Origin: an uncultured delta proteobacterium
GTDB taxonomy: Bacteria; Desulfobacterota; Desulfomonilia; UBA1062
Direction of reading: 5' to 3'
DNA: 64,000 bases
NCBI GenBank assembly: GCA_963785235.1
Contig: CAWAUM010000005.1
Coordinates: 288,001 to 352,000, forward strand
In this document: positions 1 to 64,000 of the stretch, one piece after another
How positions within the stretch are numbered: position 1 is the stretch's first letter
Layout: each line of letters begins with the position of its first letter
Notes under the pieces: generated by a model
The model's database searches: none
Seen by the model: the letters and a program-made list of their open reading frames with translations, nothing else
Told to the model about the DNA's origin: nothing
Translations under genes and position numbers: made by a program

Positions 1-553
1 TGTAGACGATGAGGCCATATATTATTCTTATGATGCGGGGAGGTTAGTGCAAGAGGATAGCGACTATGACCTCGACGGGACAGTTGATGAGGTCACTGAA
101 TATATATATGATCAATCAGGAAAGGTGATACAAGCCAATCACTACCCCAACAACCCCGATTGGGACAATCAGACAACATATTACTATTATGATGAATACG
201 GACACATAAAGCGCCAAGAAGAGGATTACAAGAACGACGGATTGATCGATTATATCAACCTCTACTATTACGATTCACAGGGCAGACCATATAGAGAGAT
301 CGATGATGACGTAAATGATTACCCGGAAACAGAATTTCAAGATGCTACCCGAACCTATTTTTATGATAATTGCTCAGGTAGTCAGAATGATGATCATGAT
401 GGATATTATTGTGATGGATACTATTACGATGACGATTGTTTCATATCAACTACCGCATCAGATCATCGCTTACCTCAGGGGATGTTCTTCCTTGTCCTTT
501 CAGGTATTGTGCTACTAGGGATCTCCCGTATTACGAATTACGAGAAAGCTTAG
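1..553 (+). CDS. Partial (5'-truncated) Asp/Tyr-rich repeat surface protein with C-terminal CFI-box-CTERM-like sorting segment
   Basis: Frame is open from base 2 (VDDEAIYYSYDAGRLVQED...). YD-like repeats with DxDxDG/DxxxDG loops (DYDLDGTVDE, DYKNDGLIDY); ends CFISTTAS + hydrophobic helix + basic residues. Confidence 0.7.
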   Translation, partial: VDDEAIYYSYDAGRLVQEDSDYDLDGTVDEVTEYIYDQSGKVIQANHYPNNPDWDNQTTYYYYDEYGHIKRQEEDYKNDGLIDYINLYYYDSQGRPYREIDDDVNDYPETEFQDATRTYFYDNCSGSQNDDHDGYYCDGYYYDDDCFISTTASDHRLPQGMFFLVLSGIVLLGISRITNYEKA

Positions 554-812
554 TAGCAAATAAATTCAGCAAGGATACTCATGTACAGGCAGGGCTATTC
601 GTGGCACTCTACTTAGATATCTCTTTCTTTCTAAGCTTCACCTTCATTTTTTACATCTCCTCTCTATCATCCTGATCATCCTGCATCATTTTCACTCCCA
701 ATATGAGACTTTTTTCTTAGTTCACGAATGAATATGGACATTGGGTAATAGATACAAACGTTATGTTGTGTTAAAGTCGGTAAAGAAATCAAACATCGGG
801 GAGGTTCTCATC

Positions 813-2048
813 ATGTGGGCATTAATGAAAGCGTACTACCGTACGTATCAGTTCGTTCAAGGTATGGGCATGAATTTTCTTCCCTGGATCGAACCCGAAA
901 TCATCCAGGGCTCTAACAGCATAATAAAACTTCCTCTGATCATCAGAAACAAAGGTATCAGAAGCGTTCTCATTGTTACCGATCCCGGCCTTATGGGCCT
1001 TCGTCTTCTCGATCCTCTCTTTGAGGCACTCAATTCAGCAGGCATAAAGTATTCACTCTACGACCAGGTGCAACCCAACCCTACAATCGAAAACATCGAA
1101 GCAGCTTTGAGAATCTATAATGAAAACAAGTGTAAAGCAATCATAGCCTTCGGCGGTGGATCACCCATGGATTGTGCAAAGGTTACTGGCGCACGGGTTG
1201 CCCGTCCGAATCGCTCGGTTACCAAGATGAGAGGTTTGTTCAAGGTAATACTTCCCGATTTTAAAATGGGATCTCTTTTCCCTCCGGTCCTTTTCGCAGT
1301 TCCCACAACGGCGGGTACAGGTTCAGAAACCACGATAGCAGCCGTGGTATCGAACACGCAAACGCATGAAAAATATCCGGTCAACGACCCTGTTATCCGT
1401 CCGAGATACGCGGTTCTTGACCCGGTGCTTACCGTCGGTCTTCCGCCTCACATCACCGCAACAACAGGCATGGATGCCTTGACACATGCAGTCGAGTCCT
1501 ACATCGGGAAATTCTATAACAGTGAAGCCACCCGTATGAAGGCTGTTCTGGCAGTGGAAATGATCTTCAACAATGTTGAAAAGGCTTACAATAACGGCAA
1601 AGATCTTGAGGCACGCGGGCAGATGCTCCTTGCTTCCTATTATGCAGGATTTTCATTCACGCGCGGCGGCGTCGGGTATGTTCACGGGATTGGTCATAAT
1701 CTGGGCGGCATGTACGGTGTTCCCCATGGTCTCGCAATGTCCGTTATCATGCCTTATGTTCTTGACTGGTACGGCGAGGCAGCGCACAAACCCCTGGCCG
1801 AACTTGCCGAGGTTGCCGGTGTTGCCAGGTTCGGCATGAGCCGGGCTCAGAAGGCCGGAGCCTTTATTGATGCGGTTAAAGCGCTGAACAGCAGATTGAA
1901 CATTCCGAACAAGTTTGACTGCATCAAGGATGAAGACATCCCGACAATCGCGCAGCGTGCATTGTATGAATGCAACCCCATGTATCCCGTTCCCAGGATC
2001 ATGGGCAAAGAGGATTGCATGGGGGTTATCAGATCGCTCAAGGCGTGA
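813..2048 (+). CDS. Iron-containing alcohol dehydrogenase
   Basis: GGGSPMD, PTTAGTGSE, GMDALTHAVE, HGIGH and PHGLA motifs; GGAGG RBS before ATG 813. Confidence 0.93.
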   Translation: MWALMKAYYRTYQFVQGMGMNFLPWIEPEIIQGSNSIIKLPLIIRNKGIRSVLIVTDPGLMGLRLLDPLFEALNSAGIKYSLYDQVQPNPTIENIEAALRIYNENKCKAIIAFGGGSPMDCAKVTGARVARPNRSVTKMRGLFKVILPDFKMGSLFPPVLFAVPTTAGTGSETTIAAVVSNTQTHEKYPVNDPVIRPRYAVLDPVLTVGLPPHITATTGMDALTHAVESYIGKFYNSEATRMKAVLAVEMIFNNVEKAYNNGKDLEARGQMLLASYYAGFSFTRGGVGYVHGIGHNLGGMYGVPHGLAMSVIMPYVLDWYGEAAHKPLAELAEVAGVARFGMSRAQKAGAFIDAVKALNSRLNIPNKFDCIKDEDIPTIAQRALYECNPMYPVPRIMGKEDCMGVIRSLKA

Positions 2049-2101
2049 GGTTGCCTCGGGAAATTATAATTTTGCTTGAGGTAAAGGACTGATCTTCCTG
2101 G

Positions 2102-2171
2102 CGTCATTCCCGCGAAGGCGGGAATCCAGTCATTTTGAAGATTCTGGGCCCCCGCCTTCGCGGGGGCGACG
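2102..2171. repeat. REP/dRS3-like palindrome doublet (inverted pair)
   Basis: CGTCATTCCCGCGAAGGCGGGAATCCAG (2102-2129) and a diverged inverted copy (2144-2171) between convergent genes. Confidence 0.8.
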
Positions 2172-2181
2172 GTCAAGGTGA

Positions 2182-3538
2182 TTATGCCGCGATGTAATTC
2201 TTCGCGATGTAATTCTTGATAAAGCTCTCCAGGTCGGATGCCTCTTCAGGCCCCACCATCACCTGCCAGCCGGGAAGGTTGTCTTCCAGTTCGCCGCTTA
2301 TCTGTGCCACATAGCCGGGTATAATGATCCGGCGCGTCTTCACCTGCGCCTCCAGGTTGGTCTCTTTGACGAATTTGGCTATGCCTGCGCGCTGAGAACT
2401 TGCCTGCGGCCCAGGCGGTGAGCACGCTCATGCCTTCGCATTCCGGCACGACCAGCCAGGCGCTGATGCCGCTGTTCTCGATTTCGCCTGTTACGATGAA
2501 ATAGGTCAGCGAGAAATTCGTGGTGACAAAGACAGGCGAATCAGGCGTGGGCTCGCCGATCGCGTACACCCTGGGCTCCACCTGGATGGGCTTCTGCGGG
2601 TCAGTATAGATGTTGAGCCGCAGCGTCAGCAGCGTTGCAAGCTGGGCGGCATTGAAGGACGGCAGGACGCAGATGCTCCCGTACTTGGTGATGTCCGTGA
2701 CCGCGGCAGTGGTATCGTCCAAGAGGGTGCCGGTATGGATGAAGTGCACAAAGGGGAATCCCAGCGGCTTGAAATTGTCCCTGATGGCCGAGCGCCTGGC
2801 TATGGTGTTGGTCTGGAGGTGCTCTGAAAGGGAGTACGTCTCCCAGTGGAGCAGGAGGTTGTGAAAGCCGTTTTCACGGTGCCTCGATGAGAGCGCTACC
2901 AGTGAATCCATGTCCGGGGCAGTGAGCGCCAGGGCATGGTCCTGTTCCCTGGCAAAGGGAGCGAGCACGTCGGCTGAGGGCGCATCCGGGGCGCAGAGTA
3001 TGCTGTGCGAGCCTTGGATGAGTAAGGCTGCATCGTGGATCGAACCTGCGGTTCTGCCGCGCAGGATCAGCGGCTTACCGGTTTTCTTCCAGGCCTTGGA
3101 GGCAAGTGCACAAAAGGCTGCTGCATCCTCGGAAAGCTGGGTTATGGACACCATGCCGATGGTCAGCGATTCGCCCACGCGTTCGAGCACGTAATCCCTG
3201 ATGGATGCAAGTGTCTGGTCGACCCCGGCAGAGTCATCCGTGTCGTTGATGTTGATGGCCAGGATGGTGGGGTTCACAAAGGTCTTGTCATGCCGGTACA
3301 GAACGGTCTCCCCGCCGGCAGTGAGCGCTTTGTCAGTGCCCAGCGCAATGGATTTTACCGGGGGTTCGTTGGCAAGCCCCAGGATGTGCTTGGCCTCGTC
3401 GGAGGCATACGGGCATTCTTTGATGTCCGCCTTTTTCGCAGCCAGTTTCATGGCAAAGGCCAGGCAGGTGTTCGACCCGCATTCCTTGCAGTTTGTCTGG
3501 GGCAGAAGCTTCTGTATCTGAAGGCCGCTCAATGCCAT
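2182..3538 (-). CDS. acsC: Corrinoid Fe-S protein large (gamma) subunit AcsC/CdhE; one frameshift near 2390
   Basis: MALSGLQIQKLLPQTNCKECGSNTCLAFA..CP [4Fe-4S] motif, IYTDPQKP, TTNFSLTYF, SVLTAWAAGKF; the C-terminus IIIPGYVAQISGELE..GPEEASD continues in a shifted frame to TAA at 2182. Confidence 0.92.
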
Positions 3539-3540
3539 TA

Positions 3541-6500
3541 TCATCTGTCTCCCATCCATCAGGCTCATAATGGTTTTCTTCAGCGACATCGGCAGCCTGG
3601 GGATTATACATGATCAGGATTGCAGCACCGGCATAGAGCAGGGAGGTGGCGGTTGAAAGCTCCCACAGCGCGGCGCGCTCGGCCAGGTCGCCCCATGCGG
3701 GGAAGTCCGATTCCGGGGCGCGCAGTTCCTTGATCTTGGCACACTCCTGGCCGGGCGAGACGATCATGGGGGAGGCCAGCATCCTGTCGCCGCCAAGACC
3801 GGTCAGGCGGATCCGCTCCATGACCGAGTAGGTGTATTCGATGCCGTAGCCGATGGCGCTGGTGACGGGATCCACAACGATCCGTTCGGTCGGGATATTC
3901 ATGTTGGTCAGCAGGATGTTCAGCTGTTTCCCTATATTCACGTCAATGGGGCTCTGGGCCACGATGGTGTGCCCATAGGCCAGGGCCGCACCCGCGATGG
4001 TGCGGTAATTATCCTGCTCCACCCAGTTCAGGAGGAGGTTTTCGCCCGCACACCCCCTGGCGATCTCTTTCATGACCTCGTTCATCTTGTCGTAGTGGTT
4101 GTGCCCGGTGATGATCAGCGGGACATCCACTGCGGCCAGCACCGATTTCACCACATCGAACGCCTCTTTGGGGGAGCGGTCGCCCTTCTCGGGGTGGGTC
4201 CCGTCGAGCCTTACGCTGATGAGGTCAGCGCCGTATTTTTCCACGCACACTTTTGCCATCTCGGCAGGGTTGTCAAGGAGACTGCCCCATATGGTGCGCA
4301 GGACCTGGGGGTATTTGGCGCTGACCTTGTCAAAGACCTCCAGCGCCACCAGCGGGGCGGTTTTTCATGGTGCCTTCCCAGAGGTGCAGCGGCATGGCCG
4401 TGTCCCCGCCGATGGTGCAGGTGCTGCCGCGCGTGCCGCCCTGGGCCTTTGTGGCGCCCAGCGTGATCTCGTACACGGCCTGCTCGCACGTCTCTTTCCT
4501 GAGCGGCACGGATTTTATGGCAGCTATGCGCTCCTGGGCGCTTGGTTTCACCTGGTTTAATTCTTCAATGGGAGATGAGGCAGGTTCTGATGTCACAGAT
4601 GGCGGTGAGGCCTTTTGCAGCACAGTCCCAAGAAACCTCTCGCTCAGGACCCCGATGATGTCATTGACGATCTCTTTGGTGAGAGTCTGCTTGATCTCGC
4701 CCTTGATCTCGTTGATGAGCGATGTCTTCATTTGTTCCAACTGATCAGAGGAAAAGGCCTGTGCCTGGGAGGCAGGTGCGGCGGTTGCTGGTTCATCTGC
4801 TGTGGGCTTTTCCTTGCGCATGGGCGTCGGCGTGCTTGTGAGTGGTGCATGGTCCTGTTTCGCCAGGTCCGCGATATCACCCATTTCCATGGCAGGGTGC
4901 TTCACCTTTTCCAGATAGGTTCTTATGTCCCTGGGTTCGATGGCAACGGTTTCATCCGGGATCATTTCGAGCAGGCCCGGTGCGCCCTGTTCCTCAAAGC
5001 GCCTGTTCAGGTCCTCGCCCAGCATCTTCTTCAAGCCCTTAGTCATCCACACAAGCCGCTTGTGGCCCCCTTCGGCAAAGAGGAATTTCCGGGAGGTGAG
5101 AAAGACCTTGCCGCAGCCCATGAAGCCCGGTGTCTGCTGGCCGCCGCCCACGCTGCCCGCCAGGGTGGAGAAGCTCATGCCCGCCGGGGTGTCTCCGGTA
5201 TATTCGCGGTTCACGGCCATGATCCCGTTGCATTCGGGCACATATGCGCAGATGACCTCGAAGCAGCCGCAGCTGGTCATGGGCCGGTCCATGATGGAGT
5301 AGGCGCAAACGGACTGAACAGTCTTGTGCGAGGAAAGGTACACGTATTCATCAACGCCCTTCCATACGCCGCGCACCGGATCGAGGCATTCGCCCTTTTT
5401 CACCGGCTGGTTGGGGCCGGTCTCATCGATCTCAAAGGCGGCCTTGGCGTCGAGCCAGTTGTAGGCGCCGCAGAGCCCGAGGCGTTCCGGGGTGACCACG
5501 CAGACGTGATTCGGTGCAAAGGACTGGCACAGCAGGCACGAGTAGAAGATGTCCACGTTCTCGTCCGTCATGGATTCCAGGCGGCGGTTGCGCTCCACAT
5601 AGGTGCCCCGCGCTTTTGCCAGGCGTTTCTCCACCTCGTCCTTGTCCGTGATCAGGGTGACTTTCACCTTGTCCACAATGGCAGGATAGTTTGAAAGCAG
5701 CTTTGCATGCAGGATCTCGCCGTAGTGCCGCAGGCGCAGGCCCTTTGCGAACCCGCCCTTGGATATGCGCGTCCACACGATGTCGCGCTGGCCCATGTGC
5801 CAGATGCCCTCGGCGCCGTTGATGAGGTGGTGGATCTGCCGCTCCAGGATGGCCTCGAAGTCCGTCTGCATCTTTCTGCCTGCCACCTCCACCCAGATGG
5901 CCAGGGGCAGTGCCGCGCCTTCGGCGACCTGGTCCATGTCCGTCCCGATGATCTCAATCTGGCCGTCTTCGATCTCGTCCATTTCCTTCTGGTCACGAAC
6001 TCAAAGGCAGGGGTGATGTTGCCGCCGAACTCGACCTGGGTGTCCTGTTTGCGGATGCGCTCCCCTTCAAAGGCCGGGCCGTAGGGGACCGGGATGGGGA
6101 CCTTTGTGATCTTGACCTTGCAGCCCCGTACTTCAAGAGCCCTTGTCCACCATGGTTTCATAGGGCACGTTCGAGACCACGTGCTCATAGGTGCAAATGC
6201 CCGTGGGCAGGATCTGGGGGATATCGGTGTCGGCAATGACCGGGAAGCCGTAATTGAGCGCCCCTGCCGCTGCGGCATACTTTTCCGGCATCCACCTCGC
6301 CGAAGGCCAGCACAAAGGCAAAGATGCGCTCCTTGTTGTATTTCAGGTTGGCCTTGAAATCGCCGGGCTTCACGTTGCCGAAGGAAAGGGCGGAGCGGTT
6401 GGCAAAGCCCAGGGCATAGATCAGCGCCGACACATCCCTGCCAAAGGGCACGAGCCTGGTCTCCCAGCCCATCTGGACGCCTTCTTCAGCAAGCTGTTCG

Positions 6501-7048
6501 GCAAACTGCTTGCCATTTGTTGCTCCTGCCATGAACACGTAGATGTTCTTTTCCTGGAGCTCCCGGGCGATCTTGACGGCTATCTCGTTGGTCGGGGCAG
6601 CGCCGGTAATGGCGGCAAACCCAGGCGCCGTGCCGTCCACGAACTCGATGCCGCGCTCGCGCATGATGACATCGCTGGCAGCACCCAGCCAGATTCCATG
6701 AACCGGATTCGGGCCTATGAGGTATTTGCAGGCCTCGATGATCTCGCAGGCGAACAACGTTGCCACGCCGGCATCGAGCGTATTGCCCAGGTAGGGCAGC
6801 CAGACCTTCTCGGAAGGCGGTGGGCTCAGCAGGGACTTTAGCACGCGCCAGGATGCGGCGCATATCGGAGAGTGTCTCAGCCTTCTCGCCGGTAAAGGAA
6901 TAGATCACGGGCAGATGATAGGCCGTATCCGGAAAGGCGACCGCGCATGCCTCGCCTTTGGCCGGATGGCCTCGTCCAGCTTGGCCTCGGCCCTGGCCAC
7001 CCATTCTATGGCGCCATTGATGGCGCTTGAGCAGATGAGCTTAGACAC
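3541..7048 (-). CDS. acsB: Acetyl-CoA synthase (AcsB/beta) apparently fused to CoFeSP small (AcsD/delta) subunit; about 8 frameshifts
   Basis: GTG 7048 (MSKLICSSAINGA..FPDTAYHLPVIY); A-cluster motifs CLLCQSFAPNHVC, GLCGA, TSCGCFE; same frame runs through a P/A/T linker into ITLGATKAQGGTRG..GGDTAMPLHLWEG (AcsD start); delta core GYGIEYTYSVMERIR at 3333-4349. Indels near 6960, 6840, 6290, 6140, 5985, 4355, 3590, 3550. Confidence 0.85.
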
Positions 7049-8994
7049 CGAGCTCTCTCCTGTCCTTCATATCCATGAGCTTCCGTATCAGCCTTCTTGT
7101 TGATGCCGAGCCTTTCGCGGCGTTCGTTGATGATCTGCAGGATGGCTGCCGCAGCCTCATGGGGGTCTTCATGGATGTGGAACGACGCCCCGAAGACTCT
7201 GTGCGGCGTCCTTGTTGAGGAATTGGCTCACATTTTTCGAACCGGAGATATAGAACGGGTTGCCCAGGATGACATCGATGCCTGAGGCGACGAAATAGCA
7301 GCCGATGGCAATGGCCTTTTCACTCATCCATTCCGGGGCAACGCCCACGACCGGAACGTCCGACAGGTCGTCTCCAAGGCCGCCTTCGGCCACGATCTCG
7401 GTTGCCGCCTCCAGGAGGCGGGAGTTGTCCACACAGCTCCCCATATGCAGCACCGGCGGCATGCCCACGGCCTCGCACACCTCCCGCAGGCCCTGGCCGG
7501 CAAACTCGAGGGCCGCTTCCGGCGTCAGGTTGCCCTGCTTGGCCGAGGCAATGGCGGCGCACCCGGTCTTCAGGACCAGGATGTTCTCCTTGAGCAGTTC
7601 TCTGGTAAGCGTGTTTATGTAGGAATCGAGTTTGGTCTTGGGGTTGTTGCACCCCACGATGCCCACCACCCCTTTGATGCGGCCCTGGATGATGGCGTCG
7701 TTGAGCGGCCTGAAGGAGGCGCGGTATGTGCCGCCCAGCATGTATTTGATGCTCTCCACGCTGAACCCTGCGATGAGGGGCTTCATGTGCTTGGGTATGG
7801 CCACCTTTTTCGGGTCGCGGTTCCTGTAATTGTCAATGGCCCGTTTCAAGAGATCTTTTGCAATATCATAGGCATGGTCGGTGTTGAACTCCGTGGATGT
7901 GGCGCCGATGGTCTTGGCTATGCTGCTGGTGGAGACGATTTCGGTATGATACGCCTTTGCCACGTCCGGCAGCGAGGGCATGCAGCACTGGACATCGATG
8001 AGCATCATCTCCACCGCGCCGGTGACAATGGCCAGTTCCTGCTGCAGGAAGTTGCCGGCCAAAGGGATGCCGTGGCGCATGAGGATCTCGTTGGCAGTGC
8101 AGCATATGCCGGCCAGAGTTATGCCTTGGGCGCCTGCCTTTTTTGCATAGTCCTTGATCTCAGGGTCTGTGGAGGCGGCGGCGAGCATCTCGGAAAGGGC
8201 CGGCTCGTGGCCATGGACCAGGACATTTACCGTGTGCTCGCCCAAGATGCCCAGGTTTGCATTGCTCCGCACCGGGGTGGGGGTGCCGAACAGCACATCG
8301 GAGACCATGGAGGCGATGCGCGAGCCCCCCCAGCCATCAGCAAGGGCCAGGCGGAAGGCATGCATGAGGATATTCCGGTAATCGTGGTCCACGCCCATGT
8401 GCGTGCGGTGCATGGCCTCCACGATCATGCGGTCGATGCCCTCGGGCTCCACATCCTTTTTCTGCCAGACGCCCTGGCGGGTAAGCGGGGCGAGCTTCAA
8501 GGTCCTGAGCTTGTCTTCCTGGGAGGTGTATTCACCTATGAGAAGTTCGGCGAGCTTGACTGCCAGCTCAGCCACAGGGATGTCCTGGTCATCGATGCCA
8601 TAAGAAGCTGCGATCTTCCGCAAGGCGTGTTCATCCTTGATGGCGTATCCGCCGCCCCTTGCCCAGGCCGATCTTCTTCAGGAGCAGCACAAGGTGCCGG
8701 CCATGGTCGGAATGGGCATGCTGAACCGCCTGCAACCTCGCGCAGGAAATTGCGGGCAACGATGGTGTCGGCATCGGCCCCGCATACGCCCAGCGGAGAT
8801 TTTGCCGTGATCCTGCAGGGGCCCATGTGGCAGATGCGGCAGCACAGGCCCTTGGTGCCGTAGGTGCACTGGTTCTTCTGCTGGTCCATGCGGAAGAAGC
8901 TCAGATCAACGCAGTCACGCTTGGCCTTTTCAATGGTTTCTATGGATGCCGGGTCGCATGCCCGGTCTTCCGGGAGTTTCGTGCTGTTATCCAT
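7041..8994 (-). CDS. cooS: Anaerobic Ni-Fe CO dehydrogenase catalytic subunit (AcsA/CooS); about 4 frameshifts
   Basis: CTYGTKGLCCRICHMGPC (D/B clusters), HGHEP, ICCTANE, GCNN, TGC, GSCVD, WMSEKA; ends LMDMKDRRELGV*, overlapping the acsB start. Confidence 0.93.
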
Positions 8995-9766
8995 GATTCA
9001 TTTCTCCTGCAGATCCAGTTGCGAGATAAACTCCGGAAATCTCGGCCAGCACCGGATTGGCCATACTCAGTTCCTGAATGCTCTGGCCCTTCTCGGCCGC
9101 AATGGCCAGCTCGCTGTCAAAGGGCAGCATGAGCTGATAATCAGGCTGCAACCCCTGCAGCATTGTCAGATCCGGCTGAGATCCGTTTCTCACAAGGTTT
9201 ACCACAACCGCCAGGCGCTCGTATACAATTCCCATCTCCCCGGCAAGATCATACAGGCGTCTGATGGTTTGAATTCCCCGCTTTGAAGGATCGCCAACGA
9301 TGATGAGAAGGTTGATCTCCTGATAGAGTCTCCGTGACAGGTTTTCCAGACCGGCCTCGTTATCGATGACGATAAAGGGGTAATGGCTGGAGAGCTCCTT
9401 GATGCAGTCGCCAAAGAGGTTGTTGGCGTAGCAGTAGCAGCCGGGGCCTTCGGGGCGTCCCATGGCGATGAGGTCGAAGTTTTCCGCCTCCACAAGGCTT
9501 CGGCCGATCCGCAGCTCCACGAGTTCACGCTTGGAAACGCCTGTCGGCTGATTGTCGCCTGCCTTGCGGCTCTCTTCCCGGATCTGGCCCACGGTTTTTT
9601 TGACCTCCACGCCAAGCACCTCATCAAGGCAGGAGTTGGGGTCGGCATCCACGGCAAGGACCGGCTTATAGCCTTTGTTGATAAGGCTCTTGATGATTGC
9701 GGCGGCAATGGTGGTCTTTCCGGTTCCGCCCTTACCGGTGATCGCTATGGTATACCTTTTCGTCAA
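8987..9766 (-). CDS. cooC: CooC/AcsF-family nickel-insertion ATPase
   Basis: GKGGTGKTT, DADPN, GPGCYC, DNEAGLENLSR; overlaps the CODH start. Confidence 0.92.
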   Translation of the reverse strand: MTKRYTIAITGKGGTGKTTIAAAIIKSLINKGYKPVLAVDADPNSCLDEVLGVEVKKTVGQIREESRKAGDNQPTGVSKRELVELRIGRSLVEAENFDLIAMGRPEGPGCYCYANNLFGDCIKELSSHYPFIVIDNEAGLENLSRRLYQEINLLIIVGDPSKRGIQTIRRLYDLAGEMGIVYERLAVVVNLVRNGSQPDLTMLQGLQPDYQLMLPFDSELAIAAEKGQSIQELSMANPVLAEISGVYLATGSAGEMNHG

Positions 9767-9781
9767 GACTGCACAAACCTG

Positions 9782-10858
9782 CTAGAGCCCGAATTGGTCA
9801 CGGACATGTCGGGAGAGTTCTTTCAGCATGGTAAAAACCATCTCTGCATCGCTCACGGCAAGCGAACCGGTGCCGCAGGACGGCGTAATGAGTGATTGAT
9901 CAAGGAGTTGACTTTTGTCGATGCCCGCCTTTGCACAGAGATTGTCAATGACCTTGGAGAAGCGTTCCATGAGAGAACCAACACTCTGCTCACGGATGAC
10001 AGTGGAGGTGGGGACGATCCCCCAGGCGATGAGTCCGCCATCAGTGATAAACTTATGGAGTGCCTCGGGATACAATGCAATGGTCTCGCCGTAGCTGAAG
10101 GCATCGAGGTTGATCAGGTCAACGCCTGCATCCATGAGAATGGTCCAGTCCGTATTCCCGCAGCAGTGTACACCGGCAATGGCGTTTTCGGCATGGATGG
10201 CATCTGCCACTTCGCCGATGAGGGCAACAACTTCCTCGCGCCTTACCGAGATGTAGGTCGACGAACCGAAGGCGGAAAGGATGGGCTCATCGATGAAGCA
10301 GATAACCTTGTCCGCATAGGCCCTGAACTTCTGGATCTGCCAGCAGCATTTCATGGCCAGGGCCTTGACGATTGTATCGCGGAATTCTTCATTGTAATAG
10401 ATGGCGCGTTTGTTCTCATCCACCACGGTCAGGGCGAAAGAGCAGGGCCCTGTAGTCTGTACCTTTATGAATGGATATGTGCTGCCCTTAACCTTCAGCC
10501 GTTCTTCAAAGCCGTAAAGCCCTTTTGAAAAATCGCTGCTGATGGCCATGGATGAGCAGTCCCGGTTGCCGCTGTCCGGATCAAGGGCAGCCATGTAGGC
10601 TTCGTAGAAGAGGGCGAACTCCTCGGAATAATCACCTGAGGTATCAAAATACAATCGGCCTTTCTCATGATCGATGACCGCTCGGGGCATGCCTTCAGAA
10701 AACTGTATCTCCATCTGCTCATTGAGTGATAGCTTGGGCAGCTGCGGCCACACAGGGGCATGGCTCAAGGCATCGAACACGATATCCAGGGCCTTTCCCG
10801 GTTCACTGTGGGGAAAGCTTCCAATGGCGGTTGCTATGCACTTTGTCTTGATGGTCAT
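9782..10858 (-). CDS. Core (single-barrel, folate-independent) methionine synthase, MesB-like
   Basis: 358 aa; ATAIGSFPH, IDEP, Zn-ligand HCCG and ITPSCG motifs of the MetE catalytic domain without the N-terminal barrel; sits inside the acs operon. Confidence 0.8.
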   Translation of the reverse strand: MTIKTKCIATAIGSFPHSEPGKALDIVFDALSHAPVWPQLPKLSLNEQMEIQFSEGMPRAVIDHEKGRLYFDTSGDYSEEFALFYEAYMAALDPDSGNRDCSSMAISSDFSKGLYGFEERLKVKGSTYPFIKVQTTGPCSFALTVVDENKRAIYYNEEFRDTIVKALAMKCCWQIQKFRAYADKVICFIDEPILSAFGSSTYISVRREEVVALIGEVADAIHAENAIAGVHCCGNTDWTILMDAGVDLINLDAFSYGETIALYPEALHKFITDGGLIAWGIVPTSTVIREQSVGSLMERFSKVIDNLCAKAGIDKSQLLDQSLITPSCGTGSLAVSDAEMVFTMLKELSRHVRDQFGL

Positions 10859-10918
10859 TTCACTATCTTTCTTTCCTACGAAACACGTTTAAGGTTCGGG
10901 GTCAAATTATATCTAAAA

Positions 10919-10946
10919 CGTCATTCCCGTGAAGGCGGGAATCCAG
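10919..10946. repeat. Single REP/dRS3-like palindrome
   Basis: CGTCATTCCCGTGAAGGCGGGAATCCAG, one mismatch to 2102-2129. Confidence 0.8.
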
Positions 10947-10987
10947 TTCTTGTTAATTCCCTTTGATCTTATTAATATTATTAGCTA

Positions 10988-11773
10988 TTACAATAATTTC
11001 TGCACAATATCCGTGAAAAGACCTAGCAGATAATCATCAAGATTGTCAATTGCCGACTTCCCGTCCCGGTCGTTGTTCAGGATTGTTTCAGAGTAGGGGA
11101 TCATACCGATGATTTTTGCTGCCCCCAGTGCGCTCATGATAAGATCTTCATCAGCCCGGGATTTTATCCTGTTGGCTATGACCGAAATATTTTGCAAGCC
11201 GATCTGAGATGCCATGGATGAGATGCGCTTGAACGATTCGATGGAACGCGTGCCCGGCTCCACGACCACGACAAAGGAAGTGACGCCCCGTGCCGTTGCC
11301 CGGCCGAGGTGTTCGATGCCGGGCTCCATATCCATATACAGAACCTCTCCCCGGTGCAGGATCAGGTCCTGAACAAGTGCGCTCAGGAGAACGTTCTCTG
11401 GGCAGGCGCACCCGGAGCCGCCCGATTGGATGGCTCCCAAAACGACAAGATCAATGCCTTTGTGATGATAGGCGTAGGTGTCGGCAATGTCCGAAACTTC
11501 CGGGTTGAGCTTGAAGATCTGCCCGTATTGCTGGACCTTGGCCCCGGTGCGCTCTTCAATGAGCCTTTTGTGTTTGGCAATAGTGACGATGTCCTTCTGC
11601 AGTTCCAGGGGAATCCCCAAGGCCGAGGCCAGGTTGGCATCCGGGTCGGCATCTATGGCCAGAACCTTATGGCCCATGCCTGCAGTTAAGAGGGAAAGGG
11701 CTGCAGTGATGGTGGATTTCCCCACCCCGCCTTTTCCGGTTATGGCAATCTTCTGAGCGTTTCTGATTTCCAT
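10988..11773 (-). CDS. cooC: Second CooC-family nickel-insertion ATPase
   Basis: GKGGVGKST, DADPDANL, GSGCACPEN, DMEPGIEHLGR. Confidence 0.92.
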   Translation of the reverse strand: MEIRNAQKIAITGKGGVGKSTITAALSLLTAGMGHKVLAIDADPDANLASALGIPLELQKDIVTIAKHKRLIEERTGAKVQQYGQIFKLNPEVSDIADTYAYHHKGIDLVVLGAIQSGGSGCACPENVLLSALVQDLILHRGEVLYMDMEPGIEHLGRATARGVTSFVVVVEPGTRSIESFKRISSMASQIGLQNISVIANRIKSRADEDLIMSALGAAKIIGMIPYSETILNNDRDGKSAIDNLDDYLLGLFTDIVQKLL

Positions 11774-11775
11774 TC

Positions 11776-12810
11776 TTATGGTATCTCCGTTGTGTGCATG
11801 TGATAGGCAAAGACCCGTACCTGGCCGGTAAGTCCTTTGAGCCGTATGTCGGTTTCCCGGAAACCCTTTTGAAAGGCCACGACTTCCGAAAAGGTGTTTT
11901 CGTCAACGAGGATCTCCAGAGGTTGAGCCTTTTCCTGCAGGCGGGCAGCGAGATTGACATGGTGACCCACCACGCTGAAGGATTTGCGCACAAGGCTTCC
12001 CAGTATTCCCACTGCCACAGGACCGGTGGAGATGCCGATACCGACTTCCAGCACGGGTTTGCCTTCAACGGTGAGGTGAGCGTTGAGCTCATGCACGGCA
12101 GAGAGGATCTTCAGCGCAGCCACCACGGCCTGGTGAGGAGGAGACACGGAAATGGTCAGGATACCGAATACGCCCATGACCGCATCGCCCATGATCTTGT
12201 CCACCACGGCCGATTCTTCCAGCAGCGGTTGGATCATGGCATCCAGGTAACGGTTGAGTGTGGCAAAGACCACCTCCGGGGGATTTACCTCGCTGAAGGA
12301 GGTGAACCCGCGGATGTCGGCGAACAGGATGCTCACATGCCTGCGCTCGCCGGTTTCGCAGATGGCGACCTTACCTTCTTCAAGTGCCTTGACCAGTTCT
12401 TTTCCCAGGTACTGGTCGAGCATCTTGGCATGCCTTTCGCGCAGGTACGTATACTCGGTGGCCTTTTCAAAAAGGTGCAGGTGGTTAAGCTCGTCGTCAG
12501 TGACCTGGAGGAAGAGCACCCAGTGCCGGCGGCCGTCTTTGATGATATGTACATCAGCCCATCGGGCCGAATCGACCTGCACGCAGGGGAGAACCAGGTC
12601 GGCAGGTTTCAGGGGCAGAAGTCCTTCAAGGAAAGGGACCTGATCGAGCACGGATTTACCGACTTCCAGGTGGCCGAGTCCGTAGAGAGAGCAGTCCCCT
12701 CTGTAGTCTTCCAGTTTCTCGTTTCTGCCGACAACGAGATAGGCGGGCTTGCGTTCCTGAAGTTTGTGATCCACGAGATAGGCGGCAAGTTCGGCAGGCA
12801 GGTGTTTCAT
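11776..12810 (-). CDS. Soluble class III adenylate/guanylate cyclase with N-terminal PAS-like region
   Basis: FADIRGFT, DKIMGDAVM, GIGISTG, VVGHHVNLAARLQ; ATG overlaps the GTPase stop (ATGA); no transmembrane segment evident. Confidence 0.9.
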   Translation of the reverse strand: MKHLPAELAAYLVDHKLQERKPAYLVVGRNEKLEDYRGDCSLYGLGHLEVGKSVLDQVPFLEGLLPLKPADLVLPCVQVDSARWADVHIIKDGRRHWVLFLQVTDDELNHLHLFEKATEYTYLRERHAKMLDQYLGKELVKALEEGKVAICETGERRHVSILFADIRGFTSFSEVNPPEVVFATLNRYLDAMIQPLLEESAVVDKIMGDAVMGVFGILTISVSPPHQAVVAALKILSAVHELNAHLTVEGKPVLEVGIGISTGPVAVGILGSLVRKSFSVVGHHVNLAARLQEKAQPLEILVDENTFSEVVAFQKGFRETDIRLKGLTGQVRVFAYHMHTTEIP

Positions 12811-13316
12811 TTCACTCCCCACAGCCTGCGGGCAAGGTTCTCTATGGCAGTATGGATTGTTATTCCTCCATGCGCACTGCATGAGTACACATCAGACACC
12901 CGCGCATGAACGCTTGAAAGAAACGTATCATCCACTTCCCATATATCATTCAGGTCCAGCTTGTTGATCAACAGCACATGGGGTATGTTGCCGACGATTT
13001 TCTCCATGCGCGCATGCAGATCCATGGCGCAGTCCAGGGTGGCCCGGCGTGTGCCGTCCGCTACCAGGACATAGCCGTCGCTTCCATAGAGATATGCCGG
13101 GTCAATGCGGTAAAACTCGCTCTCGCCCCTGATGTCCCAGACGACAAGCTCTTTGAGGCGCTCACTGATGGCCACAACAACCCTGGTGATCCTCACCCCG
13201 AGGGTCGACTGATACCCGCTGCTGAATACCGAGCCTGAATAGCTCGCAACAAGGCTCGTCTTCCCCACGGCCGCAGCCCCGATTATGCAGATCTTTTTTC
13301 TGCGCATATCCTGCAT
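12807..13316 (-). CDS. Stand-alone Rab/Ras-like small GTPase
   Basis: 169 aa; G1 GAAAVGKTS, G2 STLGV, G3 WDIRG, G4 NKLD, G5 SAH. Confidence 0.9.
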   Translation of the reverse strand: MQDMRRKKICIIGAAAVGKTSLVASYSGSVFSSGYQSTLGVRITRVVVAISERLKELVVWDIRGESEFYRIDPAYLYGSDGYVLVADGTRRATLDCAMDLHARMEKIVGNIPHVLLINKLDLNDIWEVDDTFLSSVHARVSDVYSCSAHGGITIHTAIENLARRLWGVK

Positions 13317-13547
13317 GTGAATCCCTTTTATTCCCAGGACACCTATATAGGCAGCACCTTCCCTGAGATTGGCAAGTACTTGCGTTTGTCCTGGAAATCT
13401 GAAAAAGAGACAATACCTTCTGGGATTATGATTTGCAACGGCCAGTTACAATGGATCAATCCGCTTTTTGCCATTGCATGAACCCATGAATACTCTATGC
13501 ATCATGATTTGATCATAAACTCATAGTAACCTTGGAATTGTCTTTAA

Positions 13548-13657
13548 AAATAGGTCTGTTAAAACCTGCATCTCGCAGCCTTCGCGGGATACTAACTAGC
13601 GCCGAACAACAGGCTGCGAGATTCAGGGTTTTGAACGGATAAGGTTTTTTTACGCAT
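13548..13657. repeat. Dispersed long palindromic element, copy 1
   Basis: Arms 13555-13580 and 13612-13639 (imperfect IR); arms and flanks match the copy at 51171-51279. Confidence 0.8.
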
Positions 13658-13715
13658 TCTTGAACTACAACATCCGGCTTGGATTTATATACGCAGGGAA
13701 GGGGTTTATCCTATG

Positions 13716-15350
13716 TCAGACCATCCGGTGATCCCGGCCGGTCTTGTGCAGGTAGTACTCATAATCCCCTTCGTAGATGCGCATCTCGCCGTGGTCGATC
13801 TCGAAGACCCGGTTCACCAGGCAGCGCAGGAAATGCCGGTCGTGGCTCACCAGGATCACGGTGCCGGGAAACCGCTGGAGGGCATCGAGCTGGATTTCGC
13901 GGGTCAGTATGTCAAGGTGATTGGTTGGCTCGTCCAAGACCAGGACATTGACCGGCCTGGCCATGATGGTGGCAAGGACCACACGGCTCTTTTCCCCGCC
14001 CGAGAGGCTTTTGATGCTCTTCTCCACGTCATCCCCCTGGAACAGGTATGCGGCGCACAGATTCCTGACCGTACCGAAGGTGGCATTGGGCATGGCGTCC
14101 TGCATGGTTTCCATGACGGTCTTGTTGGGGTCGAGCAGGTCCATGGAGTGCTGGCTGAAGTAGCCAATGTTCACATTGGCCCCGATGGTGACGCTGCCGG
14201 AAGTTGGTTCGGTCTGGGAGGAAAGCACCTTGAGGAAGGTGGACTTGCCGGCGCCGTTGACACCTACCACCGCGATCTTTTCCTGGCGGCGGATCATCCC
14301 GGAGACCCCGCTGAATACGGGTTTATCTTTGCCGTTGAACAGAGGCCAGGTCTTTCCGAGGTTATCGAGCTTGAACACATCGTCACCGCTGCGGGGCGGT
14401 TCGGCAAAATCGAACCTGACCCTTTTCTGCTCGGGGGGAAGCTCGATACGTTCGATCTTTTCAAGCTTCTTCACCCGGGACTGCACCTGGGACCCGTGTG
14501 AGGCCCTGGCTGCGAAGCGGGCAATGAATTCCTCTTCCTTGGAGAGCATCTCCTGCTGGCGGCGATGGCTGGCAAAAAGCTGTTCGCGGCGGACTTCCCG
14601 CTCGCGCAGATAGAAGTCATAGTTGCCGCTGTAGGTGGTTATGGTCTTGTTTGCCACCTCGACAATGCGCTTGGCGATGCGGTTCATGAAGTCACGGTCG
14701 TGGCAGGTCATGAAGAGGGCACCCTTGAATTCATTGGCGAGCCATTCTTCCAGCCAGATGATGGATTCCACATCCAGGTGGTTGGTGGGCTCGTCAAGCA
14801 GCAGCACGTCGGGGTTCAATGTGAGGATCTTGGCCAGGGCGATGCGCATCTTCCAGCCGCCGCTGAAGGATTCCACCGGGTTATTATAATCATCCGGCCC
14901 AATGCCCAGTCCGGTTAAAACTGCCTGTGCCCGGCTTTCCAGGTCGTAGCCGCCGCCATGCTCGAACTCAGAGAGAGCCTCGCCGTAGCGTTCGAGTAGC
15001 GATGCCATGTCGTCATCGTCCATGGGCTCGCACATGGCCGCTTCCATCTCCTTGATCTGCCTTTCCAGCAGCATCACCTTGACGGAAACGGACATGACCT
15101 CTTCCAATGCAGTGCAGCCGGACATGTCTCCCACGTCCTGGGAGAAGTAGCCTACAACGGTCTTTTTAGCCTTTGATATCTCACCGGAATCACATTCTTC
15201 CTCACCCATGATGAGGCGGAAGATGCTTGTCTTGCCCGAACCATTAGGGCCCACGAGACCGGTGCGGGTGCCGGGCAGGATCTGGAAGCTGGCGTCTTTG
15301 AACAGTACCTGCGATCCGTACTGTTTGCTGATGTTTGTCAGATGTATCAT
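13716..15350 (-). CDS. ABC-F family ATP-binding protein
   Basis: Two NBDs (GPNGSGKT/FSGGWKMR/LDEPTNHLD; GVNGAGKST/LSGGEKSR/LDEPTNHLD), no transmembrane domain. Confidence 0.95.
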   Translation of the reverse strand: MIHLTNISKQYGSQVLFKDASFQILPGTRTGLVGPNGSGKTSIFRLIMGEEECDSGEISKAKKTVVGYFSQDVGDMSGCTALEEVMSVSVKVMLLERQIKEMEAAMCEPMDDDDMASLLERYGEALSEFEHGGGYDLESRAQAVLTGLGIGPDDYNNPVESFSGGWKMRIALAKILTLNPDVLLLDEPTNHLDVESIIWLEEWLANEFKGALFMTCHDRDFMNRIAKRIVEVANKTITTYSGNYDFYLREREVRREQLFASHRRQQEMLSKEEEFIARFAARASHGSQVQSRVKKLEKIERIELPPEQKRVRFDFAEPPRSGDDVFKLDNLGKTWPLFNGKDKPVFSGVSGMIRRQEKIAVVGVNGAGKSTFLKVLSSQTEPTSGSVTIGANVNIGYFSQHSMDLLDPNKTVMETMQDAMPNATFGTVRNLCAAYLFQGDDVEKSIKSLSGGEKSRVVLATIMARPVNVLVLDEPTNHLDILTREIQLDALQRFPGTVILVSHDRHFLRCLVNRVFEIDHGEMRIYEGDYEYYLHKTGRDHRMV

Positions 15351-15461
15351 GGTGCCGGCTCCATAAAAAGTGTGGCCGTGGTATCATAGCGAGATTCGAT
15401 CTGCAAATTAAGTTTGTTTAAGAATGCCTTCACGATCTTCACTTTCGCTCAGTGATTTCAA

Positions 15462-17286
15462 TCAATCCTTAACAAGGAGCATAACACAGTTCGGGCAGTC
15501 AAAAACAAGGCGGAAGCGTCGGAGCGCATTCTCAATATACAGGGGTTCTGCAAGAGGAACCTGGTTCTTCTTTCGGCTGCAGGCATTCAGGCATCTGCGA
15601 AGGCAGTGCTTTGTTCTCATGACCACGGCACCCGGTGCAGGCTGTTGCTGCTCAAAGGCGGGCTCAATGGCGGTGATCCCATGCCTCTGGTAGAATTCGC
15701 GGGCAGCATGGTTGCTGATGTTATAGCTGTAGTCCAATTCGGGTACAGGGTAGGGGGCAGAGGTGTCCGGAACGGCTCGGGACTTAAGGCGCTTGTATGC
15801 CTGGTCTCGATTGTCTTCCATAAGGGAGATAAGGTCCCGACGCAGCTGGTTGAGCTCTGATGCCCGGAGGAAATAGGGCCTTGTTTCAAGGTTCAGGGAT
15901 GCGAGAGAAAACATGCTGTCGTTCAATTTGGAGAGCTGCTTTTTCATGGTTGCCACAGCGGCCTCAGGTTTTTCCGCCGGCTCCTTGGCAGTTAAGAGGG
16001 TTGCTATGCCATGGATTCCGTCTTCGTCAATACCCTCAAGCGCGAAGCCATCAGGGATTTCCCGAAAGGTCATATACAGGGCGATCTTTCGTACCGAGGC
16101 TCGGGCATCCAGGTGTTTGAGAAATTGATGGTCCCGGTTGCGGAAGATGGTCATGCCTGGCTGAAGCCCGCCGCATGCCAGGTGAACCTGCGTGCGCTGG
16201 TCAATCACCTTGATTACCTGAAGGCCCTGGAGTTCTCTCTTCTCGTCAAAAAAACACAGGCCGTCGCCTGGATTGAGTGCAGGGGAACCTCTTGTGAGTT
16301 CGAACCAATCAGGTCCGCACTTTATAACCGTGCCTATTTCTTCGCCCATTGACTTGGGTGTATCGGGTGACCAGATATCATCTGATTCGTTGTTTCATAA
16401 AATATGTGGTGGCTCCCCGGCAGAAGGTCTTCCCAGGATCCGGGGTGAAAGGAATTTCAGTACGACCGCTGGAGGCGCGTTTAAGTTCAGGCCGTGCCTC
16501 GATTATTCTGTCCAGCAGGGTGCTGTAAAAGGCCGTGACATTTCTGACATAGCTTATGTCTTTGAGCCTGCCCTCGATCTTGAAGGCAGTGATGCCGGAG
16601 TCAATCATGTCAACCAGGCAAGAGGAGCGATTCATGTCCTTAAGGCTTAATAGGAAACGATTATGTTCAAGCACTTGGCCATCGGCATCGGTAAGGGTCC
16701 AGGGCAGGCGGCAGGGTTGGCCGCAGGTCCCCCGGTTGGAGCTGCGGCCGCCAAGGGAGGCGCTCAGATAGCAGCGGCCGCTGTATCCCACGCACAAGGC
16801 ACCGTGGACAAAGGCCTCAAGCTCTATTGTTGTTTTTCCTCGGATCTCGCGGATCTGTGATAAAGTCAGCTCACGGGCCAGTATGACACGGCCGAATCCC
16901 ACCTGTTCCAGAAACCGGATATGGGAGGCCTCTGCATTGTGCATCTGGGTGCTGGCAATAAGGGGAAAGGGCGGCAGATCGAGCTCCAGCAGCCCCATAT
17001 CCTGGATGATCAGGGCATCAACCCCGGCATCCCAGGCCTGCCTGGCAAGCATCCTGGCCGAGTCAAGTTCGTCATCAAAGACAATGGTGTTCAGCGTCAG
17101 GTACACCTTTGCACGGAAGCGATGGGCATAGCGGGCGAGCGTTTCGATGTCGGCAAGAGAATTCCCGGCAGCGGAACGTGCGCCAAAGGATGGGCCGCCG
17201 ATGTAGACTGCATCGGCGCCATTATCAATGGCTGCCTTGCCGCATTCAAGATCTTTTGCCGGCGATAGAAGTTCTATGGGTGTCAT
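15462..17286 (-). CDS. rlhA: U32-family protein, probable 23S rRNA 5-hydroxycytidine synthase RlhA; frameshift near 16378
   Basis: ELLSPA, GADAVYIG, HGALCVGYSGRC, NRGTCGQPCR, KIEGR; the C-terminal half (MRTKHCLR) lies in ORF 15462-16349. Confidence 0.8.
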
Positions 17287-17493
17287 TACCGGTCTTCTAG
17301 TACAAGCCCGGGTGAGATGACAATATCTAAGATATTGTACTAGGTATTGCCTGGTATTTGGCTGGGGTTAATTTAGTAGCATACCTTGGCCTGATCTGTG
17401 GTAAAAAATATAAACATAGATGATGGTAGCTCTGAAACATCAGCTGCTATCGAAGAGGAAGTTCGGATCCATCTGGGAAAAAGGGGGCGATAC

Positions 17494-17673
17494 ATGGCCC
17501 GAAAGGAAAAAGGAATTGATATGAGAAAGATCATAAATAAGGTATTCGATTACATAAATAATTCAAAGAACAAGTCGGATGTCTTCAGTGCGGTCGAATG
17601 TAAGAATGCTACCGTATCTGAGACAGAAACCCATTATAAATGGTGGGGGGATGATCGGTACGAGCCCATTTAG
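17494..17673 (+). CDS. Small hypothetical protein
   Basis: 59-codon ORF with a purine-rich RBS in an otherwise empty gap; no motif. Confidence 0.3.
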   Translation: MARKEKGIDMRKIINKVFDYINNSKNKSDVFSAVECKNATVSETETHYKWWGDDRYEPI

Positions 17674-17847
17674 CTCGGATATTTATGTCTGAGATACGTG
17701 AAAACCTGAAGATAATAAATTATACCAGATCCAGGCCGAGAGTCTCGTAAGAATAAATCTGCAAAATCCAATAAATCCAATCTTGTTTTTCCTGTCTTTT
17801 CAGTTTTACCCCAAGACTTCCAGTTCAGAAAAAATCGATAACCTATT

Positions 17848-18774
17848 TCATTTACCCCTGCATCGTGCTTGCAGGGCAGCGATGTCTTCCGGTGCAAGTT
17901 CGAGTGCCTCGGATTGATTCAGGCGGAACATAAGTGCTTGAGGGTTAATGTTATGTTCCAGCCCCAGGGCATGACCAAGCTCATGGGCCAATACACGTAC
18001 CAGCCTGTCATGGTTATTGAAATGAAAGACTGTTATAGTCTGTGAGTTGTTCCTTTTTTCATACAGACCTTCATTGAACTCTTTACCCAGCACATCGCCG
18101 GCATTGTTGTAATTCACTACATCAAGGTTCAGGTTTGATGCGATGCCATTGATGACCACCACCAGAGAGTTCAAGGTGTCAATAATACTTTTCAGCTCCT
18201 GGGCGCGCAATTGCAGGTCAGAGCGCAGGGAATCCAGGGATTCCTTTTCGGACTTCAGGCGTTGGTGTACTTCTTCAGGTACCCCGGCATTTCCGGACAT
18301 GATATTGATTTGCGCATTTAAGGCACTGACCTGTTGGTTGTAAGAAGCCATATCTGCTGTATAGGCAGCATCTTTCTCTTTAAACTCCTTATCCAGGTTT
18401 TCAATATGTACCTTAAGGACATCATAGGACCCTTTTGTGTTATTGATAGTGCCGCTTATTTTCTTCAGTTTGTCCGCTGCGGCCTGGCGATAGTCATAAA
18501 CAAGGTTAATTTCAACAGAGCCCTTGGGATCCTCACGGAAAAGCTCTTGGTTTGATGCCTTAACCCAGATAGATGTCGCAGCGCTAACAGCCTGTGCAAC
18601 TTCATCGTTGCTCAGGCCGAACCTTGGATCAATGGAGCCGATATGATACGTCACAGGATCAGAGCACGAACCGGGCTGGATTCGATAGATGCTCACGATC
18701 AGCAAAATGGTGATGAGGAAAAGCAATACCCAGATACTTGATCTTGGGATAGTAACAGTTCCGGATTTTTTCAT
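17848..18774 (-). CDS. Matrixin/M10-like zinc metalloprotease with coiled-coil insert
   Basis: HELGHALGLEH (HExxHxxGxxH), Met-turn ALMF, N-terminal TM/signal; start uncertain. Confidence 0.88.
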   Translation of the reverse strand: MKKSGTVTIPRSSIWVLLFLITILLIVSIYRIQPGSCSDPVTYHIGSIDPRFGLSNDEVAQAVSAATSIWVKASNQELFREDPKGSVEINLVYDYRQAAADKLKKISGTINNTKGSYDVLKVHIENLDKEFKEKDAAYTADMASYNQQVSALNAQINIMSGNAGVPEEVHQRLKSEKESLDSLRSDLQLRAQELKSIIDTLNSLVVVINGIASNLNLDVVNYNNAGDVLGKEFNEGLYEKRNNSQTITVFHFNNHDRLVRVLAHELGHALGLEHNINPQALMFRLNQSEALELAPEDIAALQARCRGK

Positions 18775-18935
18775 TCCTGTGCCCATGTGAAAATATTTCG
18801 GGATTTTCATACCAGGTCTTGAAAGGACAGTTAAATGTAATAAGAGAGCATCATATAAACCAGTATCAGAGTGCTTGACCTTTGTGAGTCCAATAGGTAA
18901 TAACCCAGGCAAATTTTTATCGAGAAGGTAGGCTG

Positions 18936-19862
18936 ATGAGAAATATAAATAATCTGAAGGGTTTTTCGTACGTGTTCAGAAGGCTGATTGATGCATTCAT
19001 AGTGGTTTTTTGTATTCTGGCCTTTCTTTCGTGCGCACATAAGGAGATACCAAAAGAAACACCACCACTTCCAAAACCCGCAAAGATAGCGGTTGTACTC
19101 GGGGCCGGTGCATCCAAGGGATTTGCCCATATCGGTGTTTTGAAGGTGCTCGAGACACAGAAGATTCCCATCCACATGATCGTAGGGACAAGCGCCGGCA
19201 GTTTGGTTGGAAGCTTATATGCCTATGGATTCGATGCCTTTACCCTTCAAAGTGTAGCCATGAAGGTGGAGAAGAGTGATGTGATTGACTATACAATACC
19301 TGACAATGGGTTCATCAAGGGTGAAAAGCTTGAAGCATTCATCAACAAAACCGTAAAAAACACCCCTATAGATAAATTGAAGATCCGTTTTTATGCAGTT
19401 GCAACAGATATCTCCAATGGCGAAGAGGTGGCCTTTGCAAAGGGCAATACAGGGGAGGCTGTTCGGGCAAGCTGTTCCGTACCAGGTGTATTCCAGCCGA
19501 AAAGGATCGGGGGAAAGACCTATATGGATGGCGGTGTTGTCAGCCCTGTTGCCGTTGACGTGGCAAGGCGATACGGGGCCGATGTGGTAATTGCAGTAGA
19601 CATCTCGGGTGGCATAGCAGGCGAAGTTCCACAGGGAATTGTGGACACCATGATGAAGTCTGTTGACATTATGTATTCCAATATTGCCGCCTATCAGGTC
19701 AAGAAGGCTGACATCGTGATACGTCCGAATGTGAAAAATATCGGATCAACAGAAATGGAAAAGCGTCATGAGGCTATCCTGGAGGGAGAAAAGGCGGCAA
19801 TGGAGGCATTGCCGGCTATTCAGAAGATCATCGCCAGGCTCAAACAGGAAGGAAGGTTGTAG
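18936..19862 (+). CDS. Patatin-like phospholipase, probable lipoprotein
   Basis: GAGASKG, GTSAG, DGG; lipobox FLSC. Confidence 0.92.
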   Translation: MRNINNLKGFSYVFRRLIDAFIVVFCILAFLSCAHKEIPKETPPLPKPAKIAVVLGAGASKGFAHIGVLKVLETQKIPIHMIVGTSAGSLVGSLYAYGFDAFTLQSVAMKVEKSDVIDYTIPDNGFIKGEKLEAFINKTVKNTPIDKLKIRFYAVATDISNGEEVAFAKGNTGEAVRASCSVPGVFQPKRIGGKTYMDGGVVSPVAVDVARRYGADVVIAVDISGGIAGEVPQGIVDTMMKSVDIMYSNIAAYQVKKADIVIRPNVKNIGSTEMEKRHEAILEGEKAAMEALPAIQKIIARLKQEGRL

Positions 19863-19866
19863 ATAC

Positions 19867-20987
19867 CTACCTGAATGTGGCGCGGAAGCGTATCATGGCG
19901 CCGATGAAAAGTACGGTCCCTATGGCTGCCATGGCAAGAAGCTGCGGCCAGACCACACCGATTCCGGCATCCCTGAACAGCACACGTGAACAGAATTCCA
20001 TATAGTGCGTGGTCGGGGCGAATTGCATGATGATCTGGAGGAACCTGGGCATGGACTCCAGTGGGGGTTATCCCGCCGTTCAGCATGGAGATGGGCACGA
20101 TAATGGGCATGCTCAGAAGACCTGCCTGGGGCTGATTCTTGGCAATAGTTGCAAGGAAAACACCCAGTTCGGTTGTCGCATAGAGAAAGACAATGGTCCC
20201 CAGAAAGAAAAGCGGCGTCGAACCGTGGATAGGGGCCCCGATGACCCACTTGATGGAAAAGAAGAGTGCAAACATCGCCCCGGCCACCACGATAAAGCTG
20301 TTCGCCCAGACCTTGGCTATGGTGATCTCCAAGGGGACAAGGGGCATGACGAGCAGGTGCTCCACGGTCCCCCGTTCCTTTTCCTTGATAAGGGCTGCAG
20401 CAGGCAGGATGATGGAGAGCAGCGTGATCATGTGCGTAAGGAAAACAACACTCATGAACCAGGAGCTTTCGCGGTTCTGATTGTACAGCACGCGGGTGGT
20501 TACCTGGACGGGTGGTACCAGCGGCTTCTGGTGCTCCATGCAGATAGGTCTGTATCTCGTCGTTGATAATCCTGCTCAGGTAGGATGTGCCGAGTTTTGC
20601 ATGGCCGATGGCCGTGGCATCGACATCTATGCTGACCTCGGGAGTTTTGCCGGAGAGGAGATCTTTTTGAAAACCCGATGGGATATGAATGACAAAGATA
20701 TATTCTGCCCTGTCCAAGACCTGGTTGATCTCCTGGAATGCGATGGCCTGGGGTTTCTGGAAATAGGGCAGCTGAATAGCGTCGATGATCCGGGCAGAAA
20801 GAGGTGACTGATCTTCGTCAACATAGGCCACGGAAGAGTTGCGCACCTGCAGCCCGGTGCCCTTTGACGGGACAATGACCATGACGGTAAAGGAATAGAT
20901 GACCAGGACAACCAGGACATAGTCATAACGGAAACTGATGAGTTCCTTCAAACCGAGCCGGTAGATGTGCCAGAGTTTTCTGATCAT
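19867..20987 (-). CDS. ABC-2 transporter permease (YhhJ-like); two frameshifts
   Basis: LGLKELISF, EKERGTVEHLLVMP, PTTHY spread over three frames. Confidence 0.85.
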
Positions 20988-20988
20988 G

Positions 20989-23746
20989 CTACTTATCCTG
21001 CTTTTTCAGTAAGAAGACCGTCATGGTCTGTATGGTCGTATAAATAATGACCAGGAAGACAAAGTTCCACACAAGCTCCGGAAAACCGATACCCTTGGTG
21101 TAGGTCCCTACGCTGATGTTCAGGAAATACCGGGCAGGGAAGATCCATGACATGAATTTGGCCCCGCCGATAAGGGTTGAGGCCGGGGTGGTCAGGCCTG
21201 AAAAATCGAAAGAAGGCACCAGGGTAATGACAAAGGCGGCCACCAGCGAGGCGATCTGGGTCTGGGTAAAGGTGGAGATCAGGAGACCTATGCCGGTGCT
21301 TGTAATGATATAGAGCATCGCCCCTAAAACCAGGGCCGAAGCACTGCCCTTGAAGGGGATATGGAACAGGAACCTGATCACGCCGACAAGTATCACAAAG
21401 GTTATGGCAGTAATCACGACATAGGGGATCTGCTTGCCCCAGAGAAATTCAAGCCTGGTCATGGGGCTGGAATAGAAATTTGTAATGGAACCCAACTCCT
21501 TTTCCCTTACTACCCCGATGGCCGTGAGCATGGAAGGAACCAGCATCAACACAACGGCCAGGAGCCCGGGAACAATGGAAAATTTGCTTTTTACCAGAGG
21601 GTTGTACCAGTACCGGGGCTGGACATTGGCGGATGAATACTCAACGGGTATCGGAGATAAATCGGCAAGGTCCAGGAGATAGGACAGATGAACGGCCTCT
21701 GCATAGTTCTTCGTCGTTTCGGCCCTGAAAGGCATGGTGCCGTCAATCCAGAGCGCCACAGAGGGGCACTTGCCTCTTCTTGATGTCTTTCTCGAATCCG
21801 GGCGGGATCTCGATGACCATCTTGAACTCGGCCTTTCTGAAAACCCTTTTCTATCTCGGAGGGAGAATGTATAGGCGCCTGCTCACTGAAGTACCGGGAA
21901 CCTGAGAAATACTCCAGATAGTCACGGCTCCACAGTTTCTGATCATAGTCCAGCGTAGAGAATTTGATGTTTTCGATATCGGTGGATATGCCGAAGCCGA
22001 AAACAATGAGAAGAAACGGGGAGACAATGAAATGAGGTTATGAGCCTGACAGGGTCACGGAGCAGTTCAATGGTCTCCCTCCTGGCCAGGGCAGCCAGCC
22101 GGAAGATATCGAAGAACCGGCCATGCTTGCGCACACGCTCAGGCGCGAGCATGAACGGGATGCTCTGTGTTTCGTCATCCTGTTCGGTGGTGGTGTTTCT
22201 GGCGATATCATCCTTCATGTAGGCGATGAAGGCCTCTTCGAGGCTGGAACAGCCGCGCATGCGTACAAGCTCATTGGGTGATTCGCAGGCAAGGACCCGT
22301 CCCATGCTCATGAGGGCAACCCTGTCACACCGGTAGGCCTCATTCATATAATGGGTAGTCACAAAGATCGTCACGCCGTGTTCCCGGGAGAGTTTTATGA
22401 GGAGCTCCCAGAAGTGGTCTCTGGCTACCGGATCGACGCCTGATGTAGGTTCGTCAAGGATCAGTATCTCGGGTTCATGGATGGCAGCCACAGCCAGAGA
22501 GAGGCGCTGGCGGATGCCCAGCGGCAGCCGTTCGGTCTGATCATCCATGACATCGTTCAGTCCGAACTGATCGGCCATTTCTTTCACTCGGGCCGGTACA
22601 TCGGCAGACGGCAGATCAAAGAGGTGCGCATGCATTTCCAGGTTCTGCCGGACGGTCAGCTCGCCATAGAGCGAAAAGGACTGCGACATATACCCGATAC
22701 GCTTCTTGAGCTCGATGCTTCCGGTTTCCAGAGAGCTGCCGAAGATATAGGCCTGGCCATGAGTCGGATGAAGGAGCCCGGTGAGCATCTTCATGGTCGT
22801 GGTCTTCCCGCAGCCGTTCGATCCGACAAAACCGAAGATCTCTCCCTTGGGTATGGTGAATGAGACATCGTCCACCGCAGTGAAGTCGCCGAACCGTTTG
22901 GTGAGATGGTTGGCCTCGATTGCCGAGCCGTCACCCGAGGGTATCCTGGCAGGGGTCGTGAAGCTCCGGTGCCCATAGCGCATCTCCTCTGGCAACATGG
23001 CGATGTATGCATCCTCTATGGTCGATTTCCCGGTCTTCTTCTTGATATCGTCAGGTGTTCCCGAGGCGAGGACCCGGCCGCCCTCCATCATGACCAGCCA
23101 GTCGAGATGCTCGGCCTCCTCCATGTATGCCGTGGCGATGAGGATACTCATGCCCGCATGATGGCTGCTCATATCCTTGACGAGTTCCCAGAACTGGCGC
23201 CGGGACAGTGGATCAACGCCGGTGGTGGGCTCGTCCATGATGAGCACATCAGGGTTGTGGATCAGGGCGCAGCACAGCCCCAGTTTCTGTTTCATGCCCC
23301 CTGAAAGCTGACCTGCAGGCCGGTGGGAAAAGGGGGCAAGGTTGGTGGCCTTGAGGAGCCGTTCAATCCGCTCTTTTCTCTCAGTGCGGGTGAACCCGAA
23401 GAGGCGTGCCGAAAAAATCCACATTTTCATATACCGAAAGGGTTGCATAGAGGTTCTGGCCGAGGCCTTGAGGGATGTAGGCTATCTCGGAACAGACCTC
23501 ATGGCGGTGGATACCTGAGCGCATATCTCCGTTCAGGACATGGACCGTGCCTGTCTGAATCTTTTTCTGGCCGGCTATGAGGCCAAGCAGGGTTGATTTT
23601 CCCACCCCATCCGGTCCGATGAAGCCCACCTGGCAACCGGCAGGGATATGGAGATCAATTGAATCAAGGGCAAGCTTTTTGCCGTAGCGATGCTTCACCC
23701 CTTCAATATGTGCGATGGTATCACGGCCGTTCATGCATGCATTCAC
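20989..23746 (-). CDS. rbbA: RbbA-like double-ATPase/permease ABC protein; several frameshifts
   Basis: [35 protein letters not shown]; permease segment [12 protein letters not shown]. Confidence 0.85.
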
Positions 23747-24715
23747 TTAAGGAGTTCCGGCCATTTTGCGGACGGATTCAGACGTATATATGCAACACCG
23801 GGCATTCCCGGCTTCAACCGGGGATCATCGTATTCCTGAAAACTGATTGTAACGCGGAAAACGAGCTTCTGACGTTCCTCTGCAGCCTCGACCTCTTTGG
23901 GTGTGAACTGCGCCTTTGCAGAGACATAGGCTACCCTTGAAAAAAATGGTTTATCCGGTATGGCATCGAGAACGACCTTTGCTTCACCGCCCAGGGGTAT
24001 TTCTCCGGCATGCCGTTCGGAAAGGTAGACATTCATGTAGATATCCGTAGGGTCAACAATGGTCAGTACCTTTCCTCCATTCGGCAGGACCTCGCCCGGT
24101 TCCGCAAGGCGGGACAGCACCGGTCCCTTGATGGGGCTCTTCAGCATGCAGTCATTGATTTCCGCCTTCAGTCTCTCTGTCTGGGCAATGGCTGCTTCAA
24201 TGGCAGCATCAGCCTCTGAAACGGAAGACTTTATTGCGGAATAATCAGCCTCCAGGGCCTGCTTGGTGGTCAGGTCCCGATCATATTGCTGTTGGGTCGA
24301 CAATGCCCTGTGCAAAGAGGTTCTTTGAACGTTCAAGCTCTTTTCCTGCAAGGTTACATCTGAGACGGAACCCCTCTACCTTGGAAAGGGCGGTCTGACG
24401 TGCCTGTTTCATCCGCCTGACCTCTGCGTCGGCCTGTCTGAGCTGGGCCTGAAGTGTTGTCGTGTCCATCTTTGCAACGACCTGGTCTTTGTCAACAAAA
24501 TCGCCCTCTTTTACAAGGACTTCTGCCAACCGGCCTGATAATTTTGTGGCAATATCGACCTCAGTGGCTTCAAGACGGCCGTTACCCTTCACAAAACCTT
24601 GCGGTATGGAATTTTTATCCTTGTTGAAAAAGAAGTAGAAGCCCAGAGCGCCAACCAGAATAAAAACAGCCCCAATTGCAATAACCCGTTTGAATACGTT
24701 ACCTTTGCTTGCCAT
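23743..24715 (-). CDS. HlyD-family membrane fusion protein (YhiI-like); frameshift near 24300
   Basis: [37 protein letters not shown]. Confidence 0.88.
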
Positions 24716-24794
24716 ACTCCCCCTTTTGTAAAACAGCACTTTTCATAGTCCGGCATGAACCATGTTCATGCCGGAGCAAACATCCATTAAGGCG

Positions 24795-25364
24795 CTACTG
24801 TTCTCTCTTTTTCAACCCGTTCACCAGGCAGTCCATGGAGCACTGGAAGGCCTTTTCGAATTCAGATCCCGCCAGACCGATACGGAAATAATGCATGGCT
24901 ACACCTTCAATGAGATCATATATGAACTCCGGGGCCAGATCATCCCTTACCAGGCCCATGTCCATACCGTTTCTGATAAAACGGAAAATGGATGCAATAA
25001 TATCCCTCTGCTTTGATCTGATCTTCATCTCAATGGAGGGATACTCGATATAGATTTTTGAAATAAAATTATTATTTTTCGTAAGATCGACAAATTTCTC
25101 TATCATCTTGTTCACAGCTGTCATGTAATCTTTCTCTTCTTGTACGATAAGATCGATATGCTCAAGGTCATGGGTCATTTTTGAGATAACGACCTGCTCC
25201 AACAACTGTTCTTTTGAGCCGATGATCTTGTAGAGGGTGTTCTTGGCAAGACCGGTCTCATGGGCGAGTAGGTCCATGTTCCATCCTTTAAGACCGTTTT
25301 TTATCAATAAATCACTGGTAGTCTGAATGATCCTCTTCCTGATAACCTCATTGCATATTTTCAT
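24795..25364 (-). CDS. TetR/AcrR family regulator
   Basis: N-terminal HTH LAHETGLAKNTLY..SKEQL, heading the efflux operon. Confidence 0.88.
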   Translation of the reverse strand: MKICNEVIRKRIIQTTSDLLIKNGLKGWNMDLLAHETGLAKNTLYKIIGSKEQLLEQVVISKMTHDLEHIDLIVQEEKDYMTAVNKMIEKFVDLTKNNNFISKIYIEYPSIEMKIRSKQRDIIASIFRFIRNGMDMGLVRDDLAPEFIYDLIEGVAMHYFRIGLAGSEFEKAFQCSMDCLVNGLKKREQ

Positions 25365-25558
25365 AGCATAACCTTATACCGAATGAACTGATGCAGTATA
25401 AATAAATTATTTGTGCTGTTGCGTCAAACAAAAGACAATAAAAGATAAAATTATATTTCAAATCCTGTCAGCAAAGAGGTTTTCTGGAAGAGGACAGTTG
25501 CAACACGGTTTTCCTCTATTATTATAATAACCTTAGACTGTATTCAGGTAAATGAAGG

Positions 25559-26881
25559 ATGAAACATATGTCTGATATTGTATTGGTGTATCCGTATGTA
25601 TATAAACATGCACGAAATTCAATGCTGTTCCACCCGTTGGGCATCGCGCAGCTGAGTGCTTTACTCCGACAGCGGGGCATGGATACCACGATTATTGATC
25701 TCACCTTCAGAAATACGGATAAAGCCCTTATGGAAATCTCCAAGATTAAGCCCAGGATAGTAGGTATCTATGTCATGCTCACCATGATCGACAACGCACT
25801 CTACCTGGCAAAAAAGATACGAGCCATGAGTCCCGAAACCCTCCTGGTTTGCGGCGGTCCCATGCCCACCCTTCGGCCGGAACAGTTTGACCGGGATTTC
25901 AACCTCATCTTCAGGGGTGAGTCCATTCTCTCCTTTCCCCTGTTTTGCACGGATTTCCTGGATGCCGCGGACATTTCAGACGTTATCAAGCATCATGAAC
26001 GTTATCCGGGAATCTACCTGCTTGACATGCACACCAACAAAGTCATCAAAGCACCTGAAAAAGCGACTGATGAAACGCTTATAAATCAATTGCCCATACC
26101 TGACAGGAGTGCCTTTGACCATGGCAGCTACCAGAAGTTCTGGCTGGAGAAAGATGGTGTTGCGCAAGCCAGCATAATGTCTACCTACGGCTGCCCTCAC
26201 AGTTGTGATTTCTGCGCAAAACCAGTTTTCGGCACAAATTATCGAAGGCGGGGCATAGACAGTATTTTTGAAGAAATCAATGATATCAAATCATTCGGAT
26301 ACGATGGTCTCTGGATAGCTGACGATTGTTTCACTTTGGACCTTAATCATGTAAGGGCGTTCTGTGAGAGAATGATCAAAGATGATCTGAGGATGAAGTG
26401 GACCTGCCTATCACGTACAGAGCCGATCCCCCTTGAAGATGTGAAACTCATGCAGCGAGCAGGATGTTCCAAGGTCTTTTTCGGATTGGAATCAGGAAGC
26501 AATGAAGTACTCAGGCTTATGAATAAACACAATACCATCGAGGCGGCGGAAAAGACGCTCGATCTCTTTACCAATAGCGGCATTGAGACAGCGGGCTTTT
26601 TCATGGTGGGTTATCCCGGGGAGACGCATGAAACTATCGAGGCAACATTTGCCTGGGCTTTAAAACTACCCCTGAAAGAGATATCTTTCACAATACCCTT
26701 TCCCCTTCCCGGTACAAAACTTTACGAAAAGGTATGCGGTATAAAGGACAATGAAGACTGGAGTTATGAGAATGAGAACCGCATTATCTACCAGTCTGAA
26801 TTCGATGAGGCATATCTCAATAAAAGAATTGAAGAGACCTATGTGCAATTCGCTCGTCGGCAAAGTTCGAATGCCTATTGA
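25559..26881 (+). CDS. Cobalamin-binding-domain radical SAM protein
   Basis: HPLGIAQL and GGPMPT B12 domain; CPHSCDFC; GLESGS; GYPGET. Confidence 0.92.
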   Translation: MKHMSDIVLVYPYVYKHARNSMLFHPLGIAQLSALLRQRGMDTTIIDLTFRNTDKALMEISKIKPRIVGIYVMLTMIDNALYLAKKIRAMSPETLLVCGGPMPTLRPEQFDRDFNLIFRGESILSFPLFCTDFLDAADISDVIKHHERYPGIYLLDMHTNKVIKAPEKATDETLINQLPIPDRSAFDHGSYQKFWLEKDGVAQASIMSTYGCPHSCDFCAKPVFGTNYRRRGIDSIFEEINDIKSFGYDGLWIADDCFTLDLNHVRAFCERMIKDDLRMKWTCLSRTEPIPLEDVKLMQRAGCSKVFFGLESGSNEVLRLMNKHNTIEAAEKTLDLFTNSGIETAGFFMVGYPGETHETIEATFAWALKLPLKEISFTIPFPLPGTKLYEKVCGIKDNEDWSYENENRIIYQSEFDEAYLNKRIEETYVQFARRQSSNAY

Positions 26882-26885
26882 ACCC

Positions 26886-27707
26886 ATGAATATGAAAGAC
26901 TCAATAGCACTAAAACTCTCGGATGATATTTCACTGATCCATGATGCATCAGTACACTGCGGCAAGACAACGGATATGGCAAAAGGCCTTTTTCTGTGCT
27001 GCAAGGGGAGACTATGTGCCGGAGAATCGGCCGGCATTGGCCTGCCGGTGTGGAAAACCAGGAACCATACAATCTTCCCCTCGCTCCTTTCAACCAAGGT
27101 AATCAGTGAGACTGCCATTGAAAAAGTATTTCAGATGGACCGGGTCCTTGTATGGCGTATTGCCGGCAGATATACCCCGGCATGGTTCAACATCTTTGTT
27201 GAAAGGCTTGTTGATGGGTTCATGAAAATACCTGCTATCCAGCATCGATTGCTGAAACTGCGCACTCTTGTCCTGTCATGCCTAGATATTCGAAGTTCCA
27301 TGGAGCCGGGACCAAGCAGAGGATTATGCCGTGTAGTTTATGAAGCAACCCCAAAAGGGTTCAAAGTGAAGATCGATGGCAGATTGATGATAGGGCCGGG
27401 CCGGCTGCTTATGCTCAATGAAGTGGACGGGGGCACTTTCGATCAGCTGAAATCAAATGATCATTCAGTACAGGACGTAGAGATACCTGCATGGAAGAAG
27501 GTTTCATTTAATACCATAGTGGCAAGCACGGCTCTTAATACCTGGTTCTCACTCACACCGTGCGCGTCCGAGGATAGCTCATCGTTTCATGTCTTCAGCG
27601 GAAGAGAGGTCGCTCCGGGACTGAACTGGGCTGGTCTCGCCATTACGAACCCCCATCACACGTTTACTTATATAGTGAATATCCAAACCGTAAAGACCGA
27701 TATATGA
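26886..27707 (+). CDS. Hypothetical protein coupled to the radical SAM gene
   Basis: About 273-codon ORF starting 4 bp after the radical SAM stop; family not recognised. Confidence 0.65.
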   Translation: MNMKDSIALKLSDDISLIHDASVHCGKTTDMAKGLFLCCKGRLCAGESAGIGLPVWKTRNHTIFPSLLSTKVISETAIEKVFQMDRVLVWRIAGRYTPAWFNIFVERLVDGFMKIPAIQHRLLKLRTLVLSCLDIRSSMEPGPSRGLCRVVYEATPKGFKVKIDGRLMIGPGRLLMLNEVDGGTFDQLKSNDHSVQDVEIPAWKKVSFNTIVASTALNTWFSLTPCASEDSSSFHVFSGREVAPGLNWAGLAITNPHHTFTYIVNIQTVKTDI

Positions 27708-27833
27708 AATGTCACCTGGGTTTTGACATGAGGCATCATTGTATGATTAATAAGGGTGATGCATCTTTTGGAGCTGTACTCCAGAGGTTTTTATGAAGAT
27801 TTTTAAGGTATCTGCAGTGAATCGGAGGTAATT

Positions 27834-28529
27834 GTGTCAGCTGATGAATATGTTTTTGTACCCGCTGAGCATGGTGGAAAGATATCTACGTTGGTATCTT
27901 TCCCCCAGAACTATGATGCATCAAAAAAACCTGCTGTGATCATTGCCCATGGCGCCGGCAATGACATGTTCAATCCTCTCATCACCCATATGGCCAATGT
28001 CCTGGAGCAGGCCAGTTATTTATGCATAAGATTCAACTTCCCCTACCGGGACAAGGGCAGGAGGAATCCTGACAGCGATGATGTACTAATGACCACCTGG
28101 TTAAACGTATACCAGTATTTTAAGAACCATCCGGCCTATCAACCGGAACGTATCGTAGTGGCGGGCAAATCCCTTGGCGGAAGAATCGCCAGTCAGGCCA
28201 TAGCAGCAGGGCTCCTGAATGCCTGTGGATTGATTCTGCTGGGGTATCCCCTCCACCCGCCCGGCAAGAAGGATATCCTGCGCGATGCACATCTCCATAA
28301 AATCGAAGTACCCATGCTCTTTGTTGAAGGCGGCCATGACCCTTTCTGCGACGTTGCCATCCTTAAGGATGTGCTCAGCCGGATAAAGGCTCCCTGGACG
28401 TTGGATGTTGTCGAAGGAGCGGATCATTCCTTCAAGATGCCTGCCGATTCTGGTGTGACCGAAGAACAGGTCTACGCAAGAATACTCGGGAAGACCCTGA
28501 GCTGGTTGGGAGATCTGAACAACCGGTGA
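27834..28529 (+). CDS. Alpha/beta hydrolase
   Basis: AHGAG, GKSLGGR, GYPLHPPGK, DPFC, DHSF. Confidence 0.9.
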   Translation: MSADEYVFVPAEHGGKISTLVSFPQNYDASKKPAVIIAHGAGNDMFNPLITHMANVLEQASYLCIRFNFPYRDKGRRNPDSDDVLMTTWLNVYQYFKNHPAYQPERIVVAGKSLGGRIASQAIAAGLLNACGLILLGYPLHPPGKKDILRDAHLHKIEVPMLFVEGGHDPFCDVAILKDVLSRIKAPWTLDVVEGADHSFKMPADSGVTEEQVYARILGKTLSWLGDLNNR

Positions 28530-28724
28530 TGAGCGGAAAAATCGAATACAGCTAAGATCACTGATCACTGTTTTCTTTAATCCCCATCTCTTTTTTGTGC
28601 TTTAACCCAATTCCTGACCCCTTTTTAAGAAAATGCCTTCTTCCATCTTACAGGTTATTTTCATGAAAATTTCCTTGATCCTTTACAGAATCAAGTGTAC
28701 CAATGGTTTAGAGGAAGGTGGGGT

Positions 28725-29528
28725 ATGAAGAAATCTGTCACGGTTCTGGATATCGTCGGCAAGAAAGGCAACCATCCTATCGTTATGGTTACCTCCTACG
28801 ATGCGACCATGACCCGCATTGTCGACGATGCCGATATTGATATCATCCTGGTGGGCGACTCTGCAGGCATGGTGATGGCAGGACTCGACAATACCTTGGG
28901 CGCTACCATGGACATGATGCTCCTTTTTGTAAAAAGCGTCACCAATGCCAAGCCCAAGGCCCTTGTCATTGCAGATATGCCTTTCCTCTCCTACCAGACC
29001 AGCGTCGCTGACGCTGTCCGAAATGCAGGCCGTTTTCTCCAGGAGGCGGGCGCCCAGGCAATAAAACTCGAAGGCGGGCAGCGGGTAATCGAGCAGGTAA
29101 AAGCCATTGTGAAGGCTGATATCCCCGTGATGGGTCACCTGGGGCTGACTCCGCAATCCATACATGCCTTCGGCGGCTACAAGGTGCAGGGCAGGGGAGA
29201 AGATGCGGCAAAGCTTCTTAAGGAAAATGCCCTCCTGCTTCAAGATGCAGGTGCATTCTCCCTTGTGCTTGAATGTGTCCCGACACTTGTAGCCAAAGAG
29301 GTATCACAAGCACTCTCCATACCCACCATAGGCATTGGAGCTGGGCCATATTGCGACGGCCAGGTACTGGTGATCCAGGACCTTCTGGGCATGAACAAAG
29401 AGTTTAAACCCAAGTTTGTGAAGCGCTATGCCGGCCTGTATGAAACAATCAAAGATGCGGTAAATGCCTATTCCAAAGAGGTGAGAAGCGGCGAGTTCCC
29501 GGATGAAGAACACTGTTTCAAAAGCTAG
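28725..29528 (+). CDS. panB: 3-methyl-2-oxobutanoate hydroxymethyltransferase
   Basis: LVGDS, ADMPF, KLEGG, GHLGLTPQS, IGIGAG. Confidence 0.97.
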   Translation: MKKSVTVLDIVGKKGNHPIVMVTSYDATMTRIVDDADIDIILVGDSAGMVMAGLDNTLGATMDMMLLFVKSVTNAKPKALVIADMPFLSYQTSVADAVRNAGRFLQEAGAQAIKLEGGQRVIEQVKAIVKADIPVMGHLGLTPQSIHAFGGYKVQGRGEDAAKLLKENALLLQDAGAFSLVLECVPTLVAKEVSQALSIPTIGIGAGPYCDGQVLVIQDLLGMNKEFKPKFVKRYAGLYETIKDAVNAYSKEVRSGEFPDEEHCFKS

Positions 29529-29540
29529 GAGTCAGTGAGA

Positions 29541-30383
29541 ATGGAACTCATCACTACGATCCCAGGCATAAAGAGCTATGTTAAGGGTATTAAACAACGT
29601 GGCGAGACCATCTGTCTCGTGCCTACCATGGGCTATCTCCATAAGGGTCACCTCGACCTCATGCGTTTGGGCAGGACCCTTGCGGACCATCTCGTTATCA
29701 GCATTTTTGTTAATCCCACCCAGTTCGGGATTGGTGAAGACCTGGCCAAATACCCCCGTGACCTGGAGAATGATAGAAAGCTCTCGGAAGGTGTCGGCGT
29801 GGAGTGCATATTCTTCCCTGATACACAGGAGATGTACCCGCAAGGGTATGCAACGTATGTGAATGTTGAAGGTATTACGGGCAAACTCTGTGGTCTTGCC
29901 AGGCCGAGCCATTTCCGAGGAGTAACCACAGTTGTTGCCAAGCTCTTCAATATCATCGAGCCTGATGTTGCAGTCTTTGGCCAAAAGGACTACCAGCAGC
30001 TCACGGTTATCAAGCACATGGTTGATGACCTCAACATGAATGTAAAGATCGTTGCTCATCCCACGGTCAGGGAAGAAGACGGCCTGGCTATGAGTTCGAG
30101 AAATAAGTATCTGAATTCCGAGCAACGCAGGAATGCACTTGTACTCAGCAAATCTTTACATAAGGCTCGTGAACTTGTGAAGAGCGGAGAGAAGGATGCT
30201 TCAAAGATAAGGCTGATGGCACTCGACATGATATCATCCACTCCCCAGGCTGTTGTAGACTATGTTGAGATTGTCCATCCAGATACCCTGGAATGTATTG
30301 ATCACATTGAAACACAGGCGATCATAGCGCTTGCTGTGAAAATTGGAACCACAAGACTTATCGACAATATGGAACTGAGATAG
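29541..30383 (+). CDS. panC: Pantoate-beta-alanine ligase
   Basis: VPTMGYLHKGH, FVNPTQF, FGQKDYQQ, AMSSRN, RLIDN. Confidence 0.97.
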   Translation: MELITTIPGIKSYVKGIKQRGETICLVPTMGYLHKGHLDLMRLGRTLADHLVISIFVNPTQFGIGEDLAKYPRDLENDRKLSEGVGVECIFFPDTQEMYPQGYATYVNVEGITGKLCGLARPSHFRGVTTVVAKLFNIIEPDVAVFGQKDYQQLTVIKHMVDDLNMNVKIVAHPTVREEDGLAMSSRNKYLNSEQRRNALVLSKSLHKARELVKSGEKDASKIRLMALDMISSTPQAVVDYVEIVHPDTLECIDHIETQAIIALAVKIGTTRLIDNMELR

Positions 30384-30508
30384 CTGTAAGCTTATAAAGA
30401 AATTAATGTTTCAGACACCTGTTGCCGAAGAATGTGATGGACACTTGCTTTCAGGAAGTGATATAGTCCTGGAAGCAGGAAAATACTTATTCTAGAGGGG
30501 GATGTAGT

Positions 30509-30790
30509 ATGACGAAGTCGGAATTGGTAGATGTAATTGCAAAGAAGACCAGCAAGTCAAAGGTAGCTTCGGCAACAGTGGTGGATGCCATCCTCGATGC
30601 CATCAAGGCGGCTCTCAAAAAGGGTGACAAGGTTACATTGGTAGGCTTCGGCACGTTTGAAGTTGCCAAGAGGGCTGCACGCGAAGGGATCAACCCGCGC
30701 ACCCAGAAAAAGATCAAGATCAAGGCCAGCAAGGTTCCTCGCTTTAAGGCAGGCAAGGCACTGAAAGAAGTCGTCAACAAAGGCAGATAA
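30509..30790 (+). CDS. hup: HU family DNA-binding protein
   Basis: MTKSELV, GFGTF, GINPRT, PRFKAGKALKE. Confidence 0.96.
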   Translation: MTKSELVDVIAKKTSKSKVASATVVDAILDAIKAALKKGDKVTLVGFGTFEVAKRAAREGINPRTQKKIKIKASKVPRFKAGKALKEVVNKGR

Positions 30791-30808
30791 CAACTTCGCC
30801 GAGAAAAG

Positions 30809-30877
30809 GGAGGCGTTTCATCTTTGCTGAGCGGGGTTTTTTTCCGCTCAGAGAAGTGAAACGCCTCCTTGTTTTTT
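30809..30877. terminator. Long hairpin, probable (bidirectional) intrinsic terminator
   Basis: GGAGGCGTTTCA/TGAAACGCCTCC outer stem, CTGAGCGG/CCGCTCAG inner stem, T-run after; lies between convergent genes. Confidence 0.75.
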
Positions 30878-30907
30878 CAAGAGAAAAATCCTTGATTAAT
30901 TCAGCAT

Positions 30908-31309
30908 TCAACCAGGCTTTGAAAAACCAAGTTCCTGAAGGGCCTTGAGGAGTGCATCTTTACGAAATGGTTTGATAATGATCGCATCGCACATGGAAGT
31001 AATGTCGACATATTCTGTCTCAATATTGCTTAAACCCGTAGCCATGATGACCTTTACCCGTTCACCTTGTGAAATACCGCGTTCTTTCTCGATAGCCCTG
31101 ATTCGGGTCAGTGCTGCATGACCATCTATTTCAGGCATCATGAAGTCCATGCAGATCAGGTTGTATGGTGTACCCTGATTGAGCATGGAGCAAAAGGAAT
31201 CTATCGCTTCATTGCCGTTATAGCACAAATCAACATCTCCAAAAGGTGACAGGATCCTTTGCAGGATGATCCTGCTTGTTAATTCGTCCTCAACAATGAG
31301 TGCCTTCAT
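30908..31309 (-). CDS. Single-domain response regulator
   Basis: LIVEDE, MDFMMPEIDG, KPF; starts 1 bp after the kinase stop. Confidence 0.92.
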   Translation of the reverse strand: MKALIVEDELTSRIILQRILSPFGDVDLCYNGNEAIDSFCSMLNQGTPYNLICMDFMMPEIDGHAALTRIRAIEKERGISQGERVKVIMATGLSNIETEYVDITSMCDAIIIKPFRKDALLKALQELGFSKPG

Positions 31310-31310
31310 T

Positions 31311-34300
31311 TTATATTCCATCCTTTGCATACCAACTACTCTTCTCGGCAGCGGCCCTGAAAAGATCAACTTGATAGATAAGTTCAGGCATCAGCATGGT
31401 TGCGGTATTCATATCACCTGCCTTGCCGGCTTTCTCCATCCTGAATGCTATCTCGGCTAGGGCAATGCCGCATGCATTGCTTGATGCCCCTTTGATTGTG
31501 TGGGCATAGTGACTGATATTTTTCGTGTCAGCCTTTGCAAGTGCATCCTGCAGTTGTGAGAGAATGTTAGGTATGTCGTTTAAAAAAGCAAAGAGAATTG
31601 TCCGAGCCAGATCCGAGTCATTATCGAGATTGTCCATAAGACCTGCAGCATCAAAGACGCTTGCTGTTCTTGGTGAATCTGAAGATGCAGGTATGGTGGA
31701 TATTATACTGTTATCATTATTTATATCATGAACAGTCCCTGATAGAGGTTCATTCTCATGCTTCTTAAGCCACTTCAAAAGCATAGCTGAAAGTTCTGAA
31801 GATTTGATGGGTTTTGAAAGGTAATCGTCCATTCCCGAAGCAATGCATTTTTCCCGGTCACCCTTCATGGCATGGGCAGTCATGGCAATTATTGGAACAG
31901 CATGGTTCATAACACCTGAGTGTGGGTCTCGGATAATGGCGGTGGTTTCAAAGCCATCCATGCCGGGCATCTGGCAATCCATAAAGACGAGGTCGTAAGG
32001 AGAGGTCTCCAGTGCCTTGATTGCTTCAGTACCTGAACTAGCAATACACGACTGATACCCCATGTTTTCGAGCAAGCCAGTTACAACCATCTGGTTGGTC
32101 AGATTGTCTTCCACCAGGAGAATACGCCAGCCACGGCGTTTAGATTCGTTAATAGTATGACGTGTGACAAACCTGGCAGCGCTTTGCGTTTGTTTCGTAT
32201 CTTCGTTGTGTAAGCCCAGTACGGCGGTCAGGCAATCGAAAAGTTGCGTCTGTCGGACCGGTTTGGTGAGATATGCCTCGAAACCTGCATCTTTAAGCCT
32301 TGAAACCTCACCGCGAAAGGCAAGTGATGAGACCATAACCAGGGCTGTGTCCTGAAAAAGCGGATCTTGCTTGATCAGCTTACCAAGCTCTACACCATTC
32401 ATGCTCTTCATGACGGCATCGAGGATTGCAATGCGGAACGGATCACCTGTTTTCCGTGCATGGTTAAGGATGGTAAGCGCCTCTTCCGGGTTTGCCGCCT
32501 CGTCATGGCGTATACCCCAGGTATCACAGAATAAAGATAATACTTCCCTGTTTGTGGCGTTTTCATCAACAATAAGTACATGCTGTCCTGATAACCCTTC
32601 ATATCGTAACGGATGACAGGGGGCTATAGCCGTCTGTTTGCCAAGCACCACCGTGAATGAGAAGGTTGAACCTTTTCCATCAGTGCTTTCCACAGAGATG
32701 GTGCCGCCCATCATCTCTGCAAGCCGCTTGGAGATAGCCAGACCTAGGCCTGTTCCGCCATAATTGCGTGTGGTTGAAGTGTCTACCTGGGTAAAAGCGC
32801 TGAAAAGAATGGGAATTTTATCCATTGGGATACCGATACCGGAATCGCGGATAAACACTTTGAGGGTTACTGATTCATCTTTTGCTTCAATGAGGACGAC
32901 CCTTATTGCCACCTCACCTTGGTGGGTAAACTTTAATGCGTTACCGGCAAGATTCATGATGATCTGGCGGAGCCTTCCCGGATCCCCAATCAGGCGGGTC
33001 GGGACAAGGGGTTCGATGAGACAGGAGAGCTCTATGCCTTTCTCGGCGGAACGGATGGACAACAGGTCGGTCAGGTCCTCCAGCATCAGCCGCAGATCGA
33101 AATCGATGGTTTCCAGGTCAAGTTTGTCCGCCTCTATTTTTGAAAAATCAAGGATATCGTTGATAAGATTTATAAGCGCATCTCCGCTTTTCTGGATTAT
33201 TTCGGCATATTGAATCTGCTTTGTATTGAGATCAGTCTGCAGCAGCAGCTCGCTCATCCCGATAATGCCGTTCATGGGGGTGCGGATCTCGTGGCTCATA
33301 TTCGCCAGGAATTCGCTCTTGGCCTTATTCGCCATCTCGGCATTAATCGACATCTCTATGCTTTTCAGGTTGGCTTGTTCCATGAGTTTATTGATATTCT
33401 CAAGTTCTTCATGAGACCTTAGCAGTGCATCTTCCGCTTGTTTCCTGGCAAGGATGTCTATAAAGCTTTCCAGCAGATATACCTTCCCGCCTATAGTCAC
33501 ATTGACTACTGTCTTGAGGACCGGGATTGTTCTCCCGTCTGCTGTCAGAAGCATGCGTTCGGTATTATCAACTGCCTCGTGCAGATCAGTAATGGGGCAT
33601 TTTTCTTTCAGGGCAGTGCATATATGTTCATGACAGAGCATGCCTTTCATCTCATGCGTGGTTGTACCACATAGATCGGCAGCCATACGGTTTGCGCTCA
33701 CGATGGTATGGGTGGACGGATCAATCAGGATAATACCCGCCTGGACGAAATCAAAGACTGCGTGGAGACGTTCCTCGCTCTCTTTCAGGGCATCTTCGGC
33801 CTTTTTCCGTTCCGTTATATCGCGTGCAAATACATGAAATCCCGTGATGGAATCACCCTCAAAGATGAGACGTGTACTCTGCCAGAGCCAGACCTTGCGG
33901 CCATCCTTTGTAATTATGGGAATTTCATGGGAGATGATCGGTATTTTTTTTACAAACTGCCGCCCCACAACCCTGGCGAGTTCATTGTGATAATCCTCAG
34001 GGATGAACTCCAGATAGTGTCTGCCAATGAATTCGTCGATTGAATATCCACAGAACTTGACTACTGCAGGGTTGATGAACCGCAAGTAACCAGTTGCATC
34101 AGTCTCGTAGATCAGGTCGCTGGCGTTTTCTACAAGCTGACGGTATTGCTCTTCGCTCTTTCTGATATTCCGGTCCATTTCCTTGATCAGGCTGATATCT
34201 GTAAAGGTTCCGATCATGCGGATCGGTGAGCCTTCTTGGTCCCATTCAACTACCTTGCCCTTATCGAGGGTATATTTGTATTCACCCGTCTTTGTCTTCA

Positions 34301-35900
34301 GGCGGATCTCACATTCATAAATAGGGTTGTTCCCCTGCAGATATGCATTAAGGGCTTCAAACATCTTTGATAAGTCATCTTCATGGATAATGCCTTTTCG
34401 GAAATCACCTATCTGATGAGCTTCTCCGATTGTATAACCCATCATTTCAATCCAGTGAGTGCTGTATGTGGTTTTTCCCGTCTGGATATTCCAGTCCCAT
34501 ACGCCTTCGCTCGTGGCGTTCAGCGCGTATTGAAGCTGCTGCTCCGATTGAGCGACCCTGAGGTTTGATAATCTGGATCTCCGACGGTCTATGGTGAAAG
34601 CCAGAGCCAGGAGGGTCAGGATCAGTATAGCCAGGATAGGCTGTCTCCTGGAGGCATAGATCTTCTTCAGCCAGTTGGATGCATCGACGTCGGCCCCAAG
34701 CACACAGACCACGCTTTTCGAGACAGGATCAAGGACAGGGATGGAGGCACTTACCCAGGTACCCCAATCATCTCTCAGCGGACCTTCAGCGTTTTCTTTG
34801 CCGAAATCGAATGTATTGAAGAAGAGATTAGTCGTGTCCTCATAAACCTGGCCTGGAGGGGAATAGTCTTTTGACTCCGAAGGTTCGGAGTCTGCCAGAA
34901 AGAAGACGGTCTTGTCCTTTTTTCCCATAAGATAGACGAACCGATACAGGGGGTTGGCCATTCGAAGACGCATGAGACGGTCTTTTATGCGCGAGTAAAC
35001 TGGTGAAGTAAGGTCCGCAGAAGTACCGGTGAGCAATTTCACTTCAGAGGCATCAAAGGCCTTTGATGCAATCCTTGCTTCAGTAAGGATCGTTTTGCGT
35101 TGTGCCATATCTGCAAGGTGACCTGTCCACTCGGTAAAACCCCAACCAAAGACAATCAAACCACAGAATATCCAGGTAAATCGACTGGTGGCCGCTGAAA
35201 GTCCTTTGGCCTGCAGCGGATCATCTTTCAAGGCCGAAGTAAATTGCGTCAGTGTAATAGCTAAGACAGAAGAGCACGAGGCAAGTCCCACATGGAGAAT
35301 GAAGAGCCACAGCGATATAAGGTCTTCAGGAATGAAGATGGTGATGAGGGAGAACCCTTTGTTTGACCCGATAACGGTAATGAGGAGAATATAGGCAGAC
35401 AGGCAGATGCTTGCCAGTCTCAGCCGGGATTTATCAGGCTTATTCATCCTTGCGGAACTCTTATGCCAGAGGATAAAGGCAGCCAGCAATCCTATGGGAA
35501 GGGCAAAAGCCACATGACATGCTGCATCAAATCCGTTCAATCCGAACAGTCCGCCGGCAGTAACAGGCAGAACAAAGACCAAATGAGTCCATACGCTAGC
35601 GGCAAATCCAGTCTGGATACGGATGCCGAGCCTGGCAAACTCCGCCAGGGAAAGGAAAGAGAGGATGAATATGATAAGGCGGATCACCTGAAATGTTGTG
35701 CTGTCGGGTAAACTCAGGGCCAGCATGGTCATGAACCAGTAAATACTCTGGAGCAGTCCGAAGATGCTCGCCCACTTCCACGGCAGCGTTGCCTTGCCAC
35801 GCAAGAATAGAGAAGCAAACATGATTCCTGCAATGAGCATTGAAAAGGCAGTAATGAAGGTAAGGTAGTCAATCTGATGCATGAGAAACGACTGAATCAT
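31311..35900 (-). CDS. Membrane hybrid sensor kinase (3 PAS, HisKA, HATPase, 2 REC, HPt)
   Basis: [38 protein letters not shown]. Confidence 0.95.
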
Positions 35901-35955
35901 CCAGGTATACCCCTATCAAGTAGTTATCGTAATTTTATAGGGGATAACTTGAGTT

Positions 35956-37110
35956 TTATTTGCTGGTTATTTCATTGTGTGCGTCAAGAAAACTACTCAC
36001 TATCACAGAGAGATGTTCATAATCCGTAAGGAAGGCATCATGGCCGTGGTCAGTGGCAATATCTGCATATGAGACACGTACATTCAACCCCGAAAAGAAC
36101 CGGACAATGTCGTGGGACTGTTGAGATGGGTAGAGCCAGTCTGAGGTGAAGGAGATGACAAGGCCTTTTTTCCTTCTTAAGGTATCGAAGCCTTTTCCCC
36201 TGGCCCGGTTTTCGCCCCGTAGCCGTGTAGAGCCGCTGATGGAGGAGACCAGATCGAAGTTATCAATGGCTGTTGTGATATACAGATAACTGTTGGCATC
36301 AAACCTGCGGACAAAGGCTATGCCCTGGTAGTCCAGGTAGTGTTCAACCTCGAAGGATGGTCTGAATACGGCCTTGGAGTCTTTGCCCTTGCGAAGCCTC
36401 CCGAATTTTTCCTGCATCATTTTTTCTGAGATATAGGTGATATGGCCGATCATCCGTGCAACCGACAGGCCACCTTCGGGGGGGATTCCTGCGTAATAAT
36501 TGCCCCCGTTCCATCTCGGGTCTGCCATGATGGCCCGTCTGCCTACCTCGTTAAAGGCAATCTGCTGGGCCGAATGCCTCATGGTGGAGGCAATACAGAT
36601 GAATGAATCAAACAGCGATGGGTAGTCACAGAAAAGCTGCATGGCCTGCATGCCTCCCATGGAACCTCCCACCACACTTTTAAGCCGTTCAATGCCGAGA
36701 TGGCTGATGAGAAGCCTCTGTACCTCCACCATGTCGCGGATGGTCACGGGCGGGAAGGTAAGGGCATAGGGCGCACCCGTTGCCGGATTGAGAGAAGACG
36801 GCCCGGTTGTCCCATTACAACCGCTGATAACGTTTGCGCAGATAATAAAGTACTTATCCGTGTCAAACGCCTTGCCAGGGCCGATCATGACATCCCACCA
36901 GCCAGGTTTTGTATCACCCTTTTGGTAGAATGCTGCATGCGCGCTGCCGGAAAGGGCATGTTCAATGAGAATGGCATTGTCTTTCGTTTTGTTGAGCTCT
37001 CCGTAGGTCTCATAGGCAATGTTCATCTCTGGGAGTATTTCACCGGATTCCAGCCTGAAGGGCCTCTCGATTGAGACGAAGCTGGTCTCAACAATGGGCT
37101 TTGCGCTCAT
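35956..37110 (-). CDS. metX: Homoserine O-acyltransferase
   Basis: HALSG, GGSMGGMQ, RFDANSY, SDWLY, GHDAFL. Confidence 0.95.
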   Translation of the reverse strand: MSAKPIVETSFVSIERPFRLESGEILPEMNIAYETYGELNKTKDNAILIEHALSGSAHAAFYQKGDTKPGWWDVMIGPGKAFDTDKYFIICANVISGCNGTTGPSSLNPATGAPYALTFPPVTIRDMVEVQRLLISHLGIERLKSVVGGSMGGMQAMQLFCDYPSLFDSFICIASTMRHSAQQIAFNEVGRRAIMADPRWNGGNYYAGIPPEGGLSVARMIGHITYISEKMMQEKFGRLRKGKDSKAVFRPSFEVEHYLDYQGIAFVRRFDANSYLYITTAIDNFDLVSSISGSTRLRGENRARGKGFDTLRRKKGLVISFTSDWLYPSQQSHDIVRFFSGLNVRVSYADIATDHGHDAFLTDYEHLSVIVSSFLDAHNEITSK

Positions 37111-37715
37111 CTATTGTGCCCCAGCATAAATACGGCTTCTTTCACGATCAGGTTATCAAGGGGCATCTTGTTTTTCACGGTAAGGTCAAAGGGGAGAAAA
37201 AACCTTGCGTCCAGAATATCAATGCCCATTTCCGTTAATGAACTGATGAACTCGGAAAGGCAGACGAATCGTATCACCGGGGTGTCATGCCAGTCCCCGG
37301 TAAGCCTCATCTCGTCTGTCATGCGGCCTTTGGCAATAATCCCCAATCTGTTCGCAGCATATCCAAAGTTGGACATTGAAATGACAGCGCATCTCCCCAC
37401 CCGGAGCATCTCATTGATAACATTGTAGGGTCTGTGGATAACCTGCAGGGTGGCTGTGAGAATAACGTAGTCGAAGCTGAGTTCGTCCCATTGAGACAGG
37501 CCGTGGTCAATGTCTGCCTGATAGACACTGATACCCTTGCCGAGACATTTCACGATCATATCCCGGGATATTTCGACACCGATACCTTCAACCTGCTTCC
37601 TTTCCGTAAGGCGGTTCAGAAGAGTGCCGTCGCCGCAGCCCAGGTCAAGCACTCGGCTCTGTGGTGTAATCCAGTCTTCGATGATGTGCTGAGTCTTTTC
37701 AAGTATAGTACTCAT
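37107..37715 (-). CDS. metW: Methionine biosynthesis protein MetW
   Basis: VLDLGCGDG, EMLRVG, WHDTP; overlaps metX. Confidence 0.9.
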   Translation of the reverse strand: MSTILEKTQHIIEDWITPQSRVLDLGCGDGTLLNRLTERKQVEGIGVEISRDMIVKCLGKGISVYQADIDHGLSQWDELSFDYVILTATLQVIHRPYNVINEMLRVGRCAVISMSNFGYAANRLGIIAKGRMTDEMRLTGDWHDTPVIRFVCLSEFISSLTEMGIDILDARFFLPFDLTVKNKMPLDNLIVKEAVFMLGHNR

Positions 37716-37752
37716 AACCTCAATTCTGTGATCAATCTCCTAATGCGGTGAC

Positions 37753-38754
37753 TCAGCAGGTGTGGAAAAGTGCCGGCGGTCCTTCCTCTGCAAGTTCGGC
37801 CCTGCCTGCCTCAATCAGGAGTTCCAGGTGGACAAGGATCTCAGAGACACCAAGAAATGCCTCGGATTCGTCAATGCCGGGAAAAACATCTGCCAAAAGC
37901 CCGTAGATAGAACGTTCACCTTTTCTCAGTGTTTGTAGAATTTCCTCAGTACGTTTTTCATGATGCTTCCTGTAGCCTGTTATGAGAGATTCCAGGTCGA
38001 TAATGCATTCTCCATGGGCAGGGAAGACGAAGTCAATTTTAAGATGCTCAAGTTTTTCAAGAGATTCCATATATGCCTTAAGGCTCTTGTATGATGGGTC
38101 TTTCAAACGGGAACGGTTCACCTCATGGAAAGGGTTGGGTGTGATGTGCTTGAGGAGGTGGTCTCCACTGAAAAGGATATTGTGCTGCCTCTCATGGAGA
38201 CAGCAGCACCCTGGCGAGTGACCGGGGGTGTGGATGATCTGAAGATCGAACCCGCTTCCCTGGAAGGTGTCCCCCTCCTTCAAGGGAAGCGCATCATCAA
38301 CCGGATCGCAGAGATTTTTAAAGAAGTGCGACCTGCGCTTCATCCGTTCCACTGTATGTTCGGGCATGCCTATCTTTGCATAAAATGCGTCCGCATCCTC
38401 GCTCCACATACCGCTCTTAAGATAATCTCCGGATAGCTTCCACAGGTCGTCCTGGTGGATGTAGCAGGGGATGGCATGCCTGGAGGCGTTGCGGATCTGG
38501 CCCACCAGGCCGAAGTGGTCGATATGGCCATGGGTGATGATGATGCGCTCGACGTCATTCCACTCAAAGCCGATTTCATGGAGCTGCCTTTCCAGGGTGT
38601 GCAACGAACCCGGGAATTTGGGTGCGGTATCGATGAGGGTTATGGGGCCGCTGCCCAGAACAAACATATTGGAGCAGATGAGCGCAGGGAATCCGGGTAA
38701 GGGAACCGTCAGCGCGCGGATAGAGCCAATAAGGGGGAAGGGGTCAATGGTCAC
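37753..38754 (-). CDS. MBL-fold metallo-hydrolase
   Basis: THGHIDH, TPGHSPG, SGDH, PAHG. Confidence 0.92.
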   Translation of the reverse strand: MTIDPFPLIGSIRALTVPLPGFPALICSNMFVLGSGPITLIDTAPKFPGSLHTLERQLHEIGFEWNDVERIIITHGHIDHFGLVGQIRNASRHAIPCYIHQDDLWKLSGDYLKSGMWSEDADAFYAKIGMPEHTVERMKRRSHFFKNLCDPVDDALPLKEGDTFQGSGFDLQIIHTPGHSPGCCCLHERQHNILFSGDHLLKHITPNPFHEVNRSRLKDPSYKSLKAYMESLEKLEHLKIDFVFPAHGECIIDLESLITGYRKHHEKRTEEILQTLRKGERSIYGLLADVFPGIDESEAFLGVSEILVHLELLIEAGRAELAEEGPPALFHTC

Positions 38755-38993
38755 TAAGCCACAGCCTTAACTTCCTTGACCTCAGGCACCTCTTTCTTGA
38801 TTACCCTTTCGATGAGAGACTTGAGTGTCATGGTGGCCATTGGACATCCGTTACATGCACCCTTAAGCCGTACCTGCACAATCCCATCGGGTGAGACGTC
38901 AACGAGTTCTACATTTCCGCCGTCACTCTTGAGGACTGAGCGGGTCTGATCAAGGGCCTTTTCAACTTGCTCAAAACTCACAGCCATTATCAT
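38754..38993 (-). CDS. NifU/Nfu C-terminal domain protein
   Basis: DGGNVELV, GACNGCP. Confidence 0.92.
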   Translation of the reverse strand: MIMAVSFEQVEKALDQTRSVLKSDGGNVELVDVSPDGIVQVRLKGACNGCPMATMTLKSLIERVIKKEVPEVKEVKAVA

Positions 38994-39179
38994 GCTCCTT
39001 CATATGATCCTATTCAGTTTGATCTTATTTTGATGGAGAAACAAGCTTGTGTGGTTCATTTTTAATAGATCATGGGGAATGAATCAAGCCCGAATCAGGT
39101 CGTGGCAATTTCCAAAGTATTTCAGCCGTGCTATTAATTTATCAAGAATGAATTTAGAAATGTAAGACATGGTGGTCAC

Positions 39180-40625
39180 ATGAATAATTACTTGAAAGAA
39201 AGATGGGCAGGCCAAGGCGGAATCCGAGAGGTGCTCGTGCTCGCCTTCCCGCTGGTGCTGAGCACAGGATCATGGTCAATCCAGCACTTTGTAGACCGGA
39301 TGTTCCTTTCCTGGTACTCACCTGAGACCATTGCCGCAGCCATGCCTTCAGGTATTCTTAACTTCGCAATCATGAGTCTCTTCATCGGCACTGCAAGCTA
39401 TGTCAGCACCTTTGTAGCTCAGTATAACGGTGCAGACATGCAGCACAGGATTGGGCCCGCACTATGGCAGGGTATCTATTTCTCGCTCTTGGGCGGAATA
39501 ATCATGCTCGGATTTATCCCGCTGGCAAGGCCCATATTTGATTTCATAGGACATGAACAGGCTATTAAGGTTAATGAGATTATTTTTTTCCAGTACCTTT
39601 GTCTTGGAGGGTTTCCTGTTATCGCGTCATCCGTCCTGTCCGGCTTTTTTACCGGTCGCGGAAGGTCATGGCCGGTCATGTGGGTCAATGTTCTATCAAC
39701 AGGGGTAACCCTTGTGCTCGACTATGTAATGATATTCGGGAACTGGGGATTCCCGGAAATGGGCATGAAAGGGGCTGCCATTGCAACGGTCATTTCCGGA
39801 TTCTTCTCGCTGGGGGCCTACATTGTCCTTATGGCGAAATCTTCTTATAACATCGAGTTCCGGATATTTTCCAGTTGGAGGCCTGAAGCCGAACTTTTCA
39901 GACGCCTCATAAAGTTCGGGCTGCCTTCAGGGGTTCAATTCGCTCTTGATATGGCAGGATTCACGGCCTTTGTCCTTATCCTTGGCCGCCTGGGGAAAGT
40001 GAACCTAGCCGCAACCAACATCGCATTCAACATTAACACGCTGGCCTTCATGCCCATGATAGGTTTCGGTATTGCCGTGTCTGTCCTTGTGGGCAAGTAC
40101 ATGGGCAAAGGCAGGCCGGATATTGCATCCAGGAGCACCTATTCGGGTTTTTTCATGACCTTCGTATACATGAGCGCCATAGCGGTACTCTATGTTGCTG
40201 TCCCGGAGATCTTCACCGCCCCGTTTGCAGCACACTCCGATGCAGCACTCTTCCCTGAGATCAAAAGACTTACCGAGATCCTCCTGAGGTTCGTCGCGCT
40301 TTACTCTATCTTCGATACCATGAATATCATCTTTGCCTCAGCCCTTAAAGGGGCGGGCGACACACGATTTGTTATGTACATGATCGTACTGGTCTCGACA
40401 TTTGTGCTTGTAGTGCCAACCTATATCTTAATCATGATGCTCGGATACGGGGTAATGGCGGCATGGTCAGCGGCAACGGTATATGTGATCCTTCTGGGAT
40501 TCATGTTCTTTTTCCGGTTCCTTCAAGGCAGATGGAAGACAATGCGTGTAATAGAGGAGAGATCTGTCATTCACCTGATACCCCCGATTTGTTCAGAGTG
40601 TCCGGATGCCAAATTTGAGCCATAA
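39180..40625 (+). CDS. MATE family efflux transporter
   Basis: Multiple hydrophobic segments; GMKGAAIAT, LKGAGDT. Confidence 0.93.
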   Translation: MNNYLKERWAGQGGIREVLVLAFPLVLSTGSWSIQHFVDRMFLSWYSPETIAAAMPSGILNFAIMSLFIGTASYVSTFVAQYNGADMQHRIGPALWQGIYFSLLGGIIMLGFIPLARPIFDFIGHEQAIKVNEIIFFQYLCLGGFPVIASSVLSGFFTGRGRSWPVMWVNVLSTGVTLVLDYVMIFGNWGFPEMGMKGAAIATVISGFFSLGAYIVLMAKSSYNIEFRIFSSWRPEAELFRRLIKFGLPSGVQFALDMAGFTAFVLILGRLGKVNLAATNIAFNINTLAFMPMIGFGIAVSVLVGKYMGKGRPDIASRSTYSGFFMTFVYMSAIAVLYVAVPEIFTAPFAAHSDAALFPEIKRLTEILLRFVALYSIFDTMNIIFASALKGAGDTRFVMYMIVLVSTFVLVVPTYILIMMLGYGVMAAWSAATVYVILLGFMFFFRFLQGRWKTMRVIEERSVIHLIPPICSECPDAKFEP

Positions 40626-41650
40626 GGACAATAAGGAAGAAAATGTTTTCATAATGAGAGAATAGTTTTTCTATTCTGTTTAAAAATGAAAAATATCCTG
40701 ACAGGTCTTGATTTTTCATAAGTTACTATTATTATAATCTTTCATTTGATGAGATGAGCCTTTTGACCTGGGTCATGGTAAAGGCCTGATATTTGCAAAG
40801 AAATATTGTTTGTAGAAATGGTTTCCTCATCCGGGGCTGTATTCCAACGGGAATTCATTGTTTTTTGGAAACCGGGAAATGAAAATGGTGTTTATGACTG
40901 AGGCAGGTTCTCTGAGTGTTAGCGAGGATAAGTGATTTATCTAGTGGGGGTAATAAGGCAGTATGAGGGTTTCTGTTTTTTGTATGATTGCTGGTACGTA
41001 CATGATTATTTATTGCTTCATCAGCCAGTGCCGGGCCTATATTTCAATTTATCGGCAATGGTGCATCCAACACAGGTCTTTCAATACTCTTGTCCCATGA
41101 AGAACTTTCTGATCTCCTTAGATAATCTTAACGAGGATAATTCATCTTTCACTATTCCATCAGCCAAAGGGAGTGATGTACCTGGTATTGAACCGAAGAT
41201 GGCATCTTGCAGGGATGTGGGTTATGCATTCGGCGGACGTTACGGCGTTTGGCAAAGCCGGTAAGCAGTTCGAAGGCCTTTTGATTCCCTTATTCGCCGG
41301 CAGCCTTTTAATCGGCCTTTCGGGTTTAACCAGGAGGCTCGTAAACAGACAGCCCCTAGCACACCATGAAAAGACCCCTGTAAAGGTAAAAGTAACGTAT
41401 GAAAAAACCCTGTGGGCAGAGTCTAATGGGTTAATGTAATCAGGCTATACGCGTCTTCATGTCTTTTTCACCAATGCTTTCCTGAAATCAGGGGCATTGC
41501 TCGACTTTGAGCATTCCAATCCTTTTCGTTCCCGGTAAACCTTCTCTTTATAAGACTTCTTAGGGTATATCTGAAGAATAAACGATCGTGAGTTGATCTT
41601 TCTATGAATGGTATCCCATAGAACAACAGAGCATGAAAGGATAGTGAGAA

Positions 41651-42424
41651 ATGGAAGAATTTGACAGGCTTGTGCAGATATTTGAAAGGCTTCGAGCACC
41701 CGGCGGTTGCCCTTGGGATGCAGAGCAGGACCATAAGAGCATATCCCAGTGCATTATTGAAGAGTCCTATGAGCTTTTCGATGCCATTATCAATAAAGAC
41801 AGGGATCATATGCAAGAGGAACTCGGGGATGTCCTCCTGCAGGTGATCTTTCATAGCATCATAGCCAGAGATCTCGGAGAGTTCTGCCTGAAGGATGTGA
41901 TCAATGGTCTGGCTGATAAACTGATCTCCAGACACCCCCATGTTTTTGAAGATGTACAGCTGAATTCAGCAAAAGAGGTCATTCGCAACTGGGAAAAACT
42001 GAAAAAAAGCGAGAAGGGTAAGATTGGGAGGGAATCCATTCTGGATGGAATACCCAAATCTCTGCCCTCTATCCTTGCCGCCCGTAAAATCCAGACCACT
42101 GTTTCCAGGGTGGGTTTCGACTGGAAAGACCCCTGCGGAGTGATGGAGAAGATCAGGGAAGAGGTAGCAGAGCTTGACGAAGCCATACATTCTGAGGATA
42201 CGGACGCAATGGAAGATGAAATAGGCGATCTGCTCTTCAGTGTTGTGAACCTCGCCCGCAAGTGCAAGGTGGATCCGGAGGCCGCATTGCGGCGAACAAA
42301 CCGCAAGTTCAGAAAACGTTTTGAGGAAATCGAGAAGGAATCTAAACATCGGGGTATCGGTCTCGAAGAAATGAATCTGCAGGACATGGATAAAATTTGG
42401 GAGGGTGCAAAGTATACTGAATAG
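41651..42424 (+). CDS. mazG: Nucleoside triphosphate pyrophosphohydrolase
   Basis: GCPWD, EELGDVLLQ, RHPHVF, GFDW, EIGDLLF. Confidence 0.96.
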   Translation: MEEFDRLVQIFERLRAPGGCPWDAEQDHKSISQCIIEESYELFDAIINKDRDHMQEELGDVLLQVIFHSIIARDLGEFCLKDVINGLADKLISRHPHVFEDVQLNSAKEVIRNWEKLKKSEKGKIGRESILDGIPKSLPSILAARKIQTTVSRVGFDWKDPCGVMEKIREEVAELDEAIHSEDTDAMEDEIGDLLFSVVNLARKCKVDPEAALRRTNRKFRKRFEEIEKESKHRGIGLEEMNLQDMDKIWEGAKYTE

Positions 42425-42537
42425 ATTTTTAAGAAATTATAAAGAAATGAAAAAATCTCGTCTGGGGAAGGGGCGAACGAGAGAATGTGGAACTCCTGCT
42501 TGTAACCCACGATCTGTCTACTCAAAGTCTAAAGTTA

Positions 42538-42597
42538 TTGACATAAAGAACGTTGTCCAATATATAACCAAATAGTTAAACCAAACGGTTAGTTTAA
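42538..42597 (+). promoter_or_regulatory. Sigma70-type promoter plus probable TetR operator
   Basis: TTGACA (42538) - 17 bp - TATATA (42561); imperfect palindrome TTAAACCAAACGGTTAGTTTAA (42576-42597) just upstream of tetR. Confidence 0.65.
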
Positions 42598-42611
42598 AAT
42601 TGTAATTATTC

Positions 42612-43252
42612 ATGGAGTTCGCCATGACAGACAGACAGGAAGAAAAAAAGGAAGATACCCTGCGACGCATCCTGGCAGCGGCCAAGGATGTGTTTGCTGA
42701 AAAGGGTTTTGGAGGGGCACGGGTGGATGAAATCGCCCGGAGGGCAGGGGTCAACAAGGCCACTCTCTACTACCACATAGGTGACAAAAAAGCTCTCTAT
42801 GCTGAGACCATCCATGATGTGGTGGGTACGGCTTCAGTGAATCTGGCCAAGGGAATCATGGTTTCACTGTCTCCCCAGGACAAGATACGAACATATATCA
42901 AAACCCTGACTGCCGCTTTTGATGATAACCCCCAGATGCCCCGAATCATGATGCGCGAGATTGCATCGGGCGGGAACAACCTGCCCGATATTTTCGTGAA
43001 AGACCTCCTGTCCATTATCACCACGCTGACAGACATCATTGAGGAAGGGAAGGCCAAAGGCGTGTTCACGGATACACTCCCCCTGCTGGTGCATTTCATG
43101 ACCATGGGCGCCATTGTTATCTACAAGTCCATAGCCCCTGTCCTGATGAGGCGATCTGAAATGCCGGAGAACTCAAAGCCATGGGTACTGAAGTTACAGG
43201 AACAGTGGCAGCGGAAATTGAGCGGCTTATATTAAAGGCCATAAGCATATGA
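42612..43252 (+). CDS. TetR/AcrR family regulator; probable frameshift near 43170
   Basis: [21 protein letters not shown]; a more plausible C-terminal helix ends at TGA 43252 in the shifted frame. Confidence 0.9.
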
Positions 43253-43283
43253 AGGTACGGCATTCCCAAAGGGAGGTTGAGCT

Positions 43284-44295
43284 GTGAAAAAGAGGATTGT
43301 CATCGTTGTCTTCATCGTACTTCTTGTGGGCGTAAGCGCCATGGTTTACTTCGCACAGCAGAGGTCTAAAAATGGTGGAATGTATTACTCCGGCACCATC
43401 GAGGCAATCCAGTCCAACCTCGCCTTCCAGGCGTCGGGGCATGTGAAGATTATCCAGGCCGAAGAGGGCAGGGCCGTTAAAAAAGGACAGGTGCTTGCCG
43501 AACTTGATTCCGCCGAGTATCAGGCACGGTTCGACCAGGCAAAGGCAGGTCTGGATAAGGCAACTATGGCAAAAGAGCAGCTGGAACAGCTCCTGACAAT
43601 TTTTGCAAGCACGCTGCCGGACGATGTCAAGCGGGCCGAGGCCAATGTCTCCGCAGCTCGCAATACTATGCTCGATGCCCGAAAAAACAATGAAAGATTC
43701 CAGCAGCTCTTCAGGCAGGGAGTCATCTCTGAAAAGGAGCGGGATACGCGTGAAACTCGGCTTCGATAATGCCCTGGCAAAGGTCAACGAAAGTGACGCC
43801 GTTTATCAGCAATCAAAGAGCAACCTGAAAAAGATCGACACCACAAAGAAGGATATAGAATCAGCCCAAGCCCAGATCGATTTTGCCAAGGCCACCCTTG
43901 ACCAGGCCCGGATTCAGCTTGGATATACGAAGCTCATAGCCCCGTATGATGGCATCATAACGAGCAGAAATGTGGAACCCGGCGAGGTGGTGAGCCCGGG
44001 CAGGGAGGTCCTCACGCTGTCCGACCTCTCACGCGTGGATCTGAAGATATTTGTTGATGAAACTGAAATTGCCAAGGTAAGACCGGGCCAGAAGGTGGAG
44101 GTGAAGGTGGATACCTTCAAGGACAAGGTCTTTTCAGGCCTGGTATCCTACATATCCCCTGAGGCCGAGTTTACACCCAAGATCATCCAGACAAAGAAGG
44201 AGCGGGTGAAGCTCGTCTACCTGGTTAAGGTTTCTCTCCCGAACCCCGCATTCGAGCTGAAGACAGGGATGCCTGCGGATGCCTACCTCAAGTAA
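43284..44295 (+). CDS. HlyD-family membrane fusion protein (YbhG-like); frameshift near 43750
   Basis: SGTIEA, EPGEVV, AEFTPKIIQT, LKTGMPAD. Confidence 0.88.
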
Positions 44296-45043
44296 CGCTT
44301 TTATCAAGGTTGATATGGCCTCCATGCGCTTCGGGCAGACCGAGGCTGTCAGAGAGGTGAGCCTGGAGGTGGAAAAAGGGAGCATCTTCGGGCTCGTGGG
44401 CTCCGACGGGGCCGGCAAGTCAACACTGCTCAGGATGATCGCCACCATGATAAGGCCCACCTCAGGCAGTATCTTTGTGGGGGGCATCGACGTGGCGGGC
44501 CAGAGGTGGAAGGTGAAACCCCTTATCGGCTACATGCCACAACGCTTCGGGCTCTACCAGGATCTGACTGTTGAGGAGAACATGGATTTCTTCATGGACA
44601 TCTTCGGTGTGCGAGGCAAGGAACGAAAGCTGCGAAAGGAGAAATATCTGGGGTTTTCCAACCTGCTGCCTTATCTCGATCGTCTTGCCGGAAACCTCTC
44701 GGGCGGCATGAAACAGAAACTCGGACTTGCCTGCGTACTCGTGCACGAGCCGGAGGCCCTTATCCTCGATGAGCCCACCAACGGGGTGGACCCGGTGTCG
44801 CGCCAGGAATTCTGGGACATCCTGCTCCAGATGCGGGATCACGGTATGACCATCATGGTCTCCACCGCCTATCTGGATGAGGGAGAGAAGTGCGACCGGC
44901 TGGGCCTCATGCACAAGTCACACCTCCTGACCGTGGCCACGCCCACCGAGATCCGCTCTGAATACGAATCCCTGGAAGATGCCATGATTGCGCGCATCCA
45001 GGCAGTGGATAAGGAACTCATCCATGACACCTTCAAACGATGA
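44279..45043 (+). CDS. ABC transporter ATP-binding protein
   Basis: [27 protein letters not shown]. Confidence 0.93.
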   Translation: MPTSSNAFIKVDMASMRFGQTEAVREVSLEVEKGSIFGLVGSDGAGKSTLLRMIATMIRPTSGSIFVGGIDVAGQRWKVKPLIGYMPQRFGLYQDLTVEENMDFFMDIFGVRGKERKLRKEKYLGFSNLLPYLDRLAGNLSGGMKQKLGLACVLVHEPEALILDEPTNGVDPVSRQEFWDILLQMRDHGMTIMVSTAYLDEGEKCDRLGLMHKSHLLTVATPTEIRSEYESLEDAMIARIQAVDKELIHDTFKR

Positions 45044-45779
45044 TGTGATCTTTGTCAAAGACCTGGAAAAGCGCTTCGGCGACTTCGTTGCCGTGAACAA
45101 GATCACCTTCACCGTGAAAAAAGGGGAGATCTTCGGATTCCTGGGCAGCAACGGCAGCGGCAAATCCACTACCATACGCATGCTCTGCGGAATCATCACC
45201 CCCACCTCGGGACAGGGTTTTGTGGCAGGACACAACATCATGACCGAGACCGAAGAGGTAAAACATGCAATCGGCTACATGTCACAGAAATTCTCACTGT
45301 ACGAAGACCTCACGCCCTTTGAGAACATCCGGTTTTACCTCGGCCTTTACAGTGTTCCCACTGCCCAATGGAAAGAACGGATGGACTGGGTCCTTACCAT
45401 GGCACAGCTCCATGAGGTGAAGGACCGGCTGACAAAAGAGCTTCCCCAGGGGTGGAGGCAGCGGCTCGCGCTGGGTTGCGCCCTCCTTCACAAACCCGAT
45501 ATCCTGTTCCTCGATGAACCCACGTCCGGGGTGGACCCCATTACCCGCAGGCATTTCTGGGATTTCATCGGTGACATTGCAGGGCAGGGCATTACGGTAT
45601 TCGTCACCACGCATTACATGGATGAGGCGCTCAACTGCGGCCGTATCGTCATGATCAATCTCGGCAACATCGTAGCCCAGGGGAGCCCTGCACAGATCGT
45701 TTCGGAAATATGTCCGGACAAGCCGGATGCGGACCTCAACGATGCCTTCATCACGCTCATGTCAAGGGGGCAGCAATGA
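45024..45779 (+). CDS. ABC transporter ATP-binding protein
   Basis: [27 protein letters not shown]. Confidence 0.93.
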   Translation: MTPSNDDVIFVKDLEKRFGDFVAVNKITFTVKKGEIFGFLGSNGSGKSTTIRMLCGIITPTSGQGFVAGHNIMTETEEVKHAIGYMSQKFSLYEDLTPFENIRFYLGLYSVPTAQWKERMDWVLTMAQLHEVKDRLTKELPQGWRQRLALGCALLHKPDILFLDEPTSGVDPITRRHFWDFIGDIAGQGITVFVTTHYMDEALNCGRIVMINLGNIVAQGSPAQIVSEICPDKPDADLNDAFITLMSRGQQ

Positions 45780-46910
45780 ACCCGCGCAAGATCAATGCAG
45801 TCATGCGCAAAGAGTTCGTCCATCTCATCAGGGACCCCCGCAGTCTTATCCTTGCCTTCATCATCCCCTTGAGCCTGATCCTGCTGTTCGGCTATGCCCT
45901 GAGCCTGGACGTGGACAACGTGGAAACCGTTGTGGTGGATTATGACCGCACCGACATGAGCCGCGACCTCATAGAACACTTTGACGCCTCGGTATATTTC
46001 CGGGTAAAGGCCTATGCCCGCGATGTAAAAGAAGTTACCGAATATCTCGATCATGGCTCTACTGCGCTCGGCATCGTCATACCGCCGGGCTATGCCCGCA
46101 AGATAAAATCTGATCAGGGCTCGCCCATCCAGGTCCTCATGGACGGCAGTGACCCGAACTTTTCCAACATGGCCCGGGGCTATGTCAATGCCTTTGTTGC
46201 CGGGTACAACCAGAAGCTCCTGCTGAGCTTCCTGAACAGGAACAGCCTGGAAAGGATGAACCCGCCGGTGGAAGGCCGCGTCAGGGTGTGGTTCAACGAG
46301 GACCTGGAGAGTAAAAAATTCATTATCCCGGGTCTCATCGCGGTCATCATCATGATTGCCGGGGCCATGCTCACCTCGCTGGTCATTGCGCGCGAGTATG
46401 AGAACGGGACCATGGAGACCATCAAATCACTGCCGCTTTCCGCGCTGGAACTGCTCGTGGGCAAGTCCATCCCCTACTTCTTCATAGCGCTGACAAATGT
46501 ATTCATATCCGTGCTGTTAGGCCAGGTGCTCTTTGGCGTGGTCATGAAGGCGGGTTTCTGGCTCATGATCTTTGGTTCATCTCTGTATATCTTCGTGGCC
46601 CTTACCCTGGGGCTTCTCATATCCACCGTTACAAAGTCACAGCTCATGGCAAACCAGGGGGCAATACTGCTCACCTATCTGCCGTCCCTCATGCTGTCGA
46701 ACTTCGTGTTCCCGATCACGAACATGCCCGCAGTGCTCCAGGCCTTCAGTTATATCGTGCCTGCCACCTATTATATCGATATCTTGAGCGGCATCTATCT
46801 GAAGAACCTTGGAGTTCACCCAGCTCTGGGGGGATTTTGCCGTGCTTTCGCTCATGTTCATCGTTCTGGCGGCATTGAATGTGAGGCTGCTCAAAAAGGA
46901 GGGTCTATGA
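45776..46910 (+). CDS. ABC-2 permease (YbhS-like); frameshift near 46815
   Basis: KEFVHLIRDPR, AREYENGTME; last TM helix ends at TGA 46910 in another frame. Confidence 0.85.
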
Positions 46911-48028
46911 GCTGGATGAGGATCAGGGAGCTGGTGCGCAAGGAGTTCATCATCCTGTTCCGGGATGAAAAGAACAGGCGTGTACTCATCATTGCGCCCA
47001 TAATCCAGATCCTCATATTCGGCTATGTGGTGAATTACGACATCAAGGACATCAGGGTGGCCGTGATGGACCAGGCACACACGAGCGAGAGCAGAAGTCT
47101 CATCAAAACCGTCGCCGGCAACAAGACCTTCAACATCACCAGTTACCCCGAAGACCCCAGGGGCCTCGAACAGCTGCTCCTTAAGGGCAAGGTGGACATC
47201 GGCATCAAGATCGCGCCCGACATGACGAGCCGTATCAGAAAGGGCAAGACCGCAGACATCCAGATCTTAGCGGACGGCAGCATGAGCAATATGGCATCTG
47301 TCAGGATCGCCTATACCCTTATGGTGCTGGACACCTATAACCAGAACATGATCAAGGAGCTCAAGGGGCAAAGCCTGGATTACGGCCATATCGATGCCCG
47401 CATCAGGGCCTGGTATAACCCCAACATGGACAGCAAGAACTTCTTTGTCCCGGCCATCGTTGCCTTTGTGGTCATGCTCCTTTCATTGCTGCTCACCTCC
47501 ATTGCCGTGATCAGGGAAAAGGAGACAGGCACCCTGGAACAGCTCATTGTCACCCCCTTGAAACCCATAGAGATGATCATGGGAAAGACGATTCCCTATG
47601 TAGTCATATCCCTTGTCCAGATGATCGTGGTCACCATCCTGGCCAAATTCTGGTTCGATGTACCCATAGTCGGAAGCTTGCCGCTGCTGTTTTTTGCAAC
47701 CTGCCTTTTCCTGTTGAGCACCCTCGGGGTAGGGCTGTTCATATCAACCGTGTCATCCACCCAGCAGCAGGCCATGATGACAACCTTTTTCTTTATCCTG
47801 CCGTTTTTCATGCTTTCGGGATTTGTCTTCCCCATCGCCAATATGCCCGTGGTGGTGCAGTGGCTGTCTTATCTGAACCCGTTGAGGTTCTTTCTGGTAA
47901 TCCTCAGGGGAATATTCCTCAAGGGTGTGGGATTTCACGTGCTGTGGCCGCAGTTCCTGGCGCTTACAATTCTGGGAATTGTCCTGTTTGCCGGGGCCAT
48001 AAGCAGAATCCAGAAGAGGCTGGATTAG
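46907..48028 (+). CDS. ABC-2 permease (YbhR-like)
   Basis: GGAGG RBS and ATGA overlap; REKETGTLEQLIVTP. Confidence 0.9.
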   Translation: MSWMRIRELVRKEFIILFRDEKNRRVLIIAPIIQILIFGYVVNYDIKDIRVAVMDQAHTSESRSLIKTVAGNKTFNITSYPEDPRGLEQLLLKGKVDIGIKIAPDMTSRIRKGKTADIQILADGSMSNMASVRIAYTLMVLDTYNQNMIKELKGQSLDYGHIDARIRAWYNPNMDSKNFFVPAIVAFVVMLLSLLLTSIAVIREKETGTLEQLIVTPLKPIEMIMGKTIPYVVISLVQMIVVTILAKFWFDVPIVGSLPLLFFATCLFLLSTLGVGLFISTVSSTQQQAMMTTFFFILPFFMLSGFVFPIANMPVVVQWLSYLNPLRFFLVILRGIFLKGVGFHVLWPQFLALTILGIVLFAGAISRIQKRLD

Positions 48029-48168
48029 TACTAAATTTTTACAAAATGCCTTATCTGAGAGTTATTGCACGGAGCCGGACATAAGTCGGTTATCAGAATG
48101 ATTCTTAAAGAGGGGAATGACAGAAGACAGAAATGGGGTTACCCTGGAAAACAACAGGAGAGTTCCAG

Positions 48169-48834
48169 ATGAATATCACCCTACTGAAATTGATTTATCG
48201 ACCAGTGACAAGTCAGGCGGCCCGCACAGGTCTGATAGGCCGCAATCGAGATCGCCACAACCCTGACAAGGGCCGGTTCACCCGTGCAGAAGTGGATGAT
48301 ATCCTAAAGCAGGTTTGGCTGACTTACGACCATCTAGCACCTCTTGTTCCGCAAGAGACTACACTTGGCAATCGAATGGTTATGTTGCTCTCTTGTGTGA
48401 CACTCGCTTGTTTCCGGGTTTTACTGGTGGCCGGCACTGAAAGGCACTATGCAATAGAACTCATTGGAGACGTGGCCTGGAAAGTATACGCAAAATTCGG
48501 GCGTCTCCCGGTGTTCGTTGCAGGGTTATTGACTCGCGATCCTCGTGAACGACTTCGGATGTCAGTAAATACGTTCTCGCGTTTTCCTTTCACGCCGCCA
48601 GGCTATGTTGAAAAGCGTCTACCGAGTAGTGATGGAATATCAATGGATATGCTAAGGTGTCCTGTTGCAGAGTATTTCCGCAAGCAAGATGCGTCAGACC
48701 TATGCATAGGAACATGGTGTAACCTGGATTATGCCCTTGCCGAAATGTGGGGTGGTTGGCTTGAGCGAACCGAAACTCTAGCAGCAGGATATGCACGTTG
48801 CAATTTTCGCTTCAAGGCGAAGGTAGGGGAATAG
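48169..48834 (+). CDS. L-2-amino-thiazoline-4-carboxylic acid hydrolase-family protein
   Basis: RCPVAEYF..C..WCNLD..LERTETLAAG..RCNFRF pattern. Confidence 0.75.
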   Translation: MNITLLKLIYRPVTSQAARTGLIGRNRDRHNPDKGRFTRAEVDDILKQVWLTYDHLAPLVPQETTLGNRMVMLLSCVTLACFRVLLVAGTERHYAIELIGDVAWKVYAKFGRLPVFVAGLLTRDPRERLRMSVNTFSRFPFTPPGYVEKRLPSSDGISMDMLRCPVAEYFRKQDASDLCIGTWCNLDYALAEMWGGWLERTETLAAGYARCNFRFKAKVGE

Positions 48835-49142
48835 AGACGATGTTTACAAGAGCCGAACAAGTCTCTCAAACGGAACATGTTTTTCATTGTGCCCAGACGG
48901 CTCATAATGATTACAAGATGACTTTATCCATCTGACCGCAATTGCTTATTTTTTTTAATATTTATTTTCAATAAATTGTTTTTTGATAACTTGCACGTAT
49001 TACCTAAGAGATAGCAGCATGGATCCGACACAGTAGTGCTACAAGTATTGCACCACTATCCATATGACGTTGTTCATAGAGAATAAGACAACATTGATCC
49101 GGCGCAAAATCATGGCTCTGGTCGCTCAATTCTATTTCGAAT

Positions 49143-49706
49143 CTATTTCGAAGATCGTGTGTCCAAGGCCGTAGACACCTCCAAGGCATCCACTAACCTG
49201 GTATATTTTTCGTGGATCATGTTTCTGTCGAATTCATTAAATTCGCTCAACATTGCCTCCTGTTCATCTTTTGAAAAGTAGTCCAGTACGGGGAAGAAAA
49301 AGTGTTTATCCTCCTTCTCAATGTGCCTGGGGTAAAACTCACAAAGTTCTTTGAGACACGCAATGACATCCTGCACTGCAGCCTTGTTTCCCTTCAGAAA
49401 CATTTCCTTGGCTTCAATTAATTTTCCAACTACTTTTCGGGCATGTTTGTGCTCTTCCACCAGTTCATCCATAATCTTTGCATGCACGGCAGTGAGCTGC
49501 TTTTTGGCAAGATCCCGGAAAAGTATGTCCTCTTCTTTGCCATGGTGTGTCCGGTCTGCATATATCCGGATGAAGTCAATGGCATTATCGATAAAGACCG
49601 GATCAATGGAATTTTCTTTACGGATTTTTGTAATCTGCTCATCAAAAAGGAGGAGCAGGCGCTCAATGAGCCTGTGTTCCCACATCAAAGGGCCGATTGG
49701 TTTCAT
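49143..49706 (-). CDS. Hemerythrin (HHE) domain protein
   Basis: EHRLIER, HHGKEE, EHKHAR, HIEKED. Confidence 0.9.
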   Translation of the reverse strand: MKPIGPLMWEHRLIERLLLLFDEQITKIRKENSIDPVFIDNAIDFIRIYADRTHHGKEEDILFRDLAKKQLTAVHAKIMDELVEEHKHARKVVGKLIEAKEMFLKGNKAAVQDVIACLKELCEFYPRHIEKEDKHFFFPVLDYFSKDEQEAMLSEFNEFDRNMIHEKYTRLVDALEVSTALDTRSSK

Positions 49707-49846
49707 GTCATCATTTCCCTCGTGCTGCTGTTTGAAGATATAAAACAGCACCAGCATGGTCAGATTAACCTGATAACTTAAGCGGCATCCGGAGGTCCGG
49801 TCAGAATGAAATCTGATCCGATCCTTCCGCATGCCCTTTTGTCAAG

Positions 49847-50296
49847 CTATTCCCTCACTACCATAACAGGGGATTTTGCAGCGCGGACCACCTTATCGGT
49901 AACACTACCGATGAGGTGTTTCATAATCCCTTTTTTCCCATGGGTCCCAATAATGATAAGGTCGGTCCCTGTTCTCAGTTGCTCCGACAATATCACTTCT
50001 GCCGGCGTTCCTGTCTTGAGGTCATAATCGATCTCAACATGCCTCGATCCTTTCAAGGCCGTGGCTTCATCCACAAGTCTCTGTGTGGATCTTCTGGTAG
50101 TTTCTTCTTCAAGTTTGCCCACGTCTTCATCTTTGAGGCAATAATCCGCTGCACACTGTTGTACTTTCTCATCAATAACATGTAGGAGAATTACCTTCGC
50201 ATTATATTTTTCAGCCATATCAACAGCCTTTTCCAATGCCCTGTCAGATGATTCTGAAAAGTCTGTAGGTACAAGTATTGTTTTGGGAGTAAACAT
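49847..50296 (-). CDS. Universal stress protein
   Basis: ILVPTDFS, IGTHGKKG, GSVTDKVVR. Confidence 0.94.
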   Translation of the reverse strand: MFTPKTILVPTDFSESSDRALEKAVDMAEKYNAKVILLHVIDEKVQQCAADYCLKDEDVGKLEEETTRRSTQRLVDEATALKGSRHVEIDYDLKTGTPAEVILSEQLRTGTDLIIIGTHGKKGIMKHLIGSVTDKVVRAAKSPVMVVRE

Positions 50297-50581
50297 AACC
50301 TTTCTCCTTTTTATCTGAGGATTTTTTTAATATCCTCGCATGTAAGGGCCATTAATCTGTCTCCAACCGTTCCTTTCACTTAAATATCTTAGCAATTTAG
50401 AGATGTTCTTAAACTGATATTCGGTTCATCAAATATGCCGGTCCAGTTGTGAAACTTTATATTAATAACAGAATTCTTTAAGGCAAGAGTCAGGAAAAAC
50501 TTCCTTGCAATCTGAATGCGCAAGGTTATTATGACCTATTAGATTATTTAAAGAGATAGTAATTCATTTAAGGGGTGTACC

Positions 50582-51148
50582 ATGGAATTCAGAGAGCTGT
50601 TGAAAAAGAGGCGGGCAATAAGGGAATTTGAGGATAGGCAGGTCGCAGTCCATCTCATCACAGAGATCATCCATGACAGCATACTGGCCCCCAATGCCAG
50701 TAATGCTCAGCCCTGGGCCTTTATCGTGATTAACAACAAGGGCATGATGAAAAGGATCTCGGATGAAAGCAAGAAGAACATACTCAAGGAACTGGAAGTC
50801 AACCCGCTGCCAAACCTGGTGGGCTATAAGCCCATACTGGAGAATCCTGAGTTTAACGTATTCTACAATGCCCCTTGTGTCATCTATATCATCGGTTTGA
50901 ATGACAAGCGCACTGCAACGGTTGATTGCGCACTGGCAGCCGCTTATTTCATGCTTTCAGCTGCGGATCGCGGTCTAGGAACATGCTGGATAGACCTGGG
51001 TTCTGCAATAAAAGACCCTGTCTTGAAAAAGGATATTGGCCTGAGCGAAGAATACAGAATCGTTGCCACCCTGGCACTGGGCTACCCGGTTAGGATACCC
51101 GGCACGACGCCGAGGAACGAGCCGAACATACTCAAGGTTGTGGAATAG
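50582..51148 (+). CDS. Nitroreductase family protein
   Basis: RRAIREF, APNASNAQPW, GLGTCWI. Confidence 0.93.
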   Translation: MEFRELLKKRRAIREFEDRQVAVHLITEIIHDSILAPNASNAQPWAFIVINNKGMMKRISDESKKNILKELEVNPLPNLVGYKPILENPEFNVFYNAPCVIYIIGLNDKRTATVDCALAAAYFMLSAADRGLGTCWIDLGSAIKDPVLKKDIGLSEEYRIVATLALGYPVRIPGTTPRNEPNILKVVE

Positions 51149-51170
51149 GCATCGTAACCCGGATTTCTTT

Positions 51171-51279
51171 AAATAGGTCCGTTAAAAACCTGCATCTCGC
51201 AGCCTTGAAGGTCCGTTGAGATGAGCATTCTTCAGCGGCTGCGAGATGCAGGTTTTTAACGGATCAAGTTTTTACGCAT
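51171..51279. repeat. Dispersed long palindromic element, copy 2
   Basis: Perfect 27-bp inverted repeat 51178-51204 / 51237-51263 around a 32-nt centre. Confidence 0.85.
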
Positions 51280-51306
51280 CTAAAGCACAAAATTTGGATT
51301 TAATAT

Positions 51307-52284
51307 TTATTGTTTGCCTCTCCCGAATTCCTTCAGCAAACGGGTGCGGTCTTCGATGGAGAGGAGGCAGTTGTCCGTGCATTCATCGTCACACCTTCCG
51401 TCGCACGGTTCCACATGGATGGTTACATTCGAATAAGGGAACCGGTCATATATCATGCGGGTAATATCATCCGTGATGCTGTGCGACTTTTCAACGCTCA
51501 TCAGTGGGTCTACAAGCATGTGAAATTCAATGAAACGGATGTGTCCCGCCTTCCTGGTTTTCAGTTTATGATATCCGTGCACATCGGGGTGCATGCTCGT
51601 AATAAGTTCCCTGATCAAAGTCCTCTCAGCCGCTGGTAAGGTGTGGTCCAGAAGGTCTTTTGCAGACTGCATGGTAAGTTCCCATGCTGCATGGATAATG
51701 AGCAGGGCCACAGCGATAGCGGCAATGGGGTCGATCCAGTTCAGTGAAACCCCGGGCATGATACGTCCGCCGATCCATATAAGGAAAAGGCCGGCCATGA
51801 CACCCGCAGATGTGTAGACATCGGTTCTCAAATGCCATGCATCAGCCTTTAACGCCACGGAATCTGTTTTGTTTCCGATTGCAAAAAGCCTCTCCGAGAC
51901 TAATATATTTATAATACAGGATATAAGCATGACTCCGACACCCCATGAGGCTGCTTCGAGGGGTTGCGGGTTCATGAGTCTTTTTATGGCTTCATAGATG
52001 ATCCAACCTGCAGCTAAAAAGATCAGAAGCGCCTCTATCGCCCCTGAGATATTCTCTATCTTTCCATGACCAAAGGGATGTTCCCTGTCAGCAGGTTTAC
52101 CTGAATTCGACACGGATATATAGGCTATTACTGAAGCGATCAGGTCAACACCCGAGTGGATTGCCTCTGATATGATGGATACGGCCCCTATCATTATTCC
52201 CACAATGACCTTCATGATGATCAGCGAAGTATTAGAAAGTATTGATAATCGGGCAACAGTTATCTTTTCTGTTATATTTTCCAT
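51307..52284 (-). CDS. Cation diffusion facilitator transporter (FieF-like)
   Basis: EAIHSGVD, HPFGHGKIE, ADAWHLRTD, IHVEP. Confidence 0.94.
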   Translation of the reverse strand: MENITEKITVARLSILSNTSLIIMKVIVGIMIGAVSIISEAIHSGVDLIASVIAYISVSNSGKPADREHPFGHGKIENISGAIEALLIFLAAGWIIYEAIKRLMNPQPLEAASWGVGVMLISCIINILVSERLFAIGNKTDSVALKADAWHLRTDVYTSAGVMAGLFLIWIGGRIMPGVSLNWIDPIAAIAVALLIIHAAWELTMQSAKDLLDHTLPAAERTLIRELITSMHPDVHGYHKLKTRKAGHIRFIEFHMLVDPLMSVEKSHSITDDITRMIYDRFPYSNVTIHVEPCDGRCDDECTDNCLLSIEDRTRLLKEFGRGKQ

Positions 52285-52447
52285 CAGGCCGTCCTGAAAG
52301 GGTATAGTCGATTAAGGGTTTTTATATACCAGATATAAGTTGGCAGTGACTAGTGACTTATCAGGTATTACATTTATTACCCTTGAATATTCTCCCTGCA
52401 TTTAGTACGCATTGTGCGAATGAAGTTTTTTATATGAGGAGAAAATC

Positions 52448-53783
52448 ATGAAAAGCTCAAGAACGACTATCCAGGTTCTGCTTCTGTGCATACTCGTCGG
52501 CTCGATCATTGGGGCCGGATTTTATTATCTCGAATGGGAGAAGCCTAAGATCAGCCTGGATAAATCATTTACAACTATTGGAAAGTTTAAGGATATCACC
52601 ATCACCATGCAGGATAATCGAAGCGGCATCAGAAATTTCAAGGTGACCATTGTCCAAAATAAGCATGAGTTTGAAGTGGCATCCGAACAGATACCTGTTA
52701 AAGGTACTTTTGAAAAGACCGTGGCAGTGAAGATCGTTCCCAAGGATCTCAGGATAAAAGACGGAGAGGCGGTCTTCATCGTGCGGGCCGTTGACTTTTC
52801 ACCTTTGCGCAATACCACGGAACAACAGACCAAGATTACCATTGATTCCATACCGCCTCGGATTACGCTTCTGTCAAGTGCACACAATATCAATCCCGGC
52901 GGTACCTGCCTGAGCCTCTATCGCGTTACTAAGGCAGTGCAGACAAGCGGTGTCAAGTGCGGCGATAAATTTTTTCCCGGCTACCTCGTTCAGGGGCAGG
53001 GTAAACCGTATTATGTGTGCTATTTTGCCATACCCCGCGATGTGAGCAGAACTACGACCATGGCTGTCACGGCTCAGGACAAGGGCGGCAATCAGGCCAT
53101 TGCGGGTATTCCCTTCTACATCCGCAGCGTAAGGCCTTTCAGAAGTGACACGGTTACAGTCAGTGATGCCTTTATTCAGCAGAAGGCTGTAGAATTTCAG
53201 GAACAGGATTCAAGCCTTGCAGGGAAATCCCCTGAAGAAGTCTTTGCTTATGTCAATACCAGTATTCGTGCGGAAAATGACAAGAAGACTCAGGCGATAT
53301 GCGCGAAAACCAGCGCCAAGCAGTTCTGGCAGGGCACATTCCTGCGATCTGAAAAATTCCGCCCCCAAGGCGCTTTTCGGTGATGAGCGAACGTATGTTT
53401 ACCAGGGAAGGCCCCTCGGAAACAGCATCCATCTCGGTGTGGACCTCGCATCCACATCCCAGGCTCCTATAGAGGCTGCTAATAACGGGGTTGTCCTGTT
53501 TGCCGACGTCATGGGCATCTACGGGAATTCAGTGATCATCGACCATGGCCAGGGGATCTCCACCGAATACGGCCACATGAGCTCCATTGCGGTAAAGGAA
53601 GGCCAGCAGGTCACCAAGGGGCAGATCATCGGCAATACAGGGCTGACCGGCTTTGCAGGTGGCGACCATCTGCATTTCAGCCTGCTCGTGGGCGGTGTCT
53701 TTGTCGATCCGAAGGAGTGGTGGGACCCGCACTGGATAAAAGACAATGTGGAGAAGAAATTCGAACTCGCAAAGAATTTATGA
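52448..53783 (+). CDS. M23 family metallopeptidase; frameshift near 53345
   Basis: HLGVD, YGH and DHLHF in the C-terminal frame; N-terminal TM anchor. Confidence 0.88.
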
Positions 53784-53900
53784 TCCGGCGGCCGCAAGTG
53801 ATCTGCGATTCTCAGAGAAGCTGCCTCACCAAAACGAGGGCGGCGTGACTTGCCAATATATGGTAGTACATTATGTAAAGGAATGCTCGGAGGAAATTTA

Positions 53901-54365
53901 ATGGATAACCTTAAAAGAGGAGACAAGGCCCCGGATTTTGCGCTCTTTGACCAGAACGGAAACATCATGAAGCTCGCCGATTTCAAAGATAAAAAAAAGA
54001 TCTTGCTCTATTTCTATCCCAAGGCGCTCACAGCAGGATGCACCTCCCAGGCTCGGGAGGTCAGCGCAGCAAGGAAATCGTTGGCTGATCTGGGTGTAGA
54101 GGCTATCGGTATAAGCACGGATAAGCCTGAGGTTCTCAAAAAGTTTGATAACAACCTCGAGCTTAACTTTCCGCTCCTGTCCGACGCGGATCACAGTGTG
54201 GCAGAGGCCTATGGTGTCTGGGGCGAGAAGAGCATTTATGGCAAGAATCTCCATGGTATAATCCGTTCCTCATTTCTGATTGATGAAAACGGACAGATCA
54301 TTCAGGCCTGGTACAAGGTGAGCCCAAAAGATACCGTGCCTAAGGCGCTGCAGGAGCTAAAATAA
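53901..54365 (+). CDS. bcp: Peroxiredoxin (BCP/PrxQ)
   Basis: YFYPKALTAGCT, FPLLSD, IRSSFLID; GGAGG RBS. Confidence 0.92.
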   Translation: MDNLKRGDKAPDFALFDQNGNIMKLADFKDKKKILLYFYPKALTAGCTSQAREVSAARKSLADLGVEAIGISTDKPEVLKKFDNNLELNFPLLSDADHSVAEAYGVWGEKSIYGKNLHGIIRSSFLIDENGQIIQAWYKVSPKDTVPKALQELK

Positions 54366-54461
54366 ACCTTGTCTTTTACTTGAGAAATATTATTGAAGCC
54401 TGCTGGGATGCAGTGAAACGCTAAAGTCAGATTTTACAGTAATGACACGGAGAGACAACAG

Positions 54462-55592
54462 ATGACCAAGCGAATGGTGATCATGCTGGCGGCGGTAGGC
54501 CTGCTGTTCGGCGGCTTATTCGGCTATAAGGCCTATATGGGTATAGTGATGAAGAAGTACATGTCAGCAGGCGGTATGCCGCCGGTTACGGTGTCAACGA
54601 TTCAAGCCTCGAATGAGGAATGGCAGCCGCAACTCAAGGCGGTGGGAAGCCTTAGGGCCGTGCGAGGGGTTGACCTGGCCTGCGAAATATCAGGCCTGGT
54701 AAGAAGTGTGCATTTTAAATCAGGAGACGAGGTCAAGGCGGGCCAGCTGCTGGTGCAGCTCAATGCAGATTCCGATATTGCACAACTGCAAGCGCTGGAG
54801 GCTGCTGCTGACCTGGCCGAGATAACCCATGAACGAGACAGAAAACAACTCGAAGCGCAGGCTATAAGTAAGTCCACATTTGATGCATCATCTGCGGATC
54901 TTAAAAGTAAAAAGGCCCAGGTTAACCAGCAGGCAGCAGTTGCAGCCAAGAAGACCATACGCGCACCCTTTGCCGGGCAGCTCGGCATCAGTTCCGTCAA
55001 TCCTGGACAATACTTGGATTCCGGCGAAAAAATCGTTACCCTGCAGTCACTCGATTCGATCTTTGTAGACTTTTTCCTGCCTCAGCAGGAACTCTCCCGG
55101 ATCTCAAAGGGCCAGACGGTCACCATCACCACTGACTCGTTTCCGGGCAGGACATATTCCGGCACCATAAGCGCAATCAACCCCAAGGTAGATCCCAAGA
55201 CCCGTAATGTCCAGATAGAGGCGGTGATTGCCAACCCCAAGCACGAACTGCTGTCCGGCATGTATGCCGCTGTTGAGGTACAGGCAGGCGAAAAACAGCG
55301 CTACCTGACACTGCCCAGGACCGTTGTAACCTTCAATCCCTACGGCGAGACCGTGTTTCTGGTGGAGAAAAAAGGCAAAGACAAGGCTGGAAAGCCGGGC
55401 CTGTTCGCTGCACAGAAATTTGTCACCGTGGGTCCTGCCCGGGGCGATCAGGTGGCCATCCTCGCGGGAATCAAGGAAGGCGATCTGGTTGTCACCAGCG
55501 GACAGCTCAAGATCAAGAGCGGCAGCCCGGTCATCATAAACAACCGGGTCCAGCCATTGAACGATGCTGCCCCCAGACCCGTAGAGCAGTGA
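54462..55592 (+). CDS. RND efflux periplasmic adaptor
   Basis: N-terminal TM, IRAPFAG, TRNVQIEA, VVTSGQLK. Confidence 0.93.
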   Translation: MTKRMVIMLAAVGLLFGGLFGYKAYMGIVMKKYMSAGGMPPVTVSTIQASNEEWQPQLKAVGSLRAVRGVDLACEISGLVRSVHFKSGDEVKAGQLLVQLNADSDIAQLQALEAAADLAEITHERDRKQLEAQAISKSTFDASSADLKSKKAQVNQQAAVAAKKTIRAPFAGQLGISSVNPGQYLDSGEKIVTLQSLDSIFVDFFLPQQELSRISKGQTVTITTDSFPGRTYSGTISAINPKVDPKTRNVQIEAVIANPKHELLSGMYAAVEVQAGEKQRYLTLPRTVVTFNPYGETVFLVEKKGKDKAGKPGLFAAQKFVTVGPARGDQVAILAGIKEGDLVVTSGQLKIKSGSPVIINNRVQPLNDAAPRPVEQ

Positions 55593-55608
55593 TGAGGCAG
55601 AGGCACCC

Positions 55609-58600
55609 ATGAACTTTACCGACATCTTCATCCGCAGACCAGTGCTCGCAACCGTGTTGAGCATACTTATCCTGGTGCTGGGGCTCAGATCCATCAACCT
55701 GTTGCCGGTACGTGAATACCCGGAAACACAGAACGCGGTAGTCACGGTCACCACCGTCTACACCGGAGCCGACCCCGAGCTTGTCTCCGGCTTCATCACT
55801 ACACCCTTGGAAAACTCCATAGCCCAGGCCAACGGCATTGACTACCTCACCTCTTCGAGTTCGGCAAGCGTGAGCACCATCACAGCGAACCTGCGCCTGA
55901 ACTATGATGCGAACAAGGCCCTGACCGAGATCAACACCAAGGTCAACGCGGTAATCAACCAGCTTCCCAAGGAGTCCCAGCAGCCGGTCATCAGTCAGTC
56001 CACCGGCGAGGACATCGGCTCCATGATCATGGGTTTCTACAGCAAGGATCTGGCTACAAACAAGATAACCGACTACCTCATCAGGGTAGTACAGCCCAAA
56101 CTGCAGGCTGTCGAAGGCGTGCAGACTGCGGAGATCCTCGGCAAGCAGGAGTTCGCCATGCGGGCCTGGCTCGACCCTGAAAAGATGGCTGCACACAATG
56201 TGACTGCGTTGGACGTGAGCAAGGCACTGGTTGACAACGACTTCATCTCGGCCCTGGGCCGAACCAAGGGACAGATGGTTACGGTCGATCTCACCGCAGC
56301 TACCGGCCTGCACACGGTTGATGAGTTCCGCAACCTCGTGATCAGATCCGTAAACGGCTCCATCGTCCGGTTAGGAGATGTGGCCAATGTGACACTCGGG
56401 GCGGAAAGCTACGACAGTTCGGTGCGATTTGACGGGAAGAGCGCCGTATTCATGAGCATTAAGGCCGCTCCGAACGCAAACCTGCTCACCGTAGCCGATG
56501 GCGTACGCAAGGCCTTTCCTGCTATTACGCAGCAGCTGCCCCAAGGCCTTGACGGCCGCATCGTCTACGACGCCACGGACTATGTGAACAGTTCCATAAA
56601 GGAGGTGGTCACCACCCTTGTTGAGGCGCTTATCATCGTGACCCTGGTGATCTTCCTCTCTCTTGGCTCGGTGCGTTCGGTCGTCATCCCCACCGTGGCC
56701 ATACCTTTATCGCTTATCGGTGCGTTCTTCATCATGCTGGCGTTAGGTTATACCATCAACCTCATGACCCTGCTCGCCCTGGTGCTTGCCATCGGGCTGG
56801 TGGTGGACGATGCCATCATCGTGGTGGAAAATGTACACCGGCACATGGAGGAGGGCGCCTCGCTCATGAATGCGGCCCTTATGGGCGCCCGCGAGCTGGG
56901 CGGACCCATTATCGCCATGACCGTGGTGCTCATTGCCGTGTATGTGCCCATCGGATTCATGGGCGGCCTCACGGGCGCCCTGTTCACCGAGTTCGCCTAC
57001 ACCCTGGCGGGCGCGGTCCTCGTTTCGGCCGTTATCGCGCTGACCCTGTCGCCCATGATGTGCTCGCGCTTCCTCAAGCACGCCGGTCCTGGAGAGCGGC
57101 ACCGTTTTGTGGATTTCATCGACGGCCAGTTCAACATTCTTAGATCCTGGTATGAAAGGATGCTGCGGGGAGCTCTCAACATGCTCCCTGTGGTCGGGGT
57201 GTTCGCTGCCATCATTTTGGCAAGCAATTATTTTCTGTTTGCAGGTTCAAAAAGCGAACTCGCGCCCCAGGAAGACCAGGGGTTCATGCTCGCCATGCTC
57301 ACGGCAGCCCCGGATGCCACCTTGCAGCAGACGCAGCTCTACTCGAAGCAGTTAGCCGAAATCATATCGCCCATACCGGAGGTCGAGCATCTCTTCCAGG
57401 TGGAGGGTTTCTTCGGCCTCAACTCGGGCTTTGCCGGACTTGTGCTCAAGACCTGGGACGAGCGGAACCGCACAACAGACATGCTGCAGCCTGAGATTCA
57501 GGCCAAGCTCGGCCAGATAACGGGTGCCCGGGCTGTGGCGTTTCAGCCTGCACCTCTGCCCGGGACCGGACATGGCCTGCCCGTGCAGTTCATTATCGGC
57601 ACCACTGACTCCTTTGATCGGCTGAACGAGGTCGCGCAGTCCTTCATGGTCAAGGCAAATGCAAGCGGCATGTTCATGTATGTGGACACAGACCTCAAGA
57701 TCGACAAGCCGCAGACCGTGGTGGAGTTTGACCGTGACAAGGCTGCGCAACTTGGCCTGACCATGGCGGATGTAGGCGGATCGCTGGCCTCCATGCTGGG
57801 CGGGGGCTATGTCAACTATTTCAGCCTGTCCGGACGCTCCTACAAGGTGATCCCCCAGGTTAAGCAGAGCGAGCGGCTCACCGCGGACCAGATCATGAAC
57901 TACCACATCAGGGCCGCAACGGGAGAGGCCATACCGGTTTCCACCATAGCGCGCTTGAAGAACAAAGTGGTGCCTGAGTCCATCAATCACTTCCAGCAGC
58001 TCAACAGCGCCACCATCTCGGCGGTCCTCACCCCCGGCATCTCCCTGGGTCAGGCACTGGATTCCCTCAGGACCATAGCAGATGAAGTCCTGCCCCAGGG
58101 CTACAGCGTCGACTACGGCGGCGAATCGCGCCAGTTCATGCAGGAGTCAACGGCATTGCTTTTCACCTTCGCCTTTGCACTCATCATCATCTTCCTTGCC
58201 CTTGCAGCCTTGTTCGAAAGCTTCCGAGACCCGATCATCGTGCTTATCAGTGTGCCCATGTCCCTCTGCGGTGCGCTCATCTTCATCAGCCTCGGGATCG
58301 GCGGGGCAAGCCTGAACATCTATACCGAGGTAGGCCTGGTGACGCTCATCGGCCTCATCAGCAAGCACGGCATCCTGATCGTGCAGTTCGCCAATGACCT
58401 GCAGCGCGAGGGCAGGAGCAAGCGCGAGGCAATAGAGCAGGCATCTGCAATCCGGTTACGGCCGATCCTCATGACCACTGCGGCCATGGTGCTGGGCATC
58501 ATGCCCTTGGTATTTGCATCCGGAGCAGGCGCAGCGGGACGCTACAATATGGGCCTGGTAATAACCACCGGCATTGCCATCGGCACCCTGTTCACGCTGT

Positions 58601-58686
58601 TCGTGGTGCCTGCCATGTACCTGTTCCTTGCCACGGATCATGCCAGGCAGATGATAAAAGAAAAAGAGATTGCAGGTAATGCTTGA
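55609..58686 (+). CDS. RND efflux permease (MexW/MexI-like)
   Basis: FIRRPVLA, IGLVVDDAIIVVEN, KHGILIV, RLRPILMTT. Confidence 0.95.
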   Translation: MNFTDIFIRRPVLATVLSILILVLGLRSINLLPVREYPETQNAVVTVTTVYTGADPELVSGFITTPLENSIAQANGIDYLTSSSSASVSTITANLRLNYDANKALTEINTKVNAVINQLPKESQQPVISQSTGEDIGSMIMGFYSKDLATNKITDYLIRVVQPKLQAVEGVQTAEILGKQEFAMRAWLDPEKMAAHNVTALDVSKALVDNDFISALGRTKGQMVTVDLTAATGLHTVDEFRNLVIRSVNGSIVRLGDVANVTLGAESYDSSVRFDGKSAVFMSIKAAPNANLLTVADGVRKAFPAITQQLPQGLDGRIVYDATDYVNSSIKEVVTTLVEALIIVTLVIFLSLGSVRSVVIPTVAIPLSLIGAFFIMLALGYTINLMTLLALVLAIGLVVDDAIIVVENVHRHMEEGASLMNAALMGARELGGPIIAMTVVLIAVYVPIGFMGGLTGALFTEFAYTLAGAVLVSAVIALTLSPMMCSRFLKHAGPGERHRFVDFIDGQFNILRSWYERMLRGALNMLPVVGVFAAIILASNYFLFAGSKSELAPQEDQGFMLAMLTAAPDATLQQTQLYSKQLAEIISPIPEVEHLFQVEGFFGLNSGFAGLVLKTWDERNRTTDMLQPEIQAKLGQITGARAVAFQPAPLPGTGHGLPVQFIIGTTDSFDRLNEVAQSFMVKANASGMFMYVDTDLKIDKPQTVVEFDRDKAAQLGLTMADVGGSLASMLGGGYVNYFSLSGRSYKVIPQVKQSERLTADQIMNYHIRAATGEAIPVSTIARLKNKVVPESINHFQQLNSATISAVLTPGISLGQALDSLRTIADEVLPQGYSVDYGGESRQFMQESTALLFTFAFALIIIFLALAALFESFRDPIIVLISVPMSLCGALIFISLGIGGASLNIYTEVGLVTLIGLISKHGILIVQFANDLQREGRSKREAIEQASAIRLRPILMTTAAMVLGIMPLVFASGAGAAGRYNMGLVITTGIAIGTLFTLFVVPAMYLFLATDHARQMIKEKEIAGNA

Positions 58687-58779
58687 TGAAATACCAGGCA
58701 TGCCTGGAAGTAAGGTGGAGGCATGTTCTGCGATCAAGTTGAGTCAATTGTTTTTTTAAATTGAACGGTCTTAGTTTTT

Positions 58780-59631
58780 TTACTTTTCCCAGTATGGTTT
58801 GTAACTATCCTTGATTGCTATCTTCCGGTCAGTCATGAACTGCTCAAAGATATCCGAGAGATAGATGAACCGGTAGATGTCATTGATGCGAGAACAGAGC
58901 ATGGATGCCCTGGGCCGCGATATTTCCACAAGAGAGCTCATGGCGCCGCCGGTTTTCAGGTACCTGCCCAGGTCATACTTGGTGAGCATTACCCCCATAC
59001 GGAAATCTTTCTGGAGATAGAGGATGCCTGTCTTGGCATTTGCATACACCGGTACCGCACCGTAATGGGTGGCATGGTGGCGAACATCCAGCAGATTGTC
59101 GCAGTCATTAATCATGGAGCTTATACCAAGATAGTCCTTATGCCGGTTAAGCTTGAGCCAGTATCTCAGGTCTGAGGGGCTCATGGCGATGGGTTTGGTG
59201 TGGTCTACCTTGGTGGGGGTGTAATGCGCCCGGTTGAGCAGTATGAAGAACTCATTTGCAAGGGCGCACACAGCCTGATAGAGGTCGCCATGCAATGCAT
59301 CGAAAGACTCTTTGGCCTCGAACACCCTCAGGTCAAGACTCGAACCATCATCTAGATTGGAAGTGAAAAGCCTATCCATGGTTTCGATCTGATAGAATGC
59401 CCCGGCGAGCTTCACCTCGACAGTGTAATGAAGGATCTGAATATAAGAGATGTCTTTATCTTGTTTTGGGGTAAGCTCGGGGCCTTCGAGGTTCATGAAG
59501 TGTGCTATGTCAAAGTCGGCAGCCAGCTCTCTGAGGCCCCACCAGTAGTCCAGGGCAATGAGGTCTTTATATTTTTCTTCCTTATCTTTGCCATGGCACA
59601 GGTGACGATCAATGGTCTGGGGCTTTCCCAT
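58780..59631 (-). CDS. Hypothetical protein with HEPN-like RxxxxH motif
   Basis: 283-aa, helical-looking ORF; RHHATH at 59065-59082. Confidence 0.6.
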   Translation of the reverse strand: MGKPQTIDRHLCHGKDKEEKYKDLIALDYWWGLRELAADFDIAHFMNLEGPELTPKQDKDISYIQILHYTVEVKLAGAFYQIETMDRLFTSNLDDGSSLDLRVFEAKESFDALHGDLYQAVCALANEFFILLNRAHYTPTKVDHTKPIAMSPSDLRYWLKLNRHKDYLGISSMINDCDNLLDVRHHATHYGAVPVYANAKTGILYLQKDFRMGVMLTKYDLGRYLKTGGAMSSLVEISRPRASMLCSRINDIYRFIYLSDIFEQFMTDRKIAIKDSYKPYWEK

Positions 59632-59747
59632 AGTAAACTATGCTCCATAGGGCTCTGCAGTCATTGCACTGAAGAGGATATGCATCACCCTATATTTTAT
59701 GTATATGGAAAGAAGCGCCAGTGCAATAAGAGGTTTCAGGAGGGAAA

Positions 59748-61118
59748 ATGCCCAAGAATGAACCATACCGGAGCATACCAAAGGTGGACATGGTGCTGAA
59801 AGAGCCCATCCTTCAGGAGCTGCCCTATGATAGTGCGATCATCAAGAGGCTCCTGCGGGATAAGCTTGAATTCATAAGGACTTATATCGCCTCGGGCAGA
59901 CTCACCATAAGTCCTGATGCCTCCATTGTAGCCAAAGAGGTTGCAGGTTATGTCAGGACCGTCATGGAAGCCGGGCTGAAAACAGTCATCAATGCCGCAG
60001 GCGTGGTCGTGTTTACCAATCTTGGCAGGGCACCTCTGGCCAGGGAGGCTATGGATGCTGTTCTTCATGCAGCTTCTTCCTATTCAGACCTGGAGTACAA
60101 CCTTGCAGAAGGGAAAAGGGGCTCCAGGCAGGATCATATCCGCCCATTGACCAGGGCCTGTTTCGGGGCGGAAGATGCCCTGGTAGTCAACAACAATGCC
60201 GCTGCTGTCATGCTCGTAATCGCAAGCCTGGCAAAGGGCTCCGAGGTTATCATCTCACGCGGCGAGTTGGTGGAGATCGGCGGTTCTTTCCGTATGCCCG
60301 ATGTGATGGCAATGAGCGGCGCAGTTATGAAAGAGGTCGGTACAACGAACAAGACCAAGATCTCTGATTATAAAAATGCTCTCACGGACAATACTGCGCT
60401 CATCATGAAGGTGCACAGGAGCAATTTTTCCATTGTAGGATTCACCGAAGAAGTTGGGATTGATGACCTGGCCTCTTTAAGCCGGGATTTCGGCAAACCG
60501 CTCTTTGTCGACATGGGTTCGGGCGTTCCCTTTGACCTGGGCCCGTCGGGCATCCAGGGCGAATGGACCATCCCCATGTGTCTCCAGCAGGGTGCTGATA
60601 TCGTCAGTTTCAGCGGAGACAAGGTGCTGGGTGGCCCCCAGGCAGGCATCATCCTTGGAAAGACCGACCTTATGGAAACCATGGCCAGGCACCCTCTCCA
60701 CCGGGCCATAAGGGCGGACAAGCTCACCATAGCCGCACTGGCAGCAACGTTGCGGCTCCTTGCCCAGGGCAGGATCGACCGTATCCCGGTGCTGAGGATG
60801 ATTACCGAGCCGCTCAGCGAGGTAAAGAAGCGTGCCCAGAAATTAGCGAGGCTCATCAAAAACCATGGTCCCCGGATCGTTTCCACTCAGGCAGTTATCG
60901 GCGGGGGGTCTGCACCTACCAAGAGTTTCCCCTCCTACGGGGTGCTTGTTCAGAATCCGAAGGCACAGCAGGTCCTTGCAAGGCTGAGGTTGTGCAGCCC
61001 TGCAGTACTCTGCCGGATAGAGGAAGACTCGCTCATCTTTGATCTGAAGTCTGTAGAACAGCAGGAGATCAGCATGCTGGCGCACAATATCAACGAGGTG
61101 CTTGCCCATGAAGCCTAA
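59748..61118 (+). CDS. selA: L-seryl-tRNA(Sec) selenium transferase
   Basis: TNLGRA, VNNNAAAV, SRGELVEIGGSFRMPD, EVGTTN, FSGDKVLGGPQAG. Confidence 0.96.
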   Translation: MPKNEPYRSIPKVDMVLKEPILQELPYDSAIIKRLLRDKLEFIRTYIASGRLTISPDASIVAKEVAGYVRTVMEAGLKTVINAAGVVVFTNLGRAPLAREAMDAVLHAASSYSDLEYNLAEGKRGSRQDHIRPLTRACFGAEDALVVNNNAAAVMLVIASLAKGSEVIISRGELVEIGGSFRMPDVMAMSGAVMKEVGTTNKTKISDYKNALTDNTALIMKVHRSNFSIVGFTEEVGIDDLASLSRDFGKPLFVDMGSGVPFDLGPSGIQGEWTIPMCLQQGADIVSFSGDKVLGGPQAGIILGKTDLMETMARHPLHRAIRADKLTIAALAATLRLLAQGRIDRIPVLRMITEPLSEVKKRAQKLARLIKNHGPRIVSTQAVIGGGSAPTKSFPSYGVLVQNPKAQQVLARLRLCSPAVLCRIEEDSLIFDLKSVEQQEISMLAHNINEVLAHEA

Positions 61119-62013
61119 GGTTGGGTTTGCCCTGGGTGGCGGAGGTGTTCGAGGTCTGGCAAGCATCGGGGTATTAAAGGCGCTCCTGGAAGCAGGCATA
61201 ATCCCTGATGTTATTTCCGGCACAAGCATGGGTGCCATCGTGGGTTCGCTCTATGCCGATAGCTGCGATATCGGTCTTGTTGAGAGCTGCATTAAAAATA
61301 TGCTGACATCTGAAGAATTCCGTCAGAAGGTAAACAGGATTTCCGGCTCAGAGGATATGGACAGGGGATTTCTTGATAGAATATTTGCAACTGCAAAGAA
61401 AGGATACTTTTTTTACCGGTTTCTCTTCAGGGAATCAGTGGTCTCTGCCGAGACATTTTTCACCGAGATTGACCGTGTCATCCCTGATAAGCTCTTCTCG
61501 GAACTCAAGATCCCTTTTGCATGCATGGCCCTGGATATTGTCTCGGGATATCCTCAGATCCTGCATTCGGGTATGACCAGGCAGGCAGTCAAGGCATCAA
61601 GCGCCGTGCCCGGCATCCTGCCGCCTGTAGCCATCGATGGCAGGATGTGCGTTGACGGCGGCTGGGTTGAGTCGGTTCCTATCTCGGCAGCCAGGGTTCT
61701 TGGCGCACGGTTCGTTGTCGGTGTGGATGTGTCCCGTGAGACAACCCCCATCGATTATAAGGAAGAGATCAAGAACAGTATGGACATCCTCTTCAGGGCA
61801 GGAGACATCACCCGTTCACTCATGAATACCGTCAGGACTCGTGATGCTGACTTTATCATAAACCCTGAGGTTGGTGATGCCCAGTGGTCTGAATTCGAGA
61901 ATATCGATGCCTACATAACCGCCGGCTATCTGGCCGGAATTAAGGCTATCCCAAGTCTTAGGAAGGCATTGAGGACATCAAGGATCAAGGCGATGCTGTG
62001 GATGAAAAGATAG
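61108..62013 (+). CDS. Patatin-like phospholipase
   Basis: GGGGVRG, GTSMG, DGG. Confidence 0.92.
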   Translation: MKPKVGFALGGGGVRGLASIGVLKALLEAGIIPDVISGTSMGAIVGSLYADSCDIGLVESCIKNMLTSEEFRQKVNRISGSEDMDRGFLDRIFATAKKGYFFYRFLFRESVVSAETFFTEIDRVIPDKLFSELKIPFACMALDIVSGYPQILHSGMTRQAVKASSAVPGILPPVAIDGRMCVDGGWVESVPISAARVLGARFVVGVDVSRETTPIDYKEEIKNSMDILFRAGDITRSLMNTVRTRDADFIINPEVGDAQWSEFENIDAYITAGYLAGIKAIPSLRKALRTSRIKAMLWMKR

Positions 62014-62961
62014 ATTTTATCTCCGAGTATGCAGATTTCGGTATCCGGTTGGATGTCATTCTTACCAGGCACCTGTCCATAAGCCGGTCATTCGCTGCAA
62101 AGCTCATTGATGATGGTCAAGTAATGGTGGAGGGCAGTATTAAAAGGCCATCATTTAAAATGAAAAACGCTATGAGAGTACATGGCTCCTATAGCATGAC
62201 GGACGAGAGCGCCCCGCTTGAGCCCTGTACTATACCCCTTGATATCATCTATGAAGACCAGTGGATCATAGTTATTAACAAGCCTGCAGGGCTTATGGTT
62301 CATCCCGGTGCAGGCAATGCTGATGGCACCTTGGTGAACGCCCTCCTGGCCAAATACCCCCAGATAAAAGGTGTGGGTGATCCCCATAGACCAGGCATTG
62401 TCCACCGGCTTGATAAGATGACCTCGGGGGTGATGGTGGTTGCGGCAGATAGCTAATTCTCATGCAATCCTGGCCAATGCCTTTAAAACACATGAGCACC
62501 ACAGGGTGTATGTGGCCATATGTTATGGTCATATGCCGCAGGCTCAGGGCACCATTGAGACCTTCATGCAGAGAAACCCCAGGGATCGGAAAAGGATGAC
62601 CTCCCGCGCGGATAAAGGGAGAAGGGCTGTAACCCACTGGGAAGTGATCAAACAGTGGAAGGGATTCTCCTTGTTGCTGCTGACTCTGCAGACAGGCAGG
62701 ACACATCAGATCCGAGTCCACCTGTCCGACATGGGCCATCCCGTTGTAGGGGACCCGCAATACGGCGGAAGGAGGAGGGCAAACAGCATTGAAGATCCTC
62801 TCCTTCAATCATATATGAAGGCTCTGGACAGGCAGATGCTCCATGCCTTTACCCTGGGGATCACACATCCCATCACGAATATGCAGATGGAATTTAAAAG
62901 CGAGATGCCTGACGACATGAATCGGGTAATCCGGATGCTTGATGAGAGGGACACCTGCTGA
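61998..62961 (+). CDS. rluD: RluA/RluD-family pseudouridine synthase; frameshift near 62445
   Basis: S4-like N-terminus, NKPAGLMVHP, HRLDKMTSG, TGRTHQIRVH, QMLHA. Confidence 0.9.
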
Positions 62962-62968
62962 GTGATGC

Positions 62969-63457
62969 GTGAATGGACATGAAGGCATTATACACTGCGT
63001 CACGTCGCCCCTTGACAATCAATCACCATTGCCCGATCATATTATCATGCAAAGGCTTGGGGACTTACTGGCAAGAAGCAATGAGCAGATAGGCCAGATC
63101 ATGATGGTTCGTCAAAACTGGAAAGAAATTGCAGGTGAGGTGCTGTCTGTTCATGCTGAGCCGGTTGTAATCAAAAAAAAGGTTCTGCTGGTGATGTGCG
63201 ATTCCCCTGCGTGGGCCCAGCAGATAGGAATGCTGACAAAGGTTCTTGAAAAACAGATCAAGGATATCACCGGGATTAAAATACTCAAGGTAGAAGGCAA
63301 ATTCGGCCATGTGCAAAAGCCCCTGCAAAAGGGTAAAACCATACGGGTAGTAAGGAAGCCGGATATAGACCCAAAGGATATGAAGTGGTTGAAGGACCCG
63401 AAGCTGGCAGAGGCAGTACGCGAATTGATCAACCTTGATGGGAGCGGCGATGATTGA
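62969..63457 (+). CDS. DUF721/DciA family protein
   Basis: WKEIAGEVLSVHAEP..LLVMCDSPAWAQQI pattern. Confidence 0.8.
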   Translation: MNGHEGIIHCVTSPLDNQSPLPDHIIMQRLGDLLARSNEQIGQIMMVRQNWKEIAGEVLSVHAEPVVIKKKVLLVMCDSPAWAQQIGMLTKVLEKQIKDITGIKILKVEGKFGHVQKPLQKGKTIRVVRKPDIDPKDMKWLKDPKLAEAVRELINLDGSGDD

Positions 63458-64000
63458 ACAGAGAAAGATAATAACTACTTCTCTGATGATATTGGCTGCA
63501 GGCCTTATTGTGGTTTTTTCTCTGGTGTCGGTCTCATGCGACTGGATTCCGCCCCTTACCTATACAAATCTTGAAACCCCGAAGGAGCTTCTTGGTTTTC
63601 TTGAATCACGCCGCCAGGATATTCAGGCCGTAAAGGTAAACCGGCATATGCTGGAAATCGGCAAGAGACCATCTTTGCAAGTTCTCAAGGGCTATAACCA
63701 CGTGATGTACCAGATGAGGCCCTATCGACAGATAAACCTGAAATTTAGAAATTTCACAAAGGCCGAGCTCATGGACTTCTGTACGAATATTACCGCAGAC
63801 GCTCTGGAGATGCTGAGGGCCTCGATTGCTTCGGGCACAGGATTTTCACCGGCATGGAAGGGTACCATAAAGGGGCGCAAGATTGATATCGTGAGGGTGA
63901 CCCGGTTCAGCTATCTTGTTATCGGTTTGGCTGATAAACCACTTTTCCTGGGGCAAGTGGATCTTGCCAAGCGTCTTGGTATGGAGGATGTTGCAGTATT
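63450..64000 (+). CDS. Partial (3'-truncated) hypothetical exported/lipoprotein
   Basis: ATG 63450 overlaps the previous stop; MIEQRKIITTSLMILAAGLIVVFSLVSVSC...; open to the window end. Confidence 0.7.
   Translation, partial: MIEQRKIITTSLMILAAGLIVVFSLVSVSCDWIPPLTYTNLETPKELLGFLESRRQDIQAVKVNRHMLEIGKRPSLQVLKGYNHVMYQMRPYRQINLKFRNFTKAELMDFCTNITADALEMLRASIASGTGFSPAWKGTIKGRKIDIVRVTRFSYLVIGLADKPLFLGQVDLAKRLGMEDVAV

Follow-up and report, generated by a model that had tools for sequence, protein, structure and literature searches.

We propose that a small Ras-like GTPase and a soluble class III cyclase, encoded side by side in an uncultured member of the Desulfobacterota, probably form a self-contained switch: a pared-down version of a Group 1 Rup GTPase system in which the output is an adenylate cyclase, and which is only an incidental neighbor of cooC. 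The cyclase is most likely controlled by the GTPase that it is paired with, as part of a two-gene unit that is present in several phyla. The features are as follows, with positions in the window (the whole stretch of 64,000 nucleotides that we analyzed) and all of them on the minus strand:

12807..13316 (-): Rup-type (Ras/Rab-like) small GTPase, 169 aa (Pfam Ras, 1.8e-21)
11776-12810 (-): class III cyclase ORF, 344 aa (matches Pfam Guanylate_cyc)
12508..12810 (-): PAS-like N-terminal domain of the cyclase, residues 1 to ~102 (from AF2 and structure comparison; no Pfam family)
12379..12498 (-): long signalling helix of the cyclase, residues ~105-144, between the PAS-like and cyclase domains (AF2)
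11776..12348 (-): class III nucleotidyl cyclase catalytic domain, residues ~155-344 (PF00211, 4.2e-21)
13317..13445 (-): leader of ~129-130 bp, directly 5' of the GTPase start (blastn against the closest genome)
11780..13314 (-): 1535-bp indel relative to the closest genome (G002), from the GTPase start codon to the cyclase stop codon (blastn)
10988..11773 (-): cooC-like P-loop ATPase, 261 aa, with a Cys-x-Cys motif (GCACP); a neighbor outside the module (Pfam CbiA, ArsA_ATPase)

The GTPase, the cyclase, and their pairing

The GTPase matches positions 1-159 of the 162 positions in Pfam's Ras model, and it also matches Roc (4.7e-19) and TIGR00231. An earlier reading of this DNA without database searches (the sequence-only reading) reported a 169-aa GTPase with all five G motifs. 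Each of these motifs, which are those of the Ras superfamily (PF00071), can be read in the translation: G1 is GAAAVGKT, switch I has T38, G3 is WDIRGE, G4 is NKLD, and G5 is CSAH. Because G3 reads DIRGE, the catalytic glutamine is missing, as that reading had also said: in the alignment to the closest solved relative (Rab23, 3.9e-17), Glu65 occupies the position of Rab23's glutamine. Only 2 of 121 family sequences have glutamine at this position, and the other 119 do not. The 48 closest of 120 homologs have DI[KR]GE at G3, and Arg63 is specific to the window's clade. The source genome has no second small Ras-like gene. The reported lack of an adjacent MglB/roadblock gene also held up, as Pfam finds none at the locus. 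Pfam's Robl_LC7 has no match in the whole source genome, which is 93% complete (as a control, the search was positive in 3 of 14 genomes).

In the cyclase, residues 156-326 match Pfam's Guanylate_cyc (PF00211, 4.2e-21). The sequence-only reading listed both metal-binding aspartates, the lysine, the NxxxR pair, and a serine at the second specificity position. All of these are present (D165, D209, K205, N286, R290, and S279); we take their catalytic roles from the literature on class III cyclases. They align to the solved cyclase Cya2 (2w01/6fht, the closest solved cyclases), and they are conserved among 114 full-length homologs (D165 in 112, D209 in 112, K205 in 107, N286 in 110, and R290 in 107; position 279 is serine in 63 and threonine in 42). 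The combination of lysine with serine or threonine (K205/S279) suggests that the substrate is ATP and that the product is cAMP.

The start codon of the cyclase and the stop codon of the GTPase share four nucleotides (ATGA), and this overlap, or an abutment, is retained in relatives. The gene with the cyclase's N-terminal domain (the N-domain) adjoins the GTPase gene in all 19 loci that have enough flanking sequence (the window, L007 = L100, L008 = L101, L009, L010, L088, L099, L102-L107, L122, and L124-L128). The hosts are Desulfobacterota, a cyanobacterium, and a Clostridia MAG. In the same scan, none of the 76 loci with a class III cyclase that lacks the N-domain had the GTPase beside it. 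Of the GTPase-cyclase-cooC linkage for which the sequence-only reading had proposed to survey gene neighborhoods, the part that joins GTPase and cyclase is conserved. Scanning genome contigs with the cyclase alignment was less informative: 4 of 80 loci were relevant and the rest were generic class III cyclases, which swamped the scan because the two peptide patterns in use were both taken from the catalytic domain. With a profile of the N-domain, we found it in 5 of the 401 genomes in a sample of the phylum, including the source genome (G000); the domain is rare, and one new locus was gained.

A PAS-like domain that is predicted to bind the GTPase

Residues 1-150 of the cyclase have no match in Pfam or NCBIfam, Pfam's PAS models included. 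AF2 models the N-domain with a pLDDT of 78.6 when it is modelled alone and of 85-93 within the full-length protein, and places a helix at residues 105-144. The modelled domain resembles the PAS domain of ThkA (3a0v_A; VIA, Z 9.8, rmsd 1.8 over 81 residues) and PYP (VIA, Z 9.0). All 10 of the chains shown with Z of at least 8 are PAS domains or contain one, and Foldseek matches the N-domain to a phytochrome PAS domain (E 2.8e-4). A roadblock/MglB fold was also considered, but the fold searches gave PAS domains instead.

The N-domain profile matches 936 representative proteins, and the domain is nearly always at the N terminus. The 102 representatives with at least 250 aa include 29 with a cyclase as output, 31 with a histidine kinase, 7 with PP2C, 3 with a sigma54 activator, and 1 with an HD domain; the others have OmpA (1), only PAS (2), only a receiver (1), or nothing else (27).

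We predict that the PAS-like domain is a GTPase-binding module. The sequence-only reading had suggested modelling the GTPase with the N-terminal part of the cyclase, and this gave a confident interface: ipSAE, which is the model's own confidence, was 0.83, 0.82, and 0.83 in three runs, versus 0.00 for the best of three controls. Of 80 solved complexes, 58 reached the mark that we used for ipSAE, as did 2 of 110 mismatched pairs, but this calibration is only approximate for our runs because they used their own alignments and included GTP/Mg. At least 90% of the contacts are common to the three runs, and the partner has a pLDDT of at least 84. The N-domain is docked on the switch I/II face of the GTPase (residues 35-45, 56-69, and 72-80). 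On the cyclase side, the predicted interface includes residues 55-64, 72-80, and 84 from the PAS-like domain and residues 108-129 from the helix. In the prediction, beta2 pairs with strand 72-80, and E115 may contact R63.

This helix also contains a difference between the window's cyclase and the rest of the family. Glutamine is found at position 114 in 141 of 151 members of the N-domain family, and at position 115 in 147 of 151; the window's protein has F114-E115. None of the 27 sequences that make up this clade (the window's cyclase and its 26 closest homologs) has Gln-Gln. Considering both proteins of each pair, 11 pairs combine DI[KR]GE with [FYL]E and 7 combine D[IL][QAHY]GE with QQ. Judged from these sequences, the loss of Gln-Gln and the change to lysine or arginine in G3 coincide at the level of the clade, but this is not statistical covariation, because it amounts to a single event in the evolution of a single clade. 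Given the lost Gln-Gln, the N-domain of the window's clade could have ceased to act on the GTPase in the way that it does in the rest of the family.

In 2014, Wuichet and Sogaard-Andersen gave a computational description of the Group 1 Rup GTPase systems, with no experiment (PMC4316618). According to the sections of that survey on which we rely, no Rup-family GTPase had been experimentally characterized at the time, the Group 1 GTPases lack the G3 glutamine, and their signalling outputs have a conserved N-terminal region with an invariant glutamine that was proposed to act in trans on the GTPase. We infer that the family's Gln-Gln corresponds to this glutamine. The literature search returned no later functional study of a Rup-family GTPase. 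The sequence-only reading thought that the module had not been described, which is partly right: Group 1 Rup systems have been known since 2014, but the outputs that are named in those sections of PMC4316618 are GGDEF/EAL or histidine kinase and not adenylate cyclase, although its table S2 may list cyclases.

As the Group 1 systems are presented there (PMC4316618), the window's pair resembles them in its Ras-like GTPase with eukaryote-type G1-G5, no G3 glutamine, and no MglB, and in having a signalling output with a conserved N-terminal region as the partner. It differs in its output, which is a class III adenylate cyclase, in that the "invariant" glutamine is replaced by F114-E115 and position 63 in G3 is arginine or lysine, and in having just two genes: the DUF-TM-OmpA membrane protein and the cytoplasmic coiled-coil protein of ~200 aa are missing. 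Both proteins are found at loci of distant relatives (L009, L010, and L106/L107), and both are absent from the window's locus and from the clade loci L099-L105. In the source genome, the membrane protein gives matches to its OmpA C-domain only, and the 215-aa protein gives no match. OmpA lipoproteins are encoded beside the pair in two loci (L103 and L105), but we do not consider them to be Rup partners, as the OmpA C-domain is all that they share with the Rup membrane protein.

Position ahead of cooC, and alternative explanations

The cyclase's TAA ends at 11776 and the ATG of the cooC-like gene is at 11773, which leaves a gap of 2 bp. Beyond the cooC-like gene, the same strand encodes a 358-aa ORF, a second cooC-like gene, CODH, ACS, and the delta and gamma subunits. 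Thus the ATGA overlap, the 2-bp spacing, and the shared orientation with the acs genes are all where the sequence-only reading had placed them. (The CODH and ACS genes are interrupted by frameshifts in the analyzed assembly.) The first cooC-like gene matches CbiA (1.5e-19) and ArsA_ATPase from Pfam, and no CooC-specific model scored above its cut-off. It encodes a MinD-type P-loop ATPase with Cys-x-Cys and lies in a CODH neighborhood, as is the case for CooC/AcsF; its Cys-x-Cys presumably has the role that it has in these nickel-insertion ATPases. We considered whether the junction between the cyclase and cooC is an artefact of assembly, and we rejected this since the junction recurs in a JGI metagenome contig (L123, 98.4% identity) and is bridged by the public-run contigs described below.

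Between 9700 and 13800, we found no terminator-like sites and 4 promoter-like sites, none of them in the leader; as 3.2 would be expected, the scan is uninformative for promoters. With permissive thresholds, the only Rfam match between 9000 and 16000 is a chance miRNA (E 0.37), and no riboswitch is visible in the leader. The leader is on one side of the pair, cooC is 2 bp away on the other, and nothing in this stretch resembles a terminator, so the pair is probably co-transcribed with cooC and the CODH/ACS genes in the window's lineage. Among the 24 runs listed, there was no RNA data set.

In the closest genome (G002), the same leader is fused straight to cooC, so the pair corresponds to a precise indel of 1535 bp. 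With blastn, the leader (13315-13445 in the window) matches 7704-7834 of L114 at 82% identity, and 10961-11779 in the window aligns to 6887-7705 of L114; that is, the alignment resumes from L114 7704 at 13315 in the window. The indel is flanked by a CAT microhomology and, from these sequence comparisons, is confined to a shallow subclade. L124 retains the order leader, GTPase, cyclase at 87% identity, and its similarity to the window stops at 13445, as does that of a run contig (X3 record 24). Among contigs from public runs, we saw no joint that skips 11780-13314, which is not proof that such joints are absent.

The sequence-only reading tied the module to CO metabolism and the maturation of nickel enzymes. 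More generally, the GTPase and cyclase could be functionally tied to CODH/ACS, with cAMP, for instance, reporting or controlling expression of the CO/acetyl-CoA pathway or the maturation of its nickel enzymes in this lineage. The pair's seat, behind the operon's leader and separated from cooC by so small a gap without a terminator-like site, would be explained by such a role, as would the order retained in L124. So would the persistence of the junction with cooC, which is bridged by contigs from three public runs (from three studies; one run may be the source sample) and has 94-99% identity across these and the JGI contig. However, the distribution of the pair argues against a tie. In the flanks that we fetched for homologous pairs outside the window's lineage (up to ~9 kb on the longer contigs), there is no cooC, no CODH or other coo/acs gene, and no 358-aa gene; the linkage to cooC is not conserved. 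This is close to what the sequence-only reading had named as evidence against itself, namely homologous pairs that never co-occur with these genes. Within the genus, five genomes have an ortholog of cooC (G002, G003, G004, G011, and G013) and the pair was not found there, six have the pair (G001, G008, G009, G010, G012, and G014) and no cooC ortholog at E<=1e-40, and the two occur together in G000 alone. In G002, G003, G004, and G013, the cooC orthologs (79-93% identity) head the same CODH/ACS cluster without the pair, and within the family the pair is found in four other unrelated contexts. The joining of leader and cooC in G002 and the frameshifts in CODH and ACS in this assembly also count against a dedicated role. 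We consider it improbable, and the claimed tie to CO and nickel is unsupported: the pair's place before the CODH/ACS genes is probably a recent local accident instead of a functional link. Still, the 2-bp spacing, the leader in common with G002, and the finding of the same junction in several environments show a stable arrangement in the lineage, so this CODH/ACS lineage may have co-opted the pair locally.

Two other explanations concern the pair itself. The N-domain might be a GAP or GEF for the GTPase and not a receiver of its signal, in which case the GTPase's target would lie elsewhere, or the GTPase of the window's clade would be merely a permanently bound subunit. The near-invariant Gln-Gln within the predicted interface helix, the scarcity of the G3 glutamine in the GTPases, and the trans-glutamine idea in PMC4316618 are what one would expect if so. 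But the window's protein and its 26 closest homologs have no Gln-Gln and yet keep the tight pairing and a confident predicted interface, and the nearly constant fusion of the N-domain to signalling outputs fits a flow of signal into the output. We think this explanation is unlikely, and a GAP/GEF role is in any case compatible with a receiver role. We give hardly any credence to a Pycsar-type defense cyclase that makes cCMP or cUMP, with the pair as an anti-phage module. PADLOC's PycC models do match the catalytic domain (best 1.2e-19) and the pair is patchily distributed in varied genomic contexts, but the match is no better than that of the general class III model from Pfam, the GTPase has no PADLOC match, no locus has an adjacent gene for a cNMP-binding effector, and the lysine at 205, which is conserved as described above, is of the purine type. 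Also, within the genus the cyclase has diverged as much (70-74%) as a housekeeping-like neighbor has (71-76%), which fits vertical descent over mobile defense.

Proposed mechanism and related systems

In the switch that we propose, the Rup-type GTPase without the G3 glutamine would be produced together with the soluble adenylate cyclase. One nucleotide state of the GTPase, presumably the GTP form, would bind the cyclase's N-domain and the helix that follows it, through switch I/beta2 and switch II. Binding would alter the helix leading into the cyclase dimer, which would in turn set the synthesis of cAMP; the proposal does not specify the sign (activation or inhibition). The cAMP would be read out by cNMP-binding proteins that are encoded elsewhere in the genome, and the source genome has five cNMP-binding matches. 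The pair would be a two-gene reduction of Group 1, having neither the DUF-TM-OmpA protein nor the ~200-aa partner. In the window's clade, the helix's Gln-Gln has become [F/Y/L]-Glu and G3 has gained a lysine or arginine; because of these two changes, the GTPase cycle was probably rewired. Finally, the pair lies between the leader and the start codon of cooC here but would not be functionally dedicated to cooC and CODH/ACS. Of the sequence-only reading's GTPase-gated cNMP module tied to CO and nickel, the gated cyclase thus fares well, given the strict linkage and the modelled complex, and the tie does not.

A bolder version of this proposal, which we hold only tentatively, is that the PAS-like N-domain is the missing partner of Rup GTPases, that the clade's switch was rebuilt, and that the module was captured behind the CODH/ACS leader. 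The N-domain would then correspond, in bacteria, to a Ras-binding domain, plugging one GTPase into adenylate cyclases, histidine kinases, PP2C, and sigma54 activators. In this clade of Syntrophaceae, the trans Gln-Gln would have been replaced by a glutamate that pairs with the lysine or arginine of G3, giving a two-protein cyclase holoenzyme with a different, and perhaps hydrolysis-independent, GTPase cycle. If all of this were true, then cAMP synthesis in this shallow lineage would track expression of the acetyl-CoA pathway, because the module sits behind that operon's leader.

The CODH/ACS link was the most striking aspect at first sight, but it gives no basis to build on. The pair itself is the simplest Rup-type system. 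Since both of its proteins are soluble, its output (cAMP) is easy to assay, and its interface is predicted with confidence, it opens two questions to direct test: the role of bacterial Ras-like GTPases, and how GTP is hydrolyzed without the G3 glutamine.

The pair would also be a prokaryotic parallel to the control of adenylate cyclase by Ras. In budding yeast, the GTP form of Ras2 binds a non-catalytic region of the class III adenylate cyclase Cyr1 and sets cAMP. The proposed logic is the same here, with a Ras-family GTPase setting a cAMP output, but Cyr1 is large and membrane-associated, with an RA domain and leucine-rich repeats, while the receiving part here is a PAS-like domain of ~100 residues and a signalling helix; we do not mean to imply that the receiving parts are homologous. 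A prokaryotic small Ras-superfamily GTPase that is encoded next to its regulators and connected to signalling proteins is also found in MglA-MglB and in the actinobacterial conservons (CvnA-D). The GTPases of these systems are MglA-family members with a roadblock/LC7 GAP as partner, whereas the window's GTPase is Rab/Ras-like and its genome lacks Robl_LC7. The conflict systems centered on GTPases that Kaur et al. 2020 described were another candidate; according to the passages that we cite, they are built on GAP1/GASH and dynamin-like GTPases and are a different system (PMC7159879).

The cyclase's order of sensor, long coiled-coil helix, and cyclase domain is that of class III cyclases linked to PAS/phytochrome or BLUF sensors (6fht, and bPAC 5m27). 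In those proteins the sensor binds a chromophore, whereas the window's PAS-like domain is predicted to bind the GTPase. The best solved match to the cyclase by sequence is 6fht, and the alignment begins in the linker, at residue 131.

Genes at the head of the CODH/ACS cluster

We consider it likely that the Ras-like GTPase and the class III cyclase encoded directly upstream of cooC form a conserved switch of the Rup type, and that its position at the CODH/ACS genes is specific to this lineage. The genes of this region are:

Genes around the GTPase-cyclase pair (window positions)
13716-15350, minus strand: ABC-F ATPase gene, with a 400-bp spacer before the GTPase gene
12807-13316, minus strand: GTPase, 169 aa (Pfam Ras, 1.8e-21)
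11776-12810, minus strand: class III cyclase, 344 aa (PF00211, 4.2e-21 at residues 156-326)
10988-11773, minus strand: cooC-like ATPase, 261 aa
9782-10858, minus strand: ORF of 358 aa without a Pfam or NCBIfam match
8987-9766, minus strand: second cooC-like gene
beyond the second cooC-like gene, minus strand: CODH, ACS, and the delta and gamma subunits

The GTPase has all five G motifs, and its G3 motif is DIRGE. Its best solved relative is Rab23 (3.9e-17), with Glu65 aligned at the position of the catalytic Gln. The GTPase stop overlaps the cyclase start (ATGA), and 2 bp separate the cyclase stop from the cooC start. The cyclase domain retains D165, D209, K205, S279, N286, and R290, which are conserved across 114 full-length homologs and align to Cya2 (2w01/6fht); the catalytic roles that we give to these residues are what we take to hold for class III cyclases. 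The sequence-only reading had listed the GTPase motifs, the overlap, the cyclase residues, and the 2-bp gap, and every one of these details is seen in the sequence.

The GTPase and the N-terminal domain of the cyclase

No Pfam or NCBIfam model matched residues 1 to ~135 of the cyclase. We built a profile from 12 such domains (N-domains) and searched it against representative proteins, which gave 936 matches at E ≤ 0.001 (640 at 1e-10). Among the best 150 of these 936 matches, the N-domain is N-terminal in nearly all. For the 102 of those 150 proteins that have at least 250 aa, the domains behind it are histidine kinase (31), class III cyclase (29), PP2C/SpoIIE (7), sigma54 activator (3), PAS only (2), HD, OmpA, or receiver only (1 each), or no Pfam domain (27).

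A GTPase homolog adjoins the N-domain gene at 19 of 19 loci with visible surrounding DNA (counting L007 and L100 as one locus, and likewise L008 and L101). These loci are from Desulfobacterota, one Coleofasciculaceae cyanobacterium, and one Clostridia MAG. In a set of 80 reference-genome cyclase loci, the GTPase is present at 4/4 with the N-domain vs. 0/76 of the others. It is present at all of the loci of relatives from the family and the class, and all five of the metagenome contigs with upstream flank carry it beside the N-domain gene; in one further member of the phylum, it adjoins that gene on the other side. The overlap or abutment of the GTPase stop and the cyclase start is kept throughout the relatives' loci. 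The proposal that the GTPase and the cyclase act as a module is supported by this adjacency: the pair is a real, well-conserved unit and probably a switch.

In the AlphaFold2 model, the N-domain is a helix, two strands, short helices, three strands, and then a long helix (pLDDT of 78.6 alone, and 85-93 inside the full-length model, whose mean is 83.7). A Foldseek-independent fold search placed PAS domains on top (the ThkA PAS, 3a0v_A, at Z 9.8 and rmsd 1.8 over 81 residues, and next the CitA PAS at Z 9.2 and PYP at Z 9.0), and Foldseek matched the N-domain to phytochrome PAS domains (E 2.8e-4). The full-length model has a PAS-like domain (1-102), a helix (105-144), and a cyclase domain (155-337), which is the same layout as in sensor-linked class III cyclases. 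The best solved sequence match of the cyclase, 6fht, aligns from residue 131 onward.

As had been suggested, we also predicted the complex of the GTPase with the N-terminal region of the cyclase (residues 1-140), using alignments of 28 and 18 rows, respectively, and including GTP and Mg with the GTPase. The model has a confident interface between switch I/II and this N-terminal region (ipSAE of 0.83, 0.82, and 0.83, whereas none of three controls scored above 0.00). Of 80 solved complexes, 58 reach this ipSAE mark, as do 2 of 110 mismatched pairs, but this calibration is only rough because custom alignments and riding ligands were used. The runs have at least 90% of their contacts in common, and the partner pLDDT is at least 84. 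On the GTPase, the predicted contact involves residues 35-45 (switch I and beta2) and 56-69 and 72-80 (G3/switch II); on the cyclase, it involves 55-64 (the conserved FLEGLLP stretch), the strand 72-80, and the helix 108-129. This face of the GTPase would be the one for a nucleotide-dependent effector or GAP. The model supports binding of the GTPase to the N-domain; we know of no comparable solved complex. The linkage, the modular architecture, and the complex model together suggest that the GTPase in its GTP state would bind the PAS-like domain and helix of the cyclase and would set cAMP synthesis.

Relation to Group 1 Rup systems

The Rup family of prokaryotic Ras-like GTPases was defined by Wuichet and Sogaard-Andersen (PMC4316618). 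In that paper's account of Group 1, the GTPases lack the G3 Gln and linkage to MglB, and they have three conserved neighbors: one protein with a coiled coil, one that combines an unknown domain with a TM helix and OmpA, and an output protein that is "typically" GGDEF/EAL or a histidine kinase. The N-terminal region of the output protein has an invariant Gln, which was proposed to act possibly in trans. According to the same account, no Group 1 member had been studied experimentally at the time, and our literature searches found no later functional studies of Rup-type systems. The GTPase-centric conflict systems, as PMC7159879 describes them, were judged to be a different system from the pair.

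By that account of Group 1, the pair belongs to these Rup systems, which are computationally described and experimentally untouched, and it departs from them in defined ways. The distant loci L009, L010, and L106/L107 fit the description, with a 595-726-aa protein that ends in OmpA and a 203-215-aa protein. In contrast, the window's clade is reduced to two genes, and its output is predicted to be an adenylate-type cyclase. The neighbors at the clade's loci are unrelated (a ZIP transporter; UvrC/Pth; TAtT/gyrase; PurL with an OmpA lipoprotein), and the window's own genome (93% complete) has no match to the N-terminal part of the membrane protein or to the 215-aa protein.

The clade also differs in two motifs. 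In the helix of the N-domain family, Q is found at window position 114 in 141 of 151 sequences and at position 115 in 147 of 151. Both positions fall within the predicted GTPase interface, and we take this Gln-Gln to be the invariant Gln of PMC4316618. In the window's cyclase and its 26 closest homologs, it is replaced by F/Y/L followed by E (rarely K, G, Q, or D), while the remaining 87 homologs have QQ (81) or [K/R]Q (6). Over the same range of relatives, G3 is DI[K/R]GE in the 48 closest GTPases and DL[Y/A/N/H/V]GE or similar in the others. Paired loci have either DI[K/R]GE with non-QQ (11) or another G3 with QQ (7), with no exception; since the coincident change is confined to a single clade, it counts as one event. 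An attractive reading is that the Glu of the helix faces the new Lys/Arg of G3 in a putative contact.

Some distant loci have other arrangements. At L106 (4146-4577) and L107 (9802-10257), the N-domain is a stand-alone protein of ~145-150 aa directly behind the Rup GTPase, whose match in L106 is divided between two frames. On the opposite strand, genes for a 724-726-aa DUF-TM-OmpA protein, a 215-227-aa protein, and a PP2C (SpoIIE) phosphatase flank the N-domain gene. The cyanobacterial locus L009 (5951-13573) has two Rup GTPase genes and two membrane-protein paralogs (465 aa without OmpA and 595 aa with it) around the cyclase, and a histidine kinase comes after.

Position beside cooC

The sequence-only reading had tied the pair to CO/nickel-enzyme maturation, and this part was not supported. 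GTPase-cyclase-cooC linkage recurs only within the window's own lineage: the fetched flanks of homologous pairs outside that lineage contain none of cooC, CODH, the 358-aa gene, or the ABC-F gene. Among 15 genomes of the genus, a cooC ortholog is found in G002, G003, G004, G011, and G013 and the pair in G001, G008, G009, G010, G012, and G014; only the window's own genome has both. The order in G003/G004 is U32 peptidase genes, about 2.2 kb, cooC, the 358-aa gene, cooC, and CODH.

The alignment to the closest genome, G002 (87-88% nucleotide identity across the cluster), reaches the cooC start and resumes at 13315, just upstream of the GTPase start, so the window has an extra segment of 1535 bp (11780-13314). 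Its ends are the G of the GTPase ATG and the T of the cyclase TAA, and a CAT lies at either flank. The window shares a 129-bp leader (13317-13445) with G002, where it precedes cooC, and with the metagenome contig L124 (87% identity), where it precedes the GTPase; G003, G004, and G013 lack this leader. The simpler reading is that the segment was inserted in a shallow subclade; mechanically, a precise deletion of the pair in G002 would be just as possible. Within the genus, the pair is old: its cyclase is 70-74% identical to those of G008, G009, and G012, in line with a neighboring peptidase gene (71-76%). The placement in front of the CODH/ACS genes is an indel specific to this lineage and offers no basis for a role in nickel-enzyme maturation.

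The junction between the cyclase end and the cooC start is real: it is bridged by a JGI metagenome contig (L123, 98.4% identity) and by contigs from the public runs X1, X3 (94%), and X4, one of which may be the source sample. We found no terminator-like site after the pair, and in the window's lineage, the pair should, as predicted from sequence, be transcribed from the operon leader together with cooC.

The region before cooC is a variable spot: G002 has 7.5 kb of other genes there, and G003/G004 have about 2.2 kb. G002, L124, and a 3-kb run contig all cease to resemble the window at 13445, so the sequence upstream of the leader, with the ABC-F gene, differs among these close lineages. Between cooC and the 358-aa gene, an insert of ~85 bp (10876-10960) is not in G002, and contigs of three runs omit it or a larger stretch of this spacer (77-129 bp). 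It looks REP-like, as its ~30-bp palindromic core matches the window's own genome at 20 places and has a very high word depth in metagenomes; the region's best promoter-like site (10933-10906, 10/12) is inside it. The 358-aa ORF itself (9782-10858, minus strand) lies at the same position between the cooC-like genes in G002, which has its own frameshifts in this gene, and in G003, G004, and G013 (76-91% identity).

The genes for CODH (7169-8994), ACS (4330-7004), and the delta subunit (3333-4349) are split into several frames in the assembly. In comparison with G002, the CODH gene carries two 1-bp insertions (8655 and 8718). ACS is spread over at least three or four ORFs, one of which (4330-5982) continues beyond ACS and takes in N-terminal sequence of the delta subunit. 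Either real decay or assembly error could explain these broken frames. At 15462-17286 (minus strand), two U32 peptidase-type ORFs of 302 and 295 aa, separated by 28 bp, match single 624-625-aa frames in G008, G009, and G012, which could be due to either a frameshift or a genuine split. Two long overlapping ORFs in different frames at 19820-20987 (minus strand; 239 and 355 aa) look like one gene that was broken by a frameshift.

What the first reader, a model, noticed from the sequence alone, without database searches (positions are those of the whole stretch)
51171..51279. Dispersed ~110-bp palindromic element with conserved arms and a variable 31-32-nt centre (second copy 13548-13657)
Seen: two intergenic copies 37.6 kb apart in the same orientation. 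They share AAATAGGTC, ~27-bp inverted arms (GTTAAAA(A)CCTGCATCTCGCAGCC / GGCTGCGAGAT(G/T)CAGG..TTTT.AACGGA) and the 3' flank TTTTTACGCAT. The centres are unrelated in sequence but nearly equal in length, and each can extend the stem differently (TGAAG/CTTCA vs TTCG/CGAA). Conserved asymmetric flanks are not expected of ordinary terminators. Inference: an unnamed MITE/REP-like family, a recombination site, or a structured RNA with a spacer-like variable segment.
Basis: seen in the sequence. Interest (0 to 1): 0.6.

Follow-up and report, generated by a model that had tools for sequence, protein, structure and literature searches.

The report
Small mobile repeat with flipping hairpin
The 110-base palindrome is the hairpin core of a small, non-coding mobile DNA repeat present about 80-90 times in this bacterial genome, and its central loop has been turned around many times during evolution while the two arms stay perfectly matched.

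Summary
The two window copies belong to a family of about 78-88 copies in this 3.9-Mb genome. One sister species holds at least 31 copies; 39 other relatives had no exact match.

The palindrome is the core of a longer unit of about 150-245 bp. That unit has imperfect terminal inverted repeats, TTAA-like flanking duplications and empty sites in relatives. [quoted passage not shown]

The centres are not unrelated. The family has one 32-nt loop consensus that occurs in both orientations relative to the asymmetric flanks: 47 versus 25 of 72 classifiable copies. Copy B has it clearly in one orientation. Copy A has a decayed version, probably in the other.

The 27-bp arms differ between copies (50 haplotypes) yet pair almost perfectly within each copy (97.9% Watson-Crick). 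At 22 loci shared with the sister species, the loop is inverted in 8.

The best explanation is a selfish MITE whose long palindrome evolves at the DNA level, by replication template switching and copy-to-copy gene conversion. No transposase partner, RAYT link, Rfam family or RNA evidence was found. This is a new member of a known kind, of moderate interest.

The parts
51155..51303 (.). Copy B, whole element (short-form MITE, about 149 bp). It fills nearly all of the 158-bp spacer between two convergent genes.
   Evidence: Family consensus and boundaries. In 5 relatives the same convergent gene pair is separated by only about 10-70 bp.
51155..51166 (.). Copy B left terminus, TAACCCGGATTT. This is the start of the family's terminal inverted repeat, fused directly to the hairpin flank; the roughly 85-bp 'left module' is missing.
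   Evidence: Read and compared with the long-form consensus.
51178..51204 (.). Copy B left arm, 27 nt (TCCGTTAAAAACCTGCATCTCGCAGCC).
   Evidence: It is perfectly complementary to the right arm.
51205..51236 (.). Copy B loop, 32 nt, the family consensus in orientation 'type 1'.
   Evidence: 89.0 versus 61.0 bits for the two strands, and type 1 better in 76 of 77 comparisons.
51237..51263 (.). Copy B right arm, 27 nt.
51264..51303 (.). Copy B tail (T-run, GTTTTTAC) and right terminal inverted repeat (GCACAAAATTTGGATTTAA).
13458..13680 (.). Copy A, whole element (long-form MITE, about 223 bp, decayed).
   Evidence: It lies between the start of a small-GTPase-like ORF and the stop of an ABC-F ORF.
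13458..13480 (.). Copy A left terminal inverted repeat (AATCCGCTTTTTGCCATTGCATG), diverged.
   Evidence: compared with the consensus.
13481..13540 (.). Copy A 'left module', the asymmetric roughly 60-85-bp segment found only in long-form copies.
   Evidence: 34 long-form copies were aligned.
13555..13580 (.). Copy A left arm, 26 nt.
   Evidence: It pairs imperfectly with the right arm, with bulges and mismatches.
13581..13611 (.). Copy A loop, 31 nt, a decayed copy probably in the inverted ('type 2') orientation.
   Evidence: 50.4 versus 46.1 bits, and 13 of 15 matches at the 5' end to a common type-2 variant. Support is weak.
13612..13639 (.). Copy A right arm, 28 nt.
13640..13680 (.). Copy A tail (T-run) and right terminal inverted repeat (…CAACATCCGGCTT).
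50582..51148 (+). Flanking gene of copy B: a 188-aa ORF that I read as nitroreductase-like. That name comes from the translation, not from a family search.
   Evidence: ORF list; conserved next to the CDF-like gene in relatives.
51307..52284 (-). Flanking gene of copy B: a 325-aa ORF that I read as a cation-diffusion-facilitator-like transporter. That name comes from the translation, not from a family search.

Best explanation
The palindrome is the central hairpin of a non-autonomous DNA transposon (a MITE).

**Anatomy.** The full unit runs in this order:
1. a terminal inverted repeat, (TTAA)-CCCGGATTTTGCRWTTGAATG;
2. in long-form copies only, an asymmetric module of about 85 bp;
3. a 27-bp arm;
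4. a 31-33-nt loop;
5. the complementary 27-bp arm;
6. a T-run tail;
7. the inverted terminal repeat.

**Spread (shown).** Copies spread in the lineage of this species and one sister species. They inserted at A/T-rich, TTAA-like sites and survive almost only between genes, preferentially between convergent gene ends.

**Later evolution (inferred).** After insertion the long palindrome evolves at the DNA level by two processes.
- Replication template switching between the two arms, which copies a change in one arm into the other and can invert the loop.
- Ectopic gene conversion between copies, which can run in either orientation because the arms are palindromic.

Together these would keep the arms perfectly paired, keep them more conserved than the termini, and scramble the loop's orientation relative to the flanks. 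The patterns are shown; the two processes are inferred from them and from the published mechanism.

**Unknown or speculative.** The mobilising transposase was not found. A role as a bidirectional transcription stop or buffer at gene ends is possible but untested.
For: **Copy number and distribution.**
- The loosest regex gave 94 hits. After filtering, 78 were accepted as family members: one search flagged 80, and 2 were dropped as false (C1 324555, C12 237972).
- An nhmmer core profile found 88 loci.
- The exact arm pattern occurs in 2 of 41 related genomes: this one (51 matches) and G011 (31).
- A scan of genome collections gave 47 loci. Of these, 38 came from one G011-like MAG, 5 were true single members in other MAGs, and 4 were chance hits.

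**Terminal repeats and modular structure.** Shown.

**Mobility.**
- The gene pair flanking copy B is adjacent in G001, G003, G004, G005 and G007 with only about 10-70 bp between the genes.
- G002 lacks four copies on contig C9. One of these is a clean site with TCAG duplicated.
- Six elements present in G011 correspond to empty sites in this genome.

**Target duplication.** Of the 9 distinct metagenome loci (of 15 hits) that show both ends, 4 have TTAA and 1 has TTAT on both sides. Two more match at 3 of 4 bases and 2 do not match (read by eye).

**Genomic context.**
- 77 of 78 copies are intergenic.
- 31 lie between convergent genes, against 16.8% of intergenic intervals genome-wide (p about 1e-6).
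- There is no orientation bias relative to neighbouring genes.

**Stem pairing.**
- 42 of 78 copies have perfect 27-bp arms and 19 have one mismatch.
- In the 70 copies with 3 or fewer mismatches, 1851 of 1890 cells are Watson-Crick, 10 are G·T and 29 are other.
- 21 of 27 pairs show changes on both sides, and there are 50 arm haplotypes.

**Loop orientation.**
- 47 versus 25 of 72 classifiable copies (corrected for one false hit).
- All 11 distinct metagenome long-form copies with well-kept termini have the same orientation.

**Loci shared between this genome and G011.**
- Of 22 pairs, the loop has the same orientation in 13, is inverted in 8, and is ambiguous in 1.
- Two inverted pairs (L083, L088) keep the same arms; L088 also has near-identical outer parts.
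- L050 and L088 show the same T-to-A change in both arms.

**Conservation gradient.** Mean pairwise identity is 0.52-0.61 at the termini and 0.89-0.95 in the stem.

**Published mechanism.** Template switching between inverted-repeat arms homogenises the arms and inverts the spacer (PMC8604942, abstract and passages read; PMC8794818, abstract in the search listing).
Against: - **No autonomous partner.** The three DDE_Tnp_1 hits are IS1182-like genes with unrelated ends. DDE_Tnp_4 and DDE_3 gave no hit. All 15 metagenome hits to the terminal repeat are themselves MITE copies.
- **The target duplication is not resolved in this genome.** An automated test over 21 copies gave at most 33% agreement. 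The 4-bp TTAA reading rests on a few sites, and TTAA is itself palindromic.
- **The conservation gradient is unusual for a transposon.** The termini are the least conserved part and the stem the most conserved. That is the reverse of what transposition alone would preserve, and could mean the hairpin is under host selection.
- **Variation in the stem is concentrated** at positions 7 and 11-16. Template switching alone does not explain this.
- **At about half of the shared loci the whole hairpin differs**. Gene conversion is inferred for these, not shown. The association between a changed box and an inverted loop is not significant (Fisher p = 0.18).
- **My gene calls are crude:** a greedy choice among ORFs of 100 aa or more.
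Confidence: 0.75

Rival explanations
1. A host-recruited structural element. On this reading the hairpin, with T-runs on both sides, is kept by selection as a bidirectional transcription terminator, an mRNA-end stabiliser or a protein-binding site, as proposed for REP/BIME and some MITEs. The transposon origin would be secondary. This reading is not exclusive of the main one.
For: - Copies are enriched between convergent genes: 31 of 77 against 16.8% expected.
- The stem is far more conserved than the termini.
- Conserved sequence blocks in the stem flank a freely varying box.
- T5 and T4 runs follow the stem on the two strands.
- Folding is very stable.
Against: - Stem mismatches are not enriched for G·T wobble (10 G·T against 29 other). 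RNA-level selection would tolerate wobble pairs.
- Many double changes are transversions.
- The T-runs start 2-3 nt after the stem, and the simple terminator scan does not call the long hairpin.
- 13 of 15 genomes of the same genus (G000 included) had no exact-pattern match, so nothing shows the genus needs the element.
- Enrichment at gene ends is also what purifying selection against harmful insertions would produce.
Confidence: 0.2
2. A REPIN-like element: two inverted conserved ends forming a hairpin, moved as single-stranded DNA by a single-copy RAYT (HUH Y1 transposase).
For: - The overall look is similar: two conserved inverted blocks, a less conserved spacer of fixed length and frequent compensatory changes. 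The same is described for REPINs (PMC3116915, passages read).
- The genome has two weak Y1_Tnp matches whose translations look RAYT-like, with HUH and Y motifs read by eye.
Against: - No family copy lies within 7 kb of either Y1_Tnp gene here, nor on the 1.8-kb G011 contig that carries its homologue.
- Similar Y1_Tnp genes occur in G002, G003 and G008, which had no exact-pattern match to the family.
- The units have terminal inverted repeats and TTAA-like flanking repeats. These are typical of DDE transposition, not of IS200-type insertion.
Confidence: 0.08
3. An active invertible switch (inverton). On this reading a site-specific recombinase flips the 32-bp centre between the 27-bp inverted repeats to change local expression.
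For: - The loop occurs in both orientations within the genome and at orthologous loci.
- The loop contains a TAAAAT, which resembles a promoter -10 box (read by eye).
Against: - A 32-bp segment is far shorter than known invertible promoters (recalled).
- There are no joints or strand changes at copy B in contigs of 4 metagenome runs. Contigs hide rare variants, so this is weak evidence.
- The spacing from any -35-like hexamer is 14-15 nt, not 16-18 (by eye).
- Loop orientation does not follow the direction of neighbouring genes: 12 versus 12 and 8 versus 4, tallied by eye.
- Copies with well-kept termini all share one orientation, as expected if flips accumulate slowly.
Confidence: 0.03
4. An integron attC-like recombination site, or a CRISPR-like repeat-spacer unit.
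For: - The outer arms contain GTTAAAA / TTTTAAC, which recalls the R' and R'' boxes of attC (by eye, from memory).
- The centre is 31-33 nt, a spacer-like length.
Against: - The stems are perfect, without extrahelical bases.
- Copies are scattered over 12 of 13 contigs in both orientations, not in one-way arrays.
- The repeats are inverted, not direct.
- The centre is one conserved sequence, not a set of diverse spacers.
Confidence: 0.01

Closest known systems
Bacterial MITEs such as the Correia/NEMIS elements of Neisseria (reviews PMC10969869 and PMC3184786, seen only as search listings and abstracts; details recalled)
   Same: Both are small, non-coding and dispersed between genes. Both have terminal inverted repeats and a short A/T-rich target duplication. 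Both come in length variants, with or without an internal segment, and the whole unit folds into a long hairpin.
   Different: - No sequence relation was tested; no IS or MITE catalogue was available here.
- No parent IS was found.
- The termini are the least conserved part.
- The central loop is found in both orientations, including at orthologous loci. I did not find this described for bacterial MITEs in my searches.
REPINs, REP doublets forming hairpins, moved by RAYTs (PMC3116915, passages read)
   Same: Both have two highly conserved inverted blocks separated by a less conserved spacer of fixed length, form a long hairpin, show frequent compensatory changes, and persist in intergenic space.
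   Different: - No RAYT gene is flanked by the element.
- Terminal inverted repeats and TTAA-like flanks are present.
- The conserved GTAG-type REP signature (recalled) was not seen.
Template switching at inverted repeats, giving arm homogenisation and spacer inversion (PMC8604942, passages read; PMC8794818, abstract). Also the small hairpin-loop inversions of plastid DNA (recalled).
   Same: The same two signatures are seen: arms kept identical despite divergence between copies, and the spacer inverted between close relatives.
   Different: - The published cases are mostly short repeats with spacers of a few bases in yeast, primate or organelle DNA.
- Here the spacer is 32 nt, the arms are 27 bp, and the pattern repeats at about 80 loci of one mobile family.
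- About half of the orthologous differences look like whole-hairpin replacement rather than a simple flip.

Membership tests
MITE (non-autonomous DDE-type transposon) | Small size, with no coding capacity | tested here: met
   Units are about 107-245 bp. No ORF of 50 aa or more lies wholly within either window copy; those that overlap the copies run on into the flanks.
MITE (non-autonomous DDE-type transposon) | Terminal inverted repeats | tested here: met
   The left end CCCGGATTTTGCRWTTGAATG matches the reverse complement of the right end in the 34-copy consensus and in the metagenome copies. The repeats are imperfect and decayed in this genome.
MITE (non-autonomous DDE-type transposon) | Target site duplication | tested here: inconclusive
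   Both ends show TTAA at 4 of the 9 metagenome loci that show both ends, and TTAT at 1. TCAG is duplicated at one site that is empty in G002, and ATTAAA/TTAA at one site that is empty in G000. The automated test on 21 copies of this genome gave at most 33% agreement.
MITE (non-autonomous DDE-type transposon) | Many dispersed copies, with presence/absence differences between relatives | tested here: met
   There are 78-88 copies on 12 of 13 contigs. Empty sites are shown.
MITE (non-autonomous DDE-type transposon) | A related autonomous IS with the same ends | tested here: not met
   None was found in this genome (93% complete) with PF01609, PF13359 or PF13358, nor among the 15 metagenome hits to the terminal repeat. 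Its absence from the host genome is common for MITEs (recalled).
REPIN / REP-RAYT system | A RAYT gene flanked by members of the repeat family | tested here: not met
   There are two Y1_Tnp hits in this genome. The nearest family copy is 7.4 kb from one and 14 kb from the other.
REPIN / REP-RAYT system | Two inverted conserved ends plus a spacer, forming a hairpin with compensatory changes | tested here: met
   This shows a resemblance in form only.
Integron attC site | An imperfect palindrome with extrahelical bases, in one-way arrays next to an integrase gene | tested here: not met
   The stems are perfect, and copies are dispersed in both orientations. Presence of intI was not tested.
Any Rfam RNA family | A match at the family's gathering score | tested here: not met
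   Only sub-threshold generic microRNA-hairpin hits for copy B (best 39.7 bits against a cut-off of 86) and nothing meaningful for copy A.
CRISPR array | Direct repeats separating diverse spacers | tested here: not met
   The arms are inverted repeats, and the centre is one conserved consensus.

The most novel reading that the evidence does not exclude
The hairpin core may be an exchangeable module in its own right: a bacterial 'foldback' cassette that a dedicated hairpin-recognising enzyme copies, swaps and flips among about 90 landing pads. On this reading it would replicate through a self-primed hairpin intermediate. That would explain four things at once:
- the arms are always perfect;
- the loop flips;
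- the whole hairpin differs at about half of the loci shared with the sister species;
- hairpin-less scaffolds exist at orthologous sites (L048 against C1 677596).

The conserved arm blocks on either side of a free 6-bp box would then be the enzyme's binding sites.
Probability: 0.06. Interest if true: 0.8.

Novelty: new member of a known kind. Interest (0 to 1): 0.38.

Why it matters
This is an uncatalogued repeat family in an uncultured lineage. It makes up roughly 0.4% of the genome by my estimate (about 88 loci of about 200 bp), and it would confuse annotation, assembly and small-RNA or terminator prediction there.

Its wider value is as a natural experiment. About 80 copies of one long palindrome, with 22 loci shared between two species, show arm homogenisation and loop inversion happening repeatedly in a bacterium. 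These are signatures that published work attributes to replication template switching. The family could be used to measure how fast long palindromes flip and convert in bacterial chromosomes.

It also shows that a 'variable centre' between conserved arms can simply be one sequence read in two directions.

Tried and rejected
**Searches for a known family**
- Rfam search of both copies at permissive E-values: only sub-threshold generic hairpin matches.

**Searches for a parent transposase or RAYT**
- Looking for a parent IS beside solitary terminal-repeat hits (C13 188.5-197 kb): only ordinary genes.
- Genome self-BLAST for multi-copy IS: the repeats found are regulator paralogues and one family of about 0.9-2.1 kb in which the one locus examined has no ORF of 120 aa or more. 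None has the MITE's ends.
- Pfam transposase searches in the own genome: PF01609 gave IS1182-like genes with unrelated ends; PF13359 and PF13358 gave nothing.
- RAYT link: not supported.
- Metagenome scan with the terminal repeat, to find an autonomous copy: 15 hits, all MITEs.

**Target duplication and empty sites**
- Automated scoring of the target duplication on this genome's copies: too noisy because the termini are decayed.
- No empty site could be found for copy A. The two flanking genes are not neighbours in the relatives searched.

**Expression and terminator tests**
- Expression: no RNA holder was listed for the copy B region.
- Laying contigs of 4 DNA metagenome runs on copy B showed a depth spike over the repeat and one bridging contig, but no joints. 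Contigs cannot show rare inversions.
- Simple terminator scan: it calls only a 5-bp mini-hairpin inside each arm of copy B, which is specific to that arm variant. It calls nothing at copy A.

**Other tests**
- Loop orientation against neighbouring gene direction: no link (tallied by eye).

Full report
**1. The observation**

The 16-nt arm core occurs 7 times in the window at up to 3 mismatches, against 0.89 expected; 0 of 100 shuffles reached 7. Four of these hits are the four arms. Three are 3-mismatch hits inside genes that do not belong to the family. As single-stranded DNA, copy B folds at -36.9 kcal/mol (z = -12.2) and copy A at -23.9 kcal/mol (z = -5.3). The hairpins are therefore real and far beyond chance.

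**2. It is a large family, not two copies**

- A loose regex over the whole 3.91-Mb, 13-contig genome gave 94 hits.
- After requiring the family's outer arm or flank motifs, and dropping two false hits (C1 324555, C12 237972), 78 copies remained.
- An nhmmer profile of the core found 88 loci, including partial and diverged ones.
- Among 41 related genomes, the exact arm pattern occurs only in this genome (51 matches) and in one genome of the same genus, G011 (31). The other 39 had none. G008 shows weak, diverged relatives.
- A scan of one genome per species gave 47 loci. Of these, 38 came from one G011-like MAG, 5 were true single members in other MAGs, and 4 were chance matches.

**3. The palindrome is the core of a longer unit**

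A consensus of the 34 long-form copies has these parts in order:
1. a left end, (TTAA)ACCCGGATTTTGC..TTGAATG;
2. an asymmetric 'left module' of about 85 bp;
3. TTTTTAAAATAGG;
4. the 27-bp arm;
5. the loop;
6. the complementary arm;
7. ATCAGGTTTTTAC;
8. a right end that is the reverse complement of the left end.

Other forms also exist:
- short forms in which the start of the left end is fused directly to the hairpin flank (copy B);
- symmetric forms with the 'tail' on both sides;
- hairpin-less forms of about 107 bp (for example C13 195635-195741).

In window coordinates, copy A spans about 13458-13680 and copy B about 51155-51303.

**4. Evidence that the unit is, or was, mobile**

- *Copy B site.* The two genes flanking copy B are adjacent and convergent in G001, G003, G004, G005 and G007, with only about 10-70 bp between them. 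Here the gap is 158 bp, almost all of it the element.
- *Sites empty in G002.* G002, which is 87-91% identical in flanking DNA, lacks four copies on contig C9. One clean site shows TCAG on both sides of the element, where G002 has a single TCAG.
- *Sites empty in this genome.* Six elements present in G011 correspond to empty sites here. One has a single ATTAAA where G011 has it on both sides.
- *Metagenome copies.* In copies with better-kept ends, TTAA abuts both ends at 4 of the 9 distinct loci that show both ends, and TTAT at 1. Two more match at 3 of 4 bases and 2 do not match (read by eye).
- *Weaker result.* An automated test on this genome's own decayed copies was inconclusive, with at most 33% agreement over 21 copies.

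I read this as a 4-bp, TTAA-like target duplication, held with moderate confidence.

**5. No mobilising enzyme was found**

- The three DDE_Tnp_1 matches in the genome are IS1182-like genes whose ends are unrelated. DDE_Tnp_4 and DDE_3 gave no match.
- Multi-copy repeats found by self-BLAST are not IS elements with these ends.
- All 15 metagenome matches to the terminal repeat are themselves MITE copies.
- Two weak Y1_Tnp matches look RAYT-like, but the nearest family copies are 7.4 and 14 kb away. Similar genes occur in G002, G003 and G008, which had no exact-pattern match to the family.

**6. The centre is one sequence in two orientations**

The loops share a consensus. Relative to the asymmetric markers just outside the arms, it lies one way in 47 copies and the other way in 25, out of 72 classifiable; 6 of the 78 were unclassifiable (corrected for one false hit). 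Among the 34 long-form copies the split is 25 to 8, with 1 unclear.

Copy B is clearly in the commoner orientation. Copy A's loop is decayed and fits the inverted orientation only slightly better. For copy A this is probable, not certain.

All 11 distinct metagenome long-form copies, which have well-kept ends, carry the loop in the same orientation. This suggests that one orientation is original and that flips accumulate later.

**7. The arms evolve in concert**

- Of 78 copies, 42 have perfectly complementary 27-bp arms and 19 have a single mismatch.
- In the 70 copies with 3 or fewer mismatches there are 50 different arm sequences, yet 1851 of 1890 cells are Watson-Crick.
- 21 of 27 pairs show changes on both sides (215 cells), many of them transversions.
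- The few mismatches are not mainly G·T (10 G·T against 29 other).

This pattern fits symmetry maintained in DNA better than selection on an RNA helix. Variation is concentrated at stem positions 7 and 11-16, with near-invariant blocks on both sides. I cannot explain that concentration.

**8. Orthologous copies show the process directly**

I compared 24 G011 loci with their counterparts here. Two of them matched the same G000 locus and one had no recognisable hairpin, which left 22 pairs.
- The loop has the same orientation in 13 pairs, is inverted in 8, and is ambiguous in 1.
- Two inverted pairs (L083, L088) keep the same arms. In L088 the outer parts are also near-identical, so the loop flipped in place.
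- L050 and L088 carry the same T-to-A change in both arms.
- In about half of the pairs the whole hairpin differs (box and loop subtype), always symmetrically, while the flanking genes are about 95% identical. In some of these pairs one outer half of the element also differs.
- Inversion is commoner when the box differs (6 of 11) than when it is the same (2 of 10). The difference is not significant (p = 0.18; table made by eye).
- Mean pairwise identity within the genome rises from 0.52-0.61 at the termini to 0.89-0.95 in the stem.

**9. Mechanism**

Published work describes DNA polymerase template switching between inverted-repeat arms as producing exactly these two outcomes: homogenised arms and an inverted spacer (PMC8604942, abstract and passages read; PMC8794818, abstract only).

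I therefore propose that the long palindrome is kept symmetric and occasionally flipped by template switching. I further propose that copies exchange hairpins by ectopic gene conversion, which can run in either orientation because the arms are palindromic. Both steps are inferred. The patterns are shown; the processes are not.

**10. Genomic context and possible function**

- 77 of 78 copies are intergenic. Of the 78, 31 lie between convergent genes, 37 between tandem genes, 9 between divergent genes, and 1 inside an ORF call.
- The genome-wide background is 588 convergent, 2325 tandem and 590 divergent intervals (p about 1e-6 for the convergent excess).
- There is no orientation bias relative to neighbours. 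These figures rest on crude gene calls.
- T-runs follow the stem on both strands, so a bidirectional terminator role is conceivable. The simple scan does not test hairpins of this size, and no RNA data were available.
- Contigs from 4 metagenome runs show a depth spike over the element and one contig bridging it, with no inversion joints. Contigs would hide rare variants.

**11. Comparison with known kinds**

- *MITE.* The element meets the MITE features of size, terminal repeats, dispersion and insertion polymorphism. The target duplication is likely but not settled, and no parent IS is known.
- *REPIN.* It looks like a REPIN in form, and compensatory changes are also reported there (PMC3116915), but it fails the defining RAYT association.
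- *Others.* It is not an attC site, a CRISPR unit or an Rfam family.
- *Loop inversion.* My literature searches did not turn up a bacterial MITE or REP family with documented loop inversion. Those searches cover open-access text only and used few terms.

**12. Verdict**

This is a real, uncatalogued MITE family: a new member of a known kind. Its interesting twist is recurrent inversion of the loop and concerted evolution of the arms. Interest is moderate.

Noticed in passing
G000 contig C9, about 23-72 kb (outside the window); L032:9371-10268 and L030:14548-15648: Contig C9 (78 kb) holds 12 family copies in 50 kb. Relative to G002, several insertions carry extra DNA together with the repeat. 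One example is an 895-bp block made of a truncated copy, a roughly 110-aa membrane-protein-like ORF and a full copy, where G002 has 2 bp. This could mean that passenger genes are moved or captured between two copies.
   Followed up: partly
G000 C1:677596-677710, against G011 locus L048: At an orthologous site, G011 has a copy with the hairpin while this genome has a hairpin-less copy (terminal repeat, left module and tail only). Either the hairpin was deleted between the flanking T-runs or it was inserted separately.
   Followed up: partly
G000 C2:265442-267565, C11:126706-128821, C5:536645-538410, C1:581331-582218, C2:36830-37655, C11:75170-75770: A second repeat family of about 0.9-2.1 kb has 5-6 copies at 82-95% identity. 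The one locus examined (C2) has no ORF of 120 aa or more. Rfam finds only a tRNA beside that copy. One copy lies just upstream of the RAYT-like gene at C11:76115. Its nature is unknown.
   Followed up: partly
G000 C11:76085-76612 and C1:221771-222109: Two single-copy Y1_Tnp (HUH) genes whose translations look RAYT-like. The C11 gene is flanked by small unrelated inverted repeats of 14-16 nt, with 33-66 nt between the arms. This may be a separate REP-like system.
   Followed up: partly
window 51190-51202 and 51239-51251: In the arm variant carried by both window copies (box CCTGC), each arm contains its own mini-palindrome, CTGC-ATCTC-GCAG. In copy B this is followed by a T5 run, which the terminator scan calls on both strands. 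Other arm variants lack it.
   Followed up: no
G008, for example C11:16855-16962, C16:62139-62254 and C17:74106-74203: A same-genus genome with no exact arm matches nevertheless has several stretches of about 100 bp that are 69-78% identical to the hairpin region. This suggests an older or sister branch of the family.
   Followed up: no
G000 C5:561874-563382, C13:35062-35883 and C3:500053-500646: One intact 502-aa transposase that looks IS1182-like, and two degraded relatives. Their ends are unrelated to this repeat family.
   Followed up: partly
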